DNA from: a virus
Direction: 5' to 3' (one strand)
IMG/VR virus record: IMGVR_UViG_3300043787_000133
Coordinates: 3,667 to 67,666 of that record
DNA: 64,000 nucleotides
Notes under the pieces: model-generated
The model's input: the letters and a program-made list of their open reading frames with translations, nothing else
Database searches by the model: none
What the model was told of the DNA's origin: nothing
Translations under genes and position numbers: made by a program
Shown here: piece after piece, positions 1-64,000 of the stretch
Position numbering within the stretch: the first letter of the stretch is position 1
Layout: each line of letters starts with the position of its first letter

Positions 1-1203
1 GCCGGGCTGCGGACCACGTTCGGGACCGCCCGCCTGTCCTCGTCCCCGGGGCTGACCGCCCACGGGGCGCGCACGGCGGTCGCGAGGGCTCCGCTCGCCG
101 CCCAGGGGCAGCTAGCCGCCCAGGGGCAGGACCTTCCCGGCGCCCGGCTGAGCGCCTCCGCCTCCCTGGCCGGGCCGGCGGTGCTCAGCCGCACCGGGAA
201 GGCGCTGCTGTCCGGCGGGGCGAGGCTCACCGGGACGGCCCACGGCACCACCTTCCCGAAGGCCGCCTTCACCGCGCCCGGCGTCTTCACCCCGGTGCCC
301 AACGGCATCATCCAGGGCGCGTCGTCGCTCGCGGTGTCCCCGTCGCTGGCCGCGTCGGCGCTGACCAGGCCGAAGCTGCCGTTCCCGCTGCGGCCGAAGG
401 GGCAGCAGCCGACCTGGCAGCGGGACATCCAGCGGTTCGCGGTGGTGCAGGAGCGGCAGCGGCACGCCCAGGCGCTGTGGCAGTACGGGGAGCTGGTGGT
501 GTTCGCGCTGATGTGGCGTCCCCAGGACATCGACCTGGGGCTCGCGCAGCGGTGCACCCGCTGCTACGTCCCGGCGCAGGTGATCACCGACCTGCCCCCG
601 GAGACCCCGCCGCCGCTCGGCTGGGCGACCGCCTCCACCGAGGCGCAGATCTCCGCCGCCTACGGGCAGGGCAACCAGTTCCGCTGCACGCTGTGCTACG
701 GGACCATGATCATCTCGAACCGGGATGTTCAGTACCCCGGCTTGCGGGCGCTGATCGTCCGTCCGGCGATCCTGACCGACACCGACCAGAACCAGCAGCG
801 CAGCGCGAAGGGCGTGGTGAGCACCGGGCAGGTGGCGGTGCAGTCCACCCCGGACTTCCGGGTGCACACGCTCGACTACTTTTTCAGGGCCGACGGCCGC
901 CGCTACCAGCTCGCGGTCCCGGCGCGGACGACGCTGCGGACCGGGTTCGGCTCCCCGTGGCAGGCGTCGGCGGGCGTGAGCTACAACCTGTCCAGCGCGG
1001 TGCTGGAGGACCCGAGGGCGTCGGTGGCGTACGTGATCCCGCCAGCCGCCGCGCAGGTGGAGCAGGTGCTGGGCACCTACACCCGGGTTCCGGCTGACTA
1101 CGCCTGGTTCGAGCAGGTGAACGGGCCGCTGATTCCCGGGGAGGAGCCGTCCCCTGCTGCTTACGGGCGCCAGCAGCCGGACGCGGTGCTGCTGGGATCG
1201 TGA
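1..1203 (+). CDS. 5'-truncated virion protein: Ala/Gly-rich repeat region fused to a putative head-completion/neck-type domain
   Basis: Frame is open from base 1. N-part has AxLSGxxxL-type repeats like 26279-29071. C-part (ERQRHAQALWQYGE...CTRC...CTLCYGT) resembles Bxz1-type head-associated proteins. Confidence 0.6.
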   Translation, partial: AGLRTTFGTARLSSSPGLTAHGARTAVARAPLAAQGQLAAQGQDLPGARLSASASLAGPAVLSRTGKALLSGGARLTGTAHGTTFPKAAFTAPGVFTPVPNGIIQGASSLAVSPSLAASALTRPKLPFPLRPKGQQPTWQRDIQRFAVVQERQRHAQALWQYGELVVFALMWRPQDIDLGLAQRCTRCYVPAQVITDLPPETPPPLGWATASTEAQISAAYGQGNQFRCTLCYGTMIISNRDVQYPGLRALIVRPAILTDTDQNQQRSAKGVVSTGQVAVQSTPDFRVHTLDYFFRADGRRYQLAVPARTTLRTGFGSPWQASAGVSYNLSSAVLEDPRASVAYVIPPAAAQVEQVLGTYTRVPADYAWFEQVNGPLIPGEEPSPAAYGRQQPDAVLLGS

Positions 1204-1204
1204 A

Positions 1205-1234
1205 GAAGGCCAGGCCCGTGCGGGCCTGGCCTTC
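1205..1234. terminator. hairpin between convergent genes
   Basis: GAAGGCCAGGCCC-GTGC-GGGCCTGGCCTTC perfect 13-bp stem. Confidence 0.7.
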
Positions 1235-1249
1235 GGAGCAGGAGAGCGG

Positions 1250-1444
1250 CTAGCGGTCGAACTCTCCGTTGCGGACTCCGCCGAGGAAGGCGTCCCATTC
1301 GGCGGCGGTGAAGCGGAGGACCGGGCTGCCCTGGTCCTTGCTGTGGCGGACGTCGGTGCCGTCTGCCATGTGACGGACCTCGACGCAGTTGCCCTGGGCA
1401 CTGAGGCTGCTCTTGAACCACACACCTGTGGCGTTCTGTTCCAT
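1250..1444 (-). CDS. DUF397 family protein
   Basis: WFKSSxS..GNCVEV...VRHSK...L.FT..EW.AFL.GVR.GEFD signature. Confidence 0.9.
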   Translation of the reverse strand: MEQNATGVWFKSSLSAQGNCVEVRHMADGTDVRHSKDQGSPVLRFTAAEWDAFLGGVRNGEFDR

Positions 1445-1482
1445 AGTGTTCAGCTTACCGGCACGATATCCGGTTCTGCCTT

Positions 1483-1698
1483 TCAACGGTCGAAATCGCC
1501 GTTGCGGATGCCGCCGATGAAAGCGCTCCACTCCTCGGCGGTGAAGGTGAGCACGACATTGCGCCTGCGGCTGTTGCGGACCTGGGCTCCGCCGTCGGTG
1601 AGGAACTGCGCCTCAACGCAGTTGCCGTTCGCGAAGGAAAGCGACGACTTGAACCATCCGTCACGCGGTGTAGCGTTCTGATCCATATGTGTTACCAT
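1483..1698 (-). CDS. DUF397 family protein (second tandem copy)
   Basis: WFKSSLS..NGNCVEA...VRNSR...L.FT.EEW.AFI.GIR.GDFD. Confidence 0.9.
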   Translation of the reverse strand: MVTHMDQNATPRDGWFKSSLSFANGNCVEAQFLTDGGAQVRNSRRRNVVLTFTAEEWSAFIGGIRNGDFDR

Positions 1699-1760
1699 AC
1701 CCTTCGTGTCTCCGGTTCAGCGGCCCGGACTGGGGACGCGCTGGCAGGGGGAGGCCCCGC

Positions 1761-2027
1761 TCATTGAGGGACGGACGGGGCATCCTCCTGCGACCACACC
1801 CGGATCGCCTCGCGGATCTCCCCGTCGTCGGGGTCCCCGAGGGCCTCGGCGAGGTCGGCGGCCGACGGCGGGTTGTCCATCCCGGTGCCCATGCGGACGC
1901 TCAGGTCCGCCAGGCGCTCGCGGGTGATCTCCTTCTCGTTGAGTTCGCCGACGACGCGCTCCTTGGCCAGCCACAGGGCGCTGGTGAGCACCTTGCGCGC
2001 TTCATCTCTCTGCATTTTTCGCTGCAT
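1761..2027 (-). CDS. hypothetical protein, probably leaderless
   Basis: GC3-rich ORF; -10 TATGAT lies 6 nt before ATG 2027. Confidence 0.65.
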   Translation of the reverse strand: MQRKMQRDEARKVLTSALWLAKERVVGELNEKEITRERLADLSVRMGTGMDNPPSAADLAEALGDPDDGEIREAIRVWSQEDAPSVPQ

Positions 2028-2060
2028 GTTCCAATCATAAAGCGGCACTGTGATCCTGTC

Positions 2061-2069
2061 TGGTACCGT
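2061..2069 (+). promoter_or_regulatory. extended -10 promoter (TGG-TACCGT) for the tRNA-like RNA
   Basis: TGn-TAnnnT 7 nt before the first base of the long RNA stem. Confidence 0.55.
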
Positions 2070-2075
2070 ATGTCC

Positions 2076-2232
2076 CGAGCGAAAGCTGAGGTTCAGACTG
2101 AGGCTGACACGCCCGCATCAGTGAGAGGTGCCTGGTTCAAGTCCAGGGGGCGGCACAACGGGCCGCCCTAGCTCAGTGCAGAGCACTCGCAAGGGCATCA
2201 GGATCAAGCTGCGACGCTCAAAGCTCAAGCTC
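2076..2232 (+). ncRNA. circularly permuted tRNA-like RNA, module 1 (YrlA-like topology)
   Basis: T-arm CCTGG-TTCAAGT-CCAGG 2131-2147; acceptor GGGCGGC 2148-2154 pairs perfectly with GCCGCCC 2162-2168 across a 7-nt loop; TA then D-arm GCTC-AGTGCA-GAGC; GTGAG/CTCGC anticodon-type stem continued as a long irregular helix. Confidence 0.85.
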
Positions 2233-2256
2233 GCGCCAGCGCTCGCGGATCGACCT

Positions 2257-2362
2257 GGCACCTGACCCACGCGGGGAAATGCAGGTTCGATTCCTGCCGG
2301 GAGCGCCCCGTGCTCCCGTGGCCTAACGGACAAGGCACCTCTTGTGAAAGCTGACGGGTGCC
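2257..2362 (+). ncRNA. circularly permuted tRNA-like RNA, module 2
   Basis: T-arm GCAGG-TTCGATT-CCTGC 2281-2297; acceptor CGGGAGC 2298-2304 pairs perfectly with GCTCCCG 2312-2318 across a 7-nt loop; D-arm GCCT-AACGGACA-AGGC; closing stem GGCACCTG/CGGGTGCC. Confidence 0.85.
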
Positions 2363-2486
2363 CAACCGCCGCCGCGTTCCGTACCTGGCGTCGGAGACTC
2401 ATCTCATACATGAGCGACTCTGTAAAAGTCACAGGCCCGGCGTACATGGCAAAGGTGCGCCGGGCCGCCTTTACCCCGGAGGAAAG

Positions 2487-3245
2487 ATGCCGCAGACCCT
2501 CGGCCAGGTCATCGCCCTGGAGTCGGCCGCCCGCGCCGACGCCAACAAGCGACTCGGAGCGATCCACAAGAGCGCCCAGAAGGCCCCGCTCTTCAACGGC
2601 TTCGACAAGACGTACGCGCCGTTCTCCGAGACCGACGAGGAGGCGCGGACCGGGATCAGGCGGCTCCCGGCGGAGGGCAGCAACATCCAGCTCCGCGCCG
2701 AGGACCTCCTCGTCACCTTCCTGCGCGAGATGGGCACCGCCGTCAACCTGGCGCACCTCAAGGACACCGCGAACTGCGAGGCGAAGGCCGACGTCACCGT
2801 GGACGGCCAGCTCCTCCTGCCCCAGGTCCCGGCGACCCACCTGCTGCACATGGAGAAGGCGCTCGCCGACCTCGGCACGTTCATCGCGGCGCTCCCGGTG
2901 GAGGACCCGACCGAGGAGTGGCTCCCGCACACCGACGGGCTGCGGAAGACCGCCGAGACCTTCACCGTGCGCAACAGCGTCAAGAAGGTCCCCCTGGTGC
3001 TGCACGCCCCCACCGACAAGCACCCCGCCCAGGTGGCGGTGATCGAGGACACGGTGCCGGAAGGGCGCTGGACGACGGTCAAGTACACCGCCGCCCTCAC
3101 CCCGGGCCGCAAGCGCGAACTGGAGCGCCGCGTCTCTGCGCTCCGCGACGCCTTCAAGGTCGCCCGCGAGGCGGCCAACCGGATGGAGGTCCCAAACGGC
3201 CGTCTCGACGAGGGCGCGCTGCTGATGGACTATCTTCTGGGATAG
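2487..3245 (+). CDS. conserved uncharacterised protein (DUF7873-like, from memory)
   Basis: RBS GGAGGAA; motifs L.QVIA.E, KTY.P, KD.ANC.A.ADV.VDG, TDKHPAQV, G.WTTVK, K.ARE.AN. Confidence 0.8.
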   Translation: MPQTLGQVIALESAARADANKRLGAIHKSAQKAPLFNGFDKTYAPFSETDEEARTGIRRLPAEGSNIQLRAEDLLVTFLREMGTAVNLAHLKDTANCEAKADVTVDGQLLLPQVPATHLLHMEKALADLGTFIAALPVEDPTEEWLPHTDGLRKTAETFTVRNSVKKVPLVLHAPTDKHPAQVAVIEDTVPEGRWTTVKYTAALTPGRKRELERRVSALRDAFKVAREAANRMEVPNGRLDEGALLMDYLLG

Positions 3246-3263
3246 GAACCCGCATTCCGCGAG

Positions 3264-3296
3264 GACCCCGGCGGCCAGGCCCCGCCGGGGTTTCTT
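3264..3296 (+). terminator. intrinsic terminator
   Basis: ACCCCGGCGG...CCGCCGGGGT followed by TTCTT. Confidence 0.75.
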
Positions 3297-3343
3297 GCGT
3301 CCGGGGCCGGACAAGGGCGCGCGGTGCGACGTCACAGGTAAGT

Positions 3344-3619
3344 GTGAGCGACGATCCGTTCCCGGGGCGCGACGAGGTGGACTGGTCGGTCCTGAAGGAC
3401 CTGGCCGACCGGGACCACCCGCTGGTGAACAACTCCTGGCAGCCGCCCGACCCGGACACCCACTACTCCGCCGAGATGTTCTACGAGGCGAAGAACGTCC
3501 ACCACCTGCTCGACATGGCCGGGGTGCCGCACGGCTACAGCATGGACACCAGGAGCATCGACTGCCGGGTGCTGCTGCTGGTCATGGCGTTCAACCGGCT
3601 GCGCGGGGCTACGGGGTAG
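3344..3619 (+). CDS. hypothetical protein
   Basis: GC3-rich 3' part of ORF 2918-3619, GTG start after the terminator. Confidence 0.6.
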   Translation: MSDDPFPGRDEVDWSVLKDLADRDHPLVNNSWQPPDPDTHYSAEMFYEAKNVHHLLDMAGVPHGYSMDTRSIDCRVLLLVMAFNRLRGATG

Positions 3620-3875
3620 GCTCCTCGCAGATCGTGCAGCCGAGCGAGTGCTCGCAGGCACCCGGGGCGGCGTGGATGTGCCGGACCGAGTAGGCGCTCT
3701 CGTCGTAGTTGGCGATCACGCAGACCAGGCCCTCCATCGCGAGGGCGGCGACCGCCGTGCGCACGGTGATCCGGGGGATGCCGGCCCTGGCGGCGAGCTG
3801 CTTGACGGTCACCGTGCAGGGTCCCTCCGCGCGCAGGGCCGCGAGGACCGTGGCGTCGCTGTCTGGTCCGATCAT
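3609..3875 (-). CDS. small winged-HTH-like protein
   Basis: VKQLAARAGIPRITVRTAVAAL..EGLV; RBS GAGG. Confidence 0.6.
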   Translation of the reverse strand: MIGPDSDATVLAALRAEGPCTVTVKQLAARAGIPRITVRTAVAALAMEGLVCVIANYDESAYSVRHIHAAPGACEHSLGCTICEEPTP

Positions 3876-4054
3876 CTTCCCTCCTCTGCTGCTTCCGGGC
3901 ACTCGTGCTCGCCGATTCCCGACAGGGCCACCAGGCCGCCGCACGCCTCGTGCTGGAGCAGGGGACCCCGCACCGAGTGCGGCCCGCTGGCGAACCGGAG
4001 CGTCACGGTCACGGTTCCTGCGGGCCGGTACCCGGCCGGGGTCTCGTCTGGCAC
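3872..4054 (-). CDS. hypothetical protein
   Basis: ORF with stop/start overlap to next gene. Confidence 0.45.
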   Translation of the reverse strand: MPDETPAGYRPAGTVTVTLRFASGPHSVRGPLLQHEACGGLVALSGIGEHECPEAAEEGR

Positions 4055-4063
4055 ACGTGGAAG

Positions 4064-5119
4064 CTACCGCATCACCAGGAGGCGGGTACCCGGAAAGAGG
4101 TTACGGTTGACCGACGTGCTCTGGAAGAAGATCGTGCAGCCCGGCTTGCGGGCCGGCTGGACGGTCACCTCGTAGTCGGGGAGGCCGAGCACCTGCCGGG
4201 CGGCGTCGCCCGTGTAGAAGCACCTTCCCTGCTCGACGATGACCTCCTTGTAGGACTGGACCTTCACCTTCTCGGTGAGCTGGTAGAAGGCGTTCCCGTC
4301 CTTCGCCACGTAGGTCATCCCCGCCGCTTCGACGAACTCGCGGATCGGGGTCTTCTCCGTGACGTGCAGGACCACGTAGGTGTCCGGCGCGAGGGGCTCC
4401 AGGGCGGAGGTGACCTCGGCGGCGGTGAAGTCGCGGACCTTGAACAGCCCCCCGGCGTGCCCGGACTTGGCGTTGAAGCCCCGGATGCCCTGCTGGCGGC
4501 CCTCCATGAAGACGTCGGAGGCGTCCCGCAGGACCTCGCCCATGCGCTCCACGCCCTGGGCGGAGGTCGTGTCCCAGACCGAGATGTTCTCGGCCGGGAA
4601 GCCGTGGCCCTTGGCCTCGAACACGCCGTGCTGGTCGGGCACGAAGCAGGCGAACGTCTGGTTCACCGGAGCCCCGGTGATGGCGCGGCGCAGGTCCGGC
4701 GCCCGGTGCCGAAGGCTGTCGTTCTCCAGTCCGTCGGTGATATCGACGACCATGACGGCGTGGTCGCCGTACTTCTGGGAGACCTCGCTGTTGACGTCCT
4801 CGATCGCCAGCATGGTGGCGTCGATCAGGGCGGTCCTGCCGTAATACTGCGGGGCGTAGAACCGGGCGATGGACGGCATGCGCAGCACGTCCTTGTCCCA
4901 GATGACGCACTGCTCGGAGCCGGCCTCGGCGAAGAGGTAGGCGGAGATCCTCGTCTCCTGGTCCATCTCCTTGGACCGGACGGCGAGGTGGGCGACGAAG
5001 TTGTCGAAGACCCTGATGAACGCGGCCTTGTGCTTCCCCATCGAGGGCGACATGTCCCCGACGATGAAGATGTGGTTGATGTAGTTGGCCGAGTGGCCGG
5101 CCTGCTGGGGAACTCGCAT
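4064..5119 (-). CDS. von Willebrand factor A (vWA) domain protein
   Basis: MIDAS DxSxS (DMSPSM), GRTALIDA, ITDGLENDS; leaderless (-10 TATGGT, 6 nt, ATG). Confidence 0.85.
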   Translation of the reverse strand: MRVPQQAGHSANYINHIFIVGDMSPSMGKHKAAFIRVFDNFVAHLAVRSKEMDQETRISAYLFAEAGSEQCVIWDKDVLRMPSIARFYAPQYYGRTALIDATMLAIEDVNSEVSQKYGDHAVMVVDITDGLENDSLRHRAPDLRRAITGAPVNQTFACFVPDQHGVFEAKGHGFPAENISVWDTTSAQGVERMGEVLRDASDVFMEGRQQGIRGFNAKSGHAGGLFKVRDFTAAEVTSALEPLAPDTYVVLHVTEKTPIREFVEAAGMTYVAKDGNAFYQLTEKVKVQSYKEVIVEQGRCFYTGDAARQVLGLPDYEVTVQPARKPGCTIFFQSTSVNRNLFPGTRLLVMR

Positions 5120-5155
5120 AGTTAAACCATAGCGCCAGGGTCTGACATTCTAGGT

Positions 5156-5172
5156 TGTCAGGAAAACCTGTA
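5156..5172 (-). promoter_or_regulatory. 17-bp phage motif, variant copy
   Basis: TACAGGTTTTCCTGACA; overlaps inverted repeat CTGACA-N8-TGTCAG. Confidence 0.55.
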
Positions 5173-5199
5173 ACCTACAGGTCGGACGGGTTTGGGCGG

Positions 5200-5424
5200 T
5201 CACCGCCGTGCCGCCCTCGCCAGCTCCTCCGGGGTGTACTCGCCGCACATGGCGAGGATATCGTTCGCCAGGTCCCACAGCGCGTGAATCGTGCCGAGGG
5301 TAAGGGGAGCGCGGTAGACGTCGGCGAGCTGGCAGACGTCAACGGCCGCCGGCAGTCCGGGGTAGCAGCCGAGGTAGTTGCCTGCCTCGGCGACGGCGCG
5401 CTTCAGGTCCGGTTTAGTATCCAC
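5200..5424 (-). CDS. hypothetical protein
   Basis: GTG 7 nt after -10 TAACCT of a motif promoter. Confidence 0.65.
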   Translation of the reverse strand: MDTKPDLKRAVAEAGNYLGCYPGLPAAVDVCQLADVYRAPLTLGTIHALWDLANDILAMCGEYTPEELARAARR

Positions 5425-5435
5425 GTCACCCAGGT

Positions 5436-5452
5436 TATCAAGAAAAGCTGTA
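5436..5452 (-). promoter_or_regulatory. 17-bp phage motif in promoter
   Basis: exact TACAGCTTTTCTTGATA running into -10 TAACCT. Confidence 0.85.
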
Positions 5453-5505
5453 GTAGCGAATGGATCACCCGGAGCTGGTGCCCGGTGCTTCCCTGGCGGC
5501 CGTTA

Positions 5506-5757
5506 TCACTCATCGGTGATCAGCCGGCCCAGCTTTTCCATGGCGCGCCGGGTGCCCGCCCGGACCTTGGCCTCGTCGACCGGCAGGGCCACCCGCTGCA
5601 TGGCCCAGCGGCCCTGCGCCTGGAGGTAGACAAAGCACTCAAGGGCGGCGCCGTCCTTGCTGAACAGGCAGGTGTAGCCGATGTCCTCGCCGTCGGCCCA
5701 CTTGTCCACCTCGGTGGCCGCCCACTCGCCGCCCCTGGCCTGCACGTCGTACGTCAT
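5506..5757 (-). CDS. hypothetical protein
   Basis: RBS AAGGGAG, ATGA overlap with upstream gene. Confidence 0.65.
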   Translation of the reverse strand: MTYDVQARGGEWAATEVDKWADGEDIGYTCLFSKDGAALECFVYLQAQGRWAMQRVALPVDEAKVRAGTRRAMEKLGRLITDE

Positions 5758-6032
5758 CGCCGCTCCCTTACGTGATAAGTCCGCACCCGGTGCCACCAGT
5801 GCCCCGAGGCGGTCATCGTCAGAAGGTAGTTCCCGGCGCTCGTGTCGACGGGCATCTCGTCGCCGTCCTTCATGCTGTCCACCACGTAGCTGATCGCCCA
5901 GGCGGCCGACATCCCCCAGGTGAAGGTGGTCGGCCCGATGCTGCCGAGCAGCCAGGCGATCACCTCTTCCCGGGTCATGTACGGGGCCGGGTCCCGCTCG
6001 AAGAAGGTAACGCGGGTCCGCACGGCCCTCAC
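5754..6032 (-). CDS. hypothetical protein
   Basis: GTGA-coupled small ORF, GC3-rich. Confidence 0.55.
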   Translation of the reverse strand: MRAVRTRVTFFERDPAPYMTREEVIAWLLGSIGPTTFTWGMSAAWAISYVVDSMKDGDEMPVDTSAGNYLLTMTASGHWWHRVRTYHVRERR

Positions 6033-6310
6033 CCGTTCTGCGCGAGGACGGTGCAGTCCCGGTGCGTGACGATGACGGCCTGGTCGATAGTCTCGCCGCC
6101 GATGACGTCGCACGCGTCGTGCCGCACCAGCTTCCACTGGCCGGACTCGTAGTGGGCTGGCACCAGGATGTCGATCTCCGGGCTGTCCGGCAGCTCGAAC
6201 TCCTGGATCTCGCCGAACACGTCCTGGCCGCACGCCAGCTCCAGGGCCACGCCCCCGGCGGCCCAGCGAGTGATCAGGGCGGCCAGCTCCTCTGCTTCCC
6301 CGGGTGTCAT
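6029..6310 (-). CDS. hypothetical protein
   Basis: coupled ORF, acidic. Confidence 0.65.
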   Translation of the reverse strand: MTPGEAEELAALITRWAAGGVALELACGQDVFGEIQEFELPDSPEIDILVPAHYESGQWKLVRHDACDVIGGETIDQAVIVTHRDCTVLAQNG

Positions 6311-6615
6311 GACGAGACCTCTTCTCTGATGCCGTCCAGTACCCGGTGCAGCAGCGGGAAATCCGCCGCGCTGCCCAGGCCGTGACCGTCCCCGTCCGCT
6401 TCAACCGCTTTCAGGATTTCCCGGCCGAGAGAGTGCTGCCACCCGGTGTCGTCAGGCGACTGGAACGCCAGCAGCGCCCGCAGCAGGTCACGCAGCGCGC
6501 CCAGGTTGCCGCAGCACGGCGGGACCTCCGACTCCTGGCCCTCGCTGGCCAGGTGCAGCCACTCGTCGGCGGTCAGCCCGTACAGCCAGCGGCGCGGCTC
6601 GGTTGTCTCGGGCAC
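6307..6615 (-). CDS. hypothetical protein
   Basis: coupled ORF in small-gene operon. Confidence 0.6.
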   Translation of the reverse strand: MPETTEPRRWLYGLTADEWLHLASEGQESEVPPCCGNLGALRDLLRALLAFQSPDDTGWQHSLGREILKAVEADGDGHGLGSAADFPLLHRVLDGIREEVSS

Positions 6616-6617
6616 GG

Positions 6618-6821
6618 TCAGCAGCTCCCGAACCAGGTGGAGTAGAAGCCCATGCCGTCGCTGTCCGGGTAGAAGTGCAGCCCTTCCAGCCGGGCCAGGT
6701 CGGCCGGGGAGACGAGCCCGGGGTCTACGCAGACCTGGAGCAGGTCGTGCGTGCAGTTGGTGGGCTGCTCCGGGTTGGCGTACTTGCGCATGATGGTCAG
6801 CGCCTCGATCAGTTCGTTCAT
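6618..6821 (-). CDS. hypothetical protein (TNCTHD...FGSC)
   Basis: TGATG-coupled ORF. Confidence 0.7.
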   Translation of the reverse strand: MNELIEALTIMRKYANPEQPTNCTHDLLQVCVDPGLVSPADLARLEGLHFYPDSDGMGFYSTWFGSC

Positions 6822-7030
6822 CAGCCCTGGTCCGCTTCCGCCAGCGGGACCAGCCGCCAGGACCGGACCGTGGTCTTCAGGCTGTCATCGGCCGTGACCT
6901 CCTGGACCGTCACGGTCAGGGTGCTTCCGTCGGCCTGGTAGTGGTAGTAGCCGCCGCGCTCGCCGACGTCCTCGCTGAAGTCGCTGCTGCTGTCCTCCGC
7001 CACGAGGCGGAGAACCTCTTCATCTGTCAT
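6821..7030 (-). CDS. hypothetical protein, leaderless first gene of operon
   Basis: ATG 6 nt after -10 TAAGCT. Confidence 0.7.
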   Translation of the reverse strand: MTDEEVLRLVAEDSSSDFSEDVGERGGYYHYQADGSTLTVTVQEVTADDSLKTTVRSWRLVPLAEADQG

Positions 7031-7040
7031 GACAGCAGCT

Positions 7041-7057
7041 TATCAAGAAAAGCTGTA
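7041..7057 (-). promoter_or_regulatory. 17-bp phage motif in promoter
   Basis: exact motif running into -10 TAAGCT. Confidence 0.85.
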
Positions 7058-7061
7058 ATGC

Positions 7062-7088
7062 AAAAGCCCCCGGCCGGAGCCGGGGGCC
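7062..7088 (-). terminator. intrinsic terminator of the capsid operon
   Basis: GCCCCCGGC-TCCG-GCCGGGGGC-TTTT on minus strand. Confidence 0.85.
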
Positions 7089-7105
7089 AGAGCAGGAGAA
7101 GCAGG

Positions 7106-7879
7106 TCAGGACTTGGTGATGCTGGCCAGGGTCCAGCTCTCGCTGGTGGCCATGAAGTCAAGCTGACGCCTCAGATCGCCCTCATTCGCCCGCAGGCCGA
7201 GGAACTTCAGGTCTTCGCGGCCGAGCAGGGCGAGCCTCCGGCCTCCCTCGCGCCAGGCCGCCCACCGGGGAGGGTCTTCAGGGCCGGCGACGCCCTTGGT
7301 CTCCACCCAGGCGTCCATGTCCGGGAGGTAGAAGTCCGGGCAGTACCAGCCGTTGTCTCCGACGGCCACGGCCAGCGTGCGGTCGGCCCGCTCTACCGGG
7401 ATCTTCCACAGCCGCATCAGGCCGTAGAAGAACGCCTCGTACGGGGAGTCGAGCACTACGGCGTCCTCGACGACGATGTGCTGCTTGGTCCGGTTGTGCT
7501 TGGCTGAGCACTCGTTCGAGCAGTACTTCTGGTGGTTGCTGTACTTCTTAAGGCGAGTGACTTCCTTGCCACAATTTAGGCAGTCGAAGGTGATGTAGTT
7601 CGCTGGGTCCTTCGCCCGGAACGATCCGTATTCGACGCGGTGCTCCCACGAGCAGTACTTCTGGCCCTTGACGCCGGTCTTCTTGCCGCACGGGCATCGG
7701 TCGGCTGGCTTGTCTTCGTCCGGGTAGGCCAGCAGACCCTCCCGGTCTAGGGCGACCCTTAGCCTGTACCAGTCCAGGTGGATGCCCTTGACGATGGCGT
7801 CGAGCGTTGCTCCGTCGCGGTACATCTGGCAGGCGAGCTGCTGCTTCCTGCTGTTGTTGTCGTATCGATTACCCTGCAT
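7106..7879 (-). CDS. free-standing homing-type endonuclease (Cys-rich Zn fingers plus PD-(D/E)xK domain)
   Basis: CPCG..KYCS, CLNCG..KYCSNEC, DSPYE, YCPDFYLP...WVETKG; C-terminus duplicates the capsid C-terminus. Confidence 0.8.
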   Translation of the reverse strand: MQGNRYDNNSRKQQLACQMYRDGATLDAIVKGIHLDWYRLRVALDREGLLAYPDEDKPADRCPCGKKTGVKGQKYCSWEHRVEYGSFRAKDPANYITFDCLNCGKEVTRLKKYSNHQKYCSNECSAKHNRTKQHIVVEDAVVLDSPYEAFFYGLMRLWKIPVERADRTLAVAVGDNGWYCPDFYLPDMDAWVETKGVAGPEDPPRWAAWREGGRRLALLGREDLKFLGLRANEGDLRRQLDFMATSESWTLASITKS

Positions 7880-7960
7880 GACGAGAGCCCCTTCAGTGAT
7901 CGGTTGGCACCAACCACTGTAGGGGCTCTCTTAGCTTTTTTCACTAACCCATCTGGTTAG

Positions 7961-8989
7961 CTATAAGCTTTTCGTGATGCTGGCGAGGCCGCGCGGATTG
8001 AGGATCGACATCGCGATCATCTCATCGAAGACCCAGCCCTTCCAGAACGCCTCGACGTTGTGGTTTTCCTCGACGTCGAGACTGTAAAGAACCGGAAAAA
8101 CTCCGAGGAAATTCGGTTCGGGCGCGAGGAAGATCTTGGCCTGCGGGACGATGATGCTTCGCTGGATCTGGAACTCGCCGAAGCTCGTGATGGTCTCGCC
8201 CGCGACGACCCGGTCCTTGAACGCCCAGCCGGTCTGGTTGATGTCCCACCGGAACATGTCCCGGTAGTCGAACGGGTTGATCAGGATGCGGGCCGACGGC
8301 AGCTCGTGCAGGTCGGTCATCGCGACCGCGCTGTAGAGCGAGCCCGGGGTCAGGTAGCCCGACGCCTCGGTGATGTTGTGGTTCGGGGTGACCACGTGGT
8401 CGGGGCGCGTCGCGTAGTCGGTGATCGCCGCCTGGAGCAGCACCAGGAGCCGGGCGTCCTCCTGCTTGAGGATCGCCTGCTTGGTCTCGTCCTGAGCCTG
8501 CTCGACCGCGTTGATCCGGAGGTAGAACAGGTCTTCCTTGCGGAGGGCGGGCCGGGAGGCGATCCGGAAGAACCGCACGGGGATGCGCTTGCCCTCGAAC
8601 GGGGTCACCCGGACCTCGCCCTCGGTGCCGGACAAGATGTAAGCCTGGCCGAGGTCGTCCCAGACGTCGTACTCGACGGGGGTGCCCGGGGTGACCGGGT
8701 CCTCGACGAGCACGTTCCGGACGATGCCCTGGTACCGGAGCTTGAGCTGGATGGGGCCGACCATCCCCACGCCCAGGCGGCGGAAGCCGTGCATCTCGTC
8801 GCTGAGGATGAGCGCCATCTTCCGGACCTTGGCCTCCCGGGTAAGGGAGACGCCGTTGTTCCGGCTGCGCCGAGCCTCGATCTGCGCTACGTAGTCGTCG
8901 GACTTCCTGCTTGCCACGCGGGGGCGCAGGCCGCCGCCGGGAGCCAGCGCCAGTTGCCCGCCGGCCGAAGTGGTCGCCAGCTCGCTCAT
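7961..8989 (-). CDS. major capsid protein (Bxz1/cluster C-like)
   Basis: MVGPIQLKLRYQGIVRNVLVED, FFRIASRP, AILKQED, ILNPRGL motifs; follows protease and decoration genes. Confidence 0.9.
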   Translation of the reverse strand: MSELATTSAGGQLALAPGGGLRPRVASRKSDDYVAQIEARRSRNNGVSLTREAKVRKMALILSDEMHGFRRLGVGMVGPIQLKLRYQGIVRNVLVEDPVTPGTPVEYDVWDDLGQAYILSGTEGEVRVTPFEGKRIPVRFFRIASRPALRKEDLFYLRINAVEQAQDETKQAILKQEDARLLVLLQAAITDYATRPDHVVTPNHNITEASGYLTPGSLYSAVAMTDLHELPSARILINPFDYRDMFRWDINQTGWAFKDRVVAGETITSFGEFQIQRSIIVPQAKIFLAPEPNFLGVFPVLYSLDVEENHNVEAFWKGWVFDEMIAMSILNPRGLASITKSL

Positions 8990-9034
8990 GGGTTTCCTTT
9001 CCTGCTTTCCCGCGTGTTCCTGGTGCTTCCGGGC

Positions 9035-9385
9035 TTAACTCGGGGTGACGTCGGTAGTCTGTTCGCCCGTGACGCACGTGATCTTCACGCCATGGGTGGT
9101 TGCTAGGCCGGGACCCCAATTGACTCCCTCGGCCCAGGTCTTGACGGCGCTAAGCAGGGACGGAACCACGTCCGCGTAGTCGCTGATGGTTGCGCCGAGA
9201 AGCGCGTTGGTGCCTTCCCCGGCGGCAGGATCGTAAGTAGTCAGCGCCGGCGACCCAGAGGAGGAAAACCCGTCCTGAGAGCCGGGAACGGCAGCTAGCC
9301 AGAAGCCGACGTCGGCACCGCCCAGGTTGATGGAAACCAGGTATGCGGGGTACCCGACTGGCTCGCCGCCGTTGAAGAGGGCCAT
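9035..9385 (-). CDS. hypothetical protein between decoration and capsid genes
   Basis: 116-aa ORF with ATG after AAGGG; more relaxed codon usage than neighbours. Confidence 0.6.
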   Translation of the reverse strand: MALFNGGEPVGYPAYLVSINLGGADVGFWLAAVPGSQDGFSSSGSPALTTYDPAAGEGTNALLGATISDYADVVPSLLSAVKTWAEGVNWGPGLATTHGVKITCVTGEQTTDVTPS

Positions 9386-9399
9386 GTTCAGTGCCCTTC

Positions 9400-10038
9400 T
9401 TAGTCCCGGCCTGCGTTGCTGTTGGCCGTGAGCTGGGCTGCCGCGTACGGGGTAAGGCCGCCGATGGTGATCTTGGTAGAGCTGTTGACCTTCAGCAGTC
9501 TTGCCACTGGGGCGGTTGCTGTGGCTGATCCCGCGCCCGTCACCGGGATGAGCATCCCCTGGTTGGACCCGGCAGTGGAAACGGCGACCAGCGCCGCGCC
9601 GGAGCCGTCGGACGGGTCCGTCCACGTCTGGGTGGCGTCGAAGGCGGGAGCCAGGATCTCGAACTCCGCGTCGGGGCCGAGGACCCACACCGCGAAGGCG
9701 TTGATGCCCGCGTAGAGCAGCTCGTCGATCCCGTCGCCTCCGACGTACAAGGCCCCGAGCCCGTAGACGGGGACGGAGTTCTGCGTCAGGGTGCCAGTGC
9801 CCGCGTTCCCCGTGTAGGCGGTGCCGGTCATCGTCTTGGAGCCCATCTGGGTGCTGTTCGCGCCCGCCAGGGTCACCAGGTCGCCGCCCGTGCGGACGAA
9901 GCCCATACCCGGCCAGATCGGCACCGCGCGGGTCCAGGCGGGGTCGAGGAAGCACGACTTCGGGGTCGCCTGCGTCCACGAGTAAAGGGGCCTGATCGTG
10001 CGCTTAACATAATCGTTGCTGAGATAAGTACGGATCAT
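9400..10038 (-). CDS. capsid decoration protein (Bxz1-like)
   Basis: KRTIRPLY...QATP..FLDP, IWPGM, GIDE, AEFEILAPAFD; position upstream of capsid gene. Confidence 0.8.
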   Translation of the reverse strand: MIRTYLSNDYVKRTIRPLYSWTQATPKSCFLDPAWTRAVPIWPGMGFVRTGGDLVTLAGANSTQMGSKTMTGTAYTGNAGTGTLTQNSVPVYGLGALYVGGDGIDELLYAGINAFAVWVLGPDAEFEILAPAFDATQTWTDPSDGSGAALVAVSTAGSNQGMLIPVTGAGSATATAPVARLLKVNSSTKITIGGLTPYAAAQLTANSNAGRD

Positions 10039-10181
10039 GGCCGTTAATCCCCTCCATCTGTGCTGGTCAAAGCTCCGACCATGGATAGAGCGGCCGGATG
10101 ATCCGCTTTAGAACCGTTCCCTGTAAAACGAACAATTCGTCCGCTTGATGTGTTTAGAACGCATCTGCTAGTGTCATTCTC

Positions 10182-11054
10182 ATGACCGAGCAGAAGACCT
10201 GTGGATGCGAGCCGGGATGTCTCGTCCCTTACGGGGAGTGCCACTGCGGGTGCGGGGAGAAGACCAGCATCGTCACTCACACGGCTCGTGCCCGAGGGCA
10301 GATCGCCGGACAGCCCATGAAGTTCATCCGGGGCCATGCACGCGGCACCCACCACGGGCTCAGCGAAATCGACGAGGAGAACCGAACCGCCGTTTGCTCC
10401 CGGTGCGGCGAGGTTGTCGTCAAGCGAGACGGAGACAAGTGGAAGTGCACCGCCAAGCCCCAGGCCCGGCACCGCCTCACCCAGGTTGATTCCGAGGCCC
10501 GTACCGCCTGGTGCGGAGCCTGCAAGCAGACCGTCGATATCGTCCGGCACAAGCGAGAGGGAGAGCGGCAGGGAAAGAACTGGCTGTGCGGACCCGAGAG
10601 CCGCCGCCGCGCCCAGGCCTACAAGGACGCCAACCGAGAGAAGATCCGCTCGGACCACCGCGCCTGGCGCGAGAGCAATGCCGAGCACGTCCGGAACGAG
10701 CACCTGCTCCGGAGCTACGGCATTACCCTGACCCGGTACAACGACATGCTCGCCGCCCAGGGGGGCGGCTGCTATATCTGCCAGGCTCCCCCGCCCGGTG
10801 CCGCCGCCCGCAAGAAGTTCCTGCACGTCGATCACGACCACGCTTGCTGCCCTGGCCCCAAGAGCTGCGGGAAGTGCGTCCGCTTCCTGCTCTGCGACAA
10901 GTGCAACGTCGGACTCGGGTCGTTCTCCGACGACCCGCTCCGCATGGCTAAGGCCATCATCGCCCTGAAGCCGGACTCCGCCACCATCAACGAGATCATC
11001 AAGAGGCTGGAGTGGTTCCGGGACGTGCGCGATTACGCCCTGGCGGCTAAGTAG
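10182..11054 (+). CDS. endonuclease VII family homing endonuclease
   Basis: YGIT...Y...L..QGG.C.IC...LHVDHDH...VRFLLC.KCN.GLG; leaderless (-10 TAGTGT). Confidence 0.9.
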   Translation: MTEQKTCGCEPGCLVPYGECHCGCGEKTSIVTHTARARGQIAGQPMKFIRGHARGTHHGLSEIDEENRTAVCSRCGEVVVKRDGDKWKCTAKPQARHRLTQVDSEARTAWCGACKQTVDIVRHKREGERQGKNWLCGPESRRRAQAYKDANREKIRSDHRAWRESNAEHVRNEHLLRSYGITLTRYNDMLAAQGGGCYICQAPPPGAAARKKFLHVDHDHACCPGPKSCGKCVRFLLCDKCNVGLGSFSDDPLRMAKAIIALKPDSATINEIIKRLEWFRDVRDYALAAK

Positions 11055-11133
11055 CCCGGTCGTCATCGTGCACCTCCTCGGGTTCATCAGGTCTCTGCTA
11101 TTCCTTCTGGGGCTGCGGGCGCAAAAGGCGTCG

Positions 11134-11484
11134 TCATGTCAGCGATGTGGTGTCGGAGGAGAAAAGCGCGCTCAGGGCCGAGTGGGGTACCAGCCCGTAC
11201 TCGGCGTCCGACAGCACCACGACGTCGCCCGCGTCGTAGCGCAGGCCGTTGGGCAGGACCACGTTGCTCAGCCCCGCCGCGATGGTCACCTGATGGCTCA
11301 CCGTTCCCCCCAGGTAGCCGCTGCTGGTCGCCCCCGACACCGCTGCCAGCACGTCTTTCGCCTCGGCCGTCAGCAGCCCGAACTCCGCGTCGGTGAGCGT
11401 GAAGGCGCTCTCCGCCGCGTACCGGATGCCGTTCGGCATCACGATCGAGTCGGTGCCGGAGCTGACGGTCAGGGCGTAGGTCAT
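11134..11484 (-). CDS. small head-associated protein with internal duplication
   Basis: TGATG-coupled to protease gene; two V.(M/L)PNG.RY...L.DAE.GL repeats. Confidence 0.75.
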   Translation of the reverse strand: MTYALTVSSGTDSIVMPNGIRYAAESAFTLTDAEFGLLTAEAKDVLAAVSGATSSGYLGGTVSHQVTIAAGLSNVVLPNGLRYDAGDVVVLSDAEYGLVPHSALSALFSSDTTSLT

Positions 11485-14400
11485 CAGTCGAAGATGTCCG
11501 AGGCGTCCAGGTCGTCGGCTGCGGCCGGCGCGTACTGGGAGGAGGCCCCCACCGAGGCGAGCGACGGCACCGCGCGGGCCGCCGTGCGCTGCTGCGGGCG
11601 CTGCGGCTGGGCGGCGCGCATCATCCCGGCGCGGCCGACCTGCTCCAGGGTGGCGATCTCGTGCTCGATCATCGGCGTGGAGAAGGAAGCGTCCCGCTCG
11701 ATGCGCTCGGCGACCGACAGCTCCTCGCCCTGGGCGAGCCCGGCCTGCACCCGCATCTTCGCCAGCCGGATCGCGGCGAAGGTGCGCCGCGACGCGGCCC
11801 CCTCGTCGGGGGCAGCCAGGTAGCTGCCGCCGTGAAGCGCGGCCGAGCGCGTCCCCTGGCCGGTCCGGGCGGACATGACGCTGCCGCCGGCCCCGCCCTG
11901 CTGCTGGTCGGGCATCCGGGCGTCGAGCACCCACGGGAACGCCGAGCCGTTGTCGCCCTGGCCGCCGATCCCCGGGCCGTGCGCCTTGAGCGGGTCGGGG
12001 TCGATCCGGACGTCGGTCTCGATGCGCCGCTGCTCCAGCGGGACGCCGCCGTCCTGGCTGGGGTTGGTGCCCTGCACCGGGGCGGTCACGTCGATCAGGT
12101 TGGTCGCCGGGGGCGTCTGCACCTCCACGCCCGGGGTGATCGGGGTGGTGGTCTGCATCGCCGGCACCCGCGAGTTCGCGCCCGGGGTCGTCCCGGGGCG
12201 TCCCGCGTTGTCCATGGACTCCGGCTGGAGCGCCTGCTCGGTCGTCTCCGTCGGCGGGGCCTGCGGGGGGTCGGGCACCGGGCTGGCGGGGTTGAGGATG
12301 TCCGCGTGGCGGCGCAGCACCTGGCGGCCGACCTCGGCCAGCTCCCGGTCGATCCCCGCAGCGGAAGCGAGGAACCGGAGCTGCGCCGACAGGACATCGT
12401 TCTGCGCGCTCAGCTCGGCGATGCGGCGCGCCTGGGCCTGAGCGAGCGCACTTGCCGTCTTGCGGTCTGGCATTTCCTGGTCCTCGTCTTCCTCGTCCTC
12501 TTCGTCCTCGGGTTCCTCGCCCTCGGCAGACGGGTCTTCTGCTCCTTCCGGGGGTGCCGCGCCGTCCTCGTCCTCTCCGGCCTCCAGGCCGGCGGGGTCC
12601 TCGTCGATCGGGTGGAGCGCGGCCATGCCGCAGGCGGGGCACGGGACGCCAGGCTGGGCCGCCCCGTCGGTCTCGAAGGTGGTCCCGCAGGCGGGGCAGA
12701 TCAGGTCCTCCGGCCCGGCGTCGTCGTCGAGGGGAGGCTCTCCCTCCTCGTCGTCGGGCGGGACCTCGCCGTCTTCCTCCTGCTCCTCCTCGGCCAGCTC
12801 CTCGTCGTCCTGCGGCGGCTGCCCGTCGAACCCCTCCGGGCCGCCCTCGCCGCCCTGCACGGTCGGTACGCCGTCGGGCGCGATCTGGTCGGGGTGCACG
12901 AGCTGGTCGTCGGCGTCCTCGCCCGACCCGATCTGGGCGGCGGGGAGCGCGCCGTCCGGCTGCCCCTGGTCCGCGCCGTCCGGCGGGATCTCGACGTCGC
13001 CCGTGTCGTCGAGCTGCTCGCGGACCTCCTGCGCCTTGCTGGTGTCGGGGTCCCGGAAGACGCTCGGGGGGACCACGAAGCCGCAGACTGGGCAGCGGGA
13101 CCCGGACCACACGTTGTGCTCCCCGCAGACCGGGCACTCGTCCATCCGCAGGGTGTCCACCTGCGGCGGCATCCGGGTCTCGCCGTAGGCGAGCTTCGAG
13201 GACATCGAGCTGCGCACCCGGTCGTCGTACCTGTTCCAGTCGCGGGAGCGGCCCCCGGTGCCCTGCACGGTGTCCCGCGCCTGGGCGGGGCTCATGTAGC
13301 CGGGCAGCGCGGTGTCGTCGCCGTGGCCCTGGACCTTGCCGGCGCAGTCCTGGCACATCATCGGCACGCTCCGGCTGACCGCCTTGCCCCCGGGGTTGCC
13401 CGGGTGGGCGAGCGGCTGGCCGCACAGCGCGCAGTGGGTCCCGCCGATGGGCCACGGCTCGCGGGGCGGCGGCGCTGGCTCGTCCTTCGCGCCGTGGTAG
13501 TGCATGTTCTCCTCCGGGATGCCGCCGGGGTGGTGCTGGTGGTGGTGCTCCACCCACCGCCTGCGGCTGTTGTCGCCCATCTGGACGCGGCCCTTGCCGC
13601 CCGCGCCCTTAGCGCCCGAGGAGTCCTCCTCGGCGTTCTTGCGGACCTGGCGCAGCCAGGTGGCCGCCTGCACCTGGTGGGGGCTGATCTCCCGCCCGTT
13701 CTTGGCGGACAGGTAGCGGGCCGCCACCCGGTAGGCGCGGGAGACGTGCTCGTAGTGCTGCGGCTGGCTGATCGGCATCTTGTCGGTGTCGGAGTCGGTG
13801 AGCCGCTTGCCGGTGGCGACGGACATGGCGTGCCGGTCGATGACGACGCGCCGGCTGCCGGTGCGCTTGTCCTCCTCGCTGTCGCCGCCGTGCTCGATCA
13901 GGTGCGCGAACGCGGCGGTCTTAGGCGCGGTGAGGACCTTGGAGTGGTGCTCGCCGCCCAGGATGCGGATCGCCTTGCGCTGGTGGTCGCCGAGCGCGCC
14001 CGTGCCGGGGCCGGGCGGGTCCCCCTGGGCCGCGCGGCTGGCGTTGAACATGTTGACCGGCCACAGGGTGCGCGGGCTGTAGGCGGACAGCAGGCCCGCG
14101 CCGAGGGCCGCGTCGCCCTTGCCGATCAGCTTGGCGACGTGGTGGGCGTCGGAGTACCAGCGGTCGCCCAGCGCCCGCTCGTCGTCGGTGGAGTCCTCGT
14201 AGGCGTGCACGATGTGCCGGGCGGACACCGGGTGGTTCATGAACCACGGGTGCTCCCGCGACGGCTTGCGCGCCGCGCCGGTCGCCCGGATCTCCTCGAT
14301 CTCCGAGTCCGGGATGTCGTCGGCCGTGGGGTAGGAGTCGCTTCTCGACCTATGAGTGCTGTTGTGCACGTAAAACCCGTTCCGGTCCTTCTTGAGGCCC

Positions 14401-15662
14401 ACGCCGTCGAAGCGCGGGTCCCGGCCGTGGCCCCTCACCGGCTTGCCCTGCGGCCTCCTGCGCCGGGCGGCGAGGAACGGGTCCGGCGGCATCCGGTCCT
14501 CGTCCCCCCGGGGGCGCTGCGGCAGCGGGTGCCCGCTGAGCTGCTCGAACTGGGAGTGCAGGCGGTCGCGCACCACCTGGCGCGCCTGGTCCCGGGCCGC
14601 CTTCTGGGCGGTGATCGAGTCGTAGACCGCCCGCGTGTCCCCGGGGACGGCCAGGTGGTCGCGCTTCATCCCGTCGGCGTGGTGGAAGCCGCCGCCGGGC
14701 CTGTCGAGGGCGTTCAGGTTGATGCTCACCGGCTCGCCGCACGCCAGGCAGCGCCCGGCGCTGAACGTCGGGTCCTCCGCCACGCGCCGCCTGTCCGACG
14801 GGTCTGAGGGGACGGCCTCGTGGCCCATGTCGGCGTTGTGTCGGTGCGTCCACGGGTAGCGGCCCGTGCGCTCGCGCCCGGCGGAGTAGCTGACCGGCTT
14901 CCCGCACTCGGTGCACGGGTTGGCGACGTGATCGCGGAAGTCGGGCTCGGCCGCTGCGGTCCTCGCGGCGGCCTTCGCCATGCCCCGGGCGTCCGGCTCG
15001 CCAAGCAGGTACGCGGTCGGGTCGGCCGGGTCCTCCACCAGGAGGCTGTTCTCGAAGAAGCTCAGGCCCGCGCAGATCTCGTGGATCAGCTTCTCTTCGA
15101 CCTTGCCCGTGCGCTGGTTGCGCTGGCGGATCTTCTTGCCCTTCATGGCGGGCAGGTGCTTGCAGTACTCGGCCGGGCTGGTGGCCTTGTTCCCGCAGGC
15201 CGAGCAGGTGGACCAGTCCACGTCCACGCCCATGCTGGTGCGGTTCACCCGGCCCGCGAGGATCGCCTGGGCGAGTTTCGGGAACCGGACCGCGTCGACC
15301 TCCATCAGGCCTTCCACCCAGGTGTCGGGGGTGCCGTCGCCGTTGCGGTCCCGGTGCAGGGCGACGGCGACGATGACGCCCCGCGCCCGGCGGTGGTTGG
15401 CGTTGTGGTGGTTGACGAACACCGGCTTGCCGAGGAACGAGTGGTAGCCCTTCTCGATCTCGCCGGCGGGGAAGGTGTCGTGGTTGTCGTTGGTCCGGCT
15501 GGAGATCATCCGGGAGCGGACGTACAGGTAGCCGGGCCTGGGCTCGTAGTCGAAGGCCACGCGGTGGGCCGTCTTCCCGATCCGCCCGGCCCCCTCGCGG
15601 ATGCCTCCGGGGCGCGGCTGCCGCCACGCCTCCAGCACCTCCAGCGACGCATACTTCCGCAC
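11484..15662 (-). CDS. prohead (capsid maturation) protease/scaffold polyprotein with inserted domains
   Basis: N-terminal ISSRTNDNHD.F, F.GKPVFVNHHN, TSMG, CSACGN, FFENS...EDPAD; acidic and Pro-rich scaffold-like C-terminus; upstream of decoration and capsid genes. Confidence 0.8.
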   Translation of the reverse strand: MRKYASLEVLEAWRQPRPGGIREGAGRIGKTAHRVAFDYEPRPGYLYVRSRMISSRTNDNHDTFPAGEIEKGYHSFLGKPVFVNHHNANHRRARGVIVAVALHRDRNGDGTPDTWVEGLMEVDAVRFPKLAQAILAGRVNRTSMGVDVDWSTCSACGNKATSPAEYCKHLPAMKGKKIRQRNQRTGKVEEKLIHEICAGLSFFENSLLVEDPADPTAYLLGEPDARGMAKAAARTAAAEPDFRDHVANPCTECGKPVSYSAGRERTGRYPWTHRHNADMGHEAVPSDPSDRRRVAEDPTFSAGRCLACGEPVSINLNALDRPGGGFHHADGMKRDHLAVPGDTRAVYDSITAQKAARDQARQVVRDRLHSQFEQLSGHPLPQRPRGDEDRMPPDPFLAARRRRPQGKPVRGHGRDPRFDGVGLKKDRNGFYVHNSTHRSRSDSYPTADDIPDSEIEEIRATGAARKPSREHPWFMNHPVSARHIVHAYEDSTDDERALGDRWYSDAHHVAKLIGKGDAALGAGLLSAYSPRTLWPVNMFNASRAAQGDPPGPGTGALGDHQRKAIRILGGEHHSKVLTAPKTAAFAHLIEHGGDSEEDKRTGSRRVVIDRHAMSVATGKRLTDSDTDKMPISQPQHYEHVSRAYRVAARYLSAKNGREISPHQVQAATWLRQVRKNAEEDSSGAKGAGGKGRVQMGDNSRRRWVEHHHQHHPGGIPEENMHYHGAKDEPAPPPREPWPIGGTHCALCGQPLAHPGNPGGKAVSRSVPMMCQDCAGKVQGHGDDTALPGYMSPAQARDTVQGTGGRSRDWNRYDDRVRSSMSSKLAYGETRMPPQVDTLRMDECPVCGEHNVWSGSRCPVCGFVVPPSVFRDPDTSKAQEVREQLDDTGDVEIPPDGADQGQPDGALPAAQIGSGEDADDQLVHPDQIAPDGVPTVQGGEGGPEGFDGQPPQDDEELAEEEQEEDGEVPPDDEEGEPPLDDDAGPEDLICPACGTTFETDGAAQPGVPCPACGMAALHPIDEDPAGLEAGEDEDGAAPPEGAEDPSAEGEEPEDEEDEEDEDQEMPDRKTASALAQAQARRIAELSAQNDVLSAQLRFLASAAGIDRELAEVGRQVLRRHADILNPASPVPDPPQAPPTETTEQALQPESMDNAGRPGTTPGANSRVPAMQTTTPITPGVEVQTPPATNLIDVTAPVQGTNPSQDGGVPLEQRRIETDVRIDPDPLKAHGPGIGGQGDNGSAFPWVLDARMPDQQQGGAGGSVMSARTGQGTRSAALHGGSYLAAPDEGAASRRTFAAIRLAKMRVQAGLAQGEELSVAERIERDASFSTPMIEHEIATLEQVGRAGMMRAAQPQRPQQRTAARAVPSLASVGASSQYAPAAADDLDASDIFD

Positions 15663-15721
15663 GGGTCCTCCCGGTCTGCTCTCCTCTCTTCCGGGGCAGC
15701 CGGGCCAACTCTGTTGAGCAA

Positions 15722-15738
15722 TACAGCTTTTCTTGATA
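15722..15738 (+). promoter_or_regulatory. 17-bp phage motif in promoter TTGAGC-17-TATTGT
   Basis: exact motif in the -35/-10 spacer. Confidence 0.85.
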
Positions 15739-15794
15739 TTGTTGGCTCAGCGAACGCAGAGAAGCTGGTTAAGCAGGGATGATGAGGAGAAGAC

Positions 15795-16379
15795 ATGGGA
15801 CTCGTAGTGGGCACCAGCATGAGCACCGGGCAGATGGCGGCGGAGGTCGCCCGGGTCGCGGCGGGCAAGCAGCACCGCCTCGCCGCTTACCTGGTGGACG
15901 GGAGCCACCCGATCAACCCGGCGCAGTACGAGGGGATCATGCGGCACCTCAGCGGGTGCCGGGACCTGCCAGGGTCAAGGGTCACGGAGGAGAACATGGG
16001 GCGTGCGCGCGCCGGCGCCGAGGCGGAGGCGGCCTGCTCCCGCGATCACGTCGCCGACATCACGGCCGGCTTCTACGCCACGCCGTCAAGGACCGGGAAC
16101 AACGACCTGGACTTCTGGAAGGTGACCGAGGGCCGCAAGCCCGGCGTCCGCTTCGCCAAGCGGGTCATCGGCGGCGGCGACACCAAGTACCCCAGGCTGG
16201 TCGAGATCTCCCAGCAGGAGCAGAGGACGGCCCTCGGCGCTATCCTCCGGGCAGGCATCCCCGAATCGGCGAATATGTACGCGGACAACCAGGAACGGTG
16301 CATGAAGTGCGGAATCCACCTCACCGACGACGAGTCCCGGGCGGCCAGGATGGGGCCGGTGTGCCGGGGCGACAGGTGA
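15795..16379 (+). CDS. DUF6011-type zinc-ribbon protein
   Basis: C-terminal CMKCG..LTDDESRA..MGPVC; RBS GAGGAG. Confidence 0.75.
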   Translation: MGLVVGTSMSTGQMAAEVARVAAGKQHRLAAYLVDGSHPINPAQYEGIMRHLSGCRDLPGSRVTEENMGRARAGAEAEAACSRDHVADITAGFYATPSRTGNNDLDFWKVTEGRKPGVRFAKRVIGGGDTKYPRLVEISQQEQRTALGAILRAGIPESANMYADNQERCMKCGIHLTDDESRAARMGPVCRGDR

Positions 16380-17068
16380 ACAACTGGGACTTGTCGGCGG
16401 CCCTCCTCGCCGCAGCCGTCCTCGTGCTGGCCATGCCGCGCGAGGACGGCTTCCTCATTCCCGAGCGCAGGGACTGGTTCGGTTGGCTGCGGCGGATGAA
16501 GCCCGGGTCGCGGCGCAGGCGCGAGGAGGCAGGCGGCTACGAGGCCGAGCGCTACGTCACCGACCTGCGCACCGACCGGGACCAGGACCCGATGACCATC
16601 CGGCAGGACCAGCTCCCCGTCATGAGCAGGGTCTACCGGGGGCCGCTGATCAGCCCCCCGACGGACCAGAAGCCGCCGTGGAAGACGTCCGAGAATCCCG
16701 CGTGGACCACGGGCGCCAGCCGGGTACCCGGGCAGGAGGAGCCGCAGGAACTCCCGGTGCAACGGCCGCGCAGGCGCGCCCCCGGCGACCCGCCGACGAT
16801 CGTAGTCGAGATCATGCGGCCGGCCGTCGAGGGCGACCTGGGGACTTACCTGGCGCAGCTCCCGGCCTACACCGACGAGGACTGGTCAGCCGGAGACCTC
16901 TTCGTCCCGCACTCTGCCCTGCCGCTGGGTACGCCAGATCATGAGGGTCCTCCACACGACGTTCAGGGTAACCAGGGCCAGGAAGACGATCTGGCTCCAT
17001 TCCAGCCCCGAGTCAGTGACGTGGAATGTCAGGAAGAGCCAGGAGGGGAAGAGCGTCCCGGCTATTGA
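16376..17068 (+). CDS. hypothetical protein with N-terminal hydrophobic segment
   Basis: GTGA-coupled; 3' end overlaps the convergent membrane gene. Confidence 0.5.
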   Translation: MNNWDLSAALLAAAVLVLAMPREDGFLIPERRDWFGWLRRMKPGSRRRREEAGGYEAERYVTDLRTDRDQDPMTIRQDQLPVMSRVYRGPLISPPTDQKPPWKTSENPAWTTGASRVPGQEEPQELPVQRPRRRAPGDPPTIVVEIMRPAVEGDLGTYLAQLPAYTDEDWSAGDLFVPHSALPLGTPDHEGPPHDVQGNQGQEDDLAPFQPRVSDVECQEEPGGEERPGY

Positions 17069-17209
17069 CAGCTCCAGCAGGACGGTGTTCCACCCCCACC
17101 AGCTCTGGTGCCAGGGCCAGAAGAAGCGCGTCACGACCGGGAACGCCAGCGACACCCAGAAAGCGACGTTTATCTCAACGTGAGCAATGTCTAGCAGAGC
17201 GTAGTTCAT
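16886..17209 (-). CDS. putative holin-like membrane protein
   Basis: three hydrophobic helices, WHQSWWG loop, basic C-tail. Confidence 0.65.
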   Translation of the reverse strand: MNYALLDIAHVEINVAFWVSLAFPVVTRFFWPWHQSWWGWNTVLLELSIAGTLFPSWLFLTFHVTDSGLEWSQIVFLALVTLNVVWRTLMIWRTQRQGRVRDEEVSG

Positions 17210-17406
17210 GACGGGCGTTCCTGTGGGCCGCGCTGGATAAGCATCGTGATGGCCTCCGCTACGTGGTTCTTCTCGCGCAGCTCGCGCAAGGGGAGGATTA
17301 CGTGCTCGCGCGCATCTGCCAGCCTGCGCTCCGCCGTCTCCCGCTGCTCGCGGGCCTCGGCGAGGTCACGGCCGGCCTCTGCTCTCCAGTGCCACGGAAG
17401 CCGCAT
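17206..17406 (-). CDS. small coiled-coil protein of actinophage lysis-type cassette
   Basis: LRELREKNHVAE motif; coupled between two membrane genes. Confidence 0.65.
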   Translation of the reverse strand: MRLPWHWRAEAGRDLAEAREQRETAERRLADAREHVILPLRELREKNHVAEAITMLIQRGPQERPS

Positions 17407-17407
17407 C

Positions 17408-17668
17408 TCACTCCAGCTCCTTGACCTTCTTGTCTTCGACGGCGGCGTCGTGAAGGGCCTTGAAGACGTCCCTTGCAGCCTGCCCGGCCAGCACTCCGGC
17501 ATCCGCACGCGCGCCGTTGAGTTCGGCAGCCCGCTTCCACTCATCGCGCTCTGCCTTCATCTCGTCGAGCCTGCTCTTGGGCACAAGGACCTCAGTGACG
17601 AGGAGCGCGATGAACACGATGATCGCGCCGCCGTTTTCGAGCAGCGTGATGACGTCACCCGTGTTCAC
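17408..17668 (-). CDS. membrane protein, single TM plus coiled coil
   Basis: GGAIIVFIALLV...LVP...ERDEWK. Confidence 0.7.
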   Translation of the reverse strand: MNTGDVITLLENGGAIIVFIALLVTEVLVPKSRLDEMKAERDEWKRAAELNGARADAGVLAGQAARDVFKALHDAAVEDKKVKELE

Positions 17669-17912
17669 TCGCCCTTCCCCCGTTCCATCGCTCCCGGAAA
17701 GCCACGGCATCCATCCCGCTGCTTCCGGGGTCAACCCAGACTCCTGCGTCACCCCACGCAACAGCGGGCACAGCCGCTCCCGCGCACGCGGTGACCCGGG
17801 CGAGCATCTGCGCCGTCGTCTTCCCCAGCGCTTCGAGGAAGACCCCACGGCCGCCGAACGGGTCGGCCCGGACCATCTCCTCCCGGGAGACTGCCTGCAT
17901 CAGGTAGCTCAT
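17655..17912 (-). CDS. hypothetical protein
   Basis: ATGA-coupled to the large gene; 3' part doubtful. Confidence 0.35.
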   Translation of the reverse strand: MSYLMQAVSREEMVRADPFGGRGVFLEALGKTTAQMLARVTACAGAAVPAVAWGDAGVWVDPGSSGMDAVAFRERWNGGRASEHG

Positions 17913-20900
17913 GCGAAGATCACGTCATCGTCGTAGTCGTCGAGGGAAAGGCCGCGCTTGGCCATCTCCTCGTCTTCATCCTGGTAGTGCGTTCCCTCCA
18001 GGCGGAGCAGGTCCAGGTTCCTCGCCCGGTGCCCGGCGCCCTCCCGGATCAGCTCGTCGGCCTCGGCCTTCGGCAGCACCTCGGCGGTCTTCGCCAGGTA
18101 CTGCCGGGCGGCCACCGCGATGTCCCCGTCGGCCTTCCCCGGTGTCCCGCCCTCGTACCCACGGGCGGCGGCCGACCGCTGGAAGGACGCCACGATGTCC
18201 TCGATGCCGCCCTGCGGCTGCCCGGCGGGGACGTCCACCTCGTCGGAGTCCGCCCCGCCTCCCGACCACTGCTGGTTGCCGACCGTCTGGATCGAGGTGT
18301 CGTCGGGGCTCAGGTAGTCGTCCGTCGCGCCCAGGCCGGGACTCTGGCCCACGGGGGACGGCTGCTGCGCCTGCGGGGAGGTCTCCCGGCCCAGGTCGCC
18401 CATGGGCGTGCCGCCGAACTTCTGCCGGAAGCTGGCACGTACCGCCGCGCCGAACTCGCCCAGCGCCGCCTCGTCGAGCGGCGCGCCCTGCCCCTGGCCC
18501 GTTCCGGCGTCCGTGCCGCCGATCGTGCCGTCGGCCGCGCCGCTGGCACGGAGCGTGCCGGGTCCCGGCTCGTCGGCGGTCACCTCGGGGAGTGCTGGCT
18601 CGGGGCCGTCTTTCAGCTCCGCCAGCGCGCCGTCGAGCTGCGGCACGGTGTCGTGGTACGGGAACGGCGTGCCGGAGGCCAGCGCGCCGAACACCGGGTC
18701 GATCGGCCCCTCGTGCGCGTGGTAGCGGGCCTCGTCCATCGGCTCCAGCTCGTCCTCGGCGTGCAGGTGGATCTGGTTGTGCTCGTGGTTCAGCTCTTCC
18801 AGCGTCATCCCCATGGCCCGGCGCTCGTCGTCCCGGCTCCAGCCGTCCCCCGCGTGCTCGAACGACAGGTGGGCCTCCAGCCAGTCGCGCGACGGCGGCC
18901 CCTGCCGGTAGGGCGACGGCCAGGGGTGGCGCGGGTCCCGGGCCGACTCCTCCATGCGGATGCCGTTCGGGTCGCGGGGCGTGATCGCCGTCGAGGGTCC
19001 TGCGGCGTTCGCCCGGTCGGTGTAGCGGAACGGGTCCTGGTCCTCCGGGGCCTGGTCCTTCGCCTGCCAGCCGTTCATGTCCGGCCAGTGCAGGTCTCCC
19101 GGCACCGGGTGCGGCGCGCCCGGCACGAGGACCTGGTGCGCCGACGCAGTGTTCCCGATCGGCATCTGGTACGCGCTGTCCTCCTGGATGCCGCCCCAGT
19201 TCTCCGGGTCGGGCGCTGCCAGCGGCCCGTACGACCCGGGGTCCTGGTCCTTGTTCGGCGGGGAGGTGGCACCGTAGGGTTTCTGCGGCGGGTGCTGGGT
19301 GACGTTGTTGGAGCCCCACGGCGCGTTCGCCTGGTCGGCGACGGCACGCATCCCGGCCAGCAGGCACAGTGCGCCGACCGTGCCAGGCTCTTCCCCGGCA
19401 CGGAGCAGGGCGGTGGCGGCACGTGCCGCTGGCACGGCGGCACGCTCCCACTCGTCTCTTTCCTCCGGGGTCCAGTTCCAGTCGCGTGCCTCGTCCGGCG
19501 TGGCGTGCCGCCGTGCCAGCGGAGCGCGCCACTCCTCGCGCCAGCGCCCCGCGTGCGGCTCGCCCTCGTACGGCGGCCAGGACTTCACGACGACGCTCGG
19601 CGGCGACCAGGCGGAGACGCCGGTGTCCGGCTCGACGTAACGGCCGAACATCCCGCGCGCCTGGGCCTCGAACTGGAGGGCCATCACGTGGGAGCAGGGC
19701 CGGCCGGCGTAGCGGGTGCCGTGGCTCTTGTCCTGGTGGAAGCTCGCCCACGGGCAGCCGCACGCCCAGTGCTGGATGGTGAGCCGCTTGCCGACGGGCC
19801 GCTGGATGCCCGACTCGTAGGTGTCGTGGTCCCCCCGCACCTCGCCGATCACCATGCCCGCCGAGGCGTGCACGATCCGGACGTGGCCCTCGGCCCTGAT
19901 CCGCTTCGCCTTGGCCACCACGTCGTTCCACGCGGCGGTGAACTCGAAGCGGAACGAGGCGTCCCCGGCGGCCCGGGTGAACGCGGCCAGGTGGGCTCTG
20001 CGCTTCACCTTCCCGTCGTTCTTCCCCTGGGTCATCGCCCGGCTGGTCTCGGTGACGGCCGCCCCGGCGGCCGGCCACTGGTCAGGCTGGCTGGCGGGGG
20101 CGTCCGCGTCGGCCCCGACCGGACCGGCATCCAGGGAGTGGGCGTCCTCGTCGTGCTCGCCCTCCAGGCCGAGGGAGGAGATCGCGTCATCGACGTCGCC
20201 CTGGAACTGCTCGACCTCCCCGGGCGGGGCGTCCGGCCCGGTGGTGCGCTTCGTGCTGTCCTTCGACGTGGCCCGGAACTGCCTGTCGTGCATGGTGTCC
20301 CAGGGACCATCCTCGTCGTCCACCCGCGCGGTGAACGCCCACACCCCGGGCTCGCCCTCGCCGCTCGCGGCGGCCAGGAGCTGCACCAGGGACCGGTGGT
20401 GCCCGTCGCCGATGAACGGCTGCTTGCCCCCGGCGGAGACAATCAGGGCGGCCTTGAGGTGCTCGCCCTCCGAGGTCTTCTTCGCCAGGTGGTCCATGAA
20501 CTTCCCGCACTTGCGGGGCTGCTTGTAGGAGGTCCAGGTGTGCCGGTCCGACCAGTCGATGTCCTCCAGCGGCACCAGGTGCGGGCCGGTGACCCGGGCG
20601 GTCCTGATCCAGTCCAGTGCCTCGGGCGGGTAGTCGTCCTCCAGCTCGGCCAGCAGCGCGTTGCGCGCGTCCAGGCTGGACATCATCCGCCGGAACCGCG
20701 CCGGGTCGAACTGCCGGTAATACTCGTGGGGCCTCGGCGGCTCGGCCATCTCCGAGGAGAAGATCGCGGTGGCCGGGTCGTTCTTGCTCGAACCGCCCAG
20801 CTCGGACCTGGTCAGTGGCATCTGCTGCGGGGTGCGGCGCGGGTAGGCCGGGCCGAACATGTTGGTCACCGAGGAGTCCCGGGCCTCGTCACGGGCGTCC

Positions 20901-22102
20901 TCGGGTCCTCCGGCGTGCCGGTGGTCGGGCAGGCCGAGCTGGTGCAGTGCCTCGTGCACGTCCCGGAAGCGGCCCGCCTGGCGGGCCTGCTCGATCCGGG
21001 CGTCGTCCCACCCGTGCCGGTGGCGCAGGTGCTCCTCCCACTGCCGGTCGCTGGCCCCTTCGACCGCGCCGATGCCCTCGCCCTCGTCCTCGTGGCTAAC
21101 GTGCTCGCCCGGCTTCAGCGCCGGGAACTCCGACGACGGCACGAAATCGCCCCAGGTGGCGGTGGGCTCCTCCTGCCAGCGGTGGAGCTGGCCGCGCTCC
21201 TTGCCGGTCCAGGGCACCCGGGCTTCCCGGCGCAGGCCGGTGAACTCGTGGTAGCCGCCGACCTCGTGCTCGTCCCAGTAGGGGTTGAACTCGTAGTCCT
21301 CCCCGTGAGAGTGCCCAGGCTGGCCGTAAGCGTGGGCTGCCGCGTGCCGTCCTGCCAGGCTCTTCGCCCAGAATTCGTTGTATCCCCCGGTGGAGTCGGG
21401 CTCCCCGTGGTCTCCCTTCATGTGCCGACGCAGGTCATCGAACTCCTCCCGCGTCATGGCGGCGGTGAACGGGCCGACGGAGATCCCCGGGCCGCTGCCG
21501 CTGGAGATCCCCTCGGGGTACATGCCGACGGTGGCGGCGTTCTCGTCGGTCTTGCTCCCCCACGGCAGCGGGTCGTCCCACTTGTCGTCGCCCTCGCCCT
21601 CGTGGGAGGCGTCGTCGTAGGCGTCGGGGTCCTCCGCCCGGGGAACAGTGCCGTGCTGCGGCGCGTCCCCGGCGTCATCGACCTGGGTGCCGTTGATCGT
21701 GGTGGCGTGGTGGCGCAGCCCGAAGAACGCCTGGGCCTCCTCGATCGCGGCCAGCCGCGCCATGGCGGGCGGCAGCATGTCCGGGTCGTAGAGGGGCGGC
21801 GGGGCCTCTTCCTGCGGGCCTGCGTTCTCGTGCATCCAGCCCTGCTCGGCGGGCTCGGCCCAGTAGGTTCCGGTAGCGCCCTCCCCGCCGTTGTAGTCCT
21901 CGTCGCGCTCGTCGTGCCCTTGCGCGTAGGCCTCGCCCTCGCGGCGCATGCCGATGACCGTGATCTGCCGCCCCGGGTCGGGGCGCTCGGTCAGGACGCT
22001 GCCCAGCTCGGGGTAGTCGAGCGCAGCCGTCCGCTGGTCCTGCCCTTCGTCCGGCTCCTCGTCGTGAGCCTGGGACAGCCTGGTCGAGTGCCTCCGCATC
22101 AT
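17909..22102 (-). CDS. giant modular virion/internal protein with ParB-like and SWIM zinc-finger domains
   Basis: GDGHHR ParB-like motif; CGCPW...PCSH SWIM; C-terminal ELIREG..RARNLD.L.LEGTHY; RBS GAGGAGG. Confidence 0.75.
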   Translation of the reverse strand: MMRRHSTRLSQAHDEEPDEGQDQRTAALDYPELGSVLTERPDPGRQITVIGMRREGEAYAQGHDERDEDYNGGEGATGTYWAEPAEQGWMHENAGPQEEAPPPLYDPDMLPPAMARLAAIEEAQAFFGLRHHATTINGTQVDDAGDAPQHGTVPRAEDPDAYDDASHEGEGDDKWDDPLPWGSKTDENAATVGMYPEGISSGSGPGISVGPFTAAMTREEFDDLRRHMKGDHGEPDSTGGYNEFWAKSLAGRHAAAHAYGQPGHSHGEDYEFNPYWDEHEVGGYHEFTGLRREARVPWTGKERGQLHRWQEEPTATWGDFVPSSEFPALKPGEHVSHEDEGEGIGAVEGASDRQWEEHLRHRHGWDDARIEQARQAGRFRDVHEALHQLGLPDHRHAGGPEDARDEARDSSVTNMFGPAYPRRTPQQMPLTRSELGGSSKNDPATAIFSSEMAEPPRPHEYYRQFDPARFRRMMSSLDARNALLAELEDDYPPEALDWIRTARVTGPHLVPLEDIDWSDRHTWTSYKQPRKCGKFMDHLAKKTSEGEHLKAALIVSAGGKQPFIGDGHHRSLVQLLAAASGEGEPGVWAFTARVDDEDGPWDTMHDRQFRATSKDSTKRTTGPDAPPGEVEQFQGDVDDAISSLGLEGEHDEDAHSLDAGPVGADADAPASQPDQWPAAGAAVTETSRAMTQGKNDGKVKRRAHLAAFTRAAGDASFRFEFTAAWNDVVAKAKRIRAEGHVRIVHASAGMVIGEVRGDHDTYESGIQRPVGKRLTIQHWACGCPWASFHQDKSHGTRYAGRPCSHVMALQFEAQARGMFGRYVEPDTGVSAWSPPSVVVKSWPPYEGEPHAGRWREEWRAPLARRHATPDEARDWNWTPEERDEWERAAVPAARAATALLRAGEEPGTVGALCLLAGMRAVADQANAPWGSNNVTQHPPQKPYGATSPPNKDQDPGSYGPLAAPDPENWGGIQEDSAYQMPIGNTASAHQVLVPGAPHPVPGDLHWPDMNGWQAKDQAPEDQDPFRYTDRANAAGPSTAITPRDPNGIRMEESARDPRHPWPSPYRQGPPSRDWLEAHLSFEHAGDGWSRDDERRAMGMTLEELNHEHNQIHLHAEDELEPMDEARYHAHEGPIDPVFGALASGTPFPYHDTVPQLDGALAELKDGPEPALPEVTADEPGPGTLRASGAADGTIGGTDAGTGQGQGAPLDEAALGEFGAAVRASFRQKFGGTPMGDLGRETSPQAQQPSPVGQSPGLGATDDYLSPDDTSIQTVGNQQWSGGGADSDEVDVPAGQPQGGIEDIVASFQRSAAARGYEGGTPGKADGDIAVAARQYLAKTAEVLPKAEADELIREGAGHRARNLDLLRLEGTHYQDEDEEMAKRGLSLDDYDDDVIFA

Positions 22103-22154
22103 GCCGCCTCCTCACCCCTTCCCTGGTCGCCCGGACGCGGAAAACGTTGAGGAA

Positions 22155-22171
22155 TACAGCCTTTCTTGATA
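22155..22171 (+). promoter_or_regulatory. 17-bp phage motif in promoter TTGAGG-17-TATTGT
   Basis: TACAGCCTTTCTTGATA; ATG 6 nt after -10. Confidence 0.85.
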
Positions 22172-22181
22172 TTGTCCTTTC

Positions 22182-22481
22182 ATGAGAAACGCCATAGACA
22201 TCAACGAGTACATTCACGACGGGGCACCCGGGGCCATCGCGCTGGCCACCGCGTTCATGGAGGCGTCCACGCGCTCCATGACCGGGGGCGTCACCTACGT
22301 CTACAGCGACGGCGACATCATTGCCGCCATCAGCCCGCCTGAGGCCGCCGAGCGCTACGAGCACCAGGGCGAGGTGGAGGTCCAGGTGCGCCAGCACCAG
22401 GAAAACGTCCCCGTCCTGGTCAGGACCGAGCGCCCGAGGCTCCGCCGCAGGTGGCTAGGGCCGTTCGAGGGAGTCTTCTGA
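22182..22481 (+). CDS. hypothetical protein (leaderless)
   Basis: ORF directly after motif promoter. Confidence 0.7.
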   Translation: MRNAIDINEYIHDGAPGAIALATAFMEASTRSMTGGVTYVYSDGDIIAAISPPEAAERYEHQGEVEVQVRQHQENVPVLVRTERPRLRRRWLGPFEGVF

Positions 22482-22700
22482 GTGGAGCTGACGTCGGCCA
22501 GGGCCTACGACCTGGCGATGCACCTGGTGGGACGGCACAAGAACTCGGCCGCCGTGCACAGTACAGCGGCCGACAACTTCAATGCCCATCACCATGATCA
22601 CACCGGGCCGGGAGGCGTCAGGAACCATCCCTACTACGACTACTCCTATGGCGAGGCCGAGGTAGAGGAAGTGCTGGAAGAAGCAGAGGAGGCTGAGTAA
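22482..22700 (+). CDS. small His-rich protein
   Basis: HLVGRH...HHHDH...H; abutting genes. Confidence 0.65.
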   Translation: MELTSARAYDLAMHLVGRHKNSAAVHSTAADNFNAHHHDHTGPGGVRNHPYYDYSYGEAEVEEVLEEAEEAE

Positions 22701-23579
22701 ATGCTGCTAGCCATCGGCCTGGTCGCCGCCGCGCTGCTGCTCGCCTGGGGAGGCGTGGAGGTCAACGACCTCTACCACGCCCACCAGGGGCAGTTCTGGT
22801 TCTCGGCGATCGCCTTCCTGGTGCTGTCGTTCGCCCTGGCGGCGGTCAGGGTGCGCAGGTCCAACGAGCGCGTCCCGCTGCGGCCGGCCGTGCCTCCCGC
22901 GCTCCCGCCTGCGGTCAGGGCGACGGCGGAGCTGCCCGCCGCGCCGACCCTGCGCGCCATCGCCTCTCCCCATGCTGCGGACGCAGCCGGCTGCGAGGGT
23001 CCCGGCTGCCTGAACAAGGTGGACGAGGACCCGTGGACCGCCTGCGTGGAGGGGGACGAGGCCGGCCATGTGTTCTGCTCGCAGTCCTGCGCGCAGCGGT
23101 GGAGGGACCGCAGGCCGGCCTCGTCCCTGTTAGGAACCGTAGGTGGGGGCGTAGGCGTTCCCGTGGGCCAGCAGGATGCCGCTGTTGGTCACTCCGGTCG
23201 GGAACCCGGACCCGGCCGAGCCGCCGCCTCCGGCACCGTGGTAGATCCCGGTGGTGTAACCCCAGGCGAGCCCGTTGGCGAAGAGCATCGGGGTGGTGTA
23301 GCTCGACTGGGTGAAGTAGATCCCGTAGTTGGGGCTCATGGTCCCGCTGCCGCCGTCCCCGATGTCGGGGCTGATCCCGAACCCGTTGACGATCAGGGGC
23401 AGGGTGGTCGCCCCGACGCCGATCCCCGCGTAGGTGCCGCTGCCGGGGGCGGTGCCCTGGCCGTCGCGGCGGCAGTGGAGCCCGTCTACGAGGATGGTGC
23501 AGGGGCCGGTGCCCGCCCCGCCGCCCGTAGTCCAGGTGGCGTCGATGTAGAAGCCGTACTCGGTGTTCGCGTCAGTTGA
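22701..23579 (+). CDS. membrane protein with CxxxxC...FCSxxC zinc finger (3' end uncertain)
   Basis: two TM segments; ORF runs 450 bp into the convergent gene. Confidence 0.5.
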   Translation: MLLAIGLVAAALLLAWGGVEVNDLYHAHQGQFWFSAIAFLVLSFALAAVRVRRSNERVPLRPAVPPALPPAVRATAELPAAPTLRAIASPHAADAAGCEGPGCLNKVDEDPWTACVEGDEAGHVFCSQSCAQRWRDRRPASSLLGTVGGGVGVPVGQQDAAVGHSGREPGPGRAAASGTVVDPGGVTPGEPVGEEHRGGVARLGEVDPVVGAHGPAAAVPDVGADPEPVDDQGQGGRPDADPRVGAAAGGGALAVAAAVEPVYEDGAGAGARPAARSPGGVDVEAVLGVRVS

Positions 23580-24467
23580 GCAGCCGGTGAACTGGCATCC
23601 GCCAGTGAACCACTGCCAGTCCCCGGTGATGTAGTAGCCGTACGTGGAGTTCCACTCAGCGTTACATCCTACGAACTTAGTGTTGTCGCACCCGCTGATG
23701 TAGAAGCCGGGGCCGTTGCCGTTGCCGATCGAGTAGAGCCCGATGAAAACGCTGTCCTCGCACCCGTTGAGCTGGAAGCCGCCGCCCGATACGACCCCGC
23801 AGCTGTCGGCGAGGACGTTGTACCAGGTCTGCCCGTTGGGGAACTGCTCAGCAGCGCTCGTGTCCTCGGCGGTCGCTACCGCCCAGCCGGACATCTGCGC
23901 GATGGTGATGTCCCGCAGCAGCGTCTGGGCCGGCCCGGTGAACAGCATCCCGGCGACCGCGCTGGACGTCTGGGAGGACCCGTCGATGAGGATGTCGCTG
24001 ACCTGCGCGCCGTTGGCCGGGGTGTGGTTCGAGTTGTCGTTGAAGCCCAGGACGTACGTCCCGCTGAACGCGGGGTCCACCTTGAACTGGGTGCCCGTGA
24101 ACTGATCGGTTACGTCGCCGCCCACTGACCCGGAGCCCCGCAGCACCAGGTTCCAGGGCAGTACCTGGGGCGCGGTGACCTTGAACGTCCCCGGCGGGAC
24201 AGTCAGCCCCACGGTGGCCGGCTGCGCCGAGACGGCGGCGGAGCACGCGGACGCGAACGGCGATGCGATCGTGGTGGTCCCGGTCGGGTCCGCCCCGAAG
24301 TCGCGCACGAGGTCCTGCCATCCCGTGACCACCTTGCCGACCGAGGAGATCGTCACCCTCTTGTCGGTGCCCGTCGAGGCCATCGTGTGGTCGGCGGTGT
24401 CCAGCTCCAGCAGCAGCTTGCTCGGCGTCGGGCTGGAGTCCAGGGTGAACCCGCTGATTTCAGTCAC
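23130..24467 (-). CDS. beta-helix (pectin-lyase-like) tailspike/fibre protein
   Basis: VRDFGADPTG, VPPGTF, repeated G-rich beta-helix rungs. Confidence 0.8.
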   Translation of the reverse strand: MTEISGFTLDSSPTPSKLLLELDTADHTMASTGTDKRVTISSVGKVVTGWQDLVRDFGADPTGTTTIASPFASACSAAVSAQPATVGLTVPPGTFKVTAPQVLPWNLVLRGSGSVGGDVTDQFTGTQFKVDPAFSGTYVLGFNDNSNHTPANGAQVSDILIDGSSQTSSAVAGMLFTGPAQTLLRDITIAQMSGWAVATAEDTSAAEQFPNGQTWYNVLADSCGVVSGGGFQLNGCEDSVFIGLYSIGNGNGPGFYISGCDNTKFVGCNAEWNSTYGYYITGDWQWFTGGCQFTGCSTDANTEYGFYIDATWTTGGGAGTGPCTILVDGLHCRRDGQGTAPGSGTYAGIGVGATTLPLIVNGFGISPDIGDGGSGTMSPNYGIYFTQSSYTTPMLFANGLAWGYTTGIYHGAGGGGSAGSGFPTGVTNSGILLAHGNAYAPTYGS

Positions 24468-24497
24468 AGTGCCTCCCTCGCCTTCCGGGTTCCGGTC

Positions 24498-26240
24498 CTA
24501 CGGGGCTGACAACGGGAGAATCTCGATATAGGCGCCCAGGTTGACGCTGAACGTGTCCGCCGTGGCGCTGGTGTAGGCGCTCAGGCCGAGCGTCCCGGCC
24601 GAGCTGAACACGATCACGCCGTCTCCCACGAGAGCGAGCGTGGTAGCGGTGGACAGCGTCGGCCCGAGCATCGTCGGCGCGGATGCCGCTATCCCCGCAT
24701 TGGTGGTGCCGCCCGTCCGGAACGGGGTCGCATTCGTCTGGTAGTACCAGTTGAACGACGCGAGCCCGGATGCCCAGGCAGGCCCGGTGAACAGGAATGT
24801 CGGGGTCCCCGCCGTCTTCGTTGACGAGTAGGGAATGTAGAGGCGGACGCGGTAGGCGGTGTAGGAAGCAACAGGCACGCTGATGCTTCCCACTGCCGCC
24901 GGGGATGAGCTGACTGCGCTGATGGTCTGGGCGCTGTCGGCGACGTTGGTGCTGCCCTGCGCCAGTGCCGCCGGGAGGGCTGGGTCGCCGAAGATAACCC
25001 CGACGAAACCCGTCCACTGGCCAGCGTTGTTGCTGCTGGTAAAAGCGGCGTCCGCGCCGAAGTCAATGTTCCCGGTGCAGGAGGCGACGTAGTTGTCGGT
25101 GGTGCCGAAGTAGACGGTGTACGGCGCGAAGTCATCGCCTGGGCTGAGTTCGGTGCCGATGTTGATGACGCTGTCGGAGATGTTCGAGATGTCGCTCTGG
25201 GCGGTCCCGGACGGGGTGCTGCCGTTGAGCACCAGCACTGCGGAGGTTACCGTGGTCCCCGATGTGATGAAGTTCCCGTGGACACCCAGGACGCCGTCCT
25301 GGATGAACGCTCCGTTCTGGAGCGTCACGCCGTTCTGGGTGGCCGTCCCCTGGTCTATGTTCAGGTCCAGGTTGCAGCGCATGAAGCTGCCGGTATTGGT
25401 GGTGTTCGCCGCGCTGACGTCGAACAGCACCCCGGTCGTGCAGTTCTCCGCGAAAACACGCCCGTATGCCTGCTCAGTCCAGTAATACCTGTTGTCCAGG
25501 TGCGCGCCCGAGCTGGTCGTCCCGGCCGTGAAGTTCTGAACCCGGAAGTCCAGGGCCATCTCGAAGATGTCGCCTACGTGCAGGGCGGTAGCGTTCCCGG
25601 TGGTGTTCGTCCCGTCGAAGACCCCGAATCCGAGGATGCCGCCGCCGTGGACCGTGCGGTCGAGGAAGACGCTTGAGTCGTGCATGTCGATGCCGTCGCC
25701 GCTGCCGACCATGTAGATCAGGCAGGCCGTGGTGTCGATGTAGACGCCGGACTGGTTGATGACGACCTGGCCGCACTCGATGTACCAGGGGGCCACCGGG
25801 GACAGCCTGATGATGCCCCCGGTGGCGGGCATCGCGGTGACGGCGTTATTGATGGACGTGGCGTCTGTAACGCCGGTCTCGTCGCCTGAGGGCATGAGCA
25901 GCCCGACCTGGAACGCCTGGATGAGCGCCTCGATCGCGGCGGCAGTGACCACGTTCTGGACGCTGAATCCTGAGGAGTGGGCGACAGGGGTAGTGCCATC
26001 CGTGCCGCGCGTCACCGTCCAGGTGGTGCCGGAGACGTTGGTGACGATCATCTTCTCGCTCGACAGGGCCGGGTCGGTGATCCGGAAGAACGTCGGCGGC
26101 GACGCGGTGGAGCTGGCGGCGGGGAAGCCTGAGGACGACGACACCGTCCAGGTCTGCGAGGTGCCGGCCGCCGGGGCGGTGGTACCGCCGCTGCTGACGC
26201 TGGTGGACGCCTGGTTGGCGAACAGCTCAAGGCCGCCCAT
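24498..26240 (-). CDS. beta-helix fibre/tailspike protein
   Basis: N-terminal anchor FANQA...EKMIVT.V.GTTWTV.RG.DGT; PSGD.TG.TD...IN..GG.IRL. Confidence 0.75.
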   Translation of the reverse strand: MGGLELFANQASTSVSSGGTTAPAAGTSQTWTVSSSSGFPAASSTASPPTFFRITDPALSSEKMIVTNVSGTTWTVTRGTDGTTPVAHSSGFSVQNVVTAAAIEALIQAFQVGLLMPSGDETGVTDATSINNAVTAMPATGGIIRLSPVAPWYIECGQVVINQSGVYIDTTACLIYMVGSGDGIDMHDSSVFLDRTVHGGGILGFGVFDGTNTTGNATALHVGDIFEMALDFRVQNFTAGTTSSGAHLDNRYYWTEQAYGRVFAENCTTGVLFDVSAANTTNTGSFMRCNLDLNIDQGTATQNGVTLQNGAFIQDGVLGVHGNFITSGTTVTSAVLVLNGSTPSGTAQSDISNISDSVINIGTELSPGDDFAPYTVYFGTTDNYVASCTGNIDFGADAAFTSSNNAGQWTGFVGVIFGDPALPAALAQGSTNVADSAQTISAVSSSPAAVGSISVPVASYTAYRVRLYIPYSSTKTAGTPTFLFTGPAWASGLASFNWYYQTNATPFRTGGTTNAGIAASAPTMLGPTLSTATTLALVGDGVIVFSSAGTLGLSAYTSATADTFSVNLGAYIEILPLSAP

Positions 26241-26278
26241 GATCCCCTCCGGAGGTAGTGCTCAGGGCTTCCGTGGGC

Positions 26279-29071
26279 TCAGCCGGTAACCCCGGCGAAG
26301 ACGCGCCGCTGCGCCGCCTGGAAGGCCTTGTAGGCGAGGTCGGCACGGCGCTCGGCTTCGTATGCTTTCGCGTACAGGAACCCGGCGGTGCCGTCGGTCC
26401 CGCCGGCCTGGCGCATCATCCGCCAGTTCTCGAACGCCCGGTTCTCCAGGTGCCTGGCCGCCTGGTAGGCGGCCCACAAGGCGTTCAGGTCCGGTCCGGC
26501 CGTGGCGGAGGCGGCGAGGACGCCCCCCGACGACAGGGACGCGGTGCCCAGGCGGTTGAAGGCGGAGGCGAAGAGCACCGCCTGCCCGCTGAGCGCGGCG
26601 CGGCCGAGCTGGGGCACCACCCCGGTCACGGACAAGGTGCCCGGCGCGGACAGGCGCGCCGTCCCCGGCTTCGCCAGGGTCCCGTGCACCGTCAGGGACG
26701 GGGCGGCGGACATGGCCGCGCGGCTGACGGCCGTCTTGACGGCGGCGGCGTGCAGAGTGCCCGGCGCGGAGCCGGCGAACGCGGCCTTCCCGGTGACCAG
26801 GGCGGGCGCTGCGAGCGTGCCGTGCGCGGCCAGGCCGGCGGCTCCAGGGCGCCCGGGGGCACCGGCCGCGCTGAGGGACGCCGCCGCGCTCAGGGCCGCC
26901 GCCGCGTAGGTGACCCGGGTGCCCGCAGCCCCCAGTGCAGCCGCAGCGCTCAGCGCGGCCGAGCCCCTGGGGCTGCGGACGCCGCCGGCCACTGTCGTCC
27001 CGGTGCCGGAGAGGACGGCGGCCCCGGTGACGAAGCCCACGGGCATTGCGGTGAAGGCGCCCGCTCCTGCCAGGGCGGCCGATGCCTGGAACCGGGCCGT
27101 CCCGCTGGCCGCCAGCGCCCCGCCACCGGAAAGCGCGGCGGCTCCCAGGGCATTCTCCTGCCCCGTCGCGGCCAGGGAGCCGTCACCGGACAGGGCGGCG
27201 CCACCGGGGAGCAGCTTCTGGCCCGTGATGACGGCGTCCCCGGTGCCCGACAGGGCGACGGCACCGGGGAGCAGCTTCTGGCCCGTTACGGTGCCGGAGC
27301 CCGTTCCTGCCAGTACGACGGCCCCTGGCACGGTCTTCTGGCCGCCGGGGGTGACGGAGCCCGTTCCCGACAGCCCGGCCGCCGCGAGGTAGCTCACCTG
27401 GGAAACGGCGGAGGCGGTGCCCAGCCCGGACAGGGAGACAGCACCCGGCACGGCCTTCTGGCCCGAAACCCCGAGGGTGCCCGAACCGGCCAGCGGGCCA
27501 GAACCCGGCGTGATGCTGCCCGAGGAGGCAGTGACCGTGCCGCTCCCCGCCATCGCGGCTGCACCGGGCGCTGATACCTGGCCTGATGCCGTGGCCGACC
27601 CGGACCCTGCCAGGGAGGCAGCGCCGGGGACCGTCTTCTGGCCCGCCACGTCTGCGTCGCCGGTCCCTGAGAGCGCTGCCGCACCGGGAACGGCCTTCTG
27701 GCCGGCGGGAGCGAGCGACCCGGCGCCCGACAGCGGGGCGGCACCGGGAACGGCCTTCTGGCCCGACGCGGTTACCAGTCCCAGGCCCGCCAGGGTCACC
27801 GCGCCCGGCACCGCCTTATGCCCGGACGCCGTGACGGCTCCGGTGCCGGACATCGCGGCGCCCCCGGGGACGGCCTTCTGCCCCGTGGCGGTAACGGTCC
27901 CGGAACCGGACGCGGAAACAGCCCCGGGTACCGTCTTCTGCCCGGCAGCAGCGAGCGACCCGGTGCCGGACAAAGGGGAGGACGCAGCGAGGTCGGCTCC
28001 TGCGGTGAGCGACCCGGCACCGGACGCGGAGGCGCCCCCGGGGACTGCTTTCTGGCCCTGCGCAGCCAGCGCGCCAGCGCCCGAGAGCGCGGCCGTCCCG
28101 GTGAACTCCCCGGTACCCGACAGTGACCCCGTGCCCGAGAGCGACGCCGCGCCGGGGACCTTCTTCTGCCCGGCGGCTGACGCTGATCCTGTTCCAGACA
28201 GGGATACGGCTCCGTCGAGTGCCCCGGCGGCGCTGAATGCCCCGGTGCCACTGAGGGAGGCTGCACCAGGCAAGGCGGTGGGAGCGCTGGGAGTGCCCGG
28301 GACCATGCTGCCCGGGACGGCGCTGCCCGGGACGGCAGGGGTAAAGAACGGCGGCTGCCTGAAGGCCAGCAGGGTTCCCGTGCCGCCGATGGACACAGCC
28401 CCGGCGACCTTCTCCTGGCCTGCGGCGCCGGCGGTGCCGCTGCCGGACAACGGGGCGGCGCCGGAGATCACCACCCGCTCGTAGAGCAGCACGGCGATCC
28501 CGTAGTAGCCGTCACTCGGCCAGGTCGGCTCCTGGGCGGAGGACGTGCAGGACGGGTTGGCGCACATCCCGTTGCCGCTCGGGTCCAGGCCGTAGGAGTA
28601 CCCGCTCGTCGATCCGTCCGTGGTCGTCGAGACCGCGAAGGCGTAGCCGAAGTACGCTTCTCCGCTGCCGTGACCGGGGGTCAGCAGCGGGTAGTCGGTG
28701 GTGGCGGCACTCGCCACGGTCCCGGCGACGTCGAGCAGGACGTTCGCGTACCCGGCGGTGGTGGAGAACTCCCAGCCGCCGACCCGGATGGACGGCGTCC
28801 CGGAGCTGGACGTCACCGTCACCGTGGCCGTGCTCGCGGCGGTGACGCTGCCTTTGAAGACGGTGGCGGCGTAGGAGCCGACCACGGTCGGGCCGGAGAC
28901 CGGGGAGGAGTCCCAGGTGACGTTAGAGCTGCTCAGCGCGGTCGGGTGGTCACCCGAGGTCGTCGAGATGACCTCGATCACCATGACGTCCCCGACGGCG
29001 CCCGGAGTCAGGGGGAACGTCAGGCCCGTGACGGTGGGGCCGATCGCCGAGCCGACAAGCGCGAGGGTCAT
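26279..29071 (-). CDS. Ala/Gly-rich repeat fibre-like virion protein
   Basis: N-terminal beta domain followed by many 20-aa repeats PGAxxLSGTGxxxAxGQKxV. Confidence 0.8.
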   Translation of the reverse strand: MTLALVGSAIGPTVTGLTFPLTPGAVGDVMVIEVISTTSGDHPTALSSSNVTWDSSPVSGPTVVGSYAATVFKGSVTAASTATVTVTSSSGTPSIRVGGWEFSTTAGYANVLLDVAGTVASAATTDYPLLTPGHGSGEAYFGYAFAVSTTTDGSTSGYSYGLDPSGNGMCANPSCTSSAQEPTWPSDGYYGIAVLLYERVVISGAAPLSGSGTAGAAGQEKVAGAVSIGGTGTLLAFRQPPFFTPAVPGSAVPGSMVPGTPSAPTALPGAASLSGTGAFSAAGALDGAVSLSGTGSASAAGQKKVPGAASLSGTGSLSGTGEFTGTAALSGAGALAAQGQKAVPGGASASGAGSLTAGADLAASSPLSGTGSLAAAGQKTVPGAVSASGSGTVTATGQKAVPGGAAMSGTGAVTASGHKAVPGAVTLAGLGLVTASGQKAVPGAAPLSGAGSLAPAGQKAVPGAAALSGTGDADVAGQKTVPGAASLAGSGSATASGQVSAPGAAAMAGSGTVTASSGSITPGSGPLAGSGTLGVSGQKAVPGAVSLSGLGTASAVSQVSYLAAAGLSGTGSVTPGGQKTVPGAVVLAGTGSGTVTGQKLLPGAVALSGTGDAVITGQKLLPGGAALSGDGSLAATGQENALGAAALSGGGALAASGTARFQASAALAGAGAFTAMPVGFVTGAAVLSGTGTTVAGGVRSPRGSAALSAAAALGAAGTRVTYAAAALSAAASLSAAGAPGRPGAAGLAAHGTLAAPALVTGKAAFAGSAPGTLHAAAVKTAVSRAAMSAAPSLTVHGTLAKPGTARLSAPGTLSVTGVVPQLGRAALSGQAVLFASAFNRLGTASLSSGGVLAASATAGPDLNALWAAYQAARHLENRAFENWRMMRQAGGTDGTAGFLYAKAYEAERRADLAYKAFQAAQRRVFAGVTG
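27100..28200 (-). repeat. degenerate 60-bp coding tandem repeat (approximate bounds)
   Basis: GGCCAGAAGGCCGTxCCCGG recurring with 60-bp period. Confidence 0.8.
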
Positions 29072-29115
29072 GCCTCACCCCCTCCGGGCGCGCGAGGGCT
29101 GCTAAGAGGGCGGCG

Positions 29116-29556
29116 TTACCACTGGGTCGCGTTGAGCGAGATGGACGCGGCGGCGAACTGCACGGTGTCGCCGTTGGCCACCCCGGTGATGTTGGCGCTC
29201 AGGACTCCCTGGAACCACCGCAGCTTGGTGCCCGAGGTGGAGTCCCAGATCTCGATCCCGACGACCGTGGTCCAGGAGGACCCGGCCGTCCAGGTGACGG
29301 CGTTGGCGTTGGACGCGGTCGGGGCGGTGGTGGAGAACGACCCGAACGGGGCGGACGCGCCGAGGGTGGAGCCGCCGGCTGTGTAGCCGGTGGCGGACAG
29401 CTCGGTGCCGTTGGTGCCGTTGACGTTGCCGTTGCCCGAGCCCATCGCGGTCATCAGCCGGAGCATGTACGGCTGGGTGATGGTGGGGGCGGACGCCCCG
29501 TCGAGCGCGAAGTTGAGCAGCGCGGCGGTACGGCCGGTGTCGGTCATGTACGCCAC
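29116..29556 (-). CDS. small virion structural protein (minor tail/fibre-associated)
   Basis: GTELS.TGY, SNANAVTW, IWDS..G, V.NGDTVQFAA..I. Confidence 0.75.
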   Translation of the reverse strand: MAYMTDTGRTAALLNFALDGASAPTITQPYMLRLMTAMGSGNGNVNGTNGTELSATGYTAGGSTLGASAPFGSFSTTAPTASNANAVTWTAGSSWTTVVGIEIWDSTSGTKLRWFQGVLSANITGVANGDTVQFAAASISLNATQW

Positions 29557-29559
29557 CGG

Positions 29560-29772
29560 TTACACCAGCCCGATCTCGGCGGAGGCAGGAAGGAGGGTGA
29601 TGGTCACGGGACGGCACGGGGTGCCGCTCATGCTGGCGTTGTCGCCGTGGTGATGGTCCTGCGGGCAGCAGTTGCAGCCGGCGGCGTCGAGCGCGGCGTG
29701 CACGTCCACGTCGTGCTCGCTGATGGTGGCGACTGCCGTGCAGTCCCTGTTCTTGCACTGCACCAGGTGCAT
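29560..29772 (-). CDS. small Cys/His-rich protein
   Basis: RBS GAGGAGG; CxxxxC...CxCCxxxHHH...C. Confidence 0.65.
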   Translation of the reverse strand: MHLVQCKNRDCTAVATISEHDVDVHAALDAAGCNCCPQDHHHGDNASMSGTPCRPVTITLLPASAEIGLV

Positions 29773-29782
29773 GCCGTCCTCC

Positions 29783-32071
29783 TCAGCCCCTCGGCGGGGT
29801 GTACCGCTCGTAGTCAGCGAGTTCGCCGTCGTCCTCCGTCACGCCGAGGCGCGAGCGGATTCCGACGTGGGGCGGGTCCTGGTAGCCACGGATCGACGGG
29901 CCGGACAACCAAGTGCCCTGTCCCTTCTGGGCCTGGGCCTCGGTTTCCGGCAGGTGAGCGGTGAGGGCGGAGCCCTCCCCGGCCGGCGCGGTCGCGGCCT
30001 CGCCCTCCCGGGCGGCCTCGTCCACGGCCCGGGACAGGGCCGCCACCCGGCGGACGCGCTCCGTGCGCGCCAGCAGCGCGCCCTTCTTCGGCATCCCGCG
30101 CTTCCTGCGCCCGGCTTTCGGCATCGGGCCGCGCTGCTCGCTGGACTCCGGGGGCACCTGCGGCTCGCCGCCCGCGTCCTGCCCGGCTTCCTCGCCCTCA
30201 GGCGGGGCATTGACCGGGCCGCCCATCTCGGCCTCCATCTGCTCGGCCTGGGCGGCGTCCTCAGGGGTGGGGGCGAGGTCGGGCAGCGGGATCGGCTGGG
30301 CTCCCATCCGGTCGATCATCATCTGCTGGCCCGCGACGGCAGGCGGGACGCCTTCCACCTGCGCGACGGGGGCGAAGTCGGCCATGAGGTCGGCGGGGAT
30401 CGGCAGCCCGGCGTTGCGCAGCTCGATGAAGGCCTGCTTGCGGGTGCTCGCCTGGGCCACGATGTCGGCGACCGCCTCGTCCTGGCTGCGCTCGCGCTCC
30501 TCGTCCAGGTCGATGCCGAGGCCCCGGGTGCGGGTGCGCTGGGAGACGGGGATGCCGGAGGCCCGGATCGCCTCGACGAACTGCCTGGTGGTGTCCTCGT
30601 CCCGGAAGTTGAGGACGGCGCACTTCAGGTCGGGTACCAGGAGCCTGGGCTGCTCGGTGATCCGCTTCTCGCCGGTCTCCTCGTCGGTCTCCAGGACTTC
30701 TTCCATGATCACGAACCGGCGACCGTTGCGCTCCTCGTAGTCGTAGTGCTCCTGGGCCTCGGCGACGATCAGGGCACGCTGCCGGAAGTGCCGCATCAGC
30801 ATCTTCTGGTAGGTGGTCATGAGCTGCTCGACGAGCTGCTTGTTGAGCGCGTCGGCCGCGTAGGTCTGGCCCTCCCCGGCTCCCATCAGGAAGGTGCGCG
30901 ACAGGCCGAAGACCTGGAGGATGCGGTCCTCGATCCTCTCGAAGTCCATGCTCAGGTCCGGCATGTTCTCGCGTCCGAACACCGACTCCAGCTCGACGGC
31001 GAAGTTGTGGATCAGCACGCGGAAGTCGCCGGCCAGCGCGGCGTCGAGGGCCAGCTCGAAGTTCTCCAGGTCGTCGTCGGTGGGAATCCACGGGACGGAC
31101 GTGCCGAGGTCGGTGGCGCTCGCGCCGAGCTTGGCTAGCAGCAGCGGGGTGTAGAGCCGGTCGGCGATCGAGTCGAGCGCGGTGTTGAGCATCTCCTGCT
31201 GGAGCATGGAGCGCATCGCGCGGGTGAGCAGGGGGAGCCCGCGCAGGTTGAAGGTGTCGCCCTTGAACTTGAGCTGGCGCAGCAGCACGCCGCTGACCGG
31301 CATGAACGCGTTCTCCGCCGTGTAGGCGGCCAGCTCGGGGTACTCGGTGACCAGCTTGTTGTACTCCCAGGCCGGCTGGCGGGTGGTGAGGATCTGCCGG
31401 ATCGTCCACGGCAGCCGGGTGAAGTAGCGGGGTTCCTTCAGGAACGGGGACCGCTCGACCTTGATGTCGTCGGAGTTCAGCAGCTCCTCGTCGTCCCAGA
31501 TGCCGAGGTCCTCGTTGAAGGTGGCGAAGGGCCACGCCTCGCCCGTGGTGTAGTACTCGCGGCCGATGTCCACGAGGAACTCGCTGTAGTCCAGCCCGTC
31601 CCCGTCGTCGTTGAAGAACAGGTCCTCGTAGAAGTCGGTGAGGCGCTGGTCCTTGCACTCCAGGTGCGCGCCGACCACGGGGAACTTGCTGAAGATGTCC
31701 ACGCAGGAGCCGACGATCGGGTCGGTCTGGTAGAGCAGCCGGCAGAACGCCCGGACCTTGGCCAGCTCCTCGTTCTGGCTGAAGTCGTACGGGAGGTTAT
31801 TCTGCCTCCAATAGAACAAAGGATCGCGTGGACGCCCTGTGGCAAACTGAATGTCGGAGAACCCCGACCCTCCCGCGCCGCCGGTCGAGTAGGCGGTGCG
31901 GCGGCCGAGGGACGCGGTGCGCGCGTTGATCCGCCGGTTCTTGCGGGCCTCGGCGACCTCGGGGCTGAGCTGCTCGGCCGACGCCGCCCCGACGCCCATC
32001 GTGCGGCCGAGTTGCCTCGCCACCGACCCCTGGCGGGCAGCACCCGACCCCGGCTTGTACGCAACTCGCAT
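29783..32071 (-). CDS. portal protein (Bxz1-like)
   Basis: CR.LY.T.P.V..C.DI.SKFP, IADRLYTP..LAKLG, G.G..YA..ALN; RBS AGGAGG. Confidence 0.85.
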   Translation of the reverse strand: MRVAYKPGSGAARQGSVARQLGRTMGVGAASAEQLSPEVAEARKNRRINARTASLGRRTAYSTGGAGGSGFSDIQFATGRPRDPLFYWRQNNLPYDFSQNEELAKVRAFCRLLYQTDPIVGSCVDIFSKFPVVGAHLECKDQRLTDFYEDLFFNDDGDGLDYSEFLVDIGREYYTTGEAWPFATFNEDLGIWDDEELLNSDDIKVERSPFLKEPRYFTRLPWTIRQILTTRQPAWEYNKLVTEYPELAAYTAENAFMPVSGVLLRQLKFKGDTFNLRGLPLLTRAMRSMLQQEMLNTALDSIADRLYTPLLLAKLGASATDLGTSVPWIPTDDDLENFELALDAALAGDFRVLIHNFAVELESVFGRENMPDLSMDFERIEDRILQVFGLSRTFLMGAGEGQTYAADALNKQLVEQLMTTYQKMLMRHFRQRALIVAEAQEHYDYEERNGRRFVIMEEVLETDEETGEKRITEQPRLLVPDLKCAVLNFRDEDTTRQFVEAIRASGIPVSQRTRTRGLGIDLDEERERSQDEAVADIVAQASTRKQAFIELRNAGLPIPADLMADFAPVAQVEGVPPAVAGQQMMIDRMGAQPIPLPDLAPTPEDAAQAEQMEAEMGGPVNAPPEGEEAGQDAGGEPQVPPESSEQRGPMPKAGRRKRGMPKKGALLARTERVRRVAALSRAVDEAAREGEAATAPAGEGSALTAHLPETEAQAQKGQGTWLSGPSIRGYQDPPHVGIRSRLGVTEDDGELADYERYTPPRG

Positions 32072-32119
32072 CTGTCCTCCTAACCCTTCTGGGTCAGGAG
32101 GACAGGGGCCTGCCGGAGG

Positions 32120-32329
32120 CTATTGCGGCGGAGGGGTGTCCAAGATCAGCTTCGCCAGCTCGCGCCACTGCTCCCAGGCGCGGTCGGGGCGCACGTCGGG
32201 CCAGCCGCATGACCGGCACTCGATCAGTTCGAGGACCCCCCCCGGGGGGGACCGCGCCTTCCGGCTGCCGTCCTCGGCGGAAACCCGCAGGCCCGGAGGG
32301 AGGCCGGGGGCGGATGACTTGTCACTCAT
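32120..32329 (-). CDS. hypothetical protein
   Basis: coupled ORF with CxxC. Confidence 0.45.
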   Translation of the reverse strand: MSDKSSAPGLPPGLRVSAEDGSRKARSPPGGVLELIECRSCGWPDVRPDRAWEQWRELAKLILDTPPPQ

Positions 32330-32687
32330 CGCCGTACGGCCCGTTCATCTGCTCGTGCATCCGCTGCATGACCTCCCGGCTGTTCAGGTGCCTGATCAGG
32401 TTCGGCATCCACTGGGACGGGTCATGCCCGAGCGGCACGGACATGGGGTAGCCGGCGTTGCGGTGCTGGATGATTACCTGCGGGCCTTTTACGTCGTCAG
32501 GGCCAAAGGAATCGGGATGGGTCGCGGGGAGCAGCGTGTGGCCGGTTTCCATCCGGACGCTGTGCGGCCCGATAGGAGTGAACGCCGAGGCGAGCTGCTG
32601 CCGGAAGGAGACGTCGTTCCGGTAGTCTTCCAGGCTCTGGCTCTCGTACGGCTCCGGGCTGGTGAAATGGTAATCGTTATAGCCCAT
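32322..32687 (-). CDS. paralog 4 of tandem xETGH family
   Basis: METGH...H...LG...EQM. Confidence 0.7.
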   Translation of the reverse strand: MGYNDYHFTSPEPYESQSLEDYRNDVSFRQQLASAFTPIGPHSVRMETGHTLLPATHPDSFGPDDVKGPQVIIQHRNAGYPMSVPLGHDPSQWMPNLIRHLNSREVMQRMHEQMNGPYGDE

Positions 32688-33055
32688 CAGAACCTCCTCG
32701 GCCAGGTGCCGTCGTCCTCAGCGCCCGGGATCATCTGCTCGCGCATCGACCGGAGCACGTGCGGGCTGCGCAAGGCGGAAGCGGCGCGCTCGCCCACGTC
32801 CTCGTCGCCGGGGCCGAGGTTCGCTATGACCAGTCGCTGGTCATCGGGGTCACTGTCATGGGACACCCACATCCGCCACTGCCCGCTCCCGTGGCTGTAG
32901 GGGATTATCACGGAATGCCCGGTCTCGAAGCGGGCGTAACCCGGTCCCTCTGTCGGCGAGACCAGCCCGTTCCGCTCCAGCGAGGGCCAGGCGCGCTCCC
33001 AGCGCCGCTCGTCCTCCGCTGCGGCCTGCCTGCGGATCAGGTCGGAGATCCCCAT
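32687..33055 (-). CDS. paralog 3 of tandem xETGH family
   Basis: FETGH...H...LGPGDEDVG...EQM. Confidence 0.7.
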   Translation of the reverse strand: MGISDLIRRQAAAEDERRWERAWPSLERNGLVSPTEGPGYARFETGHSVIIPYSHGSGQWRMWVSHDSDPDDQRLVIANLGPGDEDVGERAASALRSPHVLRSMREQMIPGAEDDGTWPRRF

Positions 33056-33459
33056 CAGCGGCTCCTGTCCATGAAGACGTCGGTGTCCGGCGAGCGGTGG
33101 GTGGTCACCCGCTGGGCGTCGAAGTCGTAGCCGGTCGGGTTGTTGTTGAGCCGCGCCCGGTTGTACTGGTCGCCGAGGTGCCCCATGAACTCGCGGTCCC
33201 GGAACACCCGGCTGACCTTGCCGCCGATGTCGTCGTCGCCGGGGCCGAGGTGCACGTGCACCAGGGACAGGTCAGGGTCCCCGGCGTGGCCCGCGCTCAG
33301 CTCCCAGTTGCCCTCGGGGTCCCGGTCCACCCTGAAGTGGTGGCCGGTCTCCGTCTCCCAGAAGCCCGACCCGCCGTGCACCGGGAAGCCGTGCCCGGCC
33401 AGGTCCTGCGAGGCCCGGTCGATCGCCTTGATGTGGTCCCCGAGGGTCCAGCCGGCCAT
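33055..33459 (-). CDS. paralog 2 of tandem xETGH family
   Basis: TETGH...H...LGPGDDDIG...DQY; TGATG coupling. Confidence 0.7.
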   Translation of the reverse strand: MAGWTLGDHIKAIDRASQDLAGHGFPVHGGSGFWETETGHHFRVDRDPEGNWELSAGHAGDPDLSLVHVHLGPGDDDIGGKVSRVFRDREFMGHLGDQYNRARLNNNPTGYDFDAQRVTTHRSPDTDVFMDRSR

Positions 33460-33875
33460 CAGCGGCCTCCCGTCATGTCGATCATCAGCCGGTTGCCCGT
33501 CTGGTCGGGACCGCGCCCCTGCGCCCTGGCCATCTGGCCCATCAGGTGCTGCTGCACGTCGCGGCGGGCGAACATGTCCCGCAGCAGGGGGCCGACGTGC
33601 TCCGGGGTGTCGCCAAGGTGCGCCTCCACGACGTGGCCCTCGTCGCCGGCCGGGTGCCAGACCTGGACGTGGAAGCCGGGCCGGCTGCTCTCGCCGAACA
33701 GGCCGCCCGGCTTCGCGTGCGGCCCCTTGTGGTAGACCCACATCTTGTGCCCGGTGTCGAGCTGCATCTGCGAGTCGGGGAACCCCGCGCCGCCCAGGGA
33801 GTCCATGGCGCGGTCCCAGTAGTCGCCCCAGTCGCCGGAAGCCGCCCGGCGAACCGCCTCGTAACCGTCCATCAT
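33459..33875 (-). CDS. paralog 1 of tandem xETGH family
   Basis: LDTGH...H...LG....VG...GQM. Confidence 0.7.
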   Translation of the reverse strand: MMDGYEAVRRAASGDWGDYWDRAMDSLGGAGFPDSQMQLDTGHKMWVYHKGPHAKPGGLFGESSRPGFHVQVWHPAGDEGHVVEAHLGDTPEHVGPLLRDMFARRDVQQHLMGQMARAQGRGPDQTGNRLMIDMTGGR

Positions 33876-34117
33876 CCCCTCCCCGCGACGAACCCGGGGC
33901 TGCGGGAGGCGTCGGGAGAGCCGCCCCACTCCGGCTCCGCGCCCTCGTGGTCCTGCTCGTGCATGCCCAGCAGCACCCGCAGCGGGAGCATCCCGGCGGC
34001 GTCGAGCCCGTGCGCTTCCCGCATGTGCTCGCGGAGCGAGGCGAGGTCTTCCAGCGCCTCGTGCCCCTCGGGGGCCGCCGCGCGGGTGAATGCCCAGGCC
34101 AGGCGCAGGCTGCTCAC
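33872..34117 (-). CDS. small protein with His-rich module
   Basis: HMREAHG...HEQDH. Confidence 0.65.
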   Translation of the reverse strand: MSSLRLAWAFTRAAAPEGHEALEDLASLREHMREAHGLDAAGMLPLRVLLGMHEQDHEGAEPEWGGSPDASRSPGFVAGRG

Positions 34118-35343
34118 CGCCAGTTGTACCCGCCGTCGATGCCGTGCTGGCCCAGCCAGTCGTGGTCGCCGAGGTGGATGTCCTCGCCGTACTCGGCGTC
34201 CAGGTCAGGGTGCGAGTGCTCCAGGGGAGCGTCGGCGTGCTCGTTCCGGTGCGTCTCGTCGATCAGCCATCCCGGGTCGTCGGGAGAGTCGAGGAACCCG
34301 TGGCGGTCCCTCATGTGACGCCGCAGCCCGGCCTCCGTCATGTCCCCGTGGTTACGCTCGGCGTGCACGGCCGCTCTCCCGAAAGGGCGGCGGCCCCGCG
34401 ATCCCGTCGCGGCGCGCCACTCCGACGGGGCGGTGCCGGCCCCGGGACCCCGGTACCACTCCGGTGACTGGTAGCCCGACGCCGGGCCGCCGACGTCCCC
34501 GCTGGTGGCGCGCACGAAGTCGCGGGCCGGGCCGCGCCGCAGGTGCGCCTCGGCCATCTGGGCGGCCTCCTGGCGGCTGCCCCCGTGGCCCAGGTCCATG
34601 AAGTGGACCTGGCTCGCGTGGGGCTCGGGCGGGCTGATCATCCCGTACCAGCCGGCCCCGTTGCGGCCGATGGTGACCTGGTGGCCGCTGGACAGGGTGC
34701 GGTAGTGGCGGGAGCCGCCGTCGTCCGCCCGGTCGGCGACCCGCCGGCGTCCCTCGGCGCGGAGCGCGGCCATGACCCGGGAGTCGGCCCCGGACGCGCG
34801 CACGGCGATGTGCCGGACGAGCTGGTCCTCGGTGAGCGGCTGCCCTTCGAGGCCGTTGTACCTGCGCACGGCGACGCCGCGCAGGGAGGACTTCTTCCTG
34901 GACTTGCCGGAATCGCCCTTCTTCGGGGGCGCGGACCCGGTAGCGTCGTCATCGCCACCGCCTCCAGGCGGCGGGAAGTCACCTTCGCCGCCTGCGGCAT
35001 CATCCTGCGGCCCGCCCCCTGGTTCGGCATCTTCCCCGGGGAGCGGGCCGCTCCCGTCTGCGGGCATCCCGTCGGGGCCGATCATCCCCGGATCGACGAG
35101 GCCGCCGTCCGGGCCGACGTCGGAGGGAGCCCCAGGCCCCGTGGGCATCTGGGGCATCCCCGGGAACGCGGGCTGCACCCTCACGATGTAGTTCTGGCCG
35201 CAGAAATCGCAGCCGATGGTTCCGTCGCTGCGGCCGACCACCTGGCCGGAGCCGCAGAACGGGCAGTGGCTCGTGACGAGCGGGTCGCCGGGGTCATGAG
35301 CTACCTTGCGGACGGTGCCGGTCCGCCGGGTCATCGTGGTCAT
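34114..35343 (-). CDS. zinc-ribbon head-associated modular protein
   Basis: KVAHD.GD...HCPFCGSGQV..RSDG...CDFC...VRVQP; RBS AGGAGG. Confidence 0.75.
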   Translation of the reverse strand: MTTMTRRTGTVRKVAHDPGDPLVTSHCPFCGSGQVVGRSDGTIGCDFCGQNYIVRVQPAFPGMPQMPTGPGAPSDVGPDGGLVDPGMIGPDGMPADGSGPLPGEDAEPGGGPQDDAAGGEGDFPPPGGGGDDDATGSAPPKKGDSGKSRKKSSLRGVAVRRYNGLEGQPLTEDQLVRHIAVRASGADSRVMAALRAEGRRRVADRADDGGSRHYRTLSSGHQVTIGRNGAGWYGMISPPEPHASQVHFMDLGHGGSRQEAAQMAEAHLRRGPARDFVRATSGDVGGPASGYQSPEWYRGPGAGTAPSEWRAATGSRGRRPFGRAAVHAERNHGDMTEAGLRRHMRDRHGFLDSPDDPGWLIDETHRNEHADAPLEHSHPDLDAEYGEDIHLGDHDWLGQHGIDGGYNWR

Positions 35344-35471
35344 GTGGGGCCTCCTGCCCCTTCCGAGCCTGTGAGGCGGCCCTCTTCAGGGCGTCCCCCA
35401 GCTCGGTCAGGAGCCACACGGCGGCGAATATCAGGAGCATGCCTCAATAGTAAGGGAAGACGGTAGTTAGT

Positions 35472-35488
35472 TACAGCTTTTCTTGATA
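35472..35488 (+). promoter_or_regulatory. 17-bp phage motif in promoter
   Basis: exact motif, -10 TAACAT, ATG 6 nt later. Confidence 0.85.
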
Positions 35489-35498
35489 ACATACGGCC

Positions 35499-35720
35499 AT
35501 GGACCAGCTAGAGAAGACAGACGCCGCATCCGACGCGGCGATCCTCGAAGACGCCATCGAGGTGCTCCGGCTCAGGTTCGGGGTGCTCACCGCCGGGGAC
35601 CTGATCTCCGGCCTCACCGGGGCAGCCGCGAGCATCCGAGCCCGGGGCGGCATCATCCGCCCCGCCCAACCGCGCAACGCGACGCTGGAGCGGCAGCTAG
35701 ACGAGCCCTGGGAGGACTGA
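35499..35720 (+). CDS. hypothetical protein (leaderless)
   Basis: ORF after motif promoter. Confidence 0.65.
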   Translation: MDQLEKTDAASDAAILEDAIEVLRLRFGVLTAGDLISGLTGAAASIRARGGIIRPAQPRNATLERQLDEPWED

Positions 35721-35722
35721 CC

Positions 35723-36094
35723 GTGGACTCAGAGGGCGGCAGCGAGACCATCCTCGGCAGGGACGGGAAGCCCCGCGTGCTGTCCGAGCAGTGCTCCACC
35801 TGCATCGGCCGCCCCGGCAACCTCATGCAGCTCTACCCGGGGCGCGTCCGCGAGATGGTCCAGGGCGGGGTGAACGGCGGCGGCATCACCTGCCACCAGA
35901 CGCTCAGCTACGGGGAGTACCCGGAGTTCGGCGGGGCGGCCTGCCGCTGGTTCTACGACCACTACGGTCACCTGTGCGGCCTCTACCGGATCTACGGCCG
36001 CATCAGCGGCTTCACCGAGGTAGACCCGCCCGGGCAAGACGAAACCGACGAGGAGCCGGGTCACGGCTACCGGGAAGCAGGAGACTACTCATGA
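35723..36094 (+). CDS. Cys-rich hypothetical protein
   Basis: RBS GGAGG; CSTC...CHQT...CR.F. Confidence 0.7.
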   Translation: MDSEGGSETILGRDGKPRVLSEQCSTCIGRPGNLMQLYPGRVREMVQGGVNGGGITCHQTLSYGEYPEFGGAACRWFYDHYGHLCGLYRIYGRISGFTEVDPPGQDETDEEPGHGYREAGDYS

Positions 36095-36200
36095 GGCAGC
36101 TCAGGTCGCTGGATACCAGGGAGATCAAGGAGGCGACCGCCGCAGCGATGCGCGAACTCGGCCACGCCGAGGCGCACGAGCTGATCTGGCCGGTCGCCGA

Positions 36201-36476
36201 GTGAGCGCCAGGGCGAAGTGCCGGGACTCGGTCGAGGCGGTGTGGGAGGCCATCTCCTGCGCGATCGAGCGGCCGGCGACCGAGCGCCTCGAAGAGGCCA
36301 GCTTCGGCCGCTACAACCCGGAGGCCACCAAGGCTGAGGGCTGGCACTGGCACCTGAAGTTCGCCTCCAGGATCGACCAGGACGGGGAGGTCCTCGGCGA
36401 CACCATCGCCGACCGGGTGACCCTGATCCTGCGCGCCTGGGACGCCGACCGGCTCAAGTACGAGGGAGAGGCGTGA
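36201..36476 (+). CDS. hypothetical protein
   Basis: GTGA-coupled ORF. Confidence 0.6.
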   Translation: MSARAKCRDSVEAVWEAISCAIERPATERLEEASFGRYNPEATKAEGWHWHLKFASRIDQDGEVLGDTIADRVTLILRAWDADRLKYEGEA

Positions 36477-36634
36477 AGGTCCGCAAGCAGGACGTGCCTA
36501 TCACGACCGTCTACGAGATCGACTGCAAGGTCTGCGGGGAGGCCGTGTACCCGGACGACCGGGTGACCGACGCGGAAGAGGCCCGCCGGGTGAGGGACGG
36601 CCACATCGCCGAGCACGAGCGGGGAGAGCTGTGA
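36473..36634 (+). CDS. small C2H2-like zinc-finger protein
   Basis: CKVC...HIAEH; coupled both sides. Confidence 0.55.
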   Translation: MKVRKQDVPITTVYEIDCKVCGEAVYPDDRVTDAEEARRVRDGHIAEHERGEL

Positions 36635-37473
36635 GGCGCAGGGCGCTGCTCGGCTGCGAGATGTCGGGGCGCGTCGCCAACGAGTTCGCGAAGCTGGGCT
36701 GGGAGGCGGTCTCGGCCGACCTGCTGCCCAGCGAGATGCCCGACACCGACTACCGGACCATCAGCTCCGTGCTGAACGACGGCGACCTGATCGACGGCAA
36801 GCCGAGCGGCTCCTACCGGCACTACCAGGGGGACGTGCGCGACCTGTTCTCCTGGGACCACCCGGTGAACCTGCGGCGCGCCAGGGAGCGGGAGGCCGCC
36901 GCCCTGCCCCGGCTCCGGGAGCGGATGCCGCTGTGGGACCTGGCCGTGCTGTTCCCGCCGTGCACTCACCTGTCCCAGGCGGGCGCGGTGTGGTGGAAGC
37001 ACAAGGACGCCACCCGGGGCGGCGACGGCCGCATGCAGGAGGGCGCGGCCTTCTTCATGGAGATGGTAGCCGCGCCCGCGCCCCTGGTGGCGGTGGAGAA
37101 CCCGGTCGGCGTCATGTGCCGCAAGCCCGACCCGGGCAGCGGCAGGAACGTCGGGTACCGCGAGCCCGACCAGGTGGTCGAGCCCTGGTGGTTCGGCGAC
37201 CCGCTGCGCAAGAAGACCTGCCTGTGGCTGAAGGGCCTGCCGCTCCTCGTCGCCGACAGGCCGGTCGAGCCGCTGCCCGGCGGGCGCGTGGCGACCGGCG
37301 GGGGGTCGTGGCGCACCGACCAGCGGCACGGGCGCGGCGCGAACAACGGGCACGAGGACAGCGAGGGCCGCAAGATGCGCCAGGTCGTGCGCAACCGGAC
37401 GCTGCCCGGCCTCGCAAGAGCCATGGCATCCCAGTGGACTGTTTTCGTGGAAGCGAAGGAGGCGGCGGCTTGA
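36631..37473 (+). CDS. phage DNA cytosine methyltransferase-like protein
   Basis: CE.SG, S.DLLP, FPPC catalytic motif, ENP, KKTCLW, A.AMA.QW. Confidence 0.8.
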   Translation: MRRRALLGCEMSGRVANEFAKLGWEAVSADLLPSEMPDTDYRTISSVLNDGDLIDGKPSGSYRHYQGDVRDLFSWDHPVNLRRAREREAAALPRLRERMPLWDLAVLFPPCTHLSQAGAVWWKHKDATRGGDGRMQEGAAFFMEMVAAPAPLVAVENPVGVMCRKPDPGSGRNVGYREPDQVVEPWWFGDPLRKKTCLWLKGLPLLVADRPVEPLPGGRVATGGGSWRTDQRHGRGANNGHEDSEGRKMRQVVRNRTLPGLARAMASQWTVFVEAKEAAA

Positions 37474-37501
37474 AGATGACGGGCCTGGCGGGGAGCGGGC
37501 A

Positions 37502-37861
37502 GTGAGCGCCGTCCTGGACCTGGCAACTGACCTGGAACTGGTCGCGGGGCTGGAGGCCGCCCCGGATTACGTCCTGGCCTGGACGCCGCCGTGGGCGTAC
37601 GGGCGCATCCGGGACCGGCTGCGCCGTCCCGGGTTCTGGGAGCTTCTCACCTTCGAGGAGTACCAGGAGGGAGCCTGGGCTCCTGACGAGCGGACCACCG
37701 AGAGAGGCGCGGACTGCGGCCAGGCGGTCCTCGTAGCCTGGGCAGGCAGCCTCCTCGGCTACCCGGTTGCCCTGGAGCATGACGAGAGGTACCTGAAGAT
37801 TCCGGGCCTCTTCTCCCTCTGGGTCCAGGTGCCGCTCTACTGGGTCAGGAGGAACACGTGA
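37502..37861 (+). CDS. hypothetical protein
   Basis: ORF in operon. Confidence 0.6.
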   Translation: MSAVLDLATDLELVAGLEAAPDYVLAWTPPWAYGRIRDRLRRPGFWELLTFEEYQEGAWAPDERTTERGADCGQAVLVAWAGSLLGYPVALEHDERYLKIPGLFSLWVQVPLYWVRRNT

Positions 37862-38007
37862 GCAGGACGGTGCGGCTGATCGACGACAGCGACGAGGTGA
37901 CGGGGGAGTCGGCCTACTGCGGTGCCCCCGTGTCGGTGCAGGGCCGCACTACTCGTTACTACGTCTGCTCCGGCTGCGGCCGGGCGTGTGACGTAAAGGC
38001 TTCCTGA
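37858..38007 (+). CDS. small zinc-ribbon protein
   Basis: GTGA-coupled; CGA...YVCSGC...C. Confidence 0.5.
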   Translation: MSRTVRLIDDSDEVTGESAYCGAPVSVQGRTTRYYVCSGCGRACDVKAS

Positions 38008-38008
38008 A

Positions 38009-38025
38009 TACAGCTTTTCTTGCTA
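38009..38025 (+). promoter_or_regulatory. 17-bp phage motif in promoter
   Basis: TACAGCTTTTCTTGCTA, -10 TAAGCT. Confidence 0.8.
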
Positions 38026-38067
38026 AGCTACTGCTTAGCAGGGATCACCCGGCAGGAAGGGACCCAG

Positions 38068-38337
38068 ATGTCAGGCGGGAATGCGAAGGACTTCTCGTAC
38101 GGAGACATGCTCCGCGACAAGGAAGAGGTCAACGCGGCGAACATCCAGTACGAGGAGACCGGCCGCCAGTCCTACGACGACGACGAGACGAAGGCCGTCC
38201 AGGTTGCCGGCGCCCTCCGCAAGCAGGCGGCCAGGGCCAAGAACGGCGCGGTCGTCACGGTGAAGAACACCGGCAGCAGCCGCAGGCCCGACTGGACCGT
38301 GATCGTCGAGGTCCCGAAGCCGAAGGGCAAGAAGTAA
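38068..38337 (+). CDS. hypothetical protein
   Basis: RBS GGAAGG; strong GC3 bias. Confidence 0.7.
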   Translation: MSGGNAKDFSYGDMLRDKEEVNAANIQYEETGRQSYDDDETKAVQVAGALRKQAARAKNGAVVTVKNTGSSRRPDWTVIVEVPKPKGKK

Positions 38338-38368
38338 CCCCCGAGCAGCGCGATCACAGGAGGATGAA

Positions 38369-38629
38369 ATGGCACGATTCTACGGGACGGTGAGCGGCCG
38401 GCGCGGCGACCTCAAGACCGCGACCGACCCCGAGTACGTCGACCTCAACGGGTGGGACGCCGGGGTCACCGTCCGGGCGGCGGTCGTCGGGGACAAGAAG
38501 GACAACAGGGACGCCTTCGAGGTCTTCATGAACTACGGCAGCAACGCCCACGGCAACCCGGTGAAGATCGGCACGGTCTACCAGACGCCCGCCGGCCCGC
38601 AGTTCGAGCCGGCGGAGGACGTCGCCTAA
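38369..38629 (+). CDS. hypothetical protein (MARFYGTV.G.RG...GW..GV.V)
   Basis: RBS GGAGG. Confidence 0.75.
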   Translation: MARFYGTVSGRRGDLKTATDPEYVDLNGWDAGVTVRAAVVGDKKDNRDAFEVFMNYGSNAHGNPVKIGTVYQTPAGPQFEPAEDVA

Positions 38630-38641
38630 CCTCTTTGTCTT

Positions 38642-38658
38642 TATCAAGAAAAGCTGTA
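38642..38658 (-). promoter_or_regulatory. 17-bp phage motif, inverted, inside plus-strand promoter TTGTCT-16-TATCCT
   Basis: TATCAAGAAAAGCTGTA exact reverse complement. Confidence 0.85.
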
Positions 38659-38698
38659 TCCTAGGTGGACAAGGAAAACGAGCGCCCGGGAGGCACCG

Positions 38699-38938
38699 AT
38701 GACAGTCGCCAAGGTGATGGAGCTGAAGGCGAAGGAGTCCACGGCCGAGATCGAGGCCGGGGACGGGACGCTGGACATCCACCTGCCCCTCACCCTGGCC
38801 GGGTGGAACCTGGTCGAGATGATCACCGGCTACGGGCCGCGCCCGGTCGTGGTCACCTCAGCCGACGGGGGCAAGTTCATCGGCGAGGTCACCGGGGCCG
38901 ACGAGGCGCGGTACATCCTGACCGTGGAGCTGTCGTGA
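38699..38938 (+). CDS. hypothetical protein
   Basis: RBS GGAGG. Confidence 0.7.
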   Translation: MTVAKVMELKAKESTAEIEAGDGTLDIHLPLTLAGWNLVEMITGYGPRPVVVTSADGGKFIGEVTGADEARYILTVELS

Positions 38939-39183
38939 GCGGCGGAGACTCCTACCTCCCCCGGATTAACCTGAGCGCCCGGTCCGTCGATGCGATCTAC
39001 GCTGACGCCGGCCTCCCCGTCCGCGAGGTGCAGATCGTCATCCGGGAGGAAGACTGGGACGAGTTCCTCGCCATGGCGCACCTCGGGATGGAGATCCCGG
39101 TCAGGGTCGAGGGCGAGGACGACTACATCACGGCGGTCCTCGCCGAGGTGCACGACGGGCACTTCATCACGGTGGTGATCTGA
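38935..39183 (+). CDS. hypothetical protein
   Basis: GTGA-coupled, GC3-rich. Confidence 0.6.
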   Translation: MSGGDSYLPRINLSARSVDAIYADAGLPVREVQIVIREEDWDEFLAMAHLGMEIPVRVEGEDDYITAVLAEVHDGHFITVVI

Positions 39184-39184
39184 G

Positions 39185-39328
39185 GTGGAAGGCGAGTGCC
39201 CCCGGTGCCGGCAGCCGGGCGAGCCCGACGGGGAGGGCGGCTTCCGCCACGCCGAGTTCGCGGACGCCGTCGCCTGCGAGGCGATGTTCGGGGGCGGCAT
39301 GCTCCGCTCCCTGTTCGAGGAGGACTGA
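39185..39328 (+). CDS. small hypothetical protein
   Basis: CPRC...H...C. Confidence 0.4.
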   Translation: MEGECPRCRQPGEPDGEGGFRHAEFADAVACEAMFGGGMLRSLFEED

Positions 39329-39452
39329 CCAGTGAGGATATTCGGCCGGTCATCCGGCAGCTCGCCCAACAACAGCAGGCAGTACGAGCTTCGCTGCGAG
39401 GACGGCGACAGGTACCGCTACGAGCACGGCCGCCAGGACAGGAGATGACCTG

Positions 39453-39713
39453 ATGCCCTACCCGGCACCGCGCCGCAGCCGCGCCGAGCTGACCCTTAGC
39501 GCCGCGAACAACGTGATTACCGACCCGGACGACGAGGGCGCGCTGATGGTCCGCTACCTGAGCGTCGAGGGCCTGGAGGCGGTCCGAAACCGCGTCGCCT
39601 GGGTGCGGGTGACCCGCTGGAGCCTGGCCATGTGGCTGCGGTGCTTCCCCTTCCCCGACGACCTGAAGGCCGCCGTGGAGCAGGTCGCCGCCTACCTGGA
39701 CTACGGGAGCTGA
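39453..39713 (+). CDS. hypothetical protein
   Basis: RBS AGGAG. Confidence 0.6.
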   Translation: MPYPAPRRSRAELTLSAANNVITDPDDEGALMVRYLSVEGLEAVRNRVAWVRVTRWSLAMWLRCFPFPDDLKAAVEQVAAYLDYGS

Positions 39714-39714
39714 C

Positions 39715-40122
39715 ATGGGACGCAGGCACGAGGAGGGCGGCGGCTACGGCAGCGAGGACCGCAACCTGCTGCGCGTCGTCGCCGGGTACGAGGATTTCCC
39801 GCCCACCGGGAGCGACATCGCCCGGATGATGGGCATCAGCCGGCAGCGCACCACCGCACTGGCCAGCGTCCTGGTGCACGGCGGCCTGCTGTCGTGCGCC
39901 CGGGGCATGGCCGGGACCGCGACCTACTCGCTCACCGACGCCGGGCGCAGGGAGCTGGACGCCCACGTCGCCGCGTACCTGCTGGTGAAGGCGGACGACC
40001 GGCTGGCCGAGGACATCGCCTACTACACGGAGCGCAACGTCGGCGGCGTCCTGTCGGTCGAGGTCCACGGCCAGGGGTGCTGCTGCCAGCACTGCCCGCA
40101 CGGAGGGAACTGCCGTGACTGA
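39715..40122 (+). CDS. winged-HTH (MarR-like) protein
   Basis: SDIARMMGISRQ.......LV..GL...YSLTDAGR. Confidence 0.7.
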   Translation: MGRRHEEGGGYGSEDRNLLRVVAGYEDFPPTGSDIARMMGISRQRTTALASVLVHGGLLSCARGMAGTATYSLTDAGRRELDAHVAAYLLVKADDRLAEDIAYYTERNVGGVLSVEVHGQGCCCQHCPHGGNCRD

Positions 40123-40294
40123 CGAGGACGAGCTGTGCCAGGCGTGCCGCGCGGAGCCGGACTTCTCGATCGTGCCCGACGCGGGCGACGAGATCCTGGC
40201 GTGCGCCGCCCACCTGGCGGTGCTGGTCGCTTCGCTGTTCGACCAGCGGCTCGCCTCCGGGGAGCTGAAGGTCTACGACGTCAGGCACCGCTGA
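40115..40294 (+). CDS. small hypothetical protein
   Basis: CQAC...CAAH; RBS GGAGG. Confidence 0.5.
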   Translation: MTDEDELCQACRAEPDFSIVPDAGDEILACAAHLAVLVASLFDQRLASGELKVYDVRHR

Positions 40295-40692
40295 TGCCGC
40301 GCAAGGCGGGCGCCTGCTGGGCCGGCCCGGAGGAGGCCGTCTTCCAGGTGCACGGCACCGAGACGGGCGCGCCGCCCGCGCCGTCGTGCCGGCTTCACGC
40401 GGGGGACGCGGCGGAGGCGATGTTCAGGGCGGGCGCGGGGCTGGTGCTGGTCGCCCCGCTGGAGAACGGCCGGAAGCCGCCGAAGCGGGGCTTCCCGGCG
40501 CTCGACGAGGTCGTCGAGCAGGTGCGGCGCGCCGGCGCGCACTCGAATGACGCGGACGCGCTTGAGGCGATGGAACGGGAGCTGCACGTCGCAGTGCTTG
40601 CCGCCATCGCCGACGGCGCCCCGCAGGCAAGGGAGATGGCGGCAGCGGCCCTGCTGACGCTGAAGTACGGGCACGAGAGGACAAGACGGTGA
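40294..40692 (+). CDS. hypothetical protein
   Basis: TGATG-coupled. Confidence 0.55.
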   Translation: MPRKAGACWAGPEEAVFQVHGTETGAPPAPSCRLHAGDAAEAMFRAGAGLVLVAPLENGRKPPKRGFPALDEVVEQVRRAGAHSNDADALEAMERELHVAVLAAIADGAPQAREMAAAALLTLKYGHERTRR

Positions 40693-40901
40693 CACTGCTC
40701 ATATCAAACAAGGCGATCAGGTTCGGGAACCCGGACCCGCTGACGGCGGAAGAGGCTCTCGGCCAGCGGGCGTGGGGATCACTGTGCGGCTGGGGCACCG
40801 TGGAAAGCACCTTCCACGACGGGTTCTGCGAGGTGGCCGTCGTCAGGCTGGACGACGGCCTGACCGCCGTCCCGCCGCTGTCCGCTCTGGTGGAAGCGTG
40901 A
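40689..40901 (+). CDS. hypothetical protein
   Basis: GTGA-coupled. Confidence 0.55.
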   Translation: MTLLISNKAIRFGNPDPLTAEEALGQRAWGSLCGWGTVESTFHDGFCEVAVVRLDDGLTAVPPLSALVEA

Positions 40902-41179
40902 CCACGGCAGACGGCCTCGCGGAGGCAGCCCCGGAGGACGTGGTGCCGGTGTCGTTCCGGCTGAGCACCTACTGGAAGCTCGGCAAGGACCGTTACGGGC
41001 CCACCCACGTGGACAGCAAGCGGATCTCGCTGCCGGAGGTGCTCGGCCTGCTGTGGCCGCACCTGTCGGAGGAGGAGCTGGCGGTCTCCCAGGACGGCGC
41101 GGTGACGACGATCGTCATCGACTGGGCGAAGGTCCCCATGGAGATCCGCGACCCGTTCGCCTACGGCGTGAGGCGGTGA
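40898..41179 (+). CDS. hypothetical protein
   Basis: GTGA-coupled. Confidence 0.6.
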   Translation: MTTADGLAEAAPEDVVPVSFRLSTYWKLGKDRYGPTHVDSKRISLPEVLGLLWPHLSEEELAVSQDGAVTTIVIDWAKVPMEIRDPFAYGVRR

Positions 41180-41400
41180 GCGTGCCGGGCATCAGCGGCG
41201 TGGTGAACGGGGACGCCGGCGACCCGGAGGCGTACGGGTTCGCGCCCGGCGCGCGGGTGAGGGACGCCGAGACCGGCTTCACCGGCTGCGTGCTCGAACC
41301 CGGCGACGAGCACGCGCTGGTGCGCTTCCCGAACATCGGCGACCTGTGGGTGCCGTACGACGAGCTGCTCCCCGGCGACAAGATCATCGGGGAGTACTGA
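41176..41400 (+). CDS. small SH3/KOW-like beta protein
   Basis: PGARVRD..TG.TG.V.....ALVRF....LWV...EL. Confidence 0.55.
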   Translation: MSVPGISGVVNGDAGDPEAYGFAPGARVRDAETGFTGCVLEPGDEHALVRFPNIGDLWVPYDELLPGDKIIGEY

Positions 41401-41820
41401 ATGACAGGCGAGGAGAAGACGGCGCAGCCGGGGGCGTGGCGCGACCGCGCCGGGTTCCTGTGGCTGGAGTCGTCGCCGGGGAGGGTGTTCTGCTACGACG
41501 ACCCGGCCAGGCGGCGGATGGGCGAGCGCTGGCCGTCGCAGCCGCAGGCCGAGGCCGAGCGGGAGTTCGGCCCCCTCACGGCGCTGGAGCCGTCCGGGGC
41601 GCCGCAGGAGGACCGGGTCGTCTTCCTGTACGGCGGCGGCCACTCGGCCGAGGTGCCTCCGGCTCATCTTGCAGTGGCGGGGCGCGGGCCGGACGAGGAC
41701 AGCTTCGCGGAGGTGGTGCCGGGCTACGCGATAGCGCTGCTGTCGTACGGCTGGTACGTCGTCGAGGGCGGAGAGGCCCTGGAGGGCGTGTTCGTAGTAG
41801 TGCGGCGCACGGGCCGCTGA
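41401..41820 (+). CDS. hypothetical protein
   Basis: abutting ORF. Confidence 0.55.
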   Translation: MTGEEKTAQPGAWRDRAGFLWLESSPGRVFCYDDPARRRMGERWPSQPQAEAEREFGPLTALEPSGAPQEDRVVFLYGGGHSAEVPPAHLAVAGRGPDEDSFAEVVPGYAIALLSYGWYVVEGGEALEGVFVVVRRTGR

Positions 41821-41967
41821 GTGGTTACATGGCCGCGTGGGCACCAGCGAGGACACGCGGCCGTGCCGCTCGTGCGGTCACGAGCGGCGTCTGCACGATC
41901 ACTACACGTCATCGACTTACTGCTCCCGGTGCGACTGCGGCCGGTGGCGCGGAGAGCATAGCTGGAA

Positions 41968-41984
41968 TACAGGGTTTATTGCTA
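41968..41984 (+). promoter_or_regulatory. 17-bp phage motif variant in promoter
   Basis: TACAGGGTTTATTGCTA, -10 TATTCT. Confidence 0.65.
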
Positions 41985-42019
41985 TTCTCATACAGATCGA
42001 CACGCCAGAGGGAGACAGG

Positions 42020-42226
42020 GTGAAGCTCACGACGATCGCGCGGGCCTGGGCCGTGGAGCTGTGGCTCAACGCGCGGTACGAGCCGTGGAAGATCCTCCCG
42101 CACCCCTGCCGGCCGTACCGGGCCGCAGGAGACGGGTACCGCTGCGAGAGGTGCGGGTCAAGGTCCGCCCGGGTGCAGCGCAAGGGGCAGGCGCTCCGCG
42201 AGCGCCTGCGGAGGGAGCTGGCCTGA
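42020..42226 (+). CDS. small zinc-ribbon protein
   Basis: RBS GGGAG; H.C...CERCG. Confidence 0.5.
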   Translation: MKLTTIARAWAVELWLNARYEPWKILPHPCRPYRAAGDGYRCERCGSRSARVQRKGQALRERLRRELA

Positions 42227-42852
42227 TGGCCGAGGAAACCGATAACGAGACGAGCCCCGAGGTCCTGGCTGACATCCTCAGCCTCGCGACCGGGGTCATG
42301 ATCCCCGCCGCCGTGGTCGCCACCTGGACGAGCAACGAGCGCGCCGAGGCGGTCGAGTGGGCGCTCGCCGAGCACCTGCACGCCTCCGGCAACCAGGTGA
42401 AGCGGCTGCCGCAGCCGGACCTGGCGAAGCGGACCGTGGAGATCTGCGCGAGCCCCGCCATGGCGCAGCTCGCCGTCGAGAACTGGGTGAAGGCCAAGGA
42501 GCAGATCGAGCAGTCCAGGGCGAGCTGCGCCGGGGAGCTTCTCGAAGACACCGGGCCCCTCGTGGCCGCTGCCCAGGCCGCGATCACCGGGCTGCTGGTG
42601 CTGCTCAGCGGCAGCCAGCAGGACGAGGGAGAGCGCCCCGGGTGGCAGGACACGGCGATCGGGGCCATGTGGCGTCACCCGGCCGGGCTGCGGGCGGCGG
42701 ACCTCGCCGCGATGCTCGGCGGCCGGTGCCCGCCGCGCGAGGCACTGCACGCGTGGCTGGAGGAAGGCGAGCGGGAAGGGCTGCTCGCGCGTTCGGGGAT
42801 GACCGCGTGGAAGCTGGCGTGGACGAAGCGGGGGGAGGCGCACCCCGGGTGA
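42226..42852 (+). CDS. hypothetical protein, possible C-terminal wHTH
   Basis: TGATG-coupled. Confidence 0.65.
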   Translation: MAEETDNETSPEVLADILSLATGVMIPAAVVATWTSNERAEAVEWALAEHLHASGNQVKRLPQPDLAKRTVEICASPAMAQLAVENWVKAKEQIEQSRASCAGELLEDTGPLVAAAQAAITGLLVLLSGSQQDEGERPGWQDTAIGAMWRHPAGLRAADLAAMLGGRCPPREALHAWLEEGEREGLLARSGMTAWKLAWTKRGEAHPG

Positions 42853-43436
42853 AGGGCAGGGCGACGATGCGCCGGGGACTGACCGCCTGGTTCTCCGGGC
42901 TGTTCTTCGAGGTCGCCGGGTGGGCGTCACCGCCCGGCTGGGAGGCGGCGGTCTTCAGCGACGTCTCGGGGGTGCTCGTGCTCTGCGGCGTCATCACGAT
43001 GGGGGTCGTCGGCCTCTGGAACGGCATGACGCCTGCCGGGGAGGCGGAGACGGAAAACGCCGCCGCGTCCTGCCGGCGGGGACGGTGCGGGCACGGCCGC
43101 CCTGCGGGCGATGCCGCCGGGTTCATCACGGCGCTCCAGCGGGCTGTCGAAGCGGGAACGTACAGCGTCAACGGGCAGCGCTACACCGGGCTGCCACAGG
43201 TGGTGACGTACCGGGAAGAGGTCTTCTGCGAGGTGCGCGACGGAGTCCGGCTGTTCAGGGGAGCACGGGTGACCAAGCGGCGTATGCTCCCGTCCGGGTC
43301 TTCCGCCTTGTCCGCCGTTCCCCGCGTCTCGAAGAATAAGTGCGACGGGTGCGGGAGCCCGCTGGGCGTCGCCTGGTGCCCGCCGTCAACGCCTTATTTC
43401 TGCTTCAGGTGCCGACAGCGGGAAATCTTCCGGTAA
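42849..43436 (+). CDS. membrane protein with C-terminal CxxC...CxxC
   Basis: two hydrophobic segments; GTGA-coupled. Confidence 0.5.
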   Translation: MKGRATMRRGLTAWFSGLFFEVAGWASPPGWEAAVFSDVSGVLVLCGVITMGVVGLWNGMTPAGEAETENAAASCRRGRCGHGRPAGDAAGFITALQRAVEAGTYSVNGQRYTGLPQVVTYREEVFCEVRDGVRLFRGARVTKRRMLPSGSSALSAVPRVSKNKCDGCGSPLGVAWCPPSTPYFCFRCRQREIFR

Positions 43437-43505
43437 CCGCTCCGGAACCGCTGGCGCTTCTTCCCGTATTCGATAAGAACAAAAAGAAGATCTTCGGAGG
43501 ATAAA

Positions 43506-43778
43506 ATGACCCTGGCAGCCGTTGAGGACATCGAGGTGCCCGCCGGGCACGGGCTCATGAGCACCCTGGACCGATCAGGGGACGTCCGGCACATGTGGGA
43601 CAGCGGCAACGAGGACGAGGTGGAGGCGGCGCGTGCGCTGTTCAACCGCCTCACCAGGGACGGCGGCCACATCGCCTACAAGGCGGTCGGCAAGCGCGGC
43701 GCGCAGGGCGAGGTGATCCGCGAGTTCGACCCGGCCGCCGAGCGGATCATCCTGGTCAAGCAGCTCGTGGGCGGCTGA
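43506..43778 (+). CDS. small conserved protein ending in Gly-Gly
   Basis: RBS GGAGG; LD.SGD...WD...DEV.AAR..F...EFDP.AERII....LVGG. Confidence 0.8.
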   Translation: MTLAAVEDIEVPAGHGLMSTLDRSGDVRHMWDSGNEDEVEAARALFNRLTRDGGHIAYKAVGKRGAQGEVIREFDPAAERIILVKQLVGG

Positions 43779-43779
43779 C

Positions 43780-44598
43780 GTGCCCGCGTCACTGGCAGCG
43801 GTGGCGCAGCAGCTCGCGGCTCCGCCAGCGGGAACGCTGGCGGAGCTTGCTGCTGTCCAGCCGCAGAAGCGCGAGGCGTTCGACGCGGGCGCGTCCGGGT
43901 GGGTCACGTGGAACGCCGACTACACCACGGCGCTCTACACCGCCACGACTTCGAACACCGCCTACATCGAGCCGGCCTGGGGCTCGTGGAACATCACCTA
44001 CACCGTGACCAGCGGCAACACGCTGGTCTACGACGCGAACTCGAATGTCGCGATCCCGTCGGGCGGCTCGCTCACCGTCACCACGCCCCAGGGGTCGTAC
44101 TGGAACGAGCAGGCGCAGGAGACCGGGGACCAGCGCGCGGCACGCGAGGAGCGCGAGCAGCAGGTGCAGGCGGACTGGCAGCGGCGGTACGAAGAGCAGG
44201 AGCGCGAGCGGCAGGCGGTGCGGGACCGCGCCCTGGAGCTGCTGCGGTCGCTGCTCACCGACGGGCAGTGGGCCAGCTACCAGGAGAAAGGCTGGTTCGA
44301 GGTCAGGGGGAAGAGCGGCCGGCGCTGGCGCGTCCGCAACCGTGGCCAGTCCGGGAACATCGACCTGATGCCGGAGATCGGCGAGGAGCGCGACGCCACG
44401 TACTGCGCTCACCCGCCGGGCGACCTGCCCGACGCCGACGCGCACGCCGCGCAGATGCTGGCGCTGGTCACCGACGACGAGGCGTTCCTGCGGGTCGCCA
44501 ACCGGTACTGGAGACGTCCTCCGGGCGACGACCCCGGCGCCATCGCGCAGGAGCGCGTTCAAGCGCGCCGCGAGCCCTGGGTACAGGAGGCCGCCTAG
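43780..44598 (+). CDS. uncharacterised protein with coiled coil and C-terminal CxHP...D domain
   Basis: RA.ELL.SLL...Q...Y...GWF.V.G.SG...YCAHP...D..AQML.L..D...FL..AN. Confidence 0.75.
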   Translation: MPASLAAVAQQLAAPPAGTLAELAAVQPQKREAFDAGASGWVTWNADYTTALYTATTSNTAYIEPAWGSWNITYTVTSGNTLVYDANSNVAIPSGGSLTVTTPQGSYWNEQAQETGDQRAAREEREQQVQADWQRRYEEQERERQAVRDRALELLRSLLTDGQWASYQEKGWFEVRGKSGRRWRVRNRGQSGNIDLMPEIGEERDATYCAHPPGDLPDADAHAAQMLALVTDDEAFLRVANRYWRRPPGDDPGAIAQERVQARREPWVQEAA

Positions 44599-44621
44599 TT
44601 CGGGCAATTCCCGTTGTTCTT

Positions 44622-44638
44622 TATCAAGAAAGCCTGTA
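44622..44638 (-). promoter_or_regulatory. 17-bp phage motif, inverted, inside plus-strand promoter TTGTTC-17-TATTGT
   Basis: TATCAAGAAAGCCTGTA. Confidence 0.8.
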
Positions 44639-44736
44639 TTGTTGGGCCAGCTAGCACGACCGAGCCCAGGCAGCGCCTGGCAGCCCACGGGAGGGTCAGG
44701 CCTCCCGTGGGCACTCACGCAGAAGGCGGCCACCTG

Positions 44737-45381
44737 ATGAACCTGCACCTGACCCCGCAGCCCCGCCCGGCCAGCAGCGACCCCGGCACCGACAAGGCCG
44801 CCGGCTGGTGGTGGCGCGCCACCGTGCTCCTCACCGCGCTGTTCCTCGGCCTGCGGCTGGCAGGCATCACCTCCTGGCAGTGGTGGGCGGTGCTCCTGCC
44901 GGCGGAAGTCCTTATCGGGGCGCTGCTCCTGGCGCTCCTCATGGTCATCCCGTGGGCGTTCATGAGGTGGGCTTCCGGGCAGCCACGCGCGTTAGACGGG
45001 CAGCGAAACTGGCTGCTGCGGACAAACCTCGCACGAGGGGGCATACAGCACCACGTGCGCACAGTAATACACATCAGGACACAACGGAACATGAAAATAC
45101 GACCTGGAACGGGAAGGAACGACATGGCAGGGGGTAGCCCCGACGCGCCCACCGAGCGCTTCAGGAGGCTCACCAGGGCCCTGGAGGTGCCGGTGTGGCT
45201 CCAAGGGCTCGAACACCTCCTCCAGGCCGTCCAGGGGGCCTCCTGCGCCCGCTGCGGGGGGCGCATCGAGAACCTGTCCCAGGGGCACTACGGCAGTGCC
45301 TGCCTCGTCACGTGGACCGAGGAGAGGTTCCACTTCTGCTGCCCGGGAGACGCCCCGGGCTGCGAGCTGCAAGCGCCCTGA
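44737..45381 (+). CDS. membrane protein (possibly two genes in one frame; internal RBS and ATG at 45124)
   Basis: L.L.G.T.W.WW.VLLP two-TM motif; C-terminal Cys/His cluster. Confidence 0.5.
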   Translation: MNLHLTPQPRPASSDPGTDKAAGWWWRATVLLTALFLGLRLAGITSWQWWAVLLPAEVLIGALLLALLMVIPWAFMRWASGQPRALDGQRNWLLRTNLARGGIQHHVRTVIHIRTQRNMKIRPGTGRNDMAGGSPDAPTERFRRLTRALEVPVWLQGLEHLLQAVQGASCARCGGRIENLSQGHYGSACLVTWTEERFHFCCPGDAPGCELQAP

Positions 45382-45451
45382 GACGGGTGCCCGGCACGGC
45401 ACCCGCCAGGACAACAAAAGGGAACAGAGCGGAACAAGGAAGAAGGCCGCA

Positions 45452-46324
45452 ATGACAATGCACAGCCAGTGGGAAGATATCACCCCGAGCCGGGCGCGCA
45501 CCGACCTCGTGACCGCCAACTGCGGCCGTCCGGTGAGCGCGTCCCTGGTCGAGAAGTACGCCCGCGACATGGAGAACTCCCGGTGGCACGACTCACCGGA
45601 AGGCCCCATCTACGACACTCACAAGATCCTGCGCGACGCCCAGCACAGGTACCTCGCCGTCATCAAGGCATCCCAGGCGCTCCTGGAGAGGGGCGTCATC
45701 GAGGCCGAGGACGAGTTCTCGGTCCGGATGTGGGTAACCAGGGACGCGCCCGAGGACGTGTTCCCGTTCCTCAACATCGGCCTCAACCGGACGGCCGCGA
45801 ACCAGCTCTACATCGCCGGGTACGGCAACAGCGCCACCACCCTCGCCGCGATCTGCCGCCGCGTCGTCATGTGGGAGGCGGGCCACCCCACCGGATACGC
45901 TTACCGGCCCACCCGAGCGGAGATCCTCGAAGTCCTGATGCCGGTCGAGGCCTCCCCGGCGCGCACCGCGCGCATCCTGGAGGCGGCCGAGTACGCCCGG
46001 ACGTGGAAGATGTACGACATCTCCCCCGCCACGGCCGGGTTCCTCTACTGGGTGGTCACCGGCAGGAACCACGACGAGGGCCTCGACTTCATGGAGAAGG
46101 TCCGCACGGGCGCGGACATCGGCCAGGCGCACCCCGTGACCCTGCTGCGCAAGCGGCTCGGCGACGACAAGAGGAACGCCCTCAAGCGGGGCAGCCAGGT
46201 GAAGTCCGAGATGGTCATCTGGCTGACCATCAGGGCGTGGAACGCCGTGCGGCTGGACGAGAAGATCACCAAGCTCCAGGTGCCTGAGAAGCTCTCCGAC
46301 AAGACGTTCATCAGGCCCCGCTAG
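45452..46324 (+). CDS. ParB-like N-terminal domain protein
   Basis: ITP..A...L..N..RP......YARDM...W.....I......L.D(A)QHR..A. Confidence 0.7.
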   Translation: MTMHSQWEDITPSRARTDLVTANCGRPVSASLVEKYARDMENSRWHDSPEGPIYDTHKILRDAQHRYLAVIKASQALLERGVIEAEDEFSVRMWVTRDAPEDVFPFLNIGLNRTAANQLYIAGYGNSATTLAAICRRVVMWEAGHPTGYAYRPTRAEILEVLMPVEASPARTARILEAAEYARTWKMYDISPATAGFLYWVVTGRNHDEGLDFMEKVRTGADIGQAHPVTLLRKRLGDDKRNALKRGSQVKSEMVIWLTIRAWNAVRLDEKITKLQVPEKLSDKTFIRPR

Positions 46325-46443
46325 CATCGGACGGGCGTGCCCCCTTCGAGGGGAGGGCGCGCCCAGCGGGGCCTCGCGAACGCCACACCGAGAGGCCCCG
46401 CGCCGTTTCCCGGGAACATGACCCAAGGGGAGAGGACTGCCTC

Positions 46444-46725
46444 ATGCAGGCAAGAGGGAACGCGCCGGAGCGTGCCAGCGGCACGGCGCGGTACGGGCTG
46501 AGGTGGCGCGCCAGGGACGCGGCACGGCTGGCCCGCTTCCGGCTGGCACGCGCCGGCATCGCGGAGATCATGGGCGTCTACTGGATGGGCGCCGGGCCGC
46601 TGCTGTTCGCCGCGTCGTGGGCGAGCGGCCCGCTGGACGCCGGGGCGTACGTGCCAGGACCGGTGATGTTCCTGGCGGGAGCCGCGCTGGTCGCGGCGGC
46701 ACGGCTGCGGGGGTGGCGCAGGTGA
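46444..46725 (+). CDS. small membrane protein
   Basis: RBS GAGG; two hydrophobic segments. Confidence 0.55.
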   Translation: MQARGNAPERASGTARYGLRWRARDAARLARFRLARAGIAEIMGVYWMGAGPLLFAASWASGPLDAGAYVPGPVMFLAGAALVAAARLRGWRR

Positions 46726-47078
46726 GCCGTACCGCGCCGCGTGCCGCGCAGTGGCGCAAGGAGGCGAAGCCGATCTGGCGCGCACCGGGCCGTACCGCGT
46801 GCCTCGGCGAGGACACCAGCCTGTTCTACAAGGGCGAGCAGGAACGTGCCGCAGCGCGCCAGGTACGGGTCAGGAAGGCCAAGGGGCTGTGCCAGGCGTG
46901 CCGGTTCCGGGCCGAGTGCCTGGAGGCGGCGATGGAGGAGGAGAAGGACGGCGGCGGCCGGTACGGCATCAGGGGCAGCCTCACCGAGGAGGAGCGCAGG
47001 CAGCTCCAGGTAAGCCGCACCCTGAAGGCGAGGAACGAGCGCAAGCGGGCGGAGAGGGCAGCGGAGGAGGCCGCCTGA
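46722..47078 (+). CDS. whiB: WhiB family transcription factor
   Basis: four Cys (AC...LF...AK.LCQAC.....C), GIRG.LT..ER turn. Confidence 0.85.
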   Translation: MSRTAPRAAQWRKEAKPIWRAPGRTACLGEDTSLFYKGEQERAAARQVRVRKAKGLCQACRFRAECLEAAMEEEKDGGGRYGIRGSLTEEERRQLQVSRTLKARNERKRAERAAEEAA

Positions 47079-47092
47079 AAAGCCTTCCTCAA

Positions 47093-47109
47093 TACAAGGT
47101 TTATTGATA
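47093..47109 (+). promoter_or_regulatory. 17-bp phage motif variant in promoter
   Basis: TACAAGGTTTATTGATA, -10 TAATCT, followed by perfect palindrome 47117-47142. Confidence 0.65.
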
Positions 47110-47211
47110 ATCTCTAAAGGGCGGCCCGCGCGGGCCGCCCTTCAGCCGGAAGATCACCCCCGAGCAGGCCCAGGAGATCTTCGACCACCACGACGACCCC
47201 GAGGAAGACGA

Positions 47212-47760
47212 ATGACCAAGCGCTGCGACAACGCGAGCGTGGGCGTGCTCGCCGAGCGGAAGGGGCGCTGGCTGTTCGTCTGGCGCAACACCTTCCCGTT
47301 CAGCGTCGCCCCCGTGTCGGGCCACGTGTTCGACGAGCACCGCTGCTACGACGAGGCGGCCCGCGCCGAGATGCGCGAGGAGGCCGGGCTCGAAGTGGAG
47401 AGCCTGTACCTCACGCCGGCCGGAGGGTGGCGTCCCAACAGGTGCAGGCGCGAGCCCGGGCCGGCGGGCACCGGCCACCTGTGGGAGGTCTACACGGCCA
47501 CGGTGAGCGGCGAGCTGGCCCCCTCGCAGCGCGAGGTGAAGCAGGCCCGCTGGCTGGGCCACGCCCAGGTGCAGCTCCTGGCGAACCGCACCATGCTGTA
47601 CGCGCAGAACCGCGTCCCTGAGGACGAGTGGCGGGACTCGCCCGGCATCGAGCCGGTGTGGGTGGGATTCCTGGCCGACCTGGACCTGGTCCGCATGCCC
47701 GTGGAGAACCTGGACCTGGTAGCGCGCCACGCGGCCGAGGGAAGGCCGCTGGTCTTATGA
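47212..47760 (+). CDS. NUDIX hydrolase
   Basis: GH.......EAARAEMREEAGL Nudix box. Confidence 0.85.
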   Translation: MTKRCDNASVGVLAERKGRWLFVWRNTFPFSVAPVSGHVFDEHRCYDEAARAEMREEAGLEVESLYLTPAGGWRPNRCRREPGPAGTGHLWEVYTATVSGELAPSQREVKQARWLGHAQVQLLANRTMLYAQNRVPEDEWRDSPGIEPVWVGFLADLDLVRMPVENLDLVARHAAEGRPLVL

Positions 47761-47984
47761 GCCTGCGCGATTCCGAGGTCATGGACATCGGCGACCTACG
47801 GGAGAATCTCACCGAGATCACCGAGGTGGGCACCTGGGTGCTGAACGGCGGGCGCCTCAGCCCGGACCGCAAGGTGCTGCTGTGCGTGCACGGCCACTAC
47901 TTCCCGCTGGAGCGCGTGAGCATCACCAGCGCGGAGGGCTCGTTCGTCCTGGTGCTCGGCAGCGACACGTCCCTGGCGTTCTGA
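47757..47984 (+). CDS. hypothetical protein
   Basis: ATGA-coupled. Confidence 0.55.
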   Translation: MSLRDSEVMDIGDLRENLTEITEVGTWVLNGGRLSPDRKVLLCVHGHYFPLERVSITSAEGSFVLVLGSDTSLAF

Positions 47985-48181
47985 TGGCCCGCTCGCACTC
48001 CGTCTACTTGGTCCTGGACCCGGGGCTGCCGCCTGCCGCCTTCACGGTCAAGCACGAGCTGGAGAGCTTCCTGAACGGGACGCCCGACCCGGACGGCAGG
48101 CAGCTCTGGCGCTGCCGCGACGGTCACCCGGAGTTGTACCCGGCTGTTCTCCTGGACCCTGAAGCACTTCAGCCAAAGTAG
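47984..48181 (+). CDS. hypothetical protein (AFTVKHEL motif)
   Basis: TGATG-coupled. Confidence 0.6.
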   Translation: MARSHSVYLVLDPGLPPAAFTVKHELESFLNGTPDPDGRQLWRCRDGHPELYPAVLLDPEALQPK

Positions 48182-48189
48182 TTGGCGAT

Positions 48190-48206
48190 TATCAAGAAAG
48201 CCTATA
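48190..48206 (-). promoter_or_regulatory. 17-bp phage motif, inverted, inside plus-strand promoter TTGGCG-17-TATTGT
   Basis: TATCAAGAAAGCCTATA. Confidence 0.8.
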
Positions 48207-48247
48207 TTGTTTGTCCTGCAAGGAAACGAGCGCTACAGGAGGACCTG

Positions 48248-48625
48248 ATGGCACACCAGATCGTCTGCAACTCGAAGTGGGGCATGCAGCCTAAGCACAC
48301 ACATCCCAGCGCCGAACTGGTGCGGGCCTGCTACGAGGCCAAGCGGGACGTCCAGGCGGGCATCGCCGTCTGGCCGTGCTCCTGGCTCGCGCAGGAGGGC
48401 TTCACCGAGGATGGCGTCCCCGTTATCGTCGAGTGCGGCCTCCCCACGCGGTTCACCGACGACAAGGGCTCCTACGCCTGCATCGGCGGCCACGACCACG
48501 TACCAGCCGAAGTGCGCTTCGAGCAGGGCTGGGACTACGCGGAGGACGACGACGAGGCCCGGCGGCTCGCCCAGGCGGGCACCCGGCCCGTCCAGGTGAA
48601 CGGCGACTCCTGGATCTGGTCATGA
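48248..48625 (+). CDS. Cys/His-containing hypothetical protein
   Basis: RBS AGGAGG. Confidence 0.7.
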   Translation: MAHQIVCNSKWGMQPKHTHPSAELVRACYEAKRDVQAGIAVWPCSWLAQEGFTEDGVPVIVECGLPTRFTDDKGSYACIGGHDHVPAEVRFEQGWDYAEDDDEARRLAQAGTRPVQVNGDSWIWS

Positions 48626-48909
48626 ACATGGTCAGCCCCGAGGTGATGAAGGCCCACCGTGCCGCCTGGTACGTGTGGGCCGGGGGCGTGAAGATGCGCC
48701 GCAAGGCCACGATGCGCGGCTCCCGGGGTTACGACGTCACCTGCTCGTGCGGGGACTTCGAGACGAAGACCGGCGGGGCCACCCGCCAGTACGTCGAAAA
48801 CGAGCTTTGGTTCCACAGATACCAGGCGCAGGAGGCATCCGCTCCTCCACTATTCCATCGTGACCAGGAGAGACGCCCCGCGCTGCCCGTTGTGCCAGAA
48901 GTCCTTTAA
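48622..48909 (+). CDS. hypothetical protein (YDVTCSCG..ETKTGG...H)
   Basis: ATGA-coupled. Confidence 0.65.
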   Translation: MNMVSPEVMKAHRAAWYVWAGGVKMRRKATMRGSRGYDVTCSCGDFETKTGGATRQYVENELWFHRYQAQEASAPPLFHRDQERRPALPVVPEVL

Positions 48910-48992
48910 AGGCTGGTTTCGTACCGCTTTGCACTTTTACCTCATTCACCACTACAGCTACCAGGTCAAGGGAAAGGAGGGGCTGAGAGAAG

Positions 48993-49382
48993 ATGCCACG
49001 GACCGCAGGCCCGTTCGAGAAGAACGGGATCAGGCCCCGCAGCCCGGACGTGTCCCGCGTCGCCAGGACGGAGGGAGCGCGCCAGGTAGTCGCTTACCTG
49101 GAGCGCGAGGGCGTCCTGGACGGCATGAGCTGGGAGTCGCTCGGCGTGCCTGACCGCGAGACGTGGGTCAGGGCGATCACCGAAGTCTTCACCACCGCTA
49201 ACCGCGAGGCAGCCAAGGCCGCGCTCGCCGAGCTGGCCGAGTGGGAAGAGCTGGCCATGATCCTGCCGTGCCGCCGCTGCGGGGCGGACGAGGAAGAGCC
49301 GTGCCGCGACCTGCGGACCAACGTCATCACCCACATCAAGCACCCGCACGCCGACCGGATGGAAGACATGGAGGCAGCCTGA
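48993..49382 (+). CDS. protein with C-terminal phage zinc finger
   Basis: CRRCGA..EEPC...H.DR. Confidence 0.7.
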   Translation: MPRTAGPFEKNGIRPRSPDVSRVARTEGARQVVAYLEREGVLDGMSWESLGVPDRETWVRAITEVFTTANREAAKAALAELAEWEELAMILPCRRCGADEEEPCRDLRTNVITHIKHPHADRMEDMEAA

Positions 49383-49639
49383 TGGCATCAGCCATTCCAC
49401 TGGAATCGTCCCGCTACGACGGGGACGGCACCCTCACCCTGCACTTCGACTGCCCTGGATGCCACCAGGTCAACGAGGTCGCCGGGATAGACCCCGAACG
49501 CTACATGACCTGGCGCAGCGGGCGCGGGCCGTCCGTCGGCGGGGCGTTCCCCGAGCTGAGCGCGGCGGACCGCGAGGCGCTCATGACGGGCTACCACGAA
49601 AAGTGCTTCGACGATCTGTTCGCCGGGGATGACGAGTGA
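49382..49639 (+). CDS. hypothetical protein
   Basis: CPGC...AFP.LS..DRE.L.TG.H..C.D.LF. Confidence 0.7.
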   Translation: MASAIPLESSRYDGDGTLTLHFDCPGCHQVNEVAGIDPERYMTWRSGRGPSVGGAFPELSAADREALMTGYHEKCFDDLFAGDDE

Positions 49640-50070
49640 ACCGCGAGGAGTTGACCGAGCGCGACGCGCACCTGCTCGAAGAGACGCGCCAGGTGGTGCT
49701 GTCCGCCCCGGCGGACATCCCGCGCAACCCGGTGTGGGGCCAGGACTACGATCCCCTGGCGATCCTCTCCAACCCGCGCTCCTACCCCGAGCACACCGAG
49801 ATCGCACTGGTAAACGTGCGCATCGCAATGCACCCGGAGGAGCACTGGTCCAAGTGCGCCGACTGCGGGCGCGTCTTCCTCGCCGACGATGAGACCCCGG
49901 GCGAGACCGTGTGCTCGCCCGAGTGCTGGAACTTCTACGCCCGCTACATGGCGGCGGAGGTGGGCTGCCCGCTCAGCACCTTCACGATGCTGGACGAGAG
50001 CCCGTCGGAGCCAGCGCCCTCCTACGGCGGCGACCGCCCGGAGGAAGGCCGCTACGGGCGCGACCTCTAA
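49636..50070 (+). CDS. hypothetical protein with CxxC...CSxxC
   Basis: GTGA-coupled. Confidence 0.65.
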   Translation: MNREELTERDAHLLEETRQVVLSAPADIPRNPVWGQDYDPLAILSNPRSYPEHTEIALVNVRIAMHPEEHWSKCADCGRVFLADDETPGETVCSPECWNFYARYMAAEVGCPLSTFTMLDESPSEPAPSYGGDRPEEGRYGRDL

Positions 50071-50285
50071 TGAACACCGCAGCAAACTGACGGGAAGCAG
50101 CGAGAGGGCCGTACGGGAGACCGTGCAGCCGCCTTCGGCCCACCGTCCCTGGCACCGGGTGGTTCCGGGCGGACTCCGACAAGGCCGTCACCGCCACCGT
50201 CAGGCGCACCCGCAAGGCCTACTTCGGCTGAGACCGCGAGTCCGGCCCCGTCTCCCGGGGCCGGGCTCGCCTGTAAGGAGGACCA

Positions 50286-50552
50286 GTGAACTACAAGCCG
50301 TTCGGCTACCAGGATGAGCCGCTGACGTGCCTGTGGTGCGGCAGGAAGCTCTCGCACCACACGGTCATCGACGAGGACCGGGAGAAGGCCGCCAGGGCGG
50401 CTGGCATGGACGCCGACGCGGTGTACCAGCACTCCCTGGTCCGGGCGGAGAAGGCCGGCCCCTACCAGGATGACTCGTTCTGCACTCTCTCCTGCGGTTA
50501 CCTGTTCGGCCTGCGCCTGGCTGAACTCGGTAGCCGGCTAGAGAGCAAGTAA
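50286..50552 (+). CDS. zinc-finger-like hypothetical protein
   Basis: RBS AAGGAGG; CLWCG...FCTLSC. Confidence 0.7.
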   Translation: MNYKPFGYQDEPLTCLWCGRKLSHHTVIDEDREKAARAAGMDADAVYQHSLVRAEKAGPYQDDSFCTLSCGYLFGLRLAELGSRLESK

Positions 50553-50569
50553 TATCAAGAAAACCTGTA
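50553..50569 (-). promoter_or_regulatory. 17-bp phage motif, inverted, abutting consensus -10 TATAAT (plus strand)
   Basis: TATCAAGAAAACCTGTA-TAAT. Confidence 0.8.
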
Positions 50570-50582
50570 TAATGGAGGGACT

Positions 50583-50915
50583 ATGAGCGACCACTACCAC
50601 TACGCCAGCGAGGTCCAGGGCGCGGCCGACGACAACCACGGCCACAGCCCCCGGGACATCGGGGCCGCCGAGGAGCACGACCTGAACATGCTCGAACGGC
50701 GCGTCCTGCGCGCCGAAGCCGGTGTGGCGGAGCTGGAGCGCAGCGCCGGCAGCGAGGTCAACGGGCTGAAGCGCCGGGTCGCAGAGCTGGAGGCGGGCTA
50801 CCTCGAACTCCAGGGCCAGTTCGCCCAGCTCCAGCGCATGGTTCTCGAAGCTGCCGGCAACAGCACGGCGAGGCTCAACCAGTTCGCCGACCTACTAGAA
50901 GGAAGGATCGCCTGA
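50583..50915 (+). CDS. coiled-coil protein with His-rich N-terminus
   Basis: ORF after motif promoter. Confidence 0.7.
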   Translation: MSDHYHYASEVQGAADDNHGHSPRDIGAAEEHDLNMLERRVLRAEAGVAELERSAGSEVNGLKRRVAELEAGYLELQGQFAQLQRMVLEAAGNSTARLNQFADLLEGRIA

Positions 50916-51082
50916 TGCCCGGATGGATTCCGCGCTGGCACCCGTTCGTGTGGATCTTCGTGATCGTCATGATCTACATGATCTGGACGGACCCGGCCGA
51001 GTGGGGCCAGAAGGCCGCCGGCGTACTCCACCTGATCCCCGAGGCGGCCAGCCGCATCGGGATCTTCATCCAGCACCTGTAG
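50915..51082 (+). CDS. small membrane protein
   Basis: TGATG-coupled; FVWIFVIVMIYMIW. Confidence 0.6.
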   Translation: MPGWIPRWHPFVWIFVIVMIYMIWTDPAEWGQKAAGVLHLIPEAASRIGIFIQHL

Positions 51083-51088
51083 CCCACC

Positions 51089-51664
51089 ATGGCTGCCAAC
51101 GGGAGGCACCGCCCTCCGTCGCGCACCCTCGGCCGCGTCGCGCTGCCGGGGGTCTTCGCGTTCTTCACCTGGCTGGCGGAGAACACCCCCGCCGGCCTGT
51201 GGGGTTTCCTCGGCCTGCTCGGCACGGGGCTGCTGGTCAGCCTCTTCTACCCGCTGATCGTCCTCATGGCGATCGAGGCACCCGGCGGCCTGGTGCCGTG
51301 GCAGTGGCGCGCCTGGTGGCGCAAGGGCGAGGCGCGCCGGCCGTCCATCCGGAAGCGGCTGCGGCGCGTCGTGTACGCCGCCGACGGCTACGCCTGCGCC
51401 TACTGCCGCAAGAGCCACGACATCCAGCTCGACCACATGCGGCCCTGGTCACTGGGCGGCCGGACGTCGTTCTTCAACTCGATGACCCTCTGCAGCACCT
51501 GCAACCGGATCAAGTCGAACTACTGGCGCTTTAGGGACGGGCGGGTCACCTACCGCTCGTCCGACGGCTACCACTACCCGGCGAAGGCCGCCGAGATCCT
51601 CGCCTTCGAGATGCGCCACCGCTGGAGCCCCTGGCGGTTCATCCGCGCCGCGATTGCCCTGTAG
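51089..51664 (+). CDS. HNH endonuclease with N-terminal transmembrane segments
   Basis: CAYC....QLDH..PWS.GG....N...LC..CN..K. Confidence 0.85.
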   Translation: MAANGRHRPPSRTLGRVALPGVFAFFTWLAENTPAGLWGFLGLLGTGLLVSLFYPLIVLMAIEAPGGLVPWQWRAWWRKGEARRPSIRKRLRRVVYAADGYACAYCRKSHDIQLDHMRPWSLGGRTSFFNSMTLCSTCNRIKSNYWRFRDGRVTYRSSDGYHYPAKAAEILAFEMRHRWSPWRFIRAAIAL

Positions 51665-51764
51665 CGGGGTAACAACTGGGGTGCAGAACGCGCTTTGTGC
51701 GGGCGAGAGTGCTCCTGTGCCGCTATGGTCTTCCTTGCCATTGATGGACTAAGGAAGGAACTGC

Positions 51765-52712
51765 ATGAAGCTGAACCGCAGGGGTGCCCTGGGCATCGCG
51801 GCAGCGGCGATTGTCCTGGCAGGCGGCGGTGCTGCCTTCGCGGCCACCAGCGCGGACCCGCCCTCCTCCGTCACCGCCGTGACGCAGGTCCAGAACGACG
51901 GCGACTCCGGCAACGGCGGCGGCATCTGGGCCATCGACCAGATGCACCGCACCCTGACGGTCGCGGACGCCGCCCCGAACACCGCCCCGTCCGGCTCCGT
52001 TGCCTACACGGCCACGGTCGCCGACACCGGCACCTTCACCACCGTTGCCGGGGCGCTTGACCCCAACCAGGTGATCCCCGGGCAGAGGATCGCCCACGCG
52101 GTCAGCGGGGACGTGACCTGCTCGGCCTCGTACGCGATCACCGCTCCATCCCCCACCTACGTCCTGAGCAGCCTCGCCAACGCCGGCCTGCCCGCCTCGA
52201 TCAACGACAACTTCCAGCACGTGTCCATCGGGCCGCTGTCGTTCAGCGGCTGGCCGGCTCAGGCATTCTCCTCCGAGATCCCCGCGACGGACATCAGCCA
52301 GACGCACTACAACTGCGTCTACACCACCGCAGCGGGCGAGTCCTGGACTGACTCTGACACCAACGACGACGGCAACCTGGTGCAGGACGGCAACATCACC
52401 GGCCTGCTGGCCCCGCCGCCCGTGATCATCCGCCTGTCGCACGGCCAGGGCACCGCCACCGCGCCGACCCGCGAGACCGTCTCCTTCCAGCAGTCCGGCA
52501 CGGCATCCTGGGACGAGTTCTACATCGTCGGCCCCGGACCGATCAACGGGCACAAGGGCTGGGTCAACGGGAAGGTGGGCCTGAACTTCGGCTACTACGA
52601 GGGCCTTGAGGCCAACCACGGCTACACGGTCTACTACACCCCGGTCGAGGGGCAGGGGAGCAACGTCCAGGTCCCGGACGCTCACCCTGGTGACGTGTAC
52701 TTCGTGAGCTAG
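51765..52712 (+). CDS. secreted beta-rich protein with signal peptide
   Basis: MKLNRRGAL-hydrophobic-AFA cleavage site; RBS AAGGAAGG. Confidence 0.8.
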   Translation: MKLNRRGALGIAAAAIVLAGGGAAFAATSADPPSSVTAVTQVQNDGDSGNGGGIWAIDQMHRTLTVADAAPNTAPSGSVAYTATVADTGTFTTVAGALDPNQVIPGQRIAHAVSGDVTCSASYAITAPSPTYVLSSLANAGLPASINDNFQHVSIGPLSFSGWPAQAFSSEIPATDISQTHYNCVYTTAAGESWTDSDTNDDGNLVQDGNITGLLAPPPVIIRLSHGQGTATAPTRETVSFQQSGTASWDEFYIVGPGPINGHKGWVNGKVGLNFGYYEGLEANHGYTVYYTPVEGQGSNVQVPDAHPGDVYFVS

Positions 52713-52726
52713 CCGCAGCGCCGCCG

Positions 52727-52756
52727 AGGCCCGGGTCAGCGATGACCCGGGCCTTT
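52727..52756 (+). terminator. intrinsic terminator
   Basis: AGGCCCGGGTCA-GCGA-TGACCCGGGCCT-TT. Confidence 0.8.
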
Positions 52757-52781
52757 CGCGTTGGCTGACCCCTTGTGCCAA

Positions 52782-52798
52782 TACAGCTTTTCTTGATA
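52782..52798 (+). promoter_or_regulatory. 17-bp phage motif in promoter
   Basis: exact motif, -10 TAAGCT. Confidence 0.85.
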
Positions 52799-52837
52799 AG
52801 CTCATCGTGCAAGGGAACAAGCGCTGAGGAGGAAGCA

Positions 52838-53374
52838 ATGAGCAGGAGCAGCAAGAAGTTCGCCGCTTACGTGCCGGCCACGTGCCAGGGCGGTGGCGGC
52901 ACCGAGGTTACTTTCGAGACCTCCAGCGACAAGTACCGCTACGCAGGCCTCGTGCTTCCCCTGAACGGCGGCGGCCAGTGGGACGTCGCCGTCGTTGGCT
53001 GGTCGGCTGAGTCAGTTACCTCCCGCAACCGGACGCAGGCCAACAAGCGCCTCGGCGCCTACCGGGGGCAGGCCTGGGCACTCGACCGCTACACCGGCAC
53101 CTCGATCGCCTGGGAGCACACCGCCCCGGTCGTCCGCGAGTACTTCGGGCACCACCGGGTGGCCGTCACCGCAGTCTTCTTCCCCGGGGAGGGGTGGACC
53201 GAGCGCGACTACCACGGCGGCAAGTCGCTGCTGCGCATGCTGAAGGGCGACGGCGTGACCCACGTCCGGTTCACCGGCCGGGGCACCTTCGAGGGCGAGC
53301 GCCCCGGAGTTCACGCGGCCGACTTCACCATGGACGAGCTGCTCAAGTCGATGAATGCCAGGAAGAAGTCCTGA
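52838..53374 (+). CDS. hypothetical protein
   Basis: RBS GAGGAGG. Confidence 0.75.
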   Translation: MSRSSKKFAAYVPATCQGGGGTEVTFETSSDKYRYAGLVLPLNGGGQWDVAVVGWSAESVTSRNRTQANKRLGAYRGQAWALDRYTGTSIAWEHTAPVVREYFGHHRVAVTAVFFPGEGWTERDYHGGKSLLRMLKGDGVTHVRFTGRGTFEGERPGVHAADFTMDELLKSMNARKKS

Positions 53375-53458
53375 TGGACTGAAGGGGACACAGGCCAGGT
53401 TCCGGGTTATATTGACCCGAGAGGCACAACGCTCCCCAAGTAGTACCTCTGTGGCACA

Positions 53459-53495
53459 GAGAAGCCGCCCGGTGCCCCCGTCCGGGCGGCTTCTC
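53459..53495 (+). terminator. hairpin terminator
   Basis: GAGAAGCCGCCCGG...CCGGGCGGCTTCTC. Confidence 0.7.
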
Positions 53496-53625
53496 ACGTT
53501 CCTAGATCGTTGACCGGGAAATAGATGCAGGTCAATGATCGTAGGCGGTAAGCGAGCGCTTGACGGGCGCGCCGATGGGGCGCCCCTGGTGCCGGACCAG
53601 TGTCCCGAGGGGCACCGACATTCAA

Positions 53626-53692
53626 GAAAGTTGTCTTGGTGCTTGACAACTTTCAGTGCGCGACATAAAGTTGTCTTTATACAAGACAACTT
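53626..53692 (+). promoter_or_regulatory. promoter TTGACA-17-TAAAGT overlapped by two palindromic operators
   Basis: GAAAGTTGTC-N9-GACAACTTTC 53626-53654 and AAGTTGTC-N9-GACAACTT 53668-53692. Confidence 0.85.
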
Positions 53693-53703
53693 ATGGAGGG
53701 CAC

Positions 53704-53904
53704 GTGGACACGAACTACCGCTACGACAGCAACGAGGACTACGCCCAGGCCTACGGCTACACCAGTGCGGCCGAGTACGCCGCAGCGCGCGCCGCCCACG
53801 ACGGCGCAGGGACCGGCCACAACCCGGCGCTTTGCGGCGACCGGTGCCCGTGCAAGGCCCGCCGGGACAACAGCGCCGCCCAGTCGGTCAGCCGTGCAGC
53901 CTGA
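53704..53904 (+). CDS. small hypothetical protein (H...C...CPC)
   Basis: RBS GGAGG before GTG. Confidence 0.65.
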   Translation: MDTNYRYDSNEDYAQAYGYTSAAEYAAARAAHDGAGTGHNPALCGDRCPCKARRDNSAAQSVSRAA

Positions 53905-54169
53905 GCAGCAGCCCGCGACGGCCGCCCGGACCCGCTACCAGGGCCGGGCGGCCGTCGCCGTGATACTCGGCGCTACCCCCGACCTGCTCGCGCACTGGAT
54001 GCGCCGCCACCCGGAAGGCATGCCCGAGCCTGACGCAGAAGAGGAGAGGCCCGGCGGCGACCTCGTCCCGCTCTGGCTGCCCGGGCGCGACGCCGAATGG
54101 CACGCGTGGCGCGCATCGTTCCCCGGCCGCACAGGACGGCCACGCAAGGGAGACACTTCAGCCGACTGA
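53894..54169 (+). CDS. HTH DNA-binding protein with AT-hook-like GRPRK tail
   Basis: Y.G.AAVA.ILG.....L..W.RR....P.PD...LW....EW..W....PGR.GRPRK. Confidence 0.7.
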   Translation: MQPEQQPATAARTRYQGRAAVAVILGATPDLLAHWMRRHPEGMPEPDAEEERPGGDLVPLWLPGRDAEWHAWRASFPGRTGRPRKGDTSAD

Positions 54170-54210
54170 TGCCAGGCTCAATGACCTGCCCGGATTTCCC
54201 GGTCAACGAT

Positions 54211-55239
54211 CTAGAGCGCGATCAGCGGCGCAAGCTCGGCCAGCTCGCCAGCGCCCGCCGCAGCCTCCCCGGCCCCGGCAGCCTCGCCGCCGCCGCTCAT
54301 GCCCTTCATCAGCGACCGCGCGCCCTGCCACTCCAGGGCCTTGCCCGCCGGGCCCGCGCCGCCCGAGGAACTTCCGGAAGAGCCGCTGTCGGTCATCGGG
54401 CCGTTGCCCATCACGGAGTCGGTCAGGTCAGCGCGGCGCAGGTAGCGCGAGACCACCTTGCGGCCCAGGCGCTCGCACTCGGAGGCAGGCAGCCCCGGGT
54501 TCGCCTCGGCGATCATCGCGGTCACCCGCAGCACCCGGGCGTGCACCGGGTCGCGGCTGGCCGTCGAGGACACCCCCGGCCGGCTGGTCGGCTGGCCGAC
54601 GGGAGCGACCCCGCCGCCGCCCTGCGTCCCCGCCGGGATGCTCGGGGTGAGGCCCCCGCTCCCCGACGACGGCAGGCCCATGTCCACCGACCCGTCCCCC
54701 GTGCCGACGTCCGGCGGCATGTACGGCGACATCATCATCGACTCGGGGTTCGCGTCCGCCCGCCGGCGCAGCGAGCCGGCCGCCTGCGTCACCGCGCCGG
54801 GCGTGTCCGCCCGCACCTGGGTCACCTGCGGGCTGGGGCCGCCCGGAGCGCCCATCGGCACCTCGGAGTAGCCGCCCCTGAAGTCCGGCCCCTCGTCGTG
54901 CTCGTCAGGCTTCTCCGGCCCCTGGCCGTAGCCGCCGCCGTTCAGCAGCGGCTCCAGCGAGATCACCGGGTCCGTGCCCTCAGTGAGGGCCTCGCGGTAC
55001 AGCTCGTAGCGCCTGCGCGCCGTGGCAGCCAGGTCGTCGTACTCGATCCCGTTGCGGGCCGCTATCGCCTCAAACTGCTGGCTCATGAGGGACGAGCGGT
55101 GCGCGAACTCCTCGGGGGTCCGCGCGGCGAGCAGGAAAGGGAAGACCTGCTCCATCTCCGCGTCCGCCCTGGCGATAGCCGCCTCCCGGGCGAATGAGTC
55201 GTGGTCCTCGCTGGCAATCACCCAAAGGTCGTCCGTCAT
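54211..55239 (-). CDS. putative internal virion protein
   Basis: LW..AS.D, FPFL..A....EF.HR; low-complexity Gly/Pro; ATGA-coupled. Confidence 0.7.
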   Translation of the reverse strand: MTDDLWVIASEDHDSFAREAAIARADAEMEQVFPFLLAARTPEEFAHRSSLMSQQFEAIAARNGIEYDDLAATARRRYELYREALTEGTDPVISLEPLLNGGGYGQGPEKPDEHDEGPDFRGGYSEVPMGAPGGPSPQVTQVRADTPGAVTQAAGSLRRRADANPESMMMSPYMPPDVGTGDGSVDMGLPSSGSGGLTPSIPAGTQGGGGVAPVGQPTSRPGVSSTASRDPVHARVLRVTAMIAEANPGLPASECERLGRKVVSRYLRRADLTDSVMGNGPMTDSGSSGSSSGGAGPAGKALEWQGARSLMKGMSGGGEAAGAGEAAAGAGELAELAPLIAL

Positions 55240-58001
55240 TCCCAGTCCTCCACGTTCCACGGGTTGTGAGCCAGCTCGGCAGGATCGTGATCATGAGCGA
55301 AGTCGTAGTCCTCGTGCAGGACCTGGTGCCATCCTCGCGGGTCAGGATGCCCCTGGGCCGGAAGCATGTGATCGTGCTCCAGGTGGTCTACCAGCCCTTC
55401 GCGGCTCATCATCGACACCTTCGCAAGACTAGCCCGCACCGTGCGCCGGAATGCCGCCAGGCGGTCGTTGCCGTGCGGGTCGCCCCGGTAGGCGTCGCGG
55501 TTGGTGTAGCCGCCCCGGTCAGCCGAGTTAGGCGCCGCCGGCGCAAGCGTGACGTTCTCGGGGTGCACCCCGGAGAACGTCTGCACCATCGGGCCGTCCG
55601 GCTGCGGCTGCCGCTGCGGCTGGCCCATCACGTCGTCCGGCACCACCGGGCCGCCCGGGAGCGGCGGAGCCCCCTGGTACGGCGGGGCACCGCCCGGCAC
55701 GGCCGCCTGCGACAGGCCGCCCATCGGCGGCGGCGAGCCCGGACCGTTCAGCGGGGTGGAACCCATCGGGTCGGGCGACGTGCCCGGCCCGTCGGTGATC
55801 AGGTCGGTGGACACCCCGCCCTCGGCCTGGAGGTAGGTGCTCCTGGGCGCCCGGCCGCGCGCTGCCTCGTGCCTGCGGGTGAAGTCCTGGTGCAGCATCA
55901 TCCGGCGGCTCAGCTCCGGATGGGTGCCGGAGCGCGCCATGTGCTCGGTGAACCAGCGCTGCTGCACCCCGGGGTGGTCGGTTATCCCCGCGTACAGGCC
56001 GGCCTCGAACCGCGCCGAGCCCTTCCCCGCCAGCCGCTGGCCCGGATGCCACTTACGGGCGAAAAGGTAGCCCTTGCGGAAGTCGGGGTCGTCCATCAGC
56101 GAGTCGGGGGCGAACGCGGCCGACACCCGGCGCAGCGACGAGGTCTTCCAGGTGGCGCCCGAGCGTCCCCCGGTGCCCTCGCCTTCGAGCTTCTCGTCGC
56201 CGGGAGCGCCGCTGACGTTCCGGCCGCCCGTGACGTCGTGCTGGCGCTCCAGGTTGTCCCGGGCGTCCTCCCAGGCATCCTGAGCCGAGGCGGCGCGCCG
56301 CGACGCGCGGGCCACCTGGAAGTGCTCCCTGGCCTCGTTCGAGTTCTTGAGCTGCCCGGAGTCCCCGCCCATCGAGAAGGGGACGTCCTGCGGCCCGGAG
56401 GGGCTCTGCGCGGCCCCGTAGCCCTGGGCGTAGCCCTTGACGTACGGCGAGACCGCCGAGCTGTTGTCGGCGAACAGGGGGCGCTCCCCGGCGGTCCTGT
56501 CGGCCTGCCCGGCGCTCACCCCCGCCTGGAAGTCAGGCGACTTCTCCGACATGTTCTGCGACCACGGGTCAGGCGTGGTCGCCGGGCTGCTGAACGGCTC
56601 GGCGAAGTCGTCGGTGGTCCGGTGCGGCTGCGTCCAGGTGTCCGCCTCCCGGCGCAGCGACGCGGTGGTCTGGCCGCCGTCGTCGGCGCGGTACAGGGAG
56701 TTGCTCTGCCCGTGCATGGCGCGGCCCTGGGAGTAGGCCGCCAGGTAGTGGGAGTGCAGGTCGGGACGCCCGGTCTTCTCGCCGTACTCCTGCTTCGTCA
56801 GCGGTGCGCGGCCGACCAGACCGTGGATCAGCCCGGCGGTCTGGTTCCAGCCCTCCAGGTAGCGGCGGTGCTTCTGCTTCGACGCGCCGAAGGAGTCCTT
56901 GTGCTCGGGCTGCTGGTTGTTCATCGCGTCGGCGCGGCCGAGCATGTCCGCGCCGGTCGAGGACACCTGGGCGTAGGCGGTGCGGCGCAGCATCGCCTTG
57001 TTGCGCCACCCGAAGATCGGGTCGTACTCCGTCTCGGACTCCGGCGGACGGCCGCCCCGCGACGGGTTGGTGAACCCCTCGCCGTAGGGGTCGTAGTGGG
57101 TGCCCTCGCCGGACAGGCCCGACTCGGTGCCCGGGTCGATGCCCCGGGCGAACGATGGAGCGGCAGGCCGCGACGGGCGCGGCGCGGGAGCCTGGCGGGG
57201 AGCCGGGCGCGACGGCCGGTCCGGGCGGGCGAACTCCGAGGTGGCCAGCGGCCCTTCGAGCTGGACGCGGCGGGCGAACCTGTCCGGGTTGAAGGTGCGG
57301 TTCCCGTTGTAGTTGAAGGCCGACCCGGCGTGCATCGCGCCGGCGATCGTCGGCACGACGTGGTTGTGGAAGTCCTCGTCGGAGATCGCCCCGGAGTACC
57401 GCGTCCCGCGCAGCATGTCCGCAACGGCGTCGTGGTGGCCCTGGGTGTACCCGGGATGGCGGCCCCGGCTCCGCCAGGAGTAGGAGCCCGGGTCGGTGGC
57501 CGCGCCGATGAACTTGTCCCGGTCGAACGGGCCGAGGCCGTTCGAGCCGGTGCCCGGCATCTGGCGGCCGAACGACTCGGCGACCGGCCCGCGCAGGTGC
57601 TCGGGCAGCGTGGAGATCGTCGCGGCCAGGTCCTCGTAGTGCTTGCGCGACCAGGCGACCGCCGTCACCTGGAAGGCCCCGGTGCGCGGCTGCGGGCCGT
57701 CCGGCCCGGTGGACCACTGCTGGCTGAACGTGGACTGCGGCGAGTTGTCGCCGACGGGGAACGCCACCCCGACGGGCAGCTCGTCGCCCTCAGGGTCAGG
57801 GTTGTTGCTGGGGTCAGTGTGCTGCTGGATCTGCGGGAGCCCCGAGGCCGCCTGGGAGCGCATCGGGCGGCCGTCGGTGGACCACCAGTCGTGGTCGGTG
57901 TCGCCCTCGGGCGTCGAGTCGTCGTCCCCGTCGCGGTCAGGGTCGGAGGCGAGCGCCCACATCAGGCCCTCGCGCACCCGGGGGTATGCGGGCTGCGCCA
58001 T
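55236..58001 (-). CDS. large modular putative internal virion protein
   Basis: 921-aa GC3-rich ORF; DPDRDGDDD...GDTDHD motif; DFRKGY.FA.KW. Confidence 0.75.
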   Translation of the reverse strand: MAQPAYPRVREGLMWALASDPDRDGDDDSTPEGDTDHDWWSTDGRPMRSQAASGLPQIQQHTDPSNNPDPEGDELPVGVAFPVGDNSPQSTFSQQWSTGPDGPQPRTGAFQVTAVAWSRKHYEDLAATISTLPEHLRGPVAESFGRQMPGTGSNGLGPFDRDKFIGAATDPGSYSWRSRGRHPGYTQGHHDAVADMLRGTRYSGAISDEDFHNHVVPTIAGAMHAGSAFNYNGNRTFNPDRFARRVQLEGPLATSEFARPDRPSRPAPRQAPAPRPSRPAAPSFARGIDPGTESGLSGEGTHYDPYGEGFTNPSRGGRPPESETEYDPIFGWRNKAMLRRTAYAQVSSTGADMLGRADAMNNQQPEHKDSFGASKQKHRRYLEGWNQTAGLIHGLVGRAPLTKQEYGEKTGRPDLHSHYLAAYSQGRAMHGQSNSLYRADDGGQTTASLRREADTWTQPHRTTDDFAEPFSSPATTPDPWSQNMSEKSPDFQAGVSAGQADRTAGERPLFADNSSAVSPYVKGYAQGYGAAQSPSGPQDVPFSMGGDSGQLKNSNEAREHFQVARASRRAASAQDAWEDARDNLERQHDVTGGRNVSGAPGDEKLEGEGTGGRSGATWKTSSLRRVSAAFAPDSLMDDPDFRKGYLFARKWHPGQRLAGKGSARFEAGLYAGITDHPGVQQRWFTEHMARSGTHPELSRRMMLHQDFTRRHEAARGRAPRSTYLQAEGGVSTDLITDGPGTSPDPMGSTPLNGPGSPPPMGGLSQAAVPGGAPPYQGAPPLPGGPVVPDDVMGQPQRQPQPDGPMVQTFSGVHPENVTLAPAAPNSADRGGYTNRDAYRGDPHGNDRLAAFRRTVRASLAKVSMMSREGLVDHLEHDHMLPAQGHPDPRGWHQVLHEDYDFAHDHDPAELAHNPWNVEDWE

Positions 58002-59549
58002 CTACTTGCCCTTCCTGCCCTTGGACTTGGACTCGACGCCCACCGGGGCGACGCCGTACTCCTTGGCCATCTCGTCGATGTACTTCACGACCTTGCCCTT
58101 GGGCTCGTTCGTCCGGCCGATGTCGTGCTTGGCGTTCTCCACGTCGGCCGGCCCGTTGACCGGGAACTTGTCCTTGGTCCCGGGCAGGTGGTGCTTGGCG
58201 GTGCCGCGCTCCTTCTCGGTGACCCCGCCGGCCGCCAGGCCCTTCGCGGCGGTGCGCGGCCCTCTCGGGTGCTTGGCGCACGCGCAGTCCCGGTCGGTGC
58301 AGTTCCCGCAGTCGCCGCCCTTGCAGGCGGTGCAGTGGATCTCGGCGAGCACCGGCCGCACGACGGCCATGAAGCCGTGCAGGACGGCGGTGTCGTCCAT
58401 GGTGCGGTCGCTCTGCCCCCACGCGGAGGCGAAGCGGTTGTGGGCGTCGCCCAGCTCGGCGGCCGAGTGGCTCGCGGTGATGGCGCGCAGCCCCTCGCGG
58501 ACGCCGACCGCCTCGCACTGGGCGGCGCGCCGGGCGGCGTCCAGGTCCATCAGGTAGCCGACGGCCACCGAGGAGGTGACGGCGATCCCGCCGCAGGACT
58601 CGTCGGGCCAGTGGCCGCTGCCGCACCGCTCGTGGAACGGGTGCATGACGTCAGGCTGCATCGCCCAGCGGTAGCCGAACGGGTCGGGCAGCGAGTAGCC
58701 GTCGATCACGGCGGCGACCGCCTGGCGGTGCTCAGCGCCCGCGTCCTGCTGCGTCCCGGCGACGGGGTTAGGGTGGCTCGACCCCGTCGAGTCGGTGGCG
58801 ACGGGCGCGACGGGGATCTGGCCGGGCGGCCCCAGCGGCACCTCGGCGTAGGAGTCGGCGGTGTCGAAGCTGGTGGTGTGCGCGTCGGGCCGCTCGGGTC
58901 CCGCGCCGTACCCGGAGCCGCCCTGGTCCTGCTGCATCACCTGCTGGACCAGCGGGGCCTGCTGGCTGGAGATCTGCGAGTCGTGGTTGAAGCCCTCGAT
59001 CGGCGCGTTGAGCGGGTCCTGGTCCGGCGCGAACGTCGGGAACACCTGCGTGGGGTAGGGCGTCTGCTGCGGCTGGTTGTTCGGGTCGATGAGCTGGTCG
59101 ATCTGCGGGAGGCCCGAGGCCCCCTGGGCGTGCAGGTAGGCGACCACCTGGAGGAACTCGTTCTTGGCCGCGCCCATCTTCAGCCCGTACCCGGACGCCA
59201 GGGTGCGCGCCCGGCCGTCAGCCTGGGCGGCCAGCTCGGAGGCGTCGGCGCGCACGGCCGGGTCGAGCCCCCGGTACCAGACCGACGCCTCGGCGATCAT
59301 CGCGGTGCGGTAGTCGCCGGACGGCTCGTACTCGGCAAGCCAGTCGGTGGCCGCCGTGTGGTGCTCGTGGAGCGGGGCCGGCGTGAGCCGCTGCGCGGCG
59401 ATCCGCGCGCCGAGGTCGGTGGCGCGGTCCTCGTCGGCGAGTGCCGCCTGCCGCCGGTCGAACAGGTCGAGGGCCGCCACCGCCTGAGCGGCCTCCTGGC
59501 CCGTGGACGCCTGGCGGATCATCCGCACCAGGTCGCTGCGGTTGGTCAT
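58002..59549 (-). CDS. large putative internal virion protein
   Basis: RBS GGGAGG before ATG 59549; HHTAATDWL, EAS.WY; C-terminal KFPV....DV.NA domain. Confidence 0.75.
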   Translation of the reverse strand: MTNRSDLVRMIRQASTGQEAAQAVAALDLFDRRQAALADEDRATDLGARIAAQRLTPAPLHEHHTAATDWLAEYEPSGDYRTAMIAEASVWYRGLDPAVRADASELAAQADGRARTLASGYGLKMGAAKNEFLQVVAYLHAQGASGLPQIDQLIDPNNQPQQTPYPTQVFPTFAPDQDPLNAPIEGFNHDSQISSQQAPLVQQVMQQDQGGSGYGAGPERPDAHTTSFDTADSYAEVPLGPPGQIPVAPVATDSTGSSHPNPVAGTQQDAGAEHRQAVAAVIDGYSLPDPFGYRWAMQPDVMHPFHERCGSGHWPDESCGGIAVTSSVAVGYLMDLDAARRAAQCEAVGVREGLRAITASHSAAELGDAHNRFASAWGQSDRTMDDTAVLHGFMAVVRPVLAEIHCTACKGGDCGNCTDRDCACAKHPRGPRTAAKGLAAGGVTEKERGTAKHHLPGTKDKFPVNGPADVENAKHDIGRTNEPKGKVVKYIDEMAKEYGVAPVGVESKSKGRKGK

Positions 59550-59739
59550 CAGCCCTCCCGTGGGTTCCTGTACCTTCTGCGGCCAGGTCACGGGACAGGG
59601 TTGTCCGAAGGTAACGGGAAGGTCGCACAGTAGATCACGGGAAGGTAACAGCGACCGCCTGCCTGCGAGGAAGGCGCGCTCCTTCTCGTCGAAGGCCAGC
59701 AGGTAAAGACGCAGCCGGGCGAACAGCATCACGGTCCGG

Positions 59740-60264
59740 TCACGGCGCTTCCAGGGGCGGTGGCCGCTCAAGCCGGCACCTGCCGTCCGCCACGTCCATG
59801 ATCACGGAAAGGTCACAGGTTCTCAGGGGAGGCATCCGGCCCGCGTCCAGGAAGTCCAGCCACATGCCCGCCACCTCCGAGGCGGCCAGGCCGTTCTTCA
59901 CCCGCTCGGCGGACCACCCGGGCATCCGGCCGTACCACTGGCGGCGTCCGGTGTCCGGCTTCCGGACGGGCTCCAGGCCGCGCCCGACGGCAAGGGCGAC
60001 CAGCGCCCGGAGCTGCGAGCGGCTGAGCACCACCCGGGACCCGGCGGTGAGGATGTCACGGGCGGCCGTCAGCGGGTCGCTGTCGGTGCCCCGGCGGGCC
60101 GCCGCATCGGCCGACGCGCACCCCTGGTGGAGCTTCCTGCCGTAGAAGTACAGGTACTCCTCGCCCAGGGTGAACTCCGTCCCGCACCCGTCACACGTGA
60201 TCCCGGTTTCCCGGGCCGTCGCTGTCGCCACGAAAGCCTCCCGTGACTTCCGTGGCAAGCTCAC
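59740..60264 (-). CDS. hypothetical protein with CxxC...HxxC
   Basis: ORF in minus-strand operon. Confidence 0.6.
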   Translation of the reverse strand: MSLPRKSREAFVATATARETGITCDGCGTEFTLGEEYLYFYGRKLHQGCASADAAARRGTDSDPLTAARDILTAGSRVVLSRSQLRALVALAVGRGLEPVRKPDTGRRQWYGRMPGWSAERVKNGLAASEVAGMWLDFLDAGRMPPLRTCDLSVIMDVADGRCRLERPPPLEAP

Positions 60265-60532
60265 CGGGTTCCTCGGGGAGGGGCACGCGGAACGAGCGGA
60301 GGATCATCTCCGCCAGCTCGGCGCGCACCGCGTGGCGGGCCTGGACCATGAACTCCAGGGCCTCGCCGTGCACCCGCCGGCCGGCGGCGAGCACCGGCCC
60401 GTCGAGGGCCTCGATGACGCGGTTCAGGTACTCCAGGCTCAGCACCAGGCCCCACAGCGCGGGCGCGGCCTTCGGCCAGTCCTTCGCGTCCGGCCCCTCG
60501 TGGAACGAGGGCTCCTCCTGCGGCTCGGTCAC
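60191..60532 (-). CDS. hypothetical protein
   Basis: GTGA-coupled to UDG gene. Confidence 0.55.
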   Translation of the reverse strand: MTEPQEEPSFHEGPDAKDWPKAAPALWGLVLSLEYLNRVIEALDGPVLAAGRRVHGEALEFMVQARHAVRAELAEMILRSFRVPLPEEPGELATEVTGGFRGDSDGPGNRDHV

Positions 60533-61119
60533 GCGGGCTGGCCCTGCGGCAGGGCCAGGCTCAGCGCCTCCGCCGTCGCCTTCTCCCACGCCTCGCGCTC
60601 GGCGCTGCTGCGCAGGTGCAGGAGGTAGCTCGGGTGGGGCACCGCCACCAGGCGGCGGCCGTCCAGTTCGTGCCACCTGAACCGCGCGTCCTCGAACGGG
60701 CCGAGGTCACCGCCGGTCAGGCCGCTCCACGCGACCGCGCCGGCCGCGACGACGACCACCGGGTCGATCAGGGCGACCTCGGCGGCGAGCCGCCTGCGCG
60801 ACGCCTGGACCTCGAACGGGTAAGGGGTGCGGTTGGCGGGGGGCCGCCACGGCAGCACGTTGGTGACGTAGCAGTAGTCCCACGGGATGCCCGCGACGGC
60901 GAGCTGCGACTGGAGCACCTTTCCCGCCGGGCCGACGAACGGGCGGCCGGCCAGGTCCTCCTTCTCGCCGGGGGCCTCGCCGACGACCACGACGGGAGCG
61001 TCGGGCATCCCGTGACCGGGAACCATCCGCCGGCCCTCGGCGATTCTCCTGAGCTGGCGCTGCGCGGCGTACTCCTCGTAGAGGGCCGCCATGCGCGCCT
61101 CGCGCCCTGCCTGGTCCAC
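60529..61119 (-). CDS. uracil-DNA glycosylase, family 4-like
   Basis: VGEAPG..ED..GRPFVG.AG, YVTNV...RPP.NR.P, HPSY; RBS GAGGAGG. Confidence 0.9.
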   Translation of the reverse strand: MDQAGREARMAALYEEYAAQRQLRRIAEGRRMVPGHGMPDAPVVVVGEAPGEKEDLAGRPFVGPAGKVLQSQLAVAGIPWDYCYVTNVLPWRPPANRTPYPFEVQASRRRLAAEVALIDPVVVVAAGAVAWSGLTGGDLGPFEDARFRWHELDGRRLVAVPHPSYLLHLRSSAEREAWEKATAEALSLALPQGQPA

Positions 61120-61260
61120 GTGTCCTCCTCCGGAAACGGCAGACCGGACGGCCCGGTATGGCACGGGACGCCCGGTCTGCGGCGCACGGCCATCGGTCCG
61201 GCCCTGCGTGCAAGGAACAAGCAGCTTCTTACGGAAGCGCCTGACTGATCTCAAGGGTAA

Positions 61261-61277
61261 TACAGCTTTTCTTGCTA
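61261..61277 (+). promoter_or_regulatory. 17-bp phage motif inside minus-strand promoter TTGTCT-17-TACCCT
   Basis: TACAGCTTTTCTTGCTA. Confidence 0.8.
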
Positions 61278-61544
61278 GACAACCCCGTTAGCGGGGTCCG
61301 GATGATCTTCTTCCCGGCCCCGGCTGTCCACCACGACGTGCCCGTCCACGTCCAGCACCAGCCACCTGCCCGGGTCGGCGTACTCCTCGCCCAGCAGCGT
61401 CCAGTCGGCCGGCCGCGCGGCGGTCCGCCACAGCTCCCAGCCGGAGACGCGGGAGCACGTCACCTGGAGCCCGTAGGGCAGGCTGAAGATCGAGGTGCGG
61501 CTGATGTCCGGGGTGGTGACGTGCAGGTCGTGGTAGGAGGGCAC
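61275..61544 (-). CDS. hypothetical protein
   Basis: abutting ORF. Confidence 0.55.
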   Translation of the reverse strand: MPSYHDLHVTTPDISRTSIFSLPYGLQVTCSRVSGWELWRTAARPADWTLLGEEYADPGRWLVLDVDGHVVVDSRGREEDHPDPANGVV

Positions 61545-61802
61545 CTAGCTTGCCGCCTCCGCGTCGCCGTAACAGCGGGCCATGTCCAGCGCGATCCTCA
61601 GCGTGAGGGTGTCGAGCGGCCCGGCCTCCCGCCAGGTCACGCCGCAGTACCCCTGGCAGACGCCGGCTCCGTCCTCGCCGAATACCGTGACCGCGCAGGC
61701 CTCGCTGGATGCCGGGAGCGGCCCGGCCGCCATGCACGTCAGGTGCATCTTGCCGCCCAGCAGCCTGATCGCCACGATCGGGACGCGGACGCCGGACGCC
61801 AT
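61545..61802 (-). CDS. hypothetical protein
   Basis: ORF in operon. Confidence 0.55.
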   Translation of the reverse strand: MASGVRVPIVAIRLLGGKMHLTCMAAGPLPASSEACAVTVFGEDGAGVCQGYCGVTWREAGPLDTLTLRIALDMARCYGDAEAAS

Positions 61803-61814
61803 GACGTACCCGGA

Positions 61815-62141
61815 TCACCCGGCCGTCCCGGTGGCGCGAGCCTCGTCCTTCCAGGCGATGCCCGCCTGCCCCGACCACTGCATCACCGTGTGGACGAACC
61901 GCCTCGCCGCCTCGTCCCAGCGGGACTCGTCGCCCTCCACCGCCAGGCGGCCGTCGCGCTCGAACATCGCCAGCAGCAGCGTCCCGTCGGCCGCCTTCAC
62001 CTCGAAGCGCCACGGCGGGGGCGCGGCCGGCACGGTGAACGTCTCGGGCAGCGGAACCCCCGCCGCGACGGACGACGGCATCCGGCGGGCGGGCGGCGTC
62101 AGCCGCATCCGCATCGGCTGCTCGGGATGCTGCGAGACCAT
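61815..62141 (-). CDS. hypothetical protein
   Basis: ORF; start uncertain. Confidence 0.5.
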   Translation of the reverse strand: MVSQHPEQPMRMRLTPPARRMPSSVAAGVPLPETFTVPAAPPPWRFEVKAADGTLLLAMFERDGRLAVEGDESRWDEAARRFVHTVMQWSGQAGIAWKDEARATGTAG

Positions 62142-62395
62142 AAGACCACCCCTGGGATCTGGTTGAACGGAGCGAACGGATCGGGATCACGGGCCATCGC
62201 CTGCCACCCTGGGTTCGCCTGCTCCCAGAGCTGGCGGCGGCGGATCGCCTCGTGCGTACGGGGACAGTGCGGCCCCGGGTGCAGCTCCGGGAGAGCGCAG
62301 AAGTAGTCCACCAGGCCGTCGGGGGTCTGCGGTTCCCGGCACGACCGCTGCGGGTGCTCCGCGAACTTCACCTCGGGCAGCTCGTCGTCAGCCAT
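62099..62395 (-). CDS. hypothetical protein (C...C.L.E.H.GPH)
   Basis: RBS GGAGG. Confidence 0.6.
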   Translation of the reverse strand: MADDELPEVKFAEHPQRSCREPQTPDGLVDYFCALPELHPGPHCPRTHEAIRRRQLWEQANPGWQAMARDPDPFAPFNQIPGVVLWSRSIPSSRCGCG

Positions 62396-64000
62396 GCGTT
62401 CCCTCCCCGACTACCCGGGCGAAGTGCTCGGGCCGGATGTCGTCCGCGTCGATGTCGTAGTAGTGCTCTGGCTCGCCGTCGCGCCCAGGCCACTGGTGAA
62501 CGATACTGCGCGGTACCCGCAGGTGCAGCGCCGCCTCCCCGTAGTCCGCTCCGGTCGCACCGTTAACGCCGGGCGGCAGGTTGGTGCCGTACACGCGGTT
62601 GTACTCGTCGAACGGCTCGAAGCGCTTCTGTTCCCAGATCTCGCGGGCAGACTCCGGGCTGGTGTGATGGTAAACGTCCACCAGGTCATCGGCGACTGCC
62701 TCGCGCTGCATCTCCTCGCGCTGGGTGACCTCGCGCGCTACCCGGAGGGGGTGAACGGACTGGTGGCTGTAGGGCGCCCAGGGAAGCTGCTCGTCCTGCC
62801 CCCACTCCCCGGTGGGCTGCACCTCGTACACGTAGTGTGGTCCCGGCTCGTCGTGCACCCACCGTCCGTTCTCCTTGTCGTACCAGGTGGAGTGGCGCGA
62901 GGCGGCACCCTTAGCCGCTCCCTCTGCGTGCCCGTAGTTCTCAGTGAAGTAGACGTGCCGAGGGTCGCTGCCAGCATTCACCCGCTGCCGACGGGGGATG
63001 ATCAGTTCTCCAGGGCTCAGCTTGGAATCGGTACCGTGGAAAAACCGTGGCTCCGATGCTGCCTCGCGCTGCATGCCTCCGGTCAGCGGGAAACTTACCG
63101 CCTCGTCCCCGCGCTTGACATGCACCCGGTCAAAGCGCACCATCACCGCCGGGTGCGGCGCGGGCAGCGAGTCTCCCTCCTCCATGTACGAGAGGGTGAC
63201 GTGCGGGCGCCAGTCCTTGTGCTCGCTGGCCGACAGGTCCTCCAGCGCCCGGCGCAGCAGGCCGACGCTGCCGATGTAGGCGGGCACGAACGCGACCACC
63301 TTGCCGTCGCTGGACTTGCTCGGCGGGAAGACGTCGATGCCCCGCAGCACACCGTCCATCGGCGCGAGCCTCGCGGCGGCTGCCTTCGTACGGCGGCAGG
63401 CCTCCTCGAACGCCTCGTCGCTGACGTTCTTGCCGAGGTACACCAGGGTGACGTGGTGATCATCCACCCCGCCGGGCACCGGCCGCACGGTACCCGGCGG
63501 GAGATCGAGGTAGATCATCCCCGAGCGGCCGGTCAGGCCGTCGTAGCCGCTGACTGCCTCCCTGTGGTGGAACCAGTCGTCCGCGTCATCGTCCTCATCA
63601 TCATTCTCGTGCCAGGTCACCTCAACCGGGTGCCTGGTCCGAACCGCCTTCTCGTCGTGCGGGTCGGGCTCGACCGGCCCGTGGGGGCTCACCTCGTACA
63701 GGTGCTGCTCCGGGTAGCCCTGCTCCCACAGGTTGTACCTGTACGTTTCGGCGTGGTCCCGGTCGTCAGTCATGTAGACGTGCTCGCCTGACGACTGGCC
63801 CGGGAAGTTCACTTGTCCTGCCCCCTGCGGCGTGAGCATGTGACCGCGAGGGAAGCGCGCGTAGCTGACGTGATAGTAGGTGGGCTCTTCCGGCTCCGCC
63901 GCCGCCTCACGCTCCATACGGTTCGGCCCGGACAGGGGGAAGCTGGTCACCTCGCCGTTCCGCTCGACGTGCAGGTGGGTGAACCGGACCGGCACCTCCG
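62388..64000 (-). CDS. 5'-truncated polyprotein of 2H-phosphoesterase and Arr-like ADP-ribosyltransferase modules
   Basis: HVTL x2 (2H); YYHVS/FFHGT...HVY(M/F)T...YEV.P.G (Arr-like ART) x2; YHHTS module; REA(A/V) linkers. Confidence 0.85.
   Translation of the reverse strand, partial: EVPVRFTHLHVERNGEVTSFPLSGPNRMEREAAAEPEEPTYYHVSYARFPRGHMLTPQGAGQVNFPGQSSGEHVYMTDDRDHAETYRYNLWEQGYPEQHLYEVSPHGPVEPDPHDEKAVRTRHPVEVTWHENDDEDDDADDWFHHREAVSGYDGLTGRSGMIYLDLPPGTVRPVPGGVDDHHVTLVYLGKNVSDEAFEEACRRTKAAAARLAPMDGVLRGIDVFPPSKSSDGKVVAFVPAYIGSVGLLRRALEDLSASEHKDWRPHVTLSYMEEGDSLPAPHPAVMVRFDRVHVKRGDEAVSFPLTGGMQREAASEPRFFHGTDSKLSPGELIIPRRQRVNAGSDPRHVYFTENYGHAEGAAKGAASRHSTWYDKENGRWVHDEPGPHYVYEVQPTGEWGQDEQLPWAPYSHQSVHPLRVAREVTQREEMQREAVADDLVDVYHHTSPESAREIWEQKRFEPFDEYNRVYGTNLPPGVNGATGADYGEAALHLRVPRSIVHQWPGRDGEPEHYYDIDADDIRPEHFARVVGEGTHG

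Follow-up and report, generated by a model that had tools for sequence, protein, structure and literature searches.

A 713-bp unit at a stop codon of a soil actinophage is very probably a transposase-less IS982 derivative with self-regulated cargo

Positions 53502-54214 of the window (the whole 64-kb stretch of viral DNA that was analysed) are very probably a mobile insertion cassette (MIC): a derivative of an IS982-family element that lacks the transposase, sits at the CTAG of a phage stop codon, and carries a self-regulated cargo. The coordinates of its parts and of the adjoining phage features are given in Table 1. The course of events that we favor is the following. The parent would have been a cargo-carrying IS982 variant with the order inverted repeat (IR), transposase, divergent promoter with operators, variable ORF, HTH gene, and IR. 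An internal deletion, which may have preceded or followed arrival in the phage, would have removed all but ~19 of the transposase codons. The target of transposition would have been a CTAG that includes the TAG stop of one phage gene; the terminator of the two convergent operons is 6 nt away. With its transposase deleted, the element could move further only if a full-length copy in the host provided a cognate enzyme in trans. The sigma-70-type promoter would drive orf66 and the overlapping HTH gene as one autonomous transcription unit, and we infer that a symmetric dimer of the HTH protein represses its own operon by binding both palindromes, O1 across the -35 hexamer and O2 downstream of the -10 hexamer, ahead of the ribosome-binding site.

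Table 1. Features of the 713-bp unit and its flanks (window coordinates)
Feature	Position	Strand	Description
Flanking phage gene, other side	52838..53374	+	178 aa
Hairpin terminator common to two convergent phage transcription units	53459..53495	.	Pre-existing flank, outside the element; perfect 14-bp stem, -31.9 kcal/mol
Left terminal IR	53502..53538	+	Corresponds to the parent-element end on the 3' side of the IS982-family transposase; subterminal TGACC-N14-GGTCA inside
Left CTAG	53502..53505	.	Either a copy of the target site or the outermost bases of the element
IS982-family transposase relic	53532..53591	-	~Last 19 codons and stop, ...IGAPVKRSLTAYDH*
Putative operator O1	53628..53652	.	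25-bp palindrome AAGTTGTC-N9-GACAACTT; -35 hexamer TTGACA in right arm
Cassette promoter, sigma-70-like	53643..53671	+	-35 TTGACA, 17-nt spacer, -10 TAAAGT; 10/12 positions match
Putative operator O2	53668..53692	.	Perfect 10+5+10 palindrome, between -10 hexamer and ribosome-binding site
Shine-Dalgarno GGAGGG	53695..53700	+	3 nt upstream of GTG 53704
orf66	53704..53904	+	66 aa, acidic, Tyr-rich; C-terminal GH(H/N)PxLCxxRCPCK His/Cys motif
Putative MerR-like winged-HTH protein	53894..54169	+	91 aa; C-terminal GRTGRPRK tail
Right terminal IR	54178..54214	-	HTH-to-IR junction homologous in L087, L090, L091
Right CTAG	54211..54214	.	CTA 54211-54213, read on the minus strand, is the TAG stop of the flanking gene
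Flanking phage gene, end is the insertion target	54211..55221	-	336 aa from GTG 55221

The insertion and its empty sites

A preliminary description of this DNA had proposed a 713-bp unit bounded by IRs, with a partial palindrome in each end. Both arms were found where it had placed them, the TGACC-N14-GGTCA palindrome was present in each, and the window contains no further copy of the repeat. The arms are 37 nt long and 86% complementary, with 639 nt between them, and their outer 21 nt are identical. With up to 3 mismatches allowed, this outer 21-mer, CTAGATCGTTGACCGGGAAAT, occurred at exactly 2 sites in the 64-kb window, one on each strand, and at none in 100 shuffles; the whole 67.7-kb record also contained 2 sites. 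The stop codon of the flanking gene lies inside the right CTAG, as had been claimed: CTA on the plus strand is the TAG of the minus-strand gene 54211-55221/55260. CTAG specificity accounts for the location of the element on a stop codon, and that stop is preserved. Because the target is a palindrome, target duplications of 0, 2, or 4 bp within CTAG are indistinguishable. The idea that the CTAG sites of the window are mostly stop codons was dropped, since 5 of the 26 coincide with a TAG stop in a crude gene call.

The window is collinear on both flanks, at 68-89% DNA identity, with two relatives, L075 and L076, the latter a complete genome of 161.7 kb with direct terminal repeats. Both relatives have one ~710-nt gap in place of the element and an equivalent hairpin directly before the stop codon, so that the terminator runs straight into the stop. 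An absence of any empty site, with colinear flanks in all relatives, had been named beforehand as the outcome that would speak against a mobile unit; empty sites were present in both of these phages. They read CTAC and TTAC, not CTAG, and for that reason we infer the CTAG of the window's ancestor from a codon alignment. The complete relative contained neither the IR nor the HTH gene nor the operators, and blastn of positions 52700-55300 gave no match among annotated phages and plasmids.

The preliminary description had also placed the element at an early/late strand switch. The junction of convergent genes is there; the early/late labels were not kept. The products of the minus-strand block to the right of the element are a UDG and a protein of RNA-ligase/Arr-like type rather than virion proteins. 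Location at a junction of transcription units would suit a native phage regulatory locus, in which the IRs would be immobile binding sites serving to loop or insulate the genes of a phage regulator pair. However, two syntenic relatives, of which one is complete, do not have the unit, and its IRs match a multi-copy bacterial IS; we give this reading almost no credence.

It had further been suggested that the unit might be an invertible segment, with the IRs as crossover sites at which an invertase flips the cassette to switch expression. The IRs are indeed inverted, each with a partial palindrome of ~26 bp, and a recombinase gene could lie outside the source record, which is 43% complete. Against this, neither a resolvase/invertase (PF00239) nor a tyrosine recombinase (PF00589) was found in that 67.7-kb, 43% complete record, in the relatives the entire segment is missing, with neither orientation present, the complete relative lacks the IR, and the IRs are IS982-family ends that adjoin a transposase relic. 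We therefore abandoned inversion as extremely unlikely. Contigs from four soil runs (X2, X5, X6, and X8) that align to 52900-54800 contained no empty-site or inversion joint, although assemblies hide rare variants; a single 2455-nt contig from X2 covers the whole of this stretch with 3 differences.

IS982-family ends and the transposase relic

Exact matches to an 18-mer of the IR were found in 72 stretches from two collections, 2 of them viral and 70 from genomes. In about 22 (21 by an automated filter) the match runs on into the same subterminal sequence and the same transposase 3' end, ...VKRSLIAYDH*, and all of these are from actinomycetes or unclassified. The parent IS is multi-copy in genomes of Actinomycetes and Streptosporangiaceae, and in each of two MAGs the 18-mer was found on three contigs. 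Eleven parent copies are 1065-1078 bp long, with an inverted partner end and one ORF of ~300 aa, and tblastn gave a transposase match in 20 of the 22 family loci. The transposase of L007 passed the NCBIfam IS982 equivalog model NF033520 narrowly, at 131.8 bits (E 3.1e-38) against a cut-off of 130 bits. The right IR of the window element, which could be of the left-end or the right-end type, was compared with both ends of two parent copies: identity with L052 was 94.6% (37 nt) for one end and 84.4% (32 nt) for the other, and with L007 it was 91.9% and 91.2%.

The relic in the left part of the unit ties it to the same family. By tblastn it aligned to transposase residues 294-307, or to residues 300-323 of L052, and blastn aligned it with five full-length copies at their 3' ends (75-82 nt, 78-85% identity); the transposase codons that align to the window element are the last 14-25 only. 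Having kept ~19 C-terminal codons, the window copy cannot move itself. No IS982 transposase was found in the 67.7-kb record, and the relic is all that needs to be added to the original statement that the cargo includes no transposase.

The parent IS is nearly always flanked CTAG...CTAG: CTA preceded 15 of 21 near ends and TAG followed 14 of 16 paired far ends, and at one further paired far end the locus stops after TA. Taken with the IS982-family ends and a transposase reduced to a relic, these flanks bear out the earlier proposal of a non-autonomous transposon with a CTAG target. In their length (~1.07 kb) and in their single ~300-aa transposase passing NF033520, the parent copies resemble other members of the IS982 family. 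They differ in their termini. The family is described as having conserved 5'-AC-3' termini (PMC7335449, in part), whereas the ends read CTAGATCGTTGACC... in all copies of the parent IS and CTAGATCG... in the window element. This IS is also set apart by the CTAG flanks of nearly all its copies, and the window copy by its lack of a transposase; the main text of the 2020 family review, as far as it was covered, makes no mention of MITE, passenger, or CTAG (PMC7335449). The actinobacterial members ISCef2 and ISCef3 are listed there with DR 0 (PMC7335449), and the parent copies are likewise without direct repeats beyond their ends.

Comparison of the ends with other genomes, which had been recommended as a check for copies with other cargo, revealed four derivatives of differing content. 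L050, a copy of the same IS, carries an alpha/beta hydrolase gene and has lost most of its transposase; L067 has an additional 294-aa ORF; L022 has as cargo a 444-aa frame, which was read from its sequence as a putative IS110-type transposase; and in L003 an unrelated HTH gene is joined with the C-terminal half of the transposase. Scans of viral, genome, and metagenome sequences yielded related but non-identical forms (L087, L090, and L091) and no further example of the 713-bp cassette itself.

These derivatives bear on whether the unit moved in its present form. A complete cargo-carrying IS982 element may instead have entered the phage and lost its transposase there, leaving a 713-bp fossil that never moved as such and might not do so in the future. 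The existence of the parent layout with its transposase (L087) is consistent with such decay in situ, as is the finding that none of the IR, HTH, and orf66 scan matches has the same deletion junction. However, the outer 21 nt of the IRs are still identical, so the ends remain usable, and transposase-deleted derivatives of the same IS are present elsewhere (L050 and L003), so such forms arise repeatedly. Decay in situ is a real possibility, to which we assign somewhat less than an even chance. As for a MIC mobilized in trans, contigs in soil runs X2 and X8 join the same IR to a full transposase 3' end, and the occurrence of full-length IS ends and the cassette in the same soil runs permits such mobilization.

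The promoter, putative operators, and cassette proteins

The promoter, 66-aa ORF, and HTH gene that the preliminary description had listed as cargo were all found. The operator palindrome pattern occurred twice in the window (0.03 expected); both palindromes are confined to the cassette, in agreement with its being a self-contained regulatory unit. Promoter-like sites in the region numbered 3, compared to 0.1 expected from shuffles. In 6 of the 6 sources examined, the paired putative operators are kept 39-41 nt apart with the -35 hexamer within the first.

The two genes overlap. The HTH gene starts at GTG 53894, which corrects the earlier start, and this codon lies upstream of the orf66 stop. 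The GC3 values are 0.90 for orf66 and 0.83 for the HTH gene. For orf66, an exhaustive search gave 7 homologues of 53-111 aa (E 3.8e-13 to 3.2e-06), whereas a word-based search returned the window's own protein only. H39, C44, and C48 are invariant in the family. No Pfam, PHROG, NCBIfam, or PADLOC family was assigned, and locus scans of genome and viral contigs with the orf66 alignment found no homologue.

The HTH protein has 41 relatives and matches phrog_597, 'DNA binding protein' (E 1.1e-4). The window protein did not qualify for any Pfam family; among its relatives MerR_1 appears weakly (4 of 37, best E 0.093), and MerR_1 is present in 15-28% of the members of its Atlas neighbour clusters. 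The structural model (pLDDT 78.6) has the elements H-H-E-E-H, and its fold matches, all weak (Foldseek E at least 0.15), are to the DNA-binding domains of MerR, CarH, BldC, BmrR, and gpNu1. The protein is predicted to form a homodimer: the model scored 0.60 compared to 0.01 for the best control, at least 90% of the contacts agreed between runs, and the partner pLDDT was 80. Of proteins solved as pairs, 20 of 30 reach this mark, as does 1 of 23 of those solved as single chains. One homologue of orf66 (P0057) and one of the HTH protein (P0029) may be encoded side by side, since both are recorded on 4 contigs of which the longest is 17,527 nt.

The operators and HTH gene recur together in metagenome loci with a different first gene. 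Across these loci the HTH protein is 60-76% identical; the gene upstream is unrelated (66, 131, 114, 135, and 66 aa) and in L085 is absent. In L087 the N-terminus of an IS982 transposase (76% over 51 aa) reads away from the operators, and the HTH gene is followed by an IR. The junction between the HTH gene and the IR is common to the window, L087, L090, and L091, with 75-78% DNA identity. Four other loci (L085, L086, L088, and L092) have the HTH module without IS ends, none of them being surrounded by convincing terminal IRs. Since the module also exists without IS ends, we conclude that it is captured cargo and not an intrinsic part of the IS. Representative genomes contained 4 Streptosporangiaceae loci with the HTH gene, 0 with IS ends and one a deleted pseudogene. 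The contexts of the HTH and operator family are plasmid-, transposon-, and phage-like, in Streptosporangiaceae-type actinomycetes.

The cassette has two small overlapping genes under a promoter that is accompanied by palindromic operators, and its HTH gene comes second, which is the order of toxin-first operons. It could on that account be a type II toxin-antitoxin or abortive-infection pair in which orf66 is the toxin and the HTH protein an autoregulating antitoxin. This was the toxin-antitoxin-like function first suggested for the unit. Neither protein matched a toxin-antitoxin or defense family in Pfam, NCBIfam, or PADLOC, however, and the HTH protein is conserved while its upstream gene differs completely between loci or is missing. 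Such variation is unexpected, because an antitoxin must neutralize one specific partner. We consider a toxin-antitoxin pair very unlikely and did not retain it.

Relation to known elements and significance

Phage morons are autonomous transcription units inserted between phage genes. The window unit is like them in having its own promoter and regulator, in lying between phage operons, and in being absent from close relatives; it differs in that its delivery vehicle is identifiable as IS ends. Among MICs, the classic example is MIC231 of the Bacillus cereus group. MICs and transporter IS elements (tIS) are categories in ISfinder/ISsaga (PMC3129680, PMC9330008, each in part). As in a MIC so described, IS-type IRs bound the window unit, its passenger genes are unrelated to transposition and are unaccompanied by a transposase, mobilization is presumed to be in trans, and relatives have the empty site; the L087-type parent, with transposase and passenger genes, is like a tIS. 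The window element is distinguished from those described by being IS982-derived and phage-resident, and by having as passenger a self-regulating chassis of promoter, operators, and HTH gene rather than a resistance or metabolic gene. The mycobacteriophage elements MPME1 and MPME2, which are ~439 bp long with an unexplained 6-bp addition beside IR-L, are likewise very small insertion polymorphisms between closely related actinobacteriophages (PMC3029335). They are not IS982-derived, no regulator cassette is reported for them (PMC3029335), and they have no sequence relationship to the window element. The mechanisms of MICs, tIS, and morons are already known, and the window element is a clear new example.

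As read here, the unit shows a bacterial IS delivering a ready-made, self-regulated cassette into a large (~160 kb) soil actinophage with no gene damaged. The IS982 family thereby gains cargo-carrying and transposase-less derivatives, which have no mention in the parts of the 2020 review that were searched. The small, uncharacterized family of HTH proteins and operators could serve as a compact autoregulated expression module. A more speculative and, in our judgment, unlikely reading is that the dual operators and dimeric HTH protein constitute a portable, self-repressing chassis with a swappable first gene, captured by an IS982 lineage beside its transposase promoter. If that were true, one repressor would both adjust transposition and move small effector genes back and forth between unrelated phages and the mobile elements of actinomycetes. 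The payload would here be orf66, a His/Cys-knuckle mini-protein of benefit to the phage, for instance in anti-defense or superinfection exclusion.

Insertion of the element between convergent phage genes

The window (positions 3667–67666 of a 67.7-kb IMG/VR virus record) comes from a high-GC tailed phage with Pfam matches that include an HNH endonuclease, a NUDIX protein and UDG. The preliminary description of an element bounded by inverted repeats (IRs) was upheld: its two arms form a 37-nt IR with 86% complementarity. The outer 21 nt are the same in both arms and, allowing up to three mismatches, had no other site in the window and none in 100 shuffles. Because a plus-strand gene block (approximately 36200 to 53374) and a minus-strand block (64000 down to 54211) end on either side, the element lies at the meeting point of two convergent gene blocks. 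The TAG stop of the last minus-strand gene is, as had been described, inside the right CTAG of the element.

Features of the element and of the surrounding phage DNA (window positions)
Feature	Position	Strand	Remarks
Element	53502–54214		713 bp
Left and right arms	53502–53538, 54178–54214
Transposase 3' end	53532–53591	−	reads ...IGAPVKRSLTAYDH, then stop
Operators	53628 and 53668		25-bp palindromes
orf66	GTG 53704	+	66 codons; GC3 0.90
HTH gene	GTG 53894	+	91 codons; overlaps stop of orf66; GC3 0.83
Hairpin	53459–53495		perfect 14-bp stem; a few nt left of element; −31.9 kcal/mol
Convergent gene	54211–55221	−
Major head protein	7961–8989		PHROGs
Minor tail protein	23130–24467		PHROGs
Portal	29783–32071		PHROGs
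Giant ORF, 1392 aa	11484–15662	−	in structural region; N-terminus head-maturation-protease-like; DUF7178 domain
Giant ORF, 1397 aa	17909–22102	−	in structural region
535-aa phage protein	62388–63995	−	2'-5' RNA ligase/LigT-like domain and Arr-type (rifampin ADP-ribosyltransferase-like) domain

Related phages were examined for an empty site. The 336-aa flanking protein had relatives in four viral contigs, two of which (L075 and L076) show collinearity with the window to the left and to the right of the site; the genome that L076 comes from is complete, with a length of 161,740 bp and direct terminal repeats. Both lack the element. In each, the convergent gene has its stop codon within 7–8 nt of the terminator hairpin, and the three-way alignment with the window has a single gap, of approximately 710 nt, exactly at the element. 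The complete relative was searched for the IR, the HTH gene and the operator pattern and had none of them. Because the C-terminal codons of the window gene (...PLIAL, stop) and the L076 gene (...PLLAL, stop) align, the stop codon is older than the insertion, and by this alignment the ancestor of the window phage must have had CTAGAG here, CTAG included. On the sequence evidence the 713-bp element is an insertion; the alternative of a native phage regulator is contradicted by the two empty sites and is refuted.

L075 also has approximately 770 nt (5140–5745) that separate its terminator from its homologue of the flanking 178-aa gene and contain two small ORFs. Because these ORFs are present in neither the window nor L076, the intergenic junction is a hotspot of gene gain and loss.

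Derivation from an IS982-family insertion sequence

An exact scan of viral and genome collections with the IR 18-mer GATCGTTGACCGGGAAAT matched 2 viral and 70 genome stretches. The majority of these 72 were single chance matches in unrelated phyla; approximately 22, all actinomycete or unclassified, ran on into the same subterminal sequence (..GGGCAGGTCAGTGATCGTAGGCGATCAGGGAGCGCTTGAC), which on the opposite strand is a gene 3' end reading ...VKRSLIAYDH, stop. At eleven of these loci a partner end was present in inverted orientation, which delimits elements of 1065–1078 bp, and the single ORF of the full-length elements (approximately 300 aa) scored above the NCBIfam IS982 equivalog cut-off (131.8 bits vs 130; E 3.1e-38). 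The 18-mer was on three contigs in each of two MAGs, and the named matches of the family include Streptosporangiaceae MAGs. Because of the shared subterminal sequence, the element sizes, the equivalog match and the multi-contig MAGs, we identify the repeats, from sequence, as the termini of an IS982-family insertion sequence (IS) that is present in multiple copies in soil actinomycetes. The partial palindrome TGACC-N14-GGTCA noted earlier at the ends is present also in full-length IS copies, as part of the IS ends.

The window element and the full IS have in common only both ends and 38 further nt at the left end. A transposase 3' end is legible there on the minus strand, and tblastn matched the element to transposase residues 294–307 for four of five queries and 300–323 for L052, a full-length copy. 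The interior (approximately 600 bp) bears no relation to the transposase gene. As first described, the cargo has no transposase, and no IS982 transposase was found in the 67.7-kb record.

In the IS family, CTA preceded the near end in 15 of 21 loci and TAG followed 14 of the 16 paired far ends; one more ended at the locus edge after TA. No longer direct repeat was seen around family elements. These flanks, together with the phage empty site, lead us to regard insertion as CTAG-specific; because the target is palindromic, duplications of 0, 2 (TA) or 4 (CTAG) bp are indistinguishable. CTAG is strongly avoided across the whole window: it has 26 sites, where base composition predicts 177 and a Markov estimate 72.

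Two readings had been offered for the element. A non-autonomous transposon with a CTAG target was borne out by the IS982 ends, the CTAG flanks, the missing transposase and the empty sites. An invertible DNA segment is highly improbable, because no recombinase was found in the 67.7-kb record, the ends belong to an IS of which a transposase relic remains, and related phages lack the segment.

The same IS family evidently yields cargo, deletion or nested derivatives. On genome contigs, and with CTAG at both flanks, are L050 (1328 bp; alpha/beta hydrolase cargo, transposase reduced to fragments), L067 (2073 bp; an extra 294-aa ORF of no Pfam family), L022 (2772 bp; a 444-aa frame that, read from sequence, looks like an IS110-type transposase) and L039 (approximately 880 extra bp). 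On a 7,200-nt IMG/VR viral contig, L003 (1382 bp) combines the transposase C-terminal half with an unrelated HTH-like gene of approximately 250 aa on the other strand.

Cargo and its origin

The promoter, 66-aa ORF and HTH gene of the preliminary description are all inside the repeat. The promoter reads TTGACA-17-TAAAGT, the ribosome-binding site is GGAGGG, and the two palindromes (AAGTTGTC-N9-GACAACTT) are the sole matches in the window, where 0.03 were expected. The orf66 product has seven relatives of 53–111 aa (E 3.8e-13 to 3.2e-06), a small family with the consensus ..YSYDSY.DYAEAYGY.SA.EY.KARASYDD.GTGHHP.LCS.RCPCK. Its invariant residues are H39, C44 and C48, and the His/Cys motif resembles a metal-binding knuckle. 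An orf66 homologue (P0057) and an HTH homologue (P0029) are each recorded on 4 contigs, the longest 17,527 nt; that the contig records are the same suggests that the pair recurs together elsewhere.

Sixteen metagenome loci with the HTH gene were retrieved. In L087, an IS982-type IR follows the HTH gene, and an IS982 transposase N-terminus (76% identity over 51 aa) lies approximately 60 nt beyond the operators on the other strand, reading away, with no IR in between. The HTH-to-IR junction is contiguous in L087, L090 and L091 as in the window, at 75–78% DNA identity. From this layout and junction we conclude that a cargo-carrying IS982 variant existed, with the order IR, transposase, divergent promoter with operators, variable ORF, HTH gene, IR. 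We read the window element as this variant with its transposase deleted. That the loss came after entry into the phage, and not before, is conceivable, though we lean slightly against it; no other cassette with this deletion junction was found.

The gene between operators and HTH gene is unlike from locus to locus (66, 131, 114, 135 and 66 aa), and L085 lacks it altogether; neither Pfam nor PADLOC has a family for any of these variable first genes. The toxin-antitoxin-like cargo proposed earlier is accordingly unlikely: there is no family match, and the partner of the HTH gene is not conserved.

At other loci the HTH module is not bounded by IS ends, and its neighbors there include ParA-like (L085) and IstB/DnaC-like (L088) ATPases. 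The L090 fragment, which keeps an IR, adjoins a Tn3-type transposase. A second, unrelated viral contig (IMG/VR, 42,555 nt; L092, the same as L104) has the module at 2440–3210 just upstream of a large terminase gene: dual operators, a 135-aa Cys-rich variable ORF and the HTH gene form a GC-rich island (0.68 vs 0.56–0.61 in the flanks) in which IS982 IRs were not recognizable. Near its start, the HTH gene of this contig contains an in-frame TAG. Because the module is found without IS ends beside other genes, it is captured cargo circulating among mobile elements.

Regulation and relation to known elements

The two operators are kept in all six sources with an upstream region (window, L085, L086, L087, L088 and L092), spaced 39–41 nt start to start; the −35 hexamer falls within the first, and the −10 hexamer and ribosome-binding site flank the second. 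The 91-aa HTH protein has 41 relatives (44–76% identity), nearly all metagenomic. Its model (pLDDT 78.6) is helix, helix, beta-hairpin, helix, with weak fold matches to the MerR-type domains CarH, BldC, BmrR and gpNu1 (Foldseek E 0.15–0.8). Sequence leads were also weak: P22 Cro (E 0.77), MerR_1 and HTH_23 in a few relatives, and MerR_1 in 15–28% of members of Atlas neighbor clusters. The two-copy model scored 0.60, and the highest-scoring of 3 controls 0.01; the mark of 0.60 was attained by 20 of 30 proteins whose solved structure is a pair and by 1 of 23 whose solved structure is a single chain. Runs had at least 90% contact agreement (partner pLDDT 80), and the interface was symmetric (residues 12–23 and 46–63). 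The modeling supports dimerization, and the HTH protein probably acts as a dimeric autorepressor on both operators.

As outlined in parts of the ISfinder literature, the category mobile insertion cassette fits the window unit and transporter IS fits its parent (PMC3129680, PMC9330008). For the IS982 family, the review gives a length of approximately 1 kb, 5'-AC-3' ends and direct repeats of variable size, with 0 listed for two actinobacterial members, ISCef2 and ISCef3; the terms MITE, passenger and CTAG do not appear in its main text (PMC7335449). Because the IS found here lacks AC termini, it is by that criterion an atypical IS982 subgroup. Among small mobile elements of actinophages, the MPMEs of mycobacteriophages are the best known; they differ from the window element in size, ends and content (PMC3029335).

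The window element is a real, well-delimited feature, and most of its initial interpretation stood, the invertible and toxin-antitoxin readings excepted. Its interest is modest, and lies in the IS982-derived cargo forms and in a recurring operator-plus-HTH chassis.
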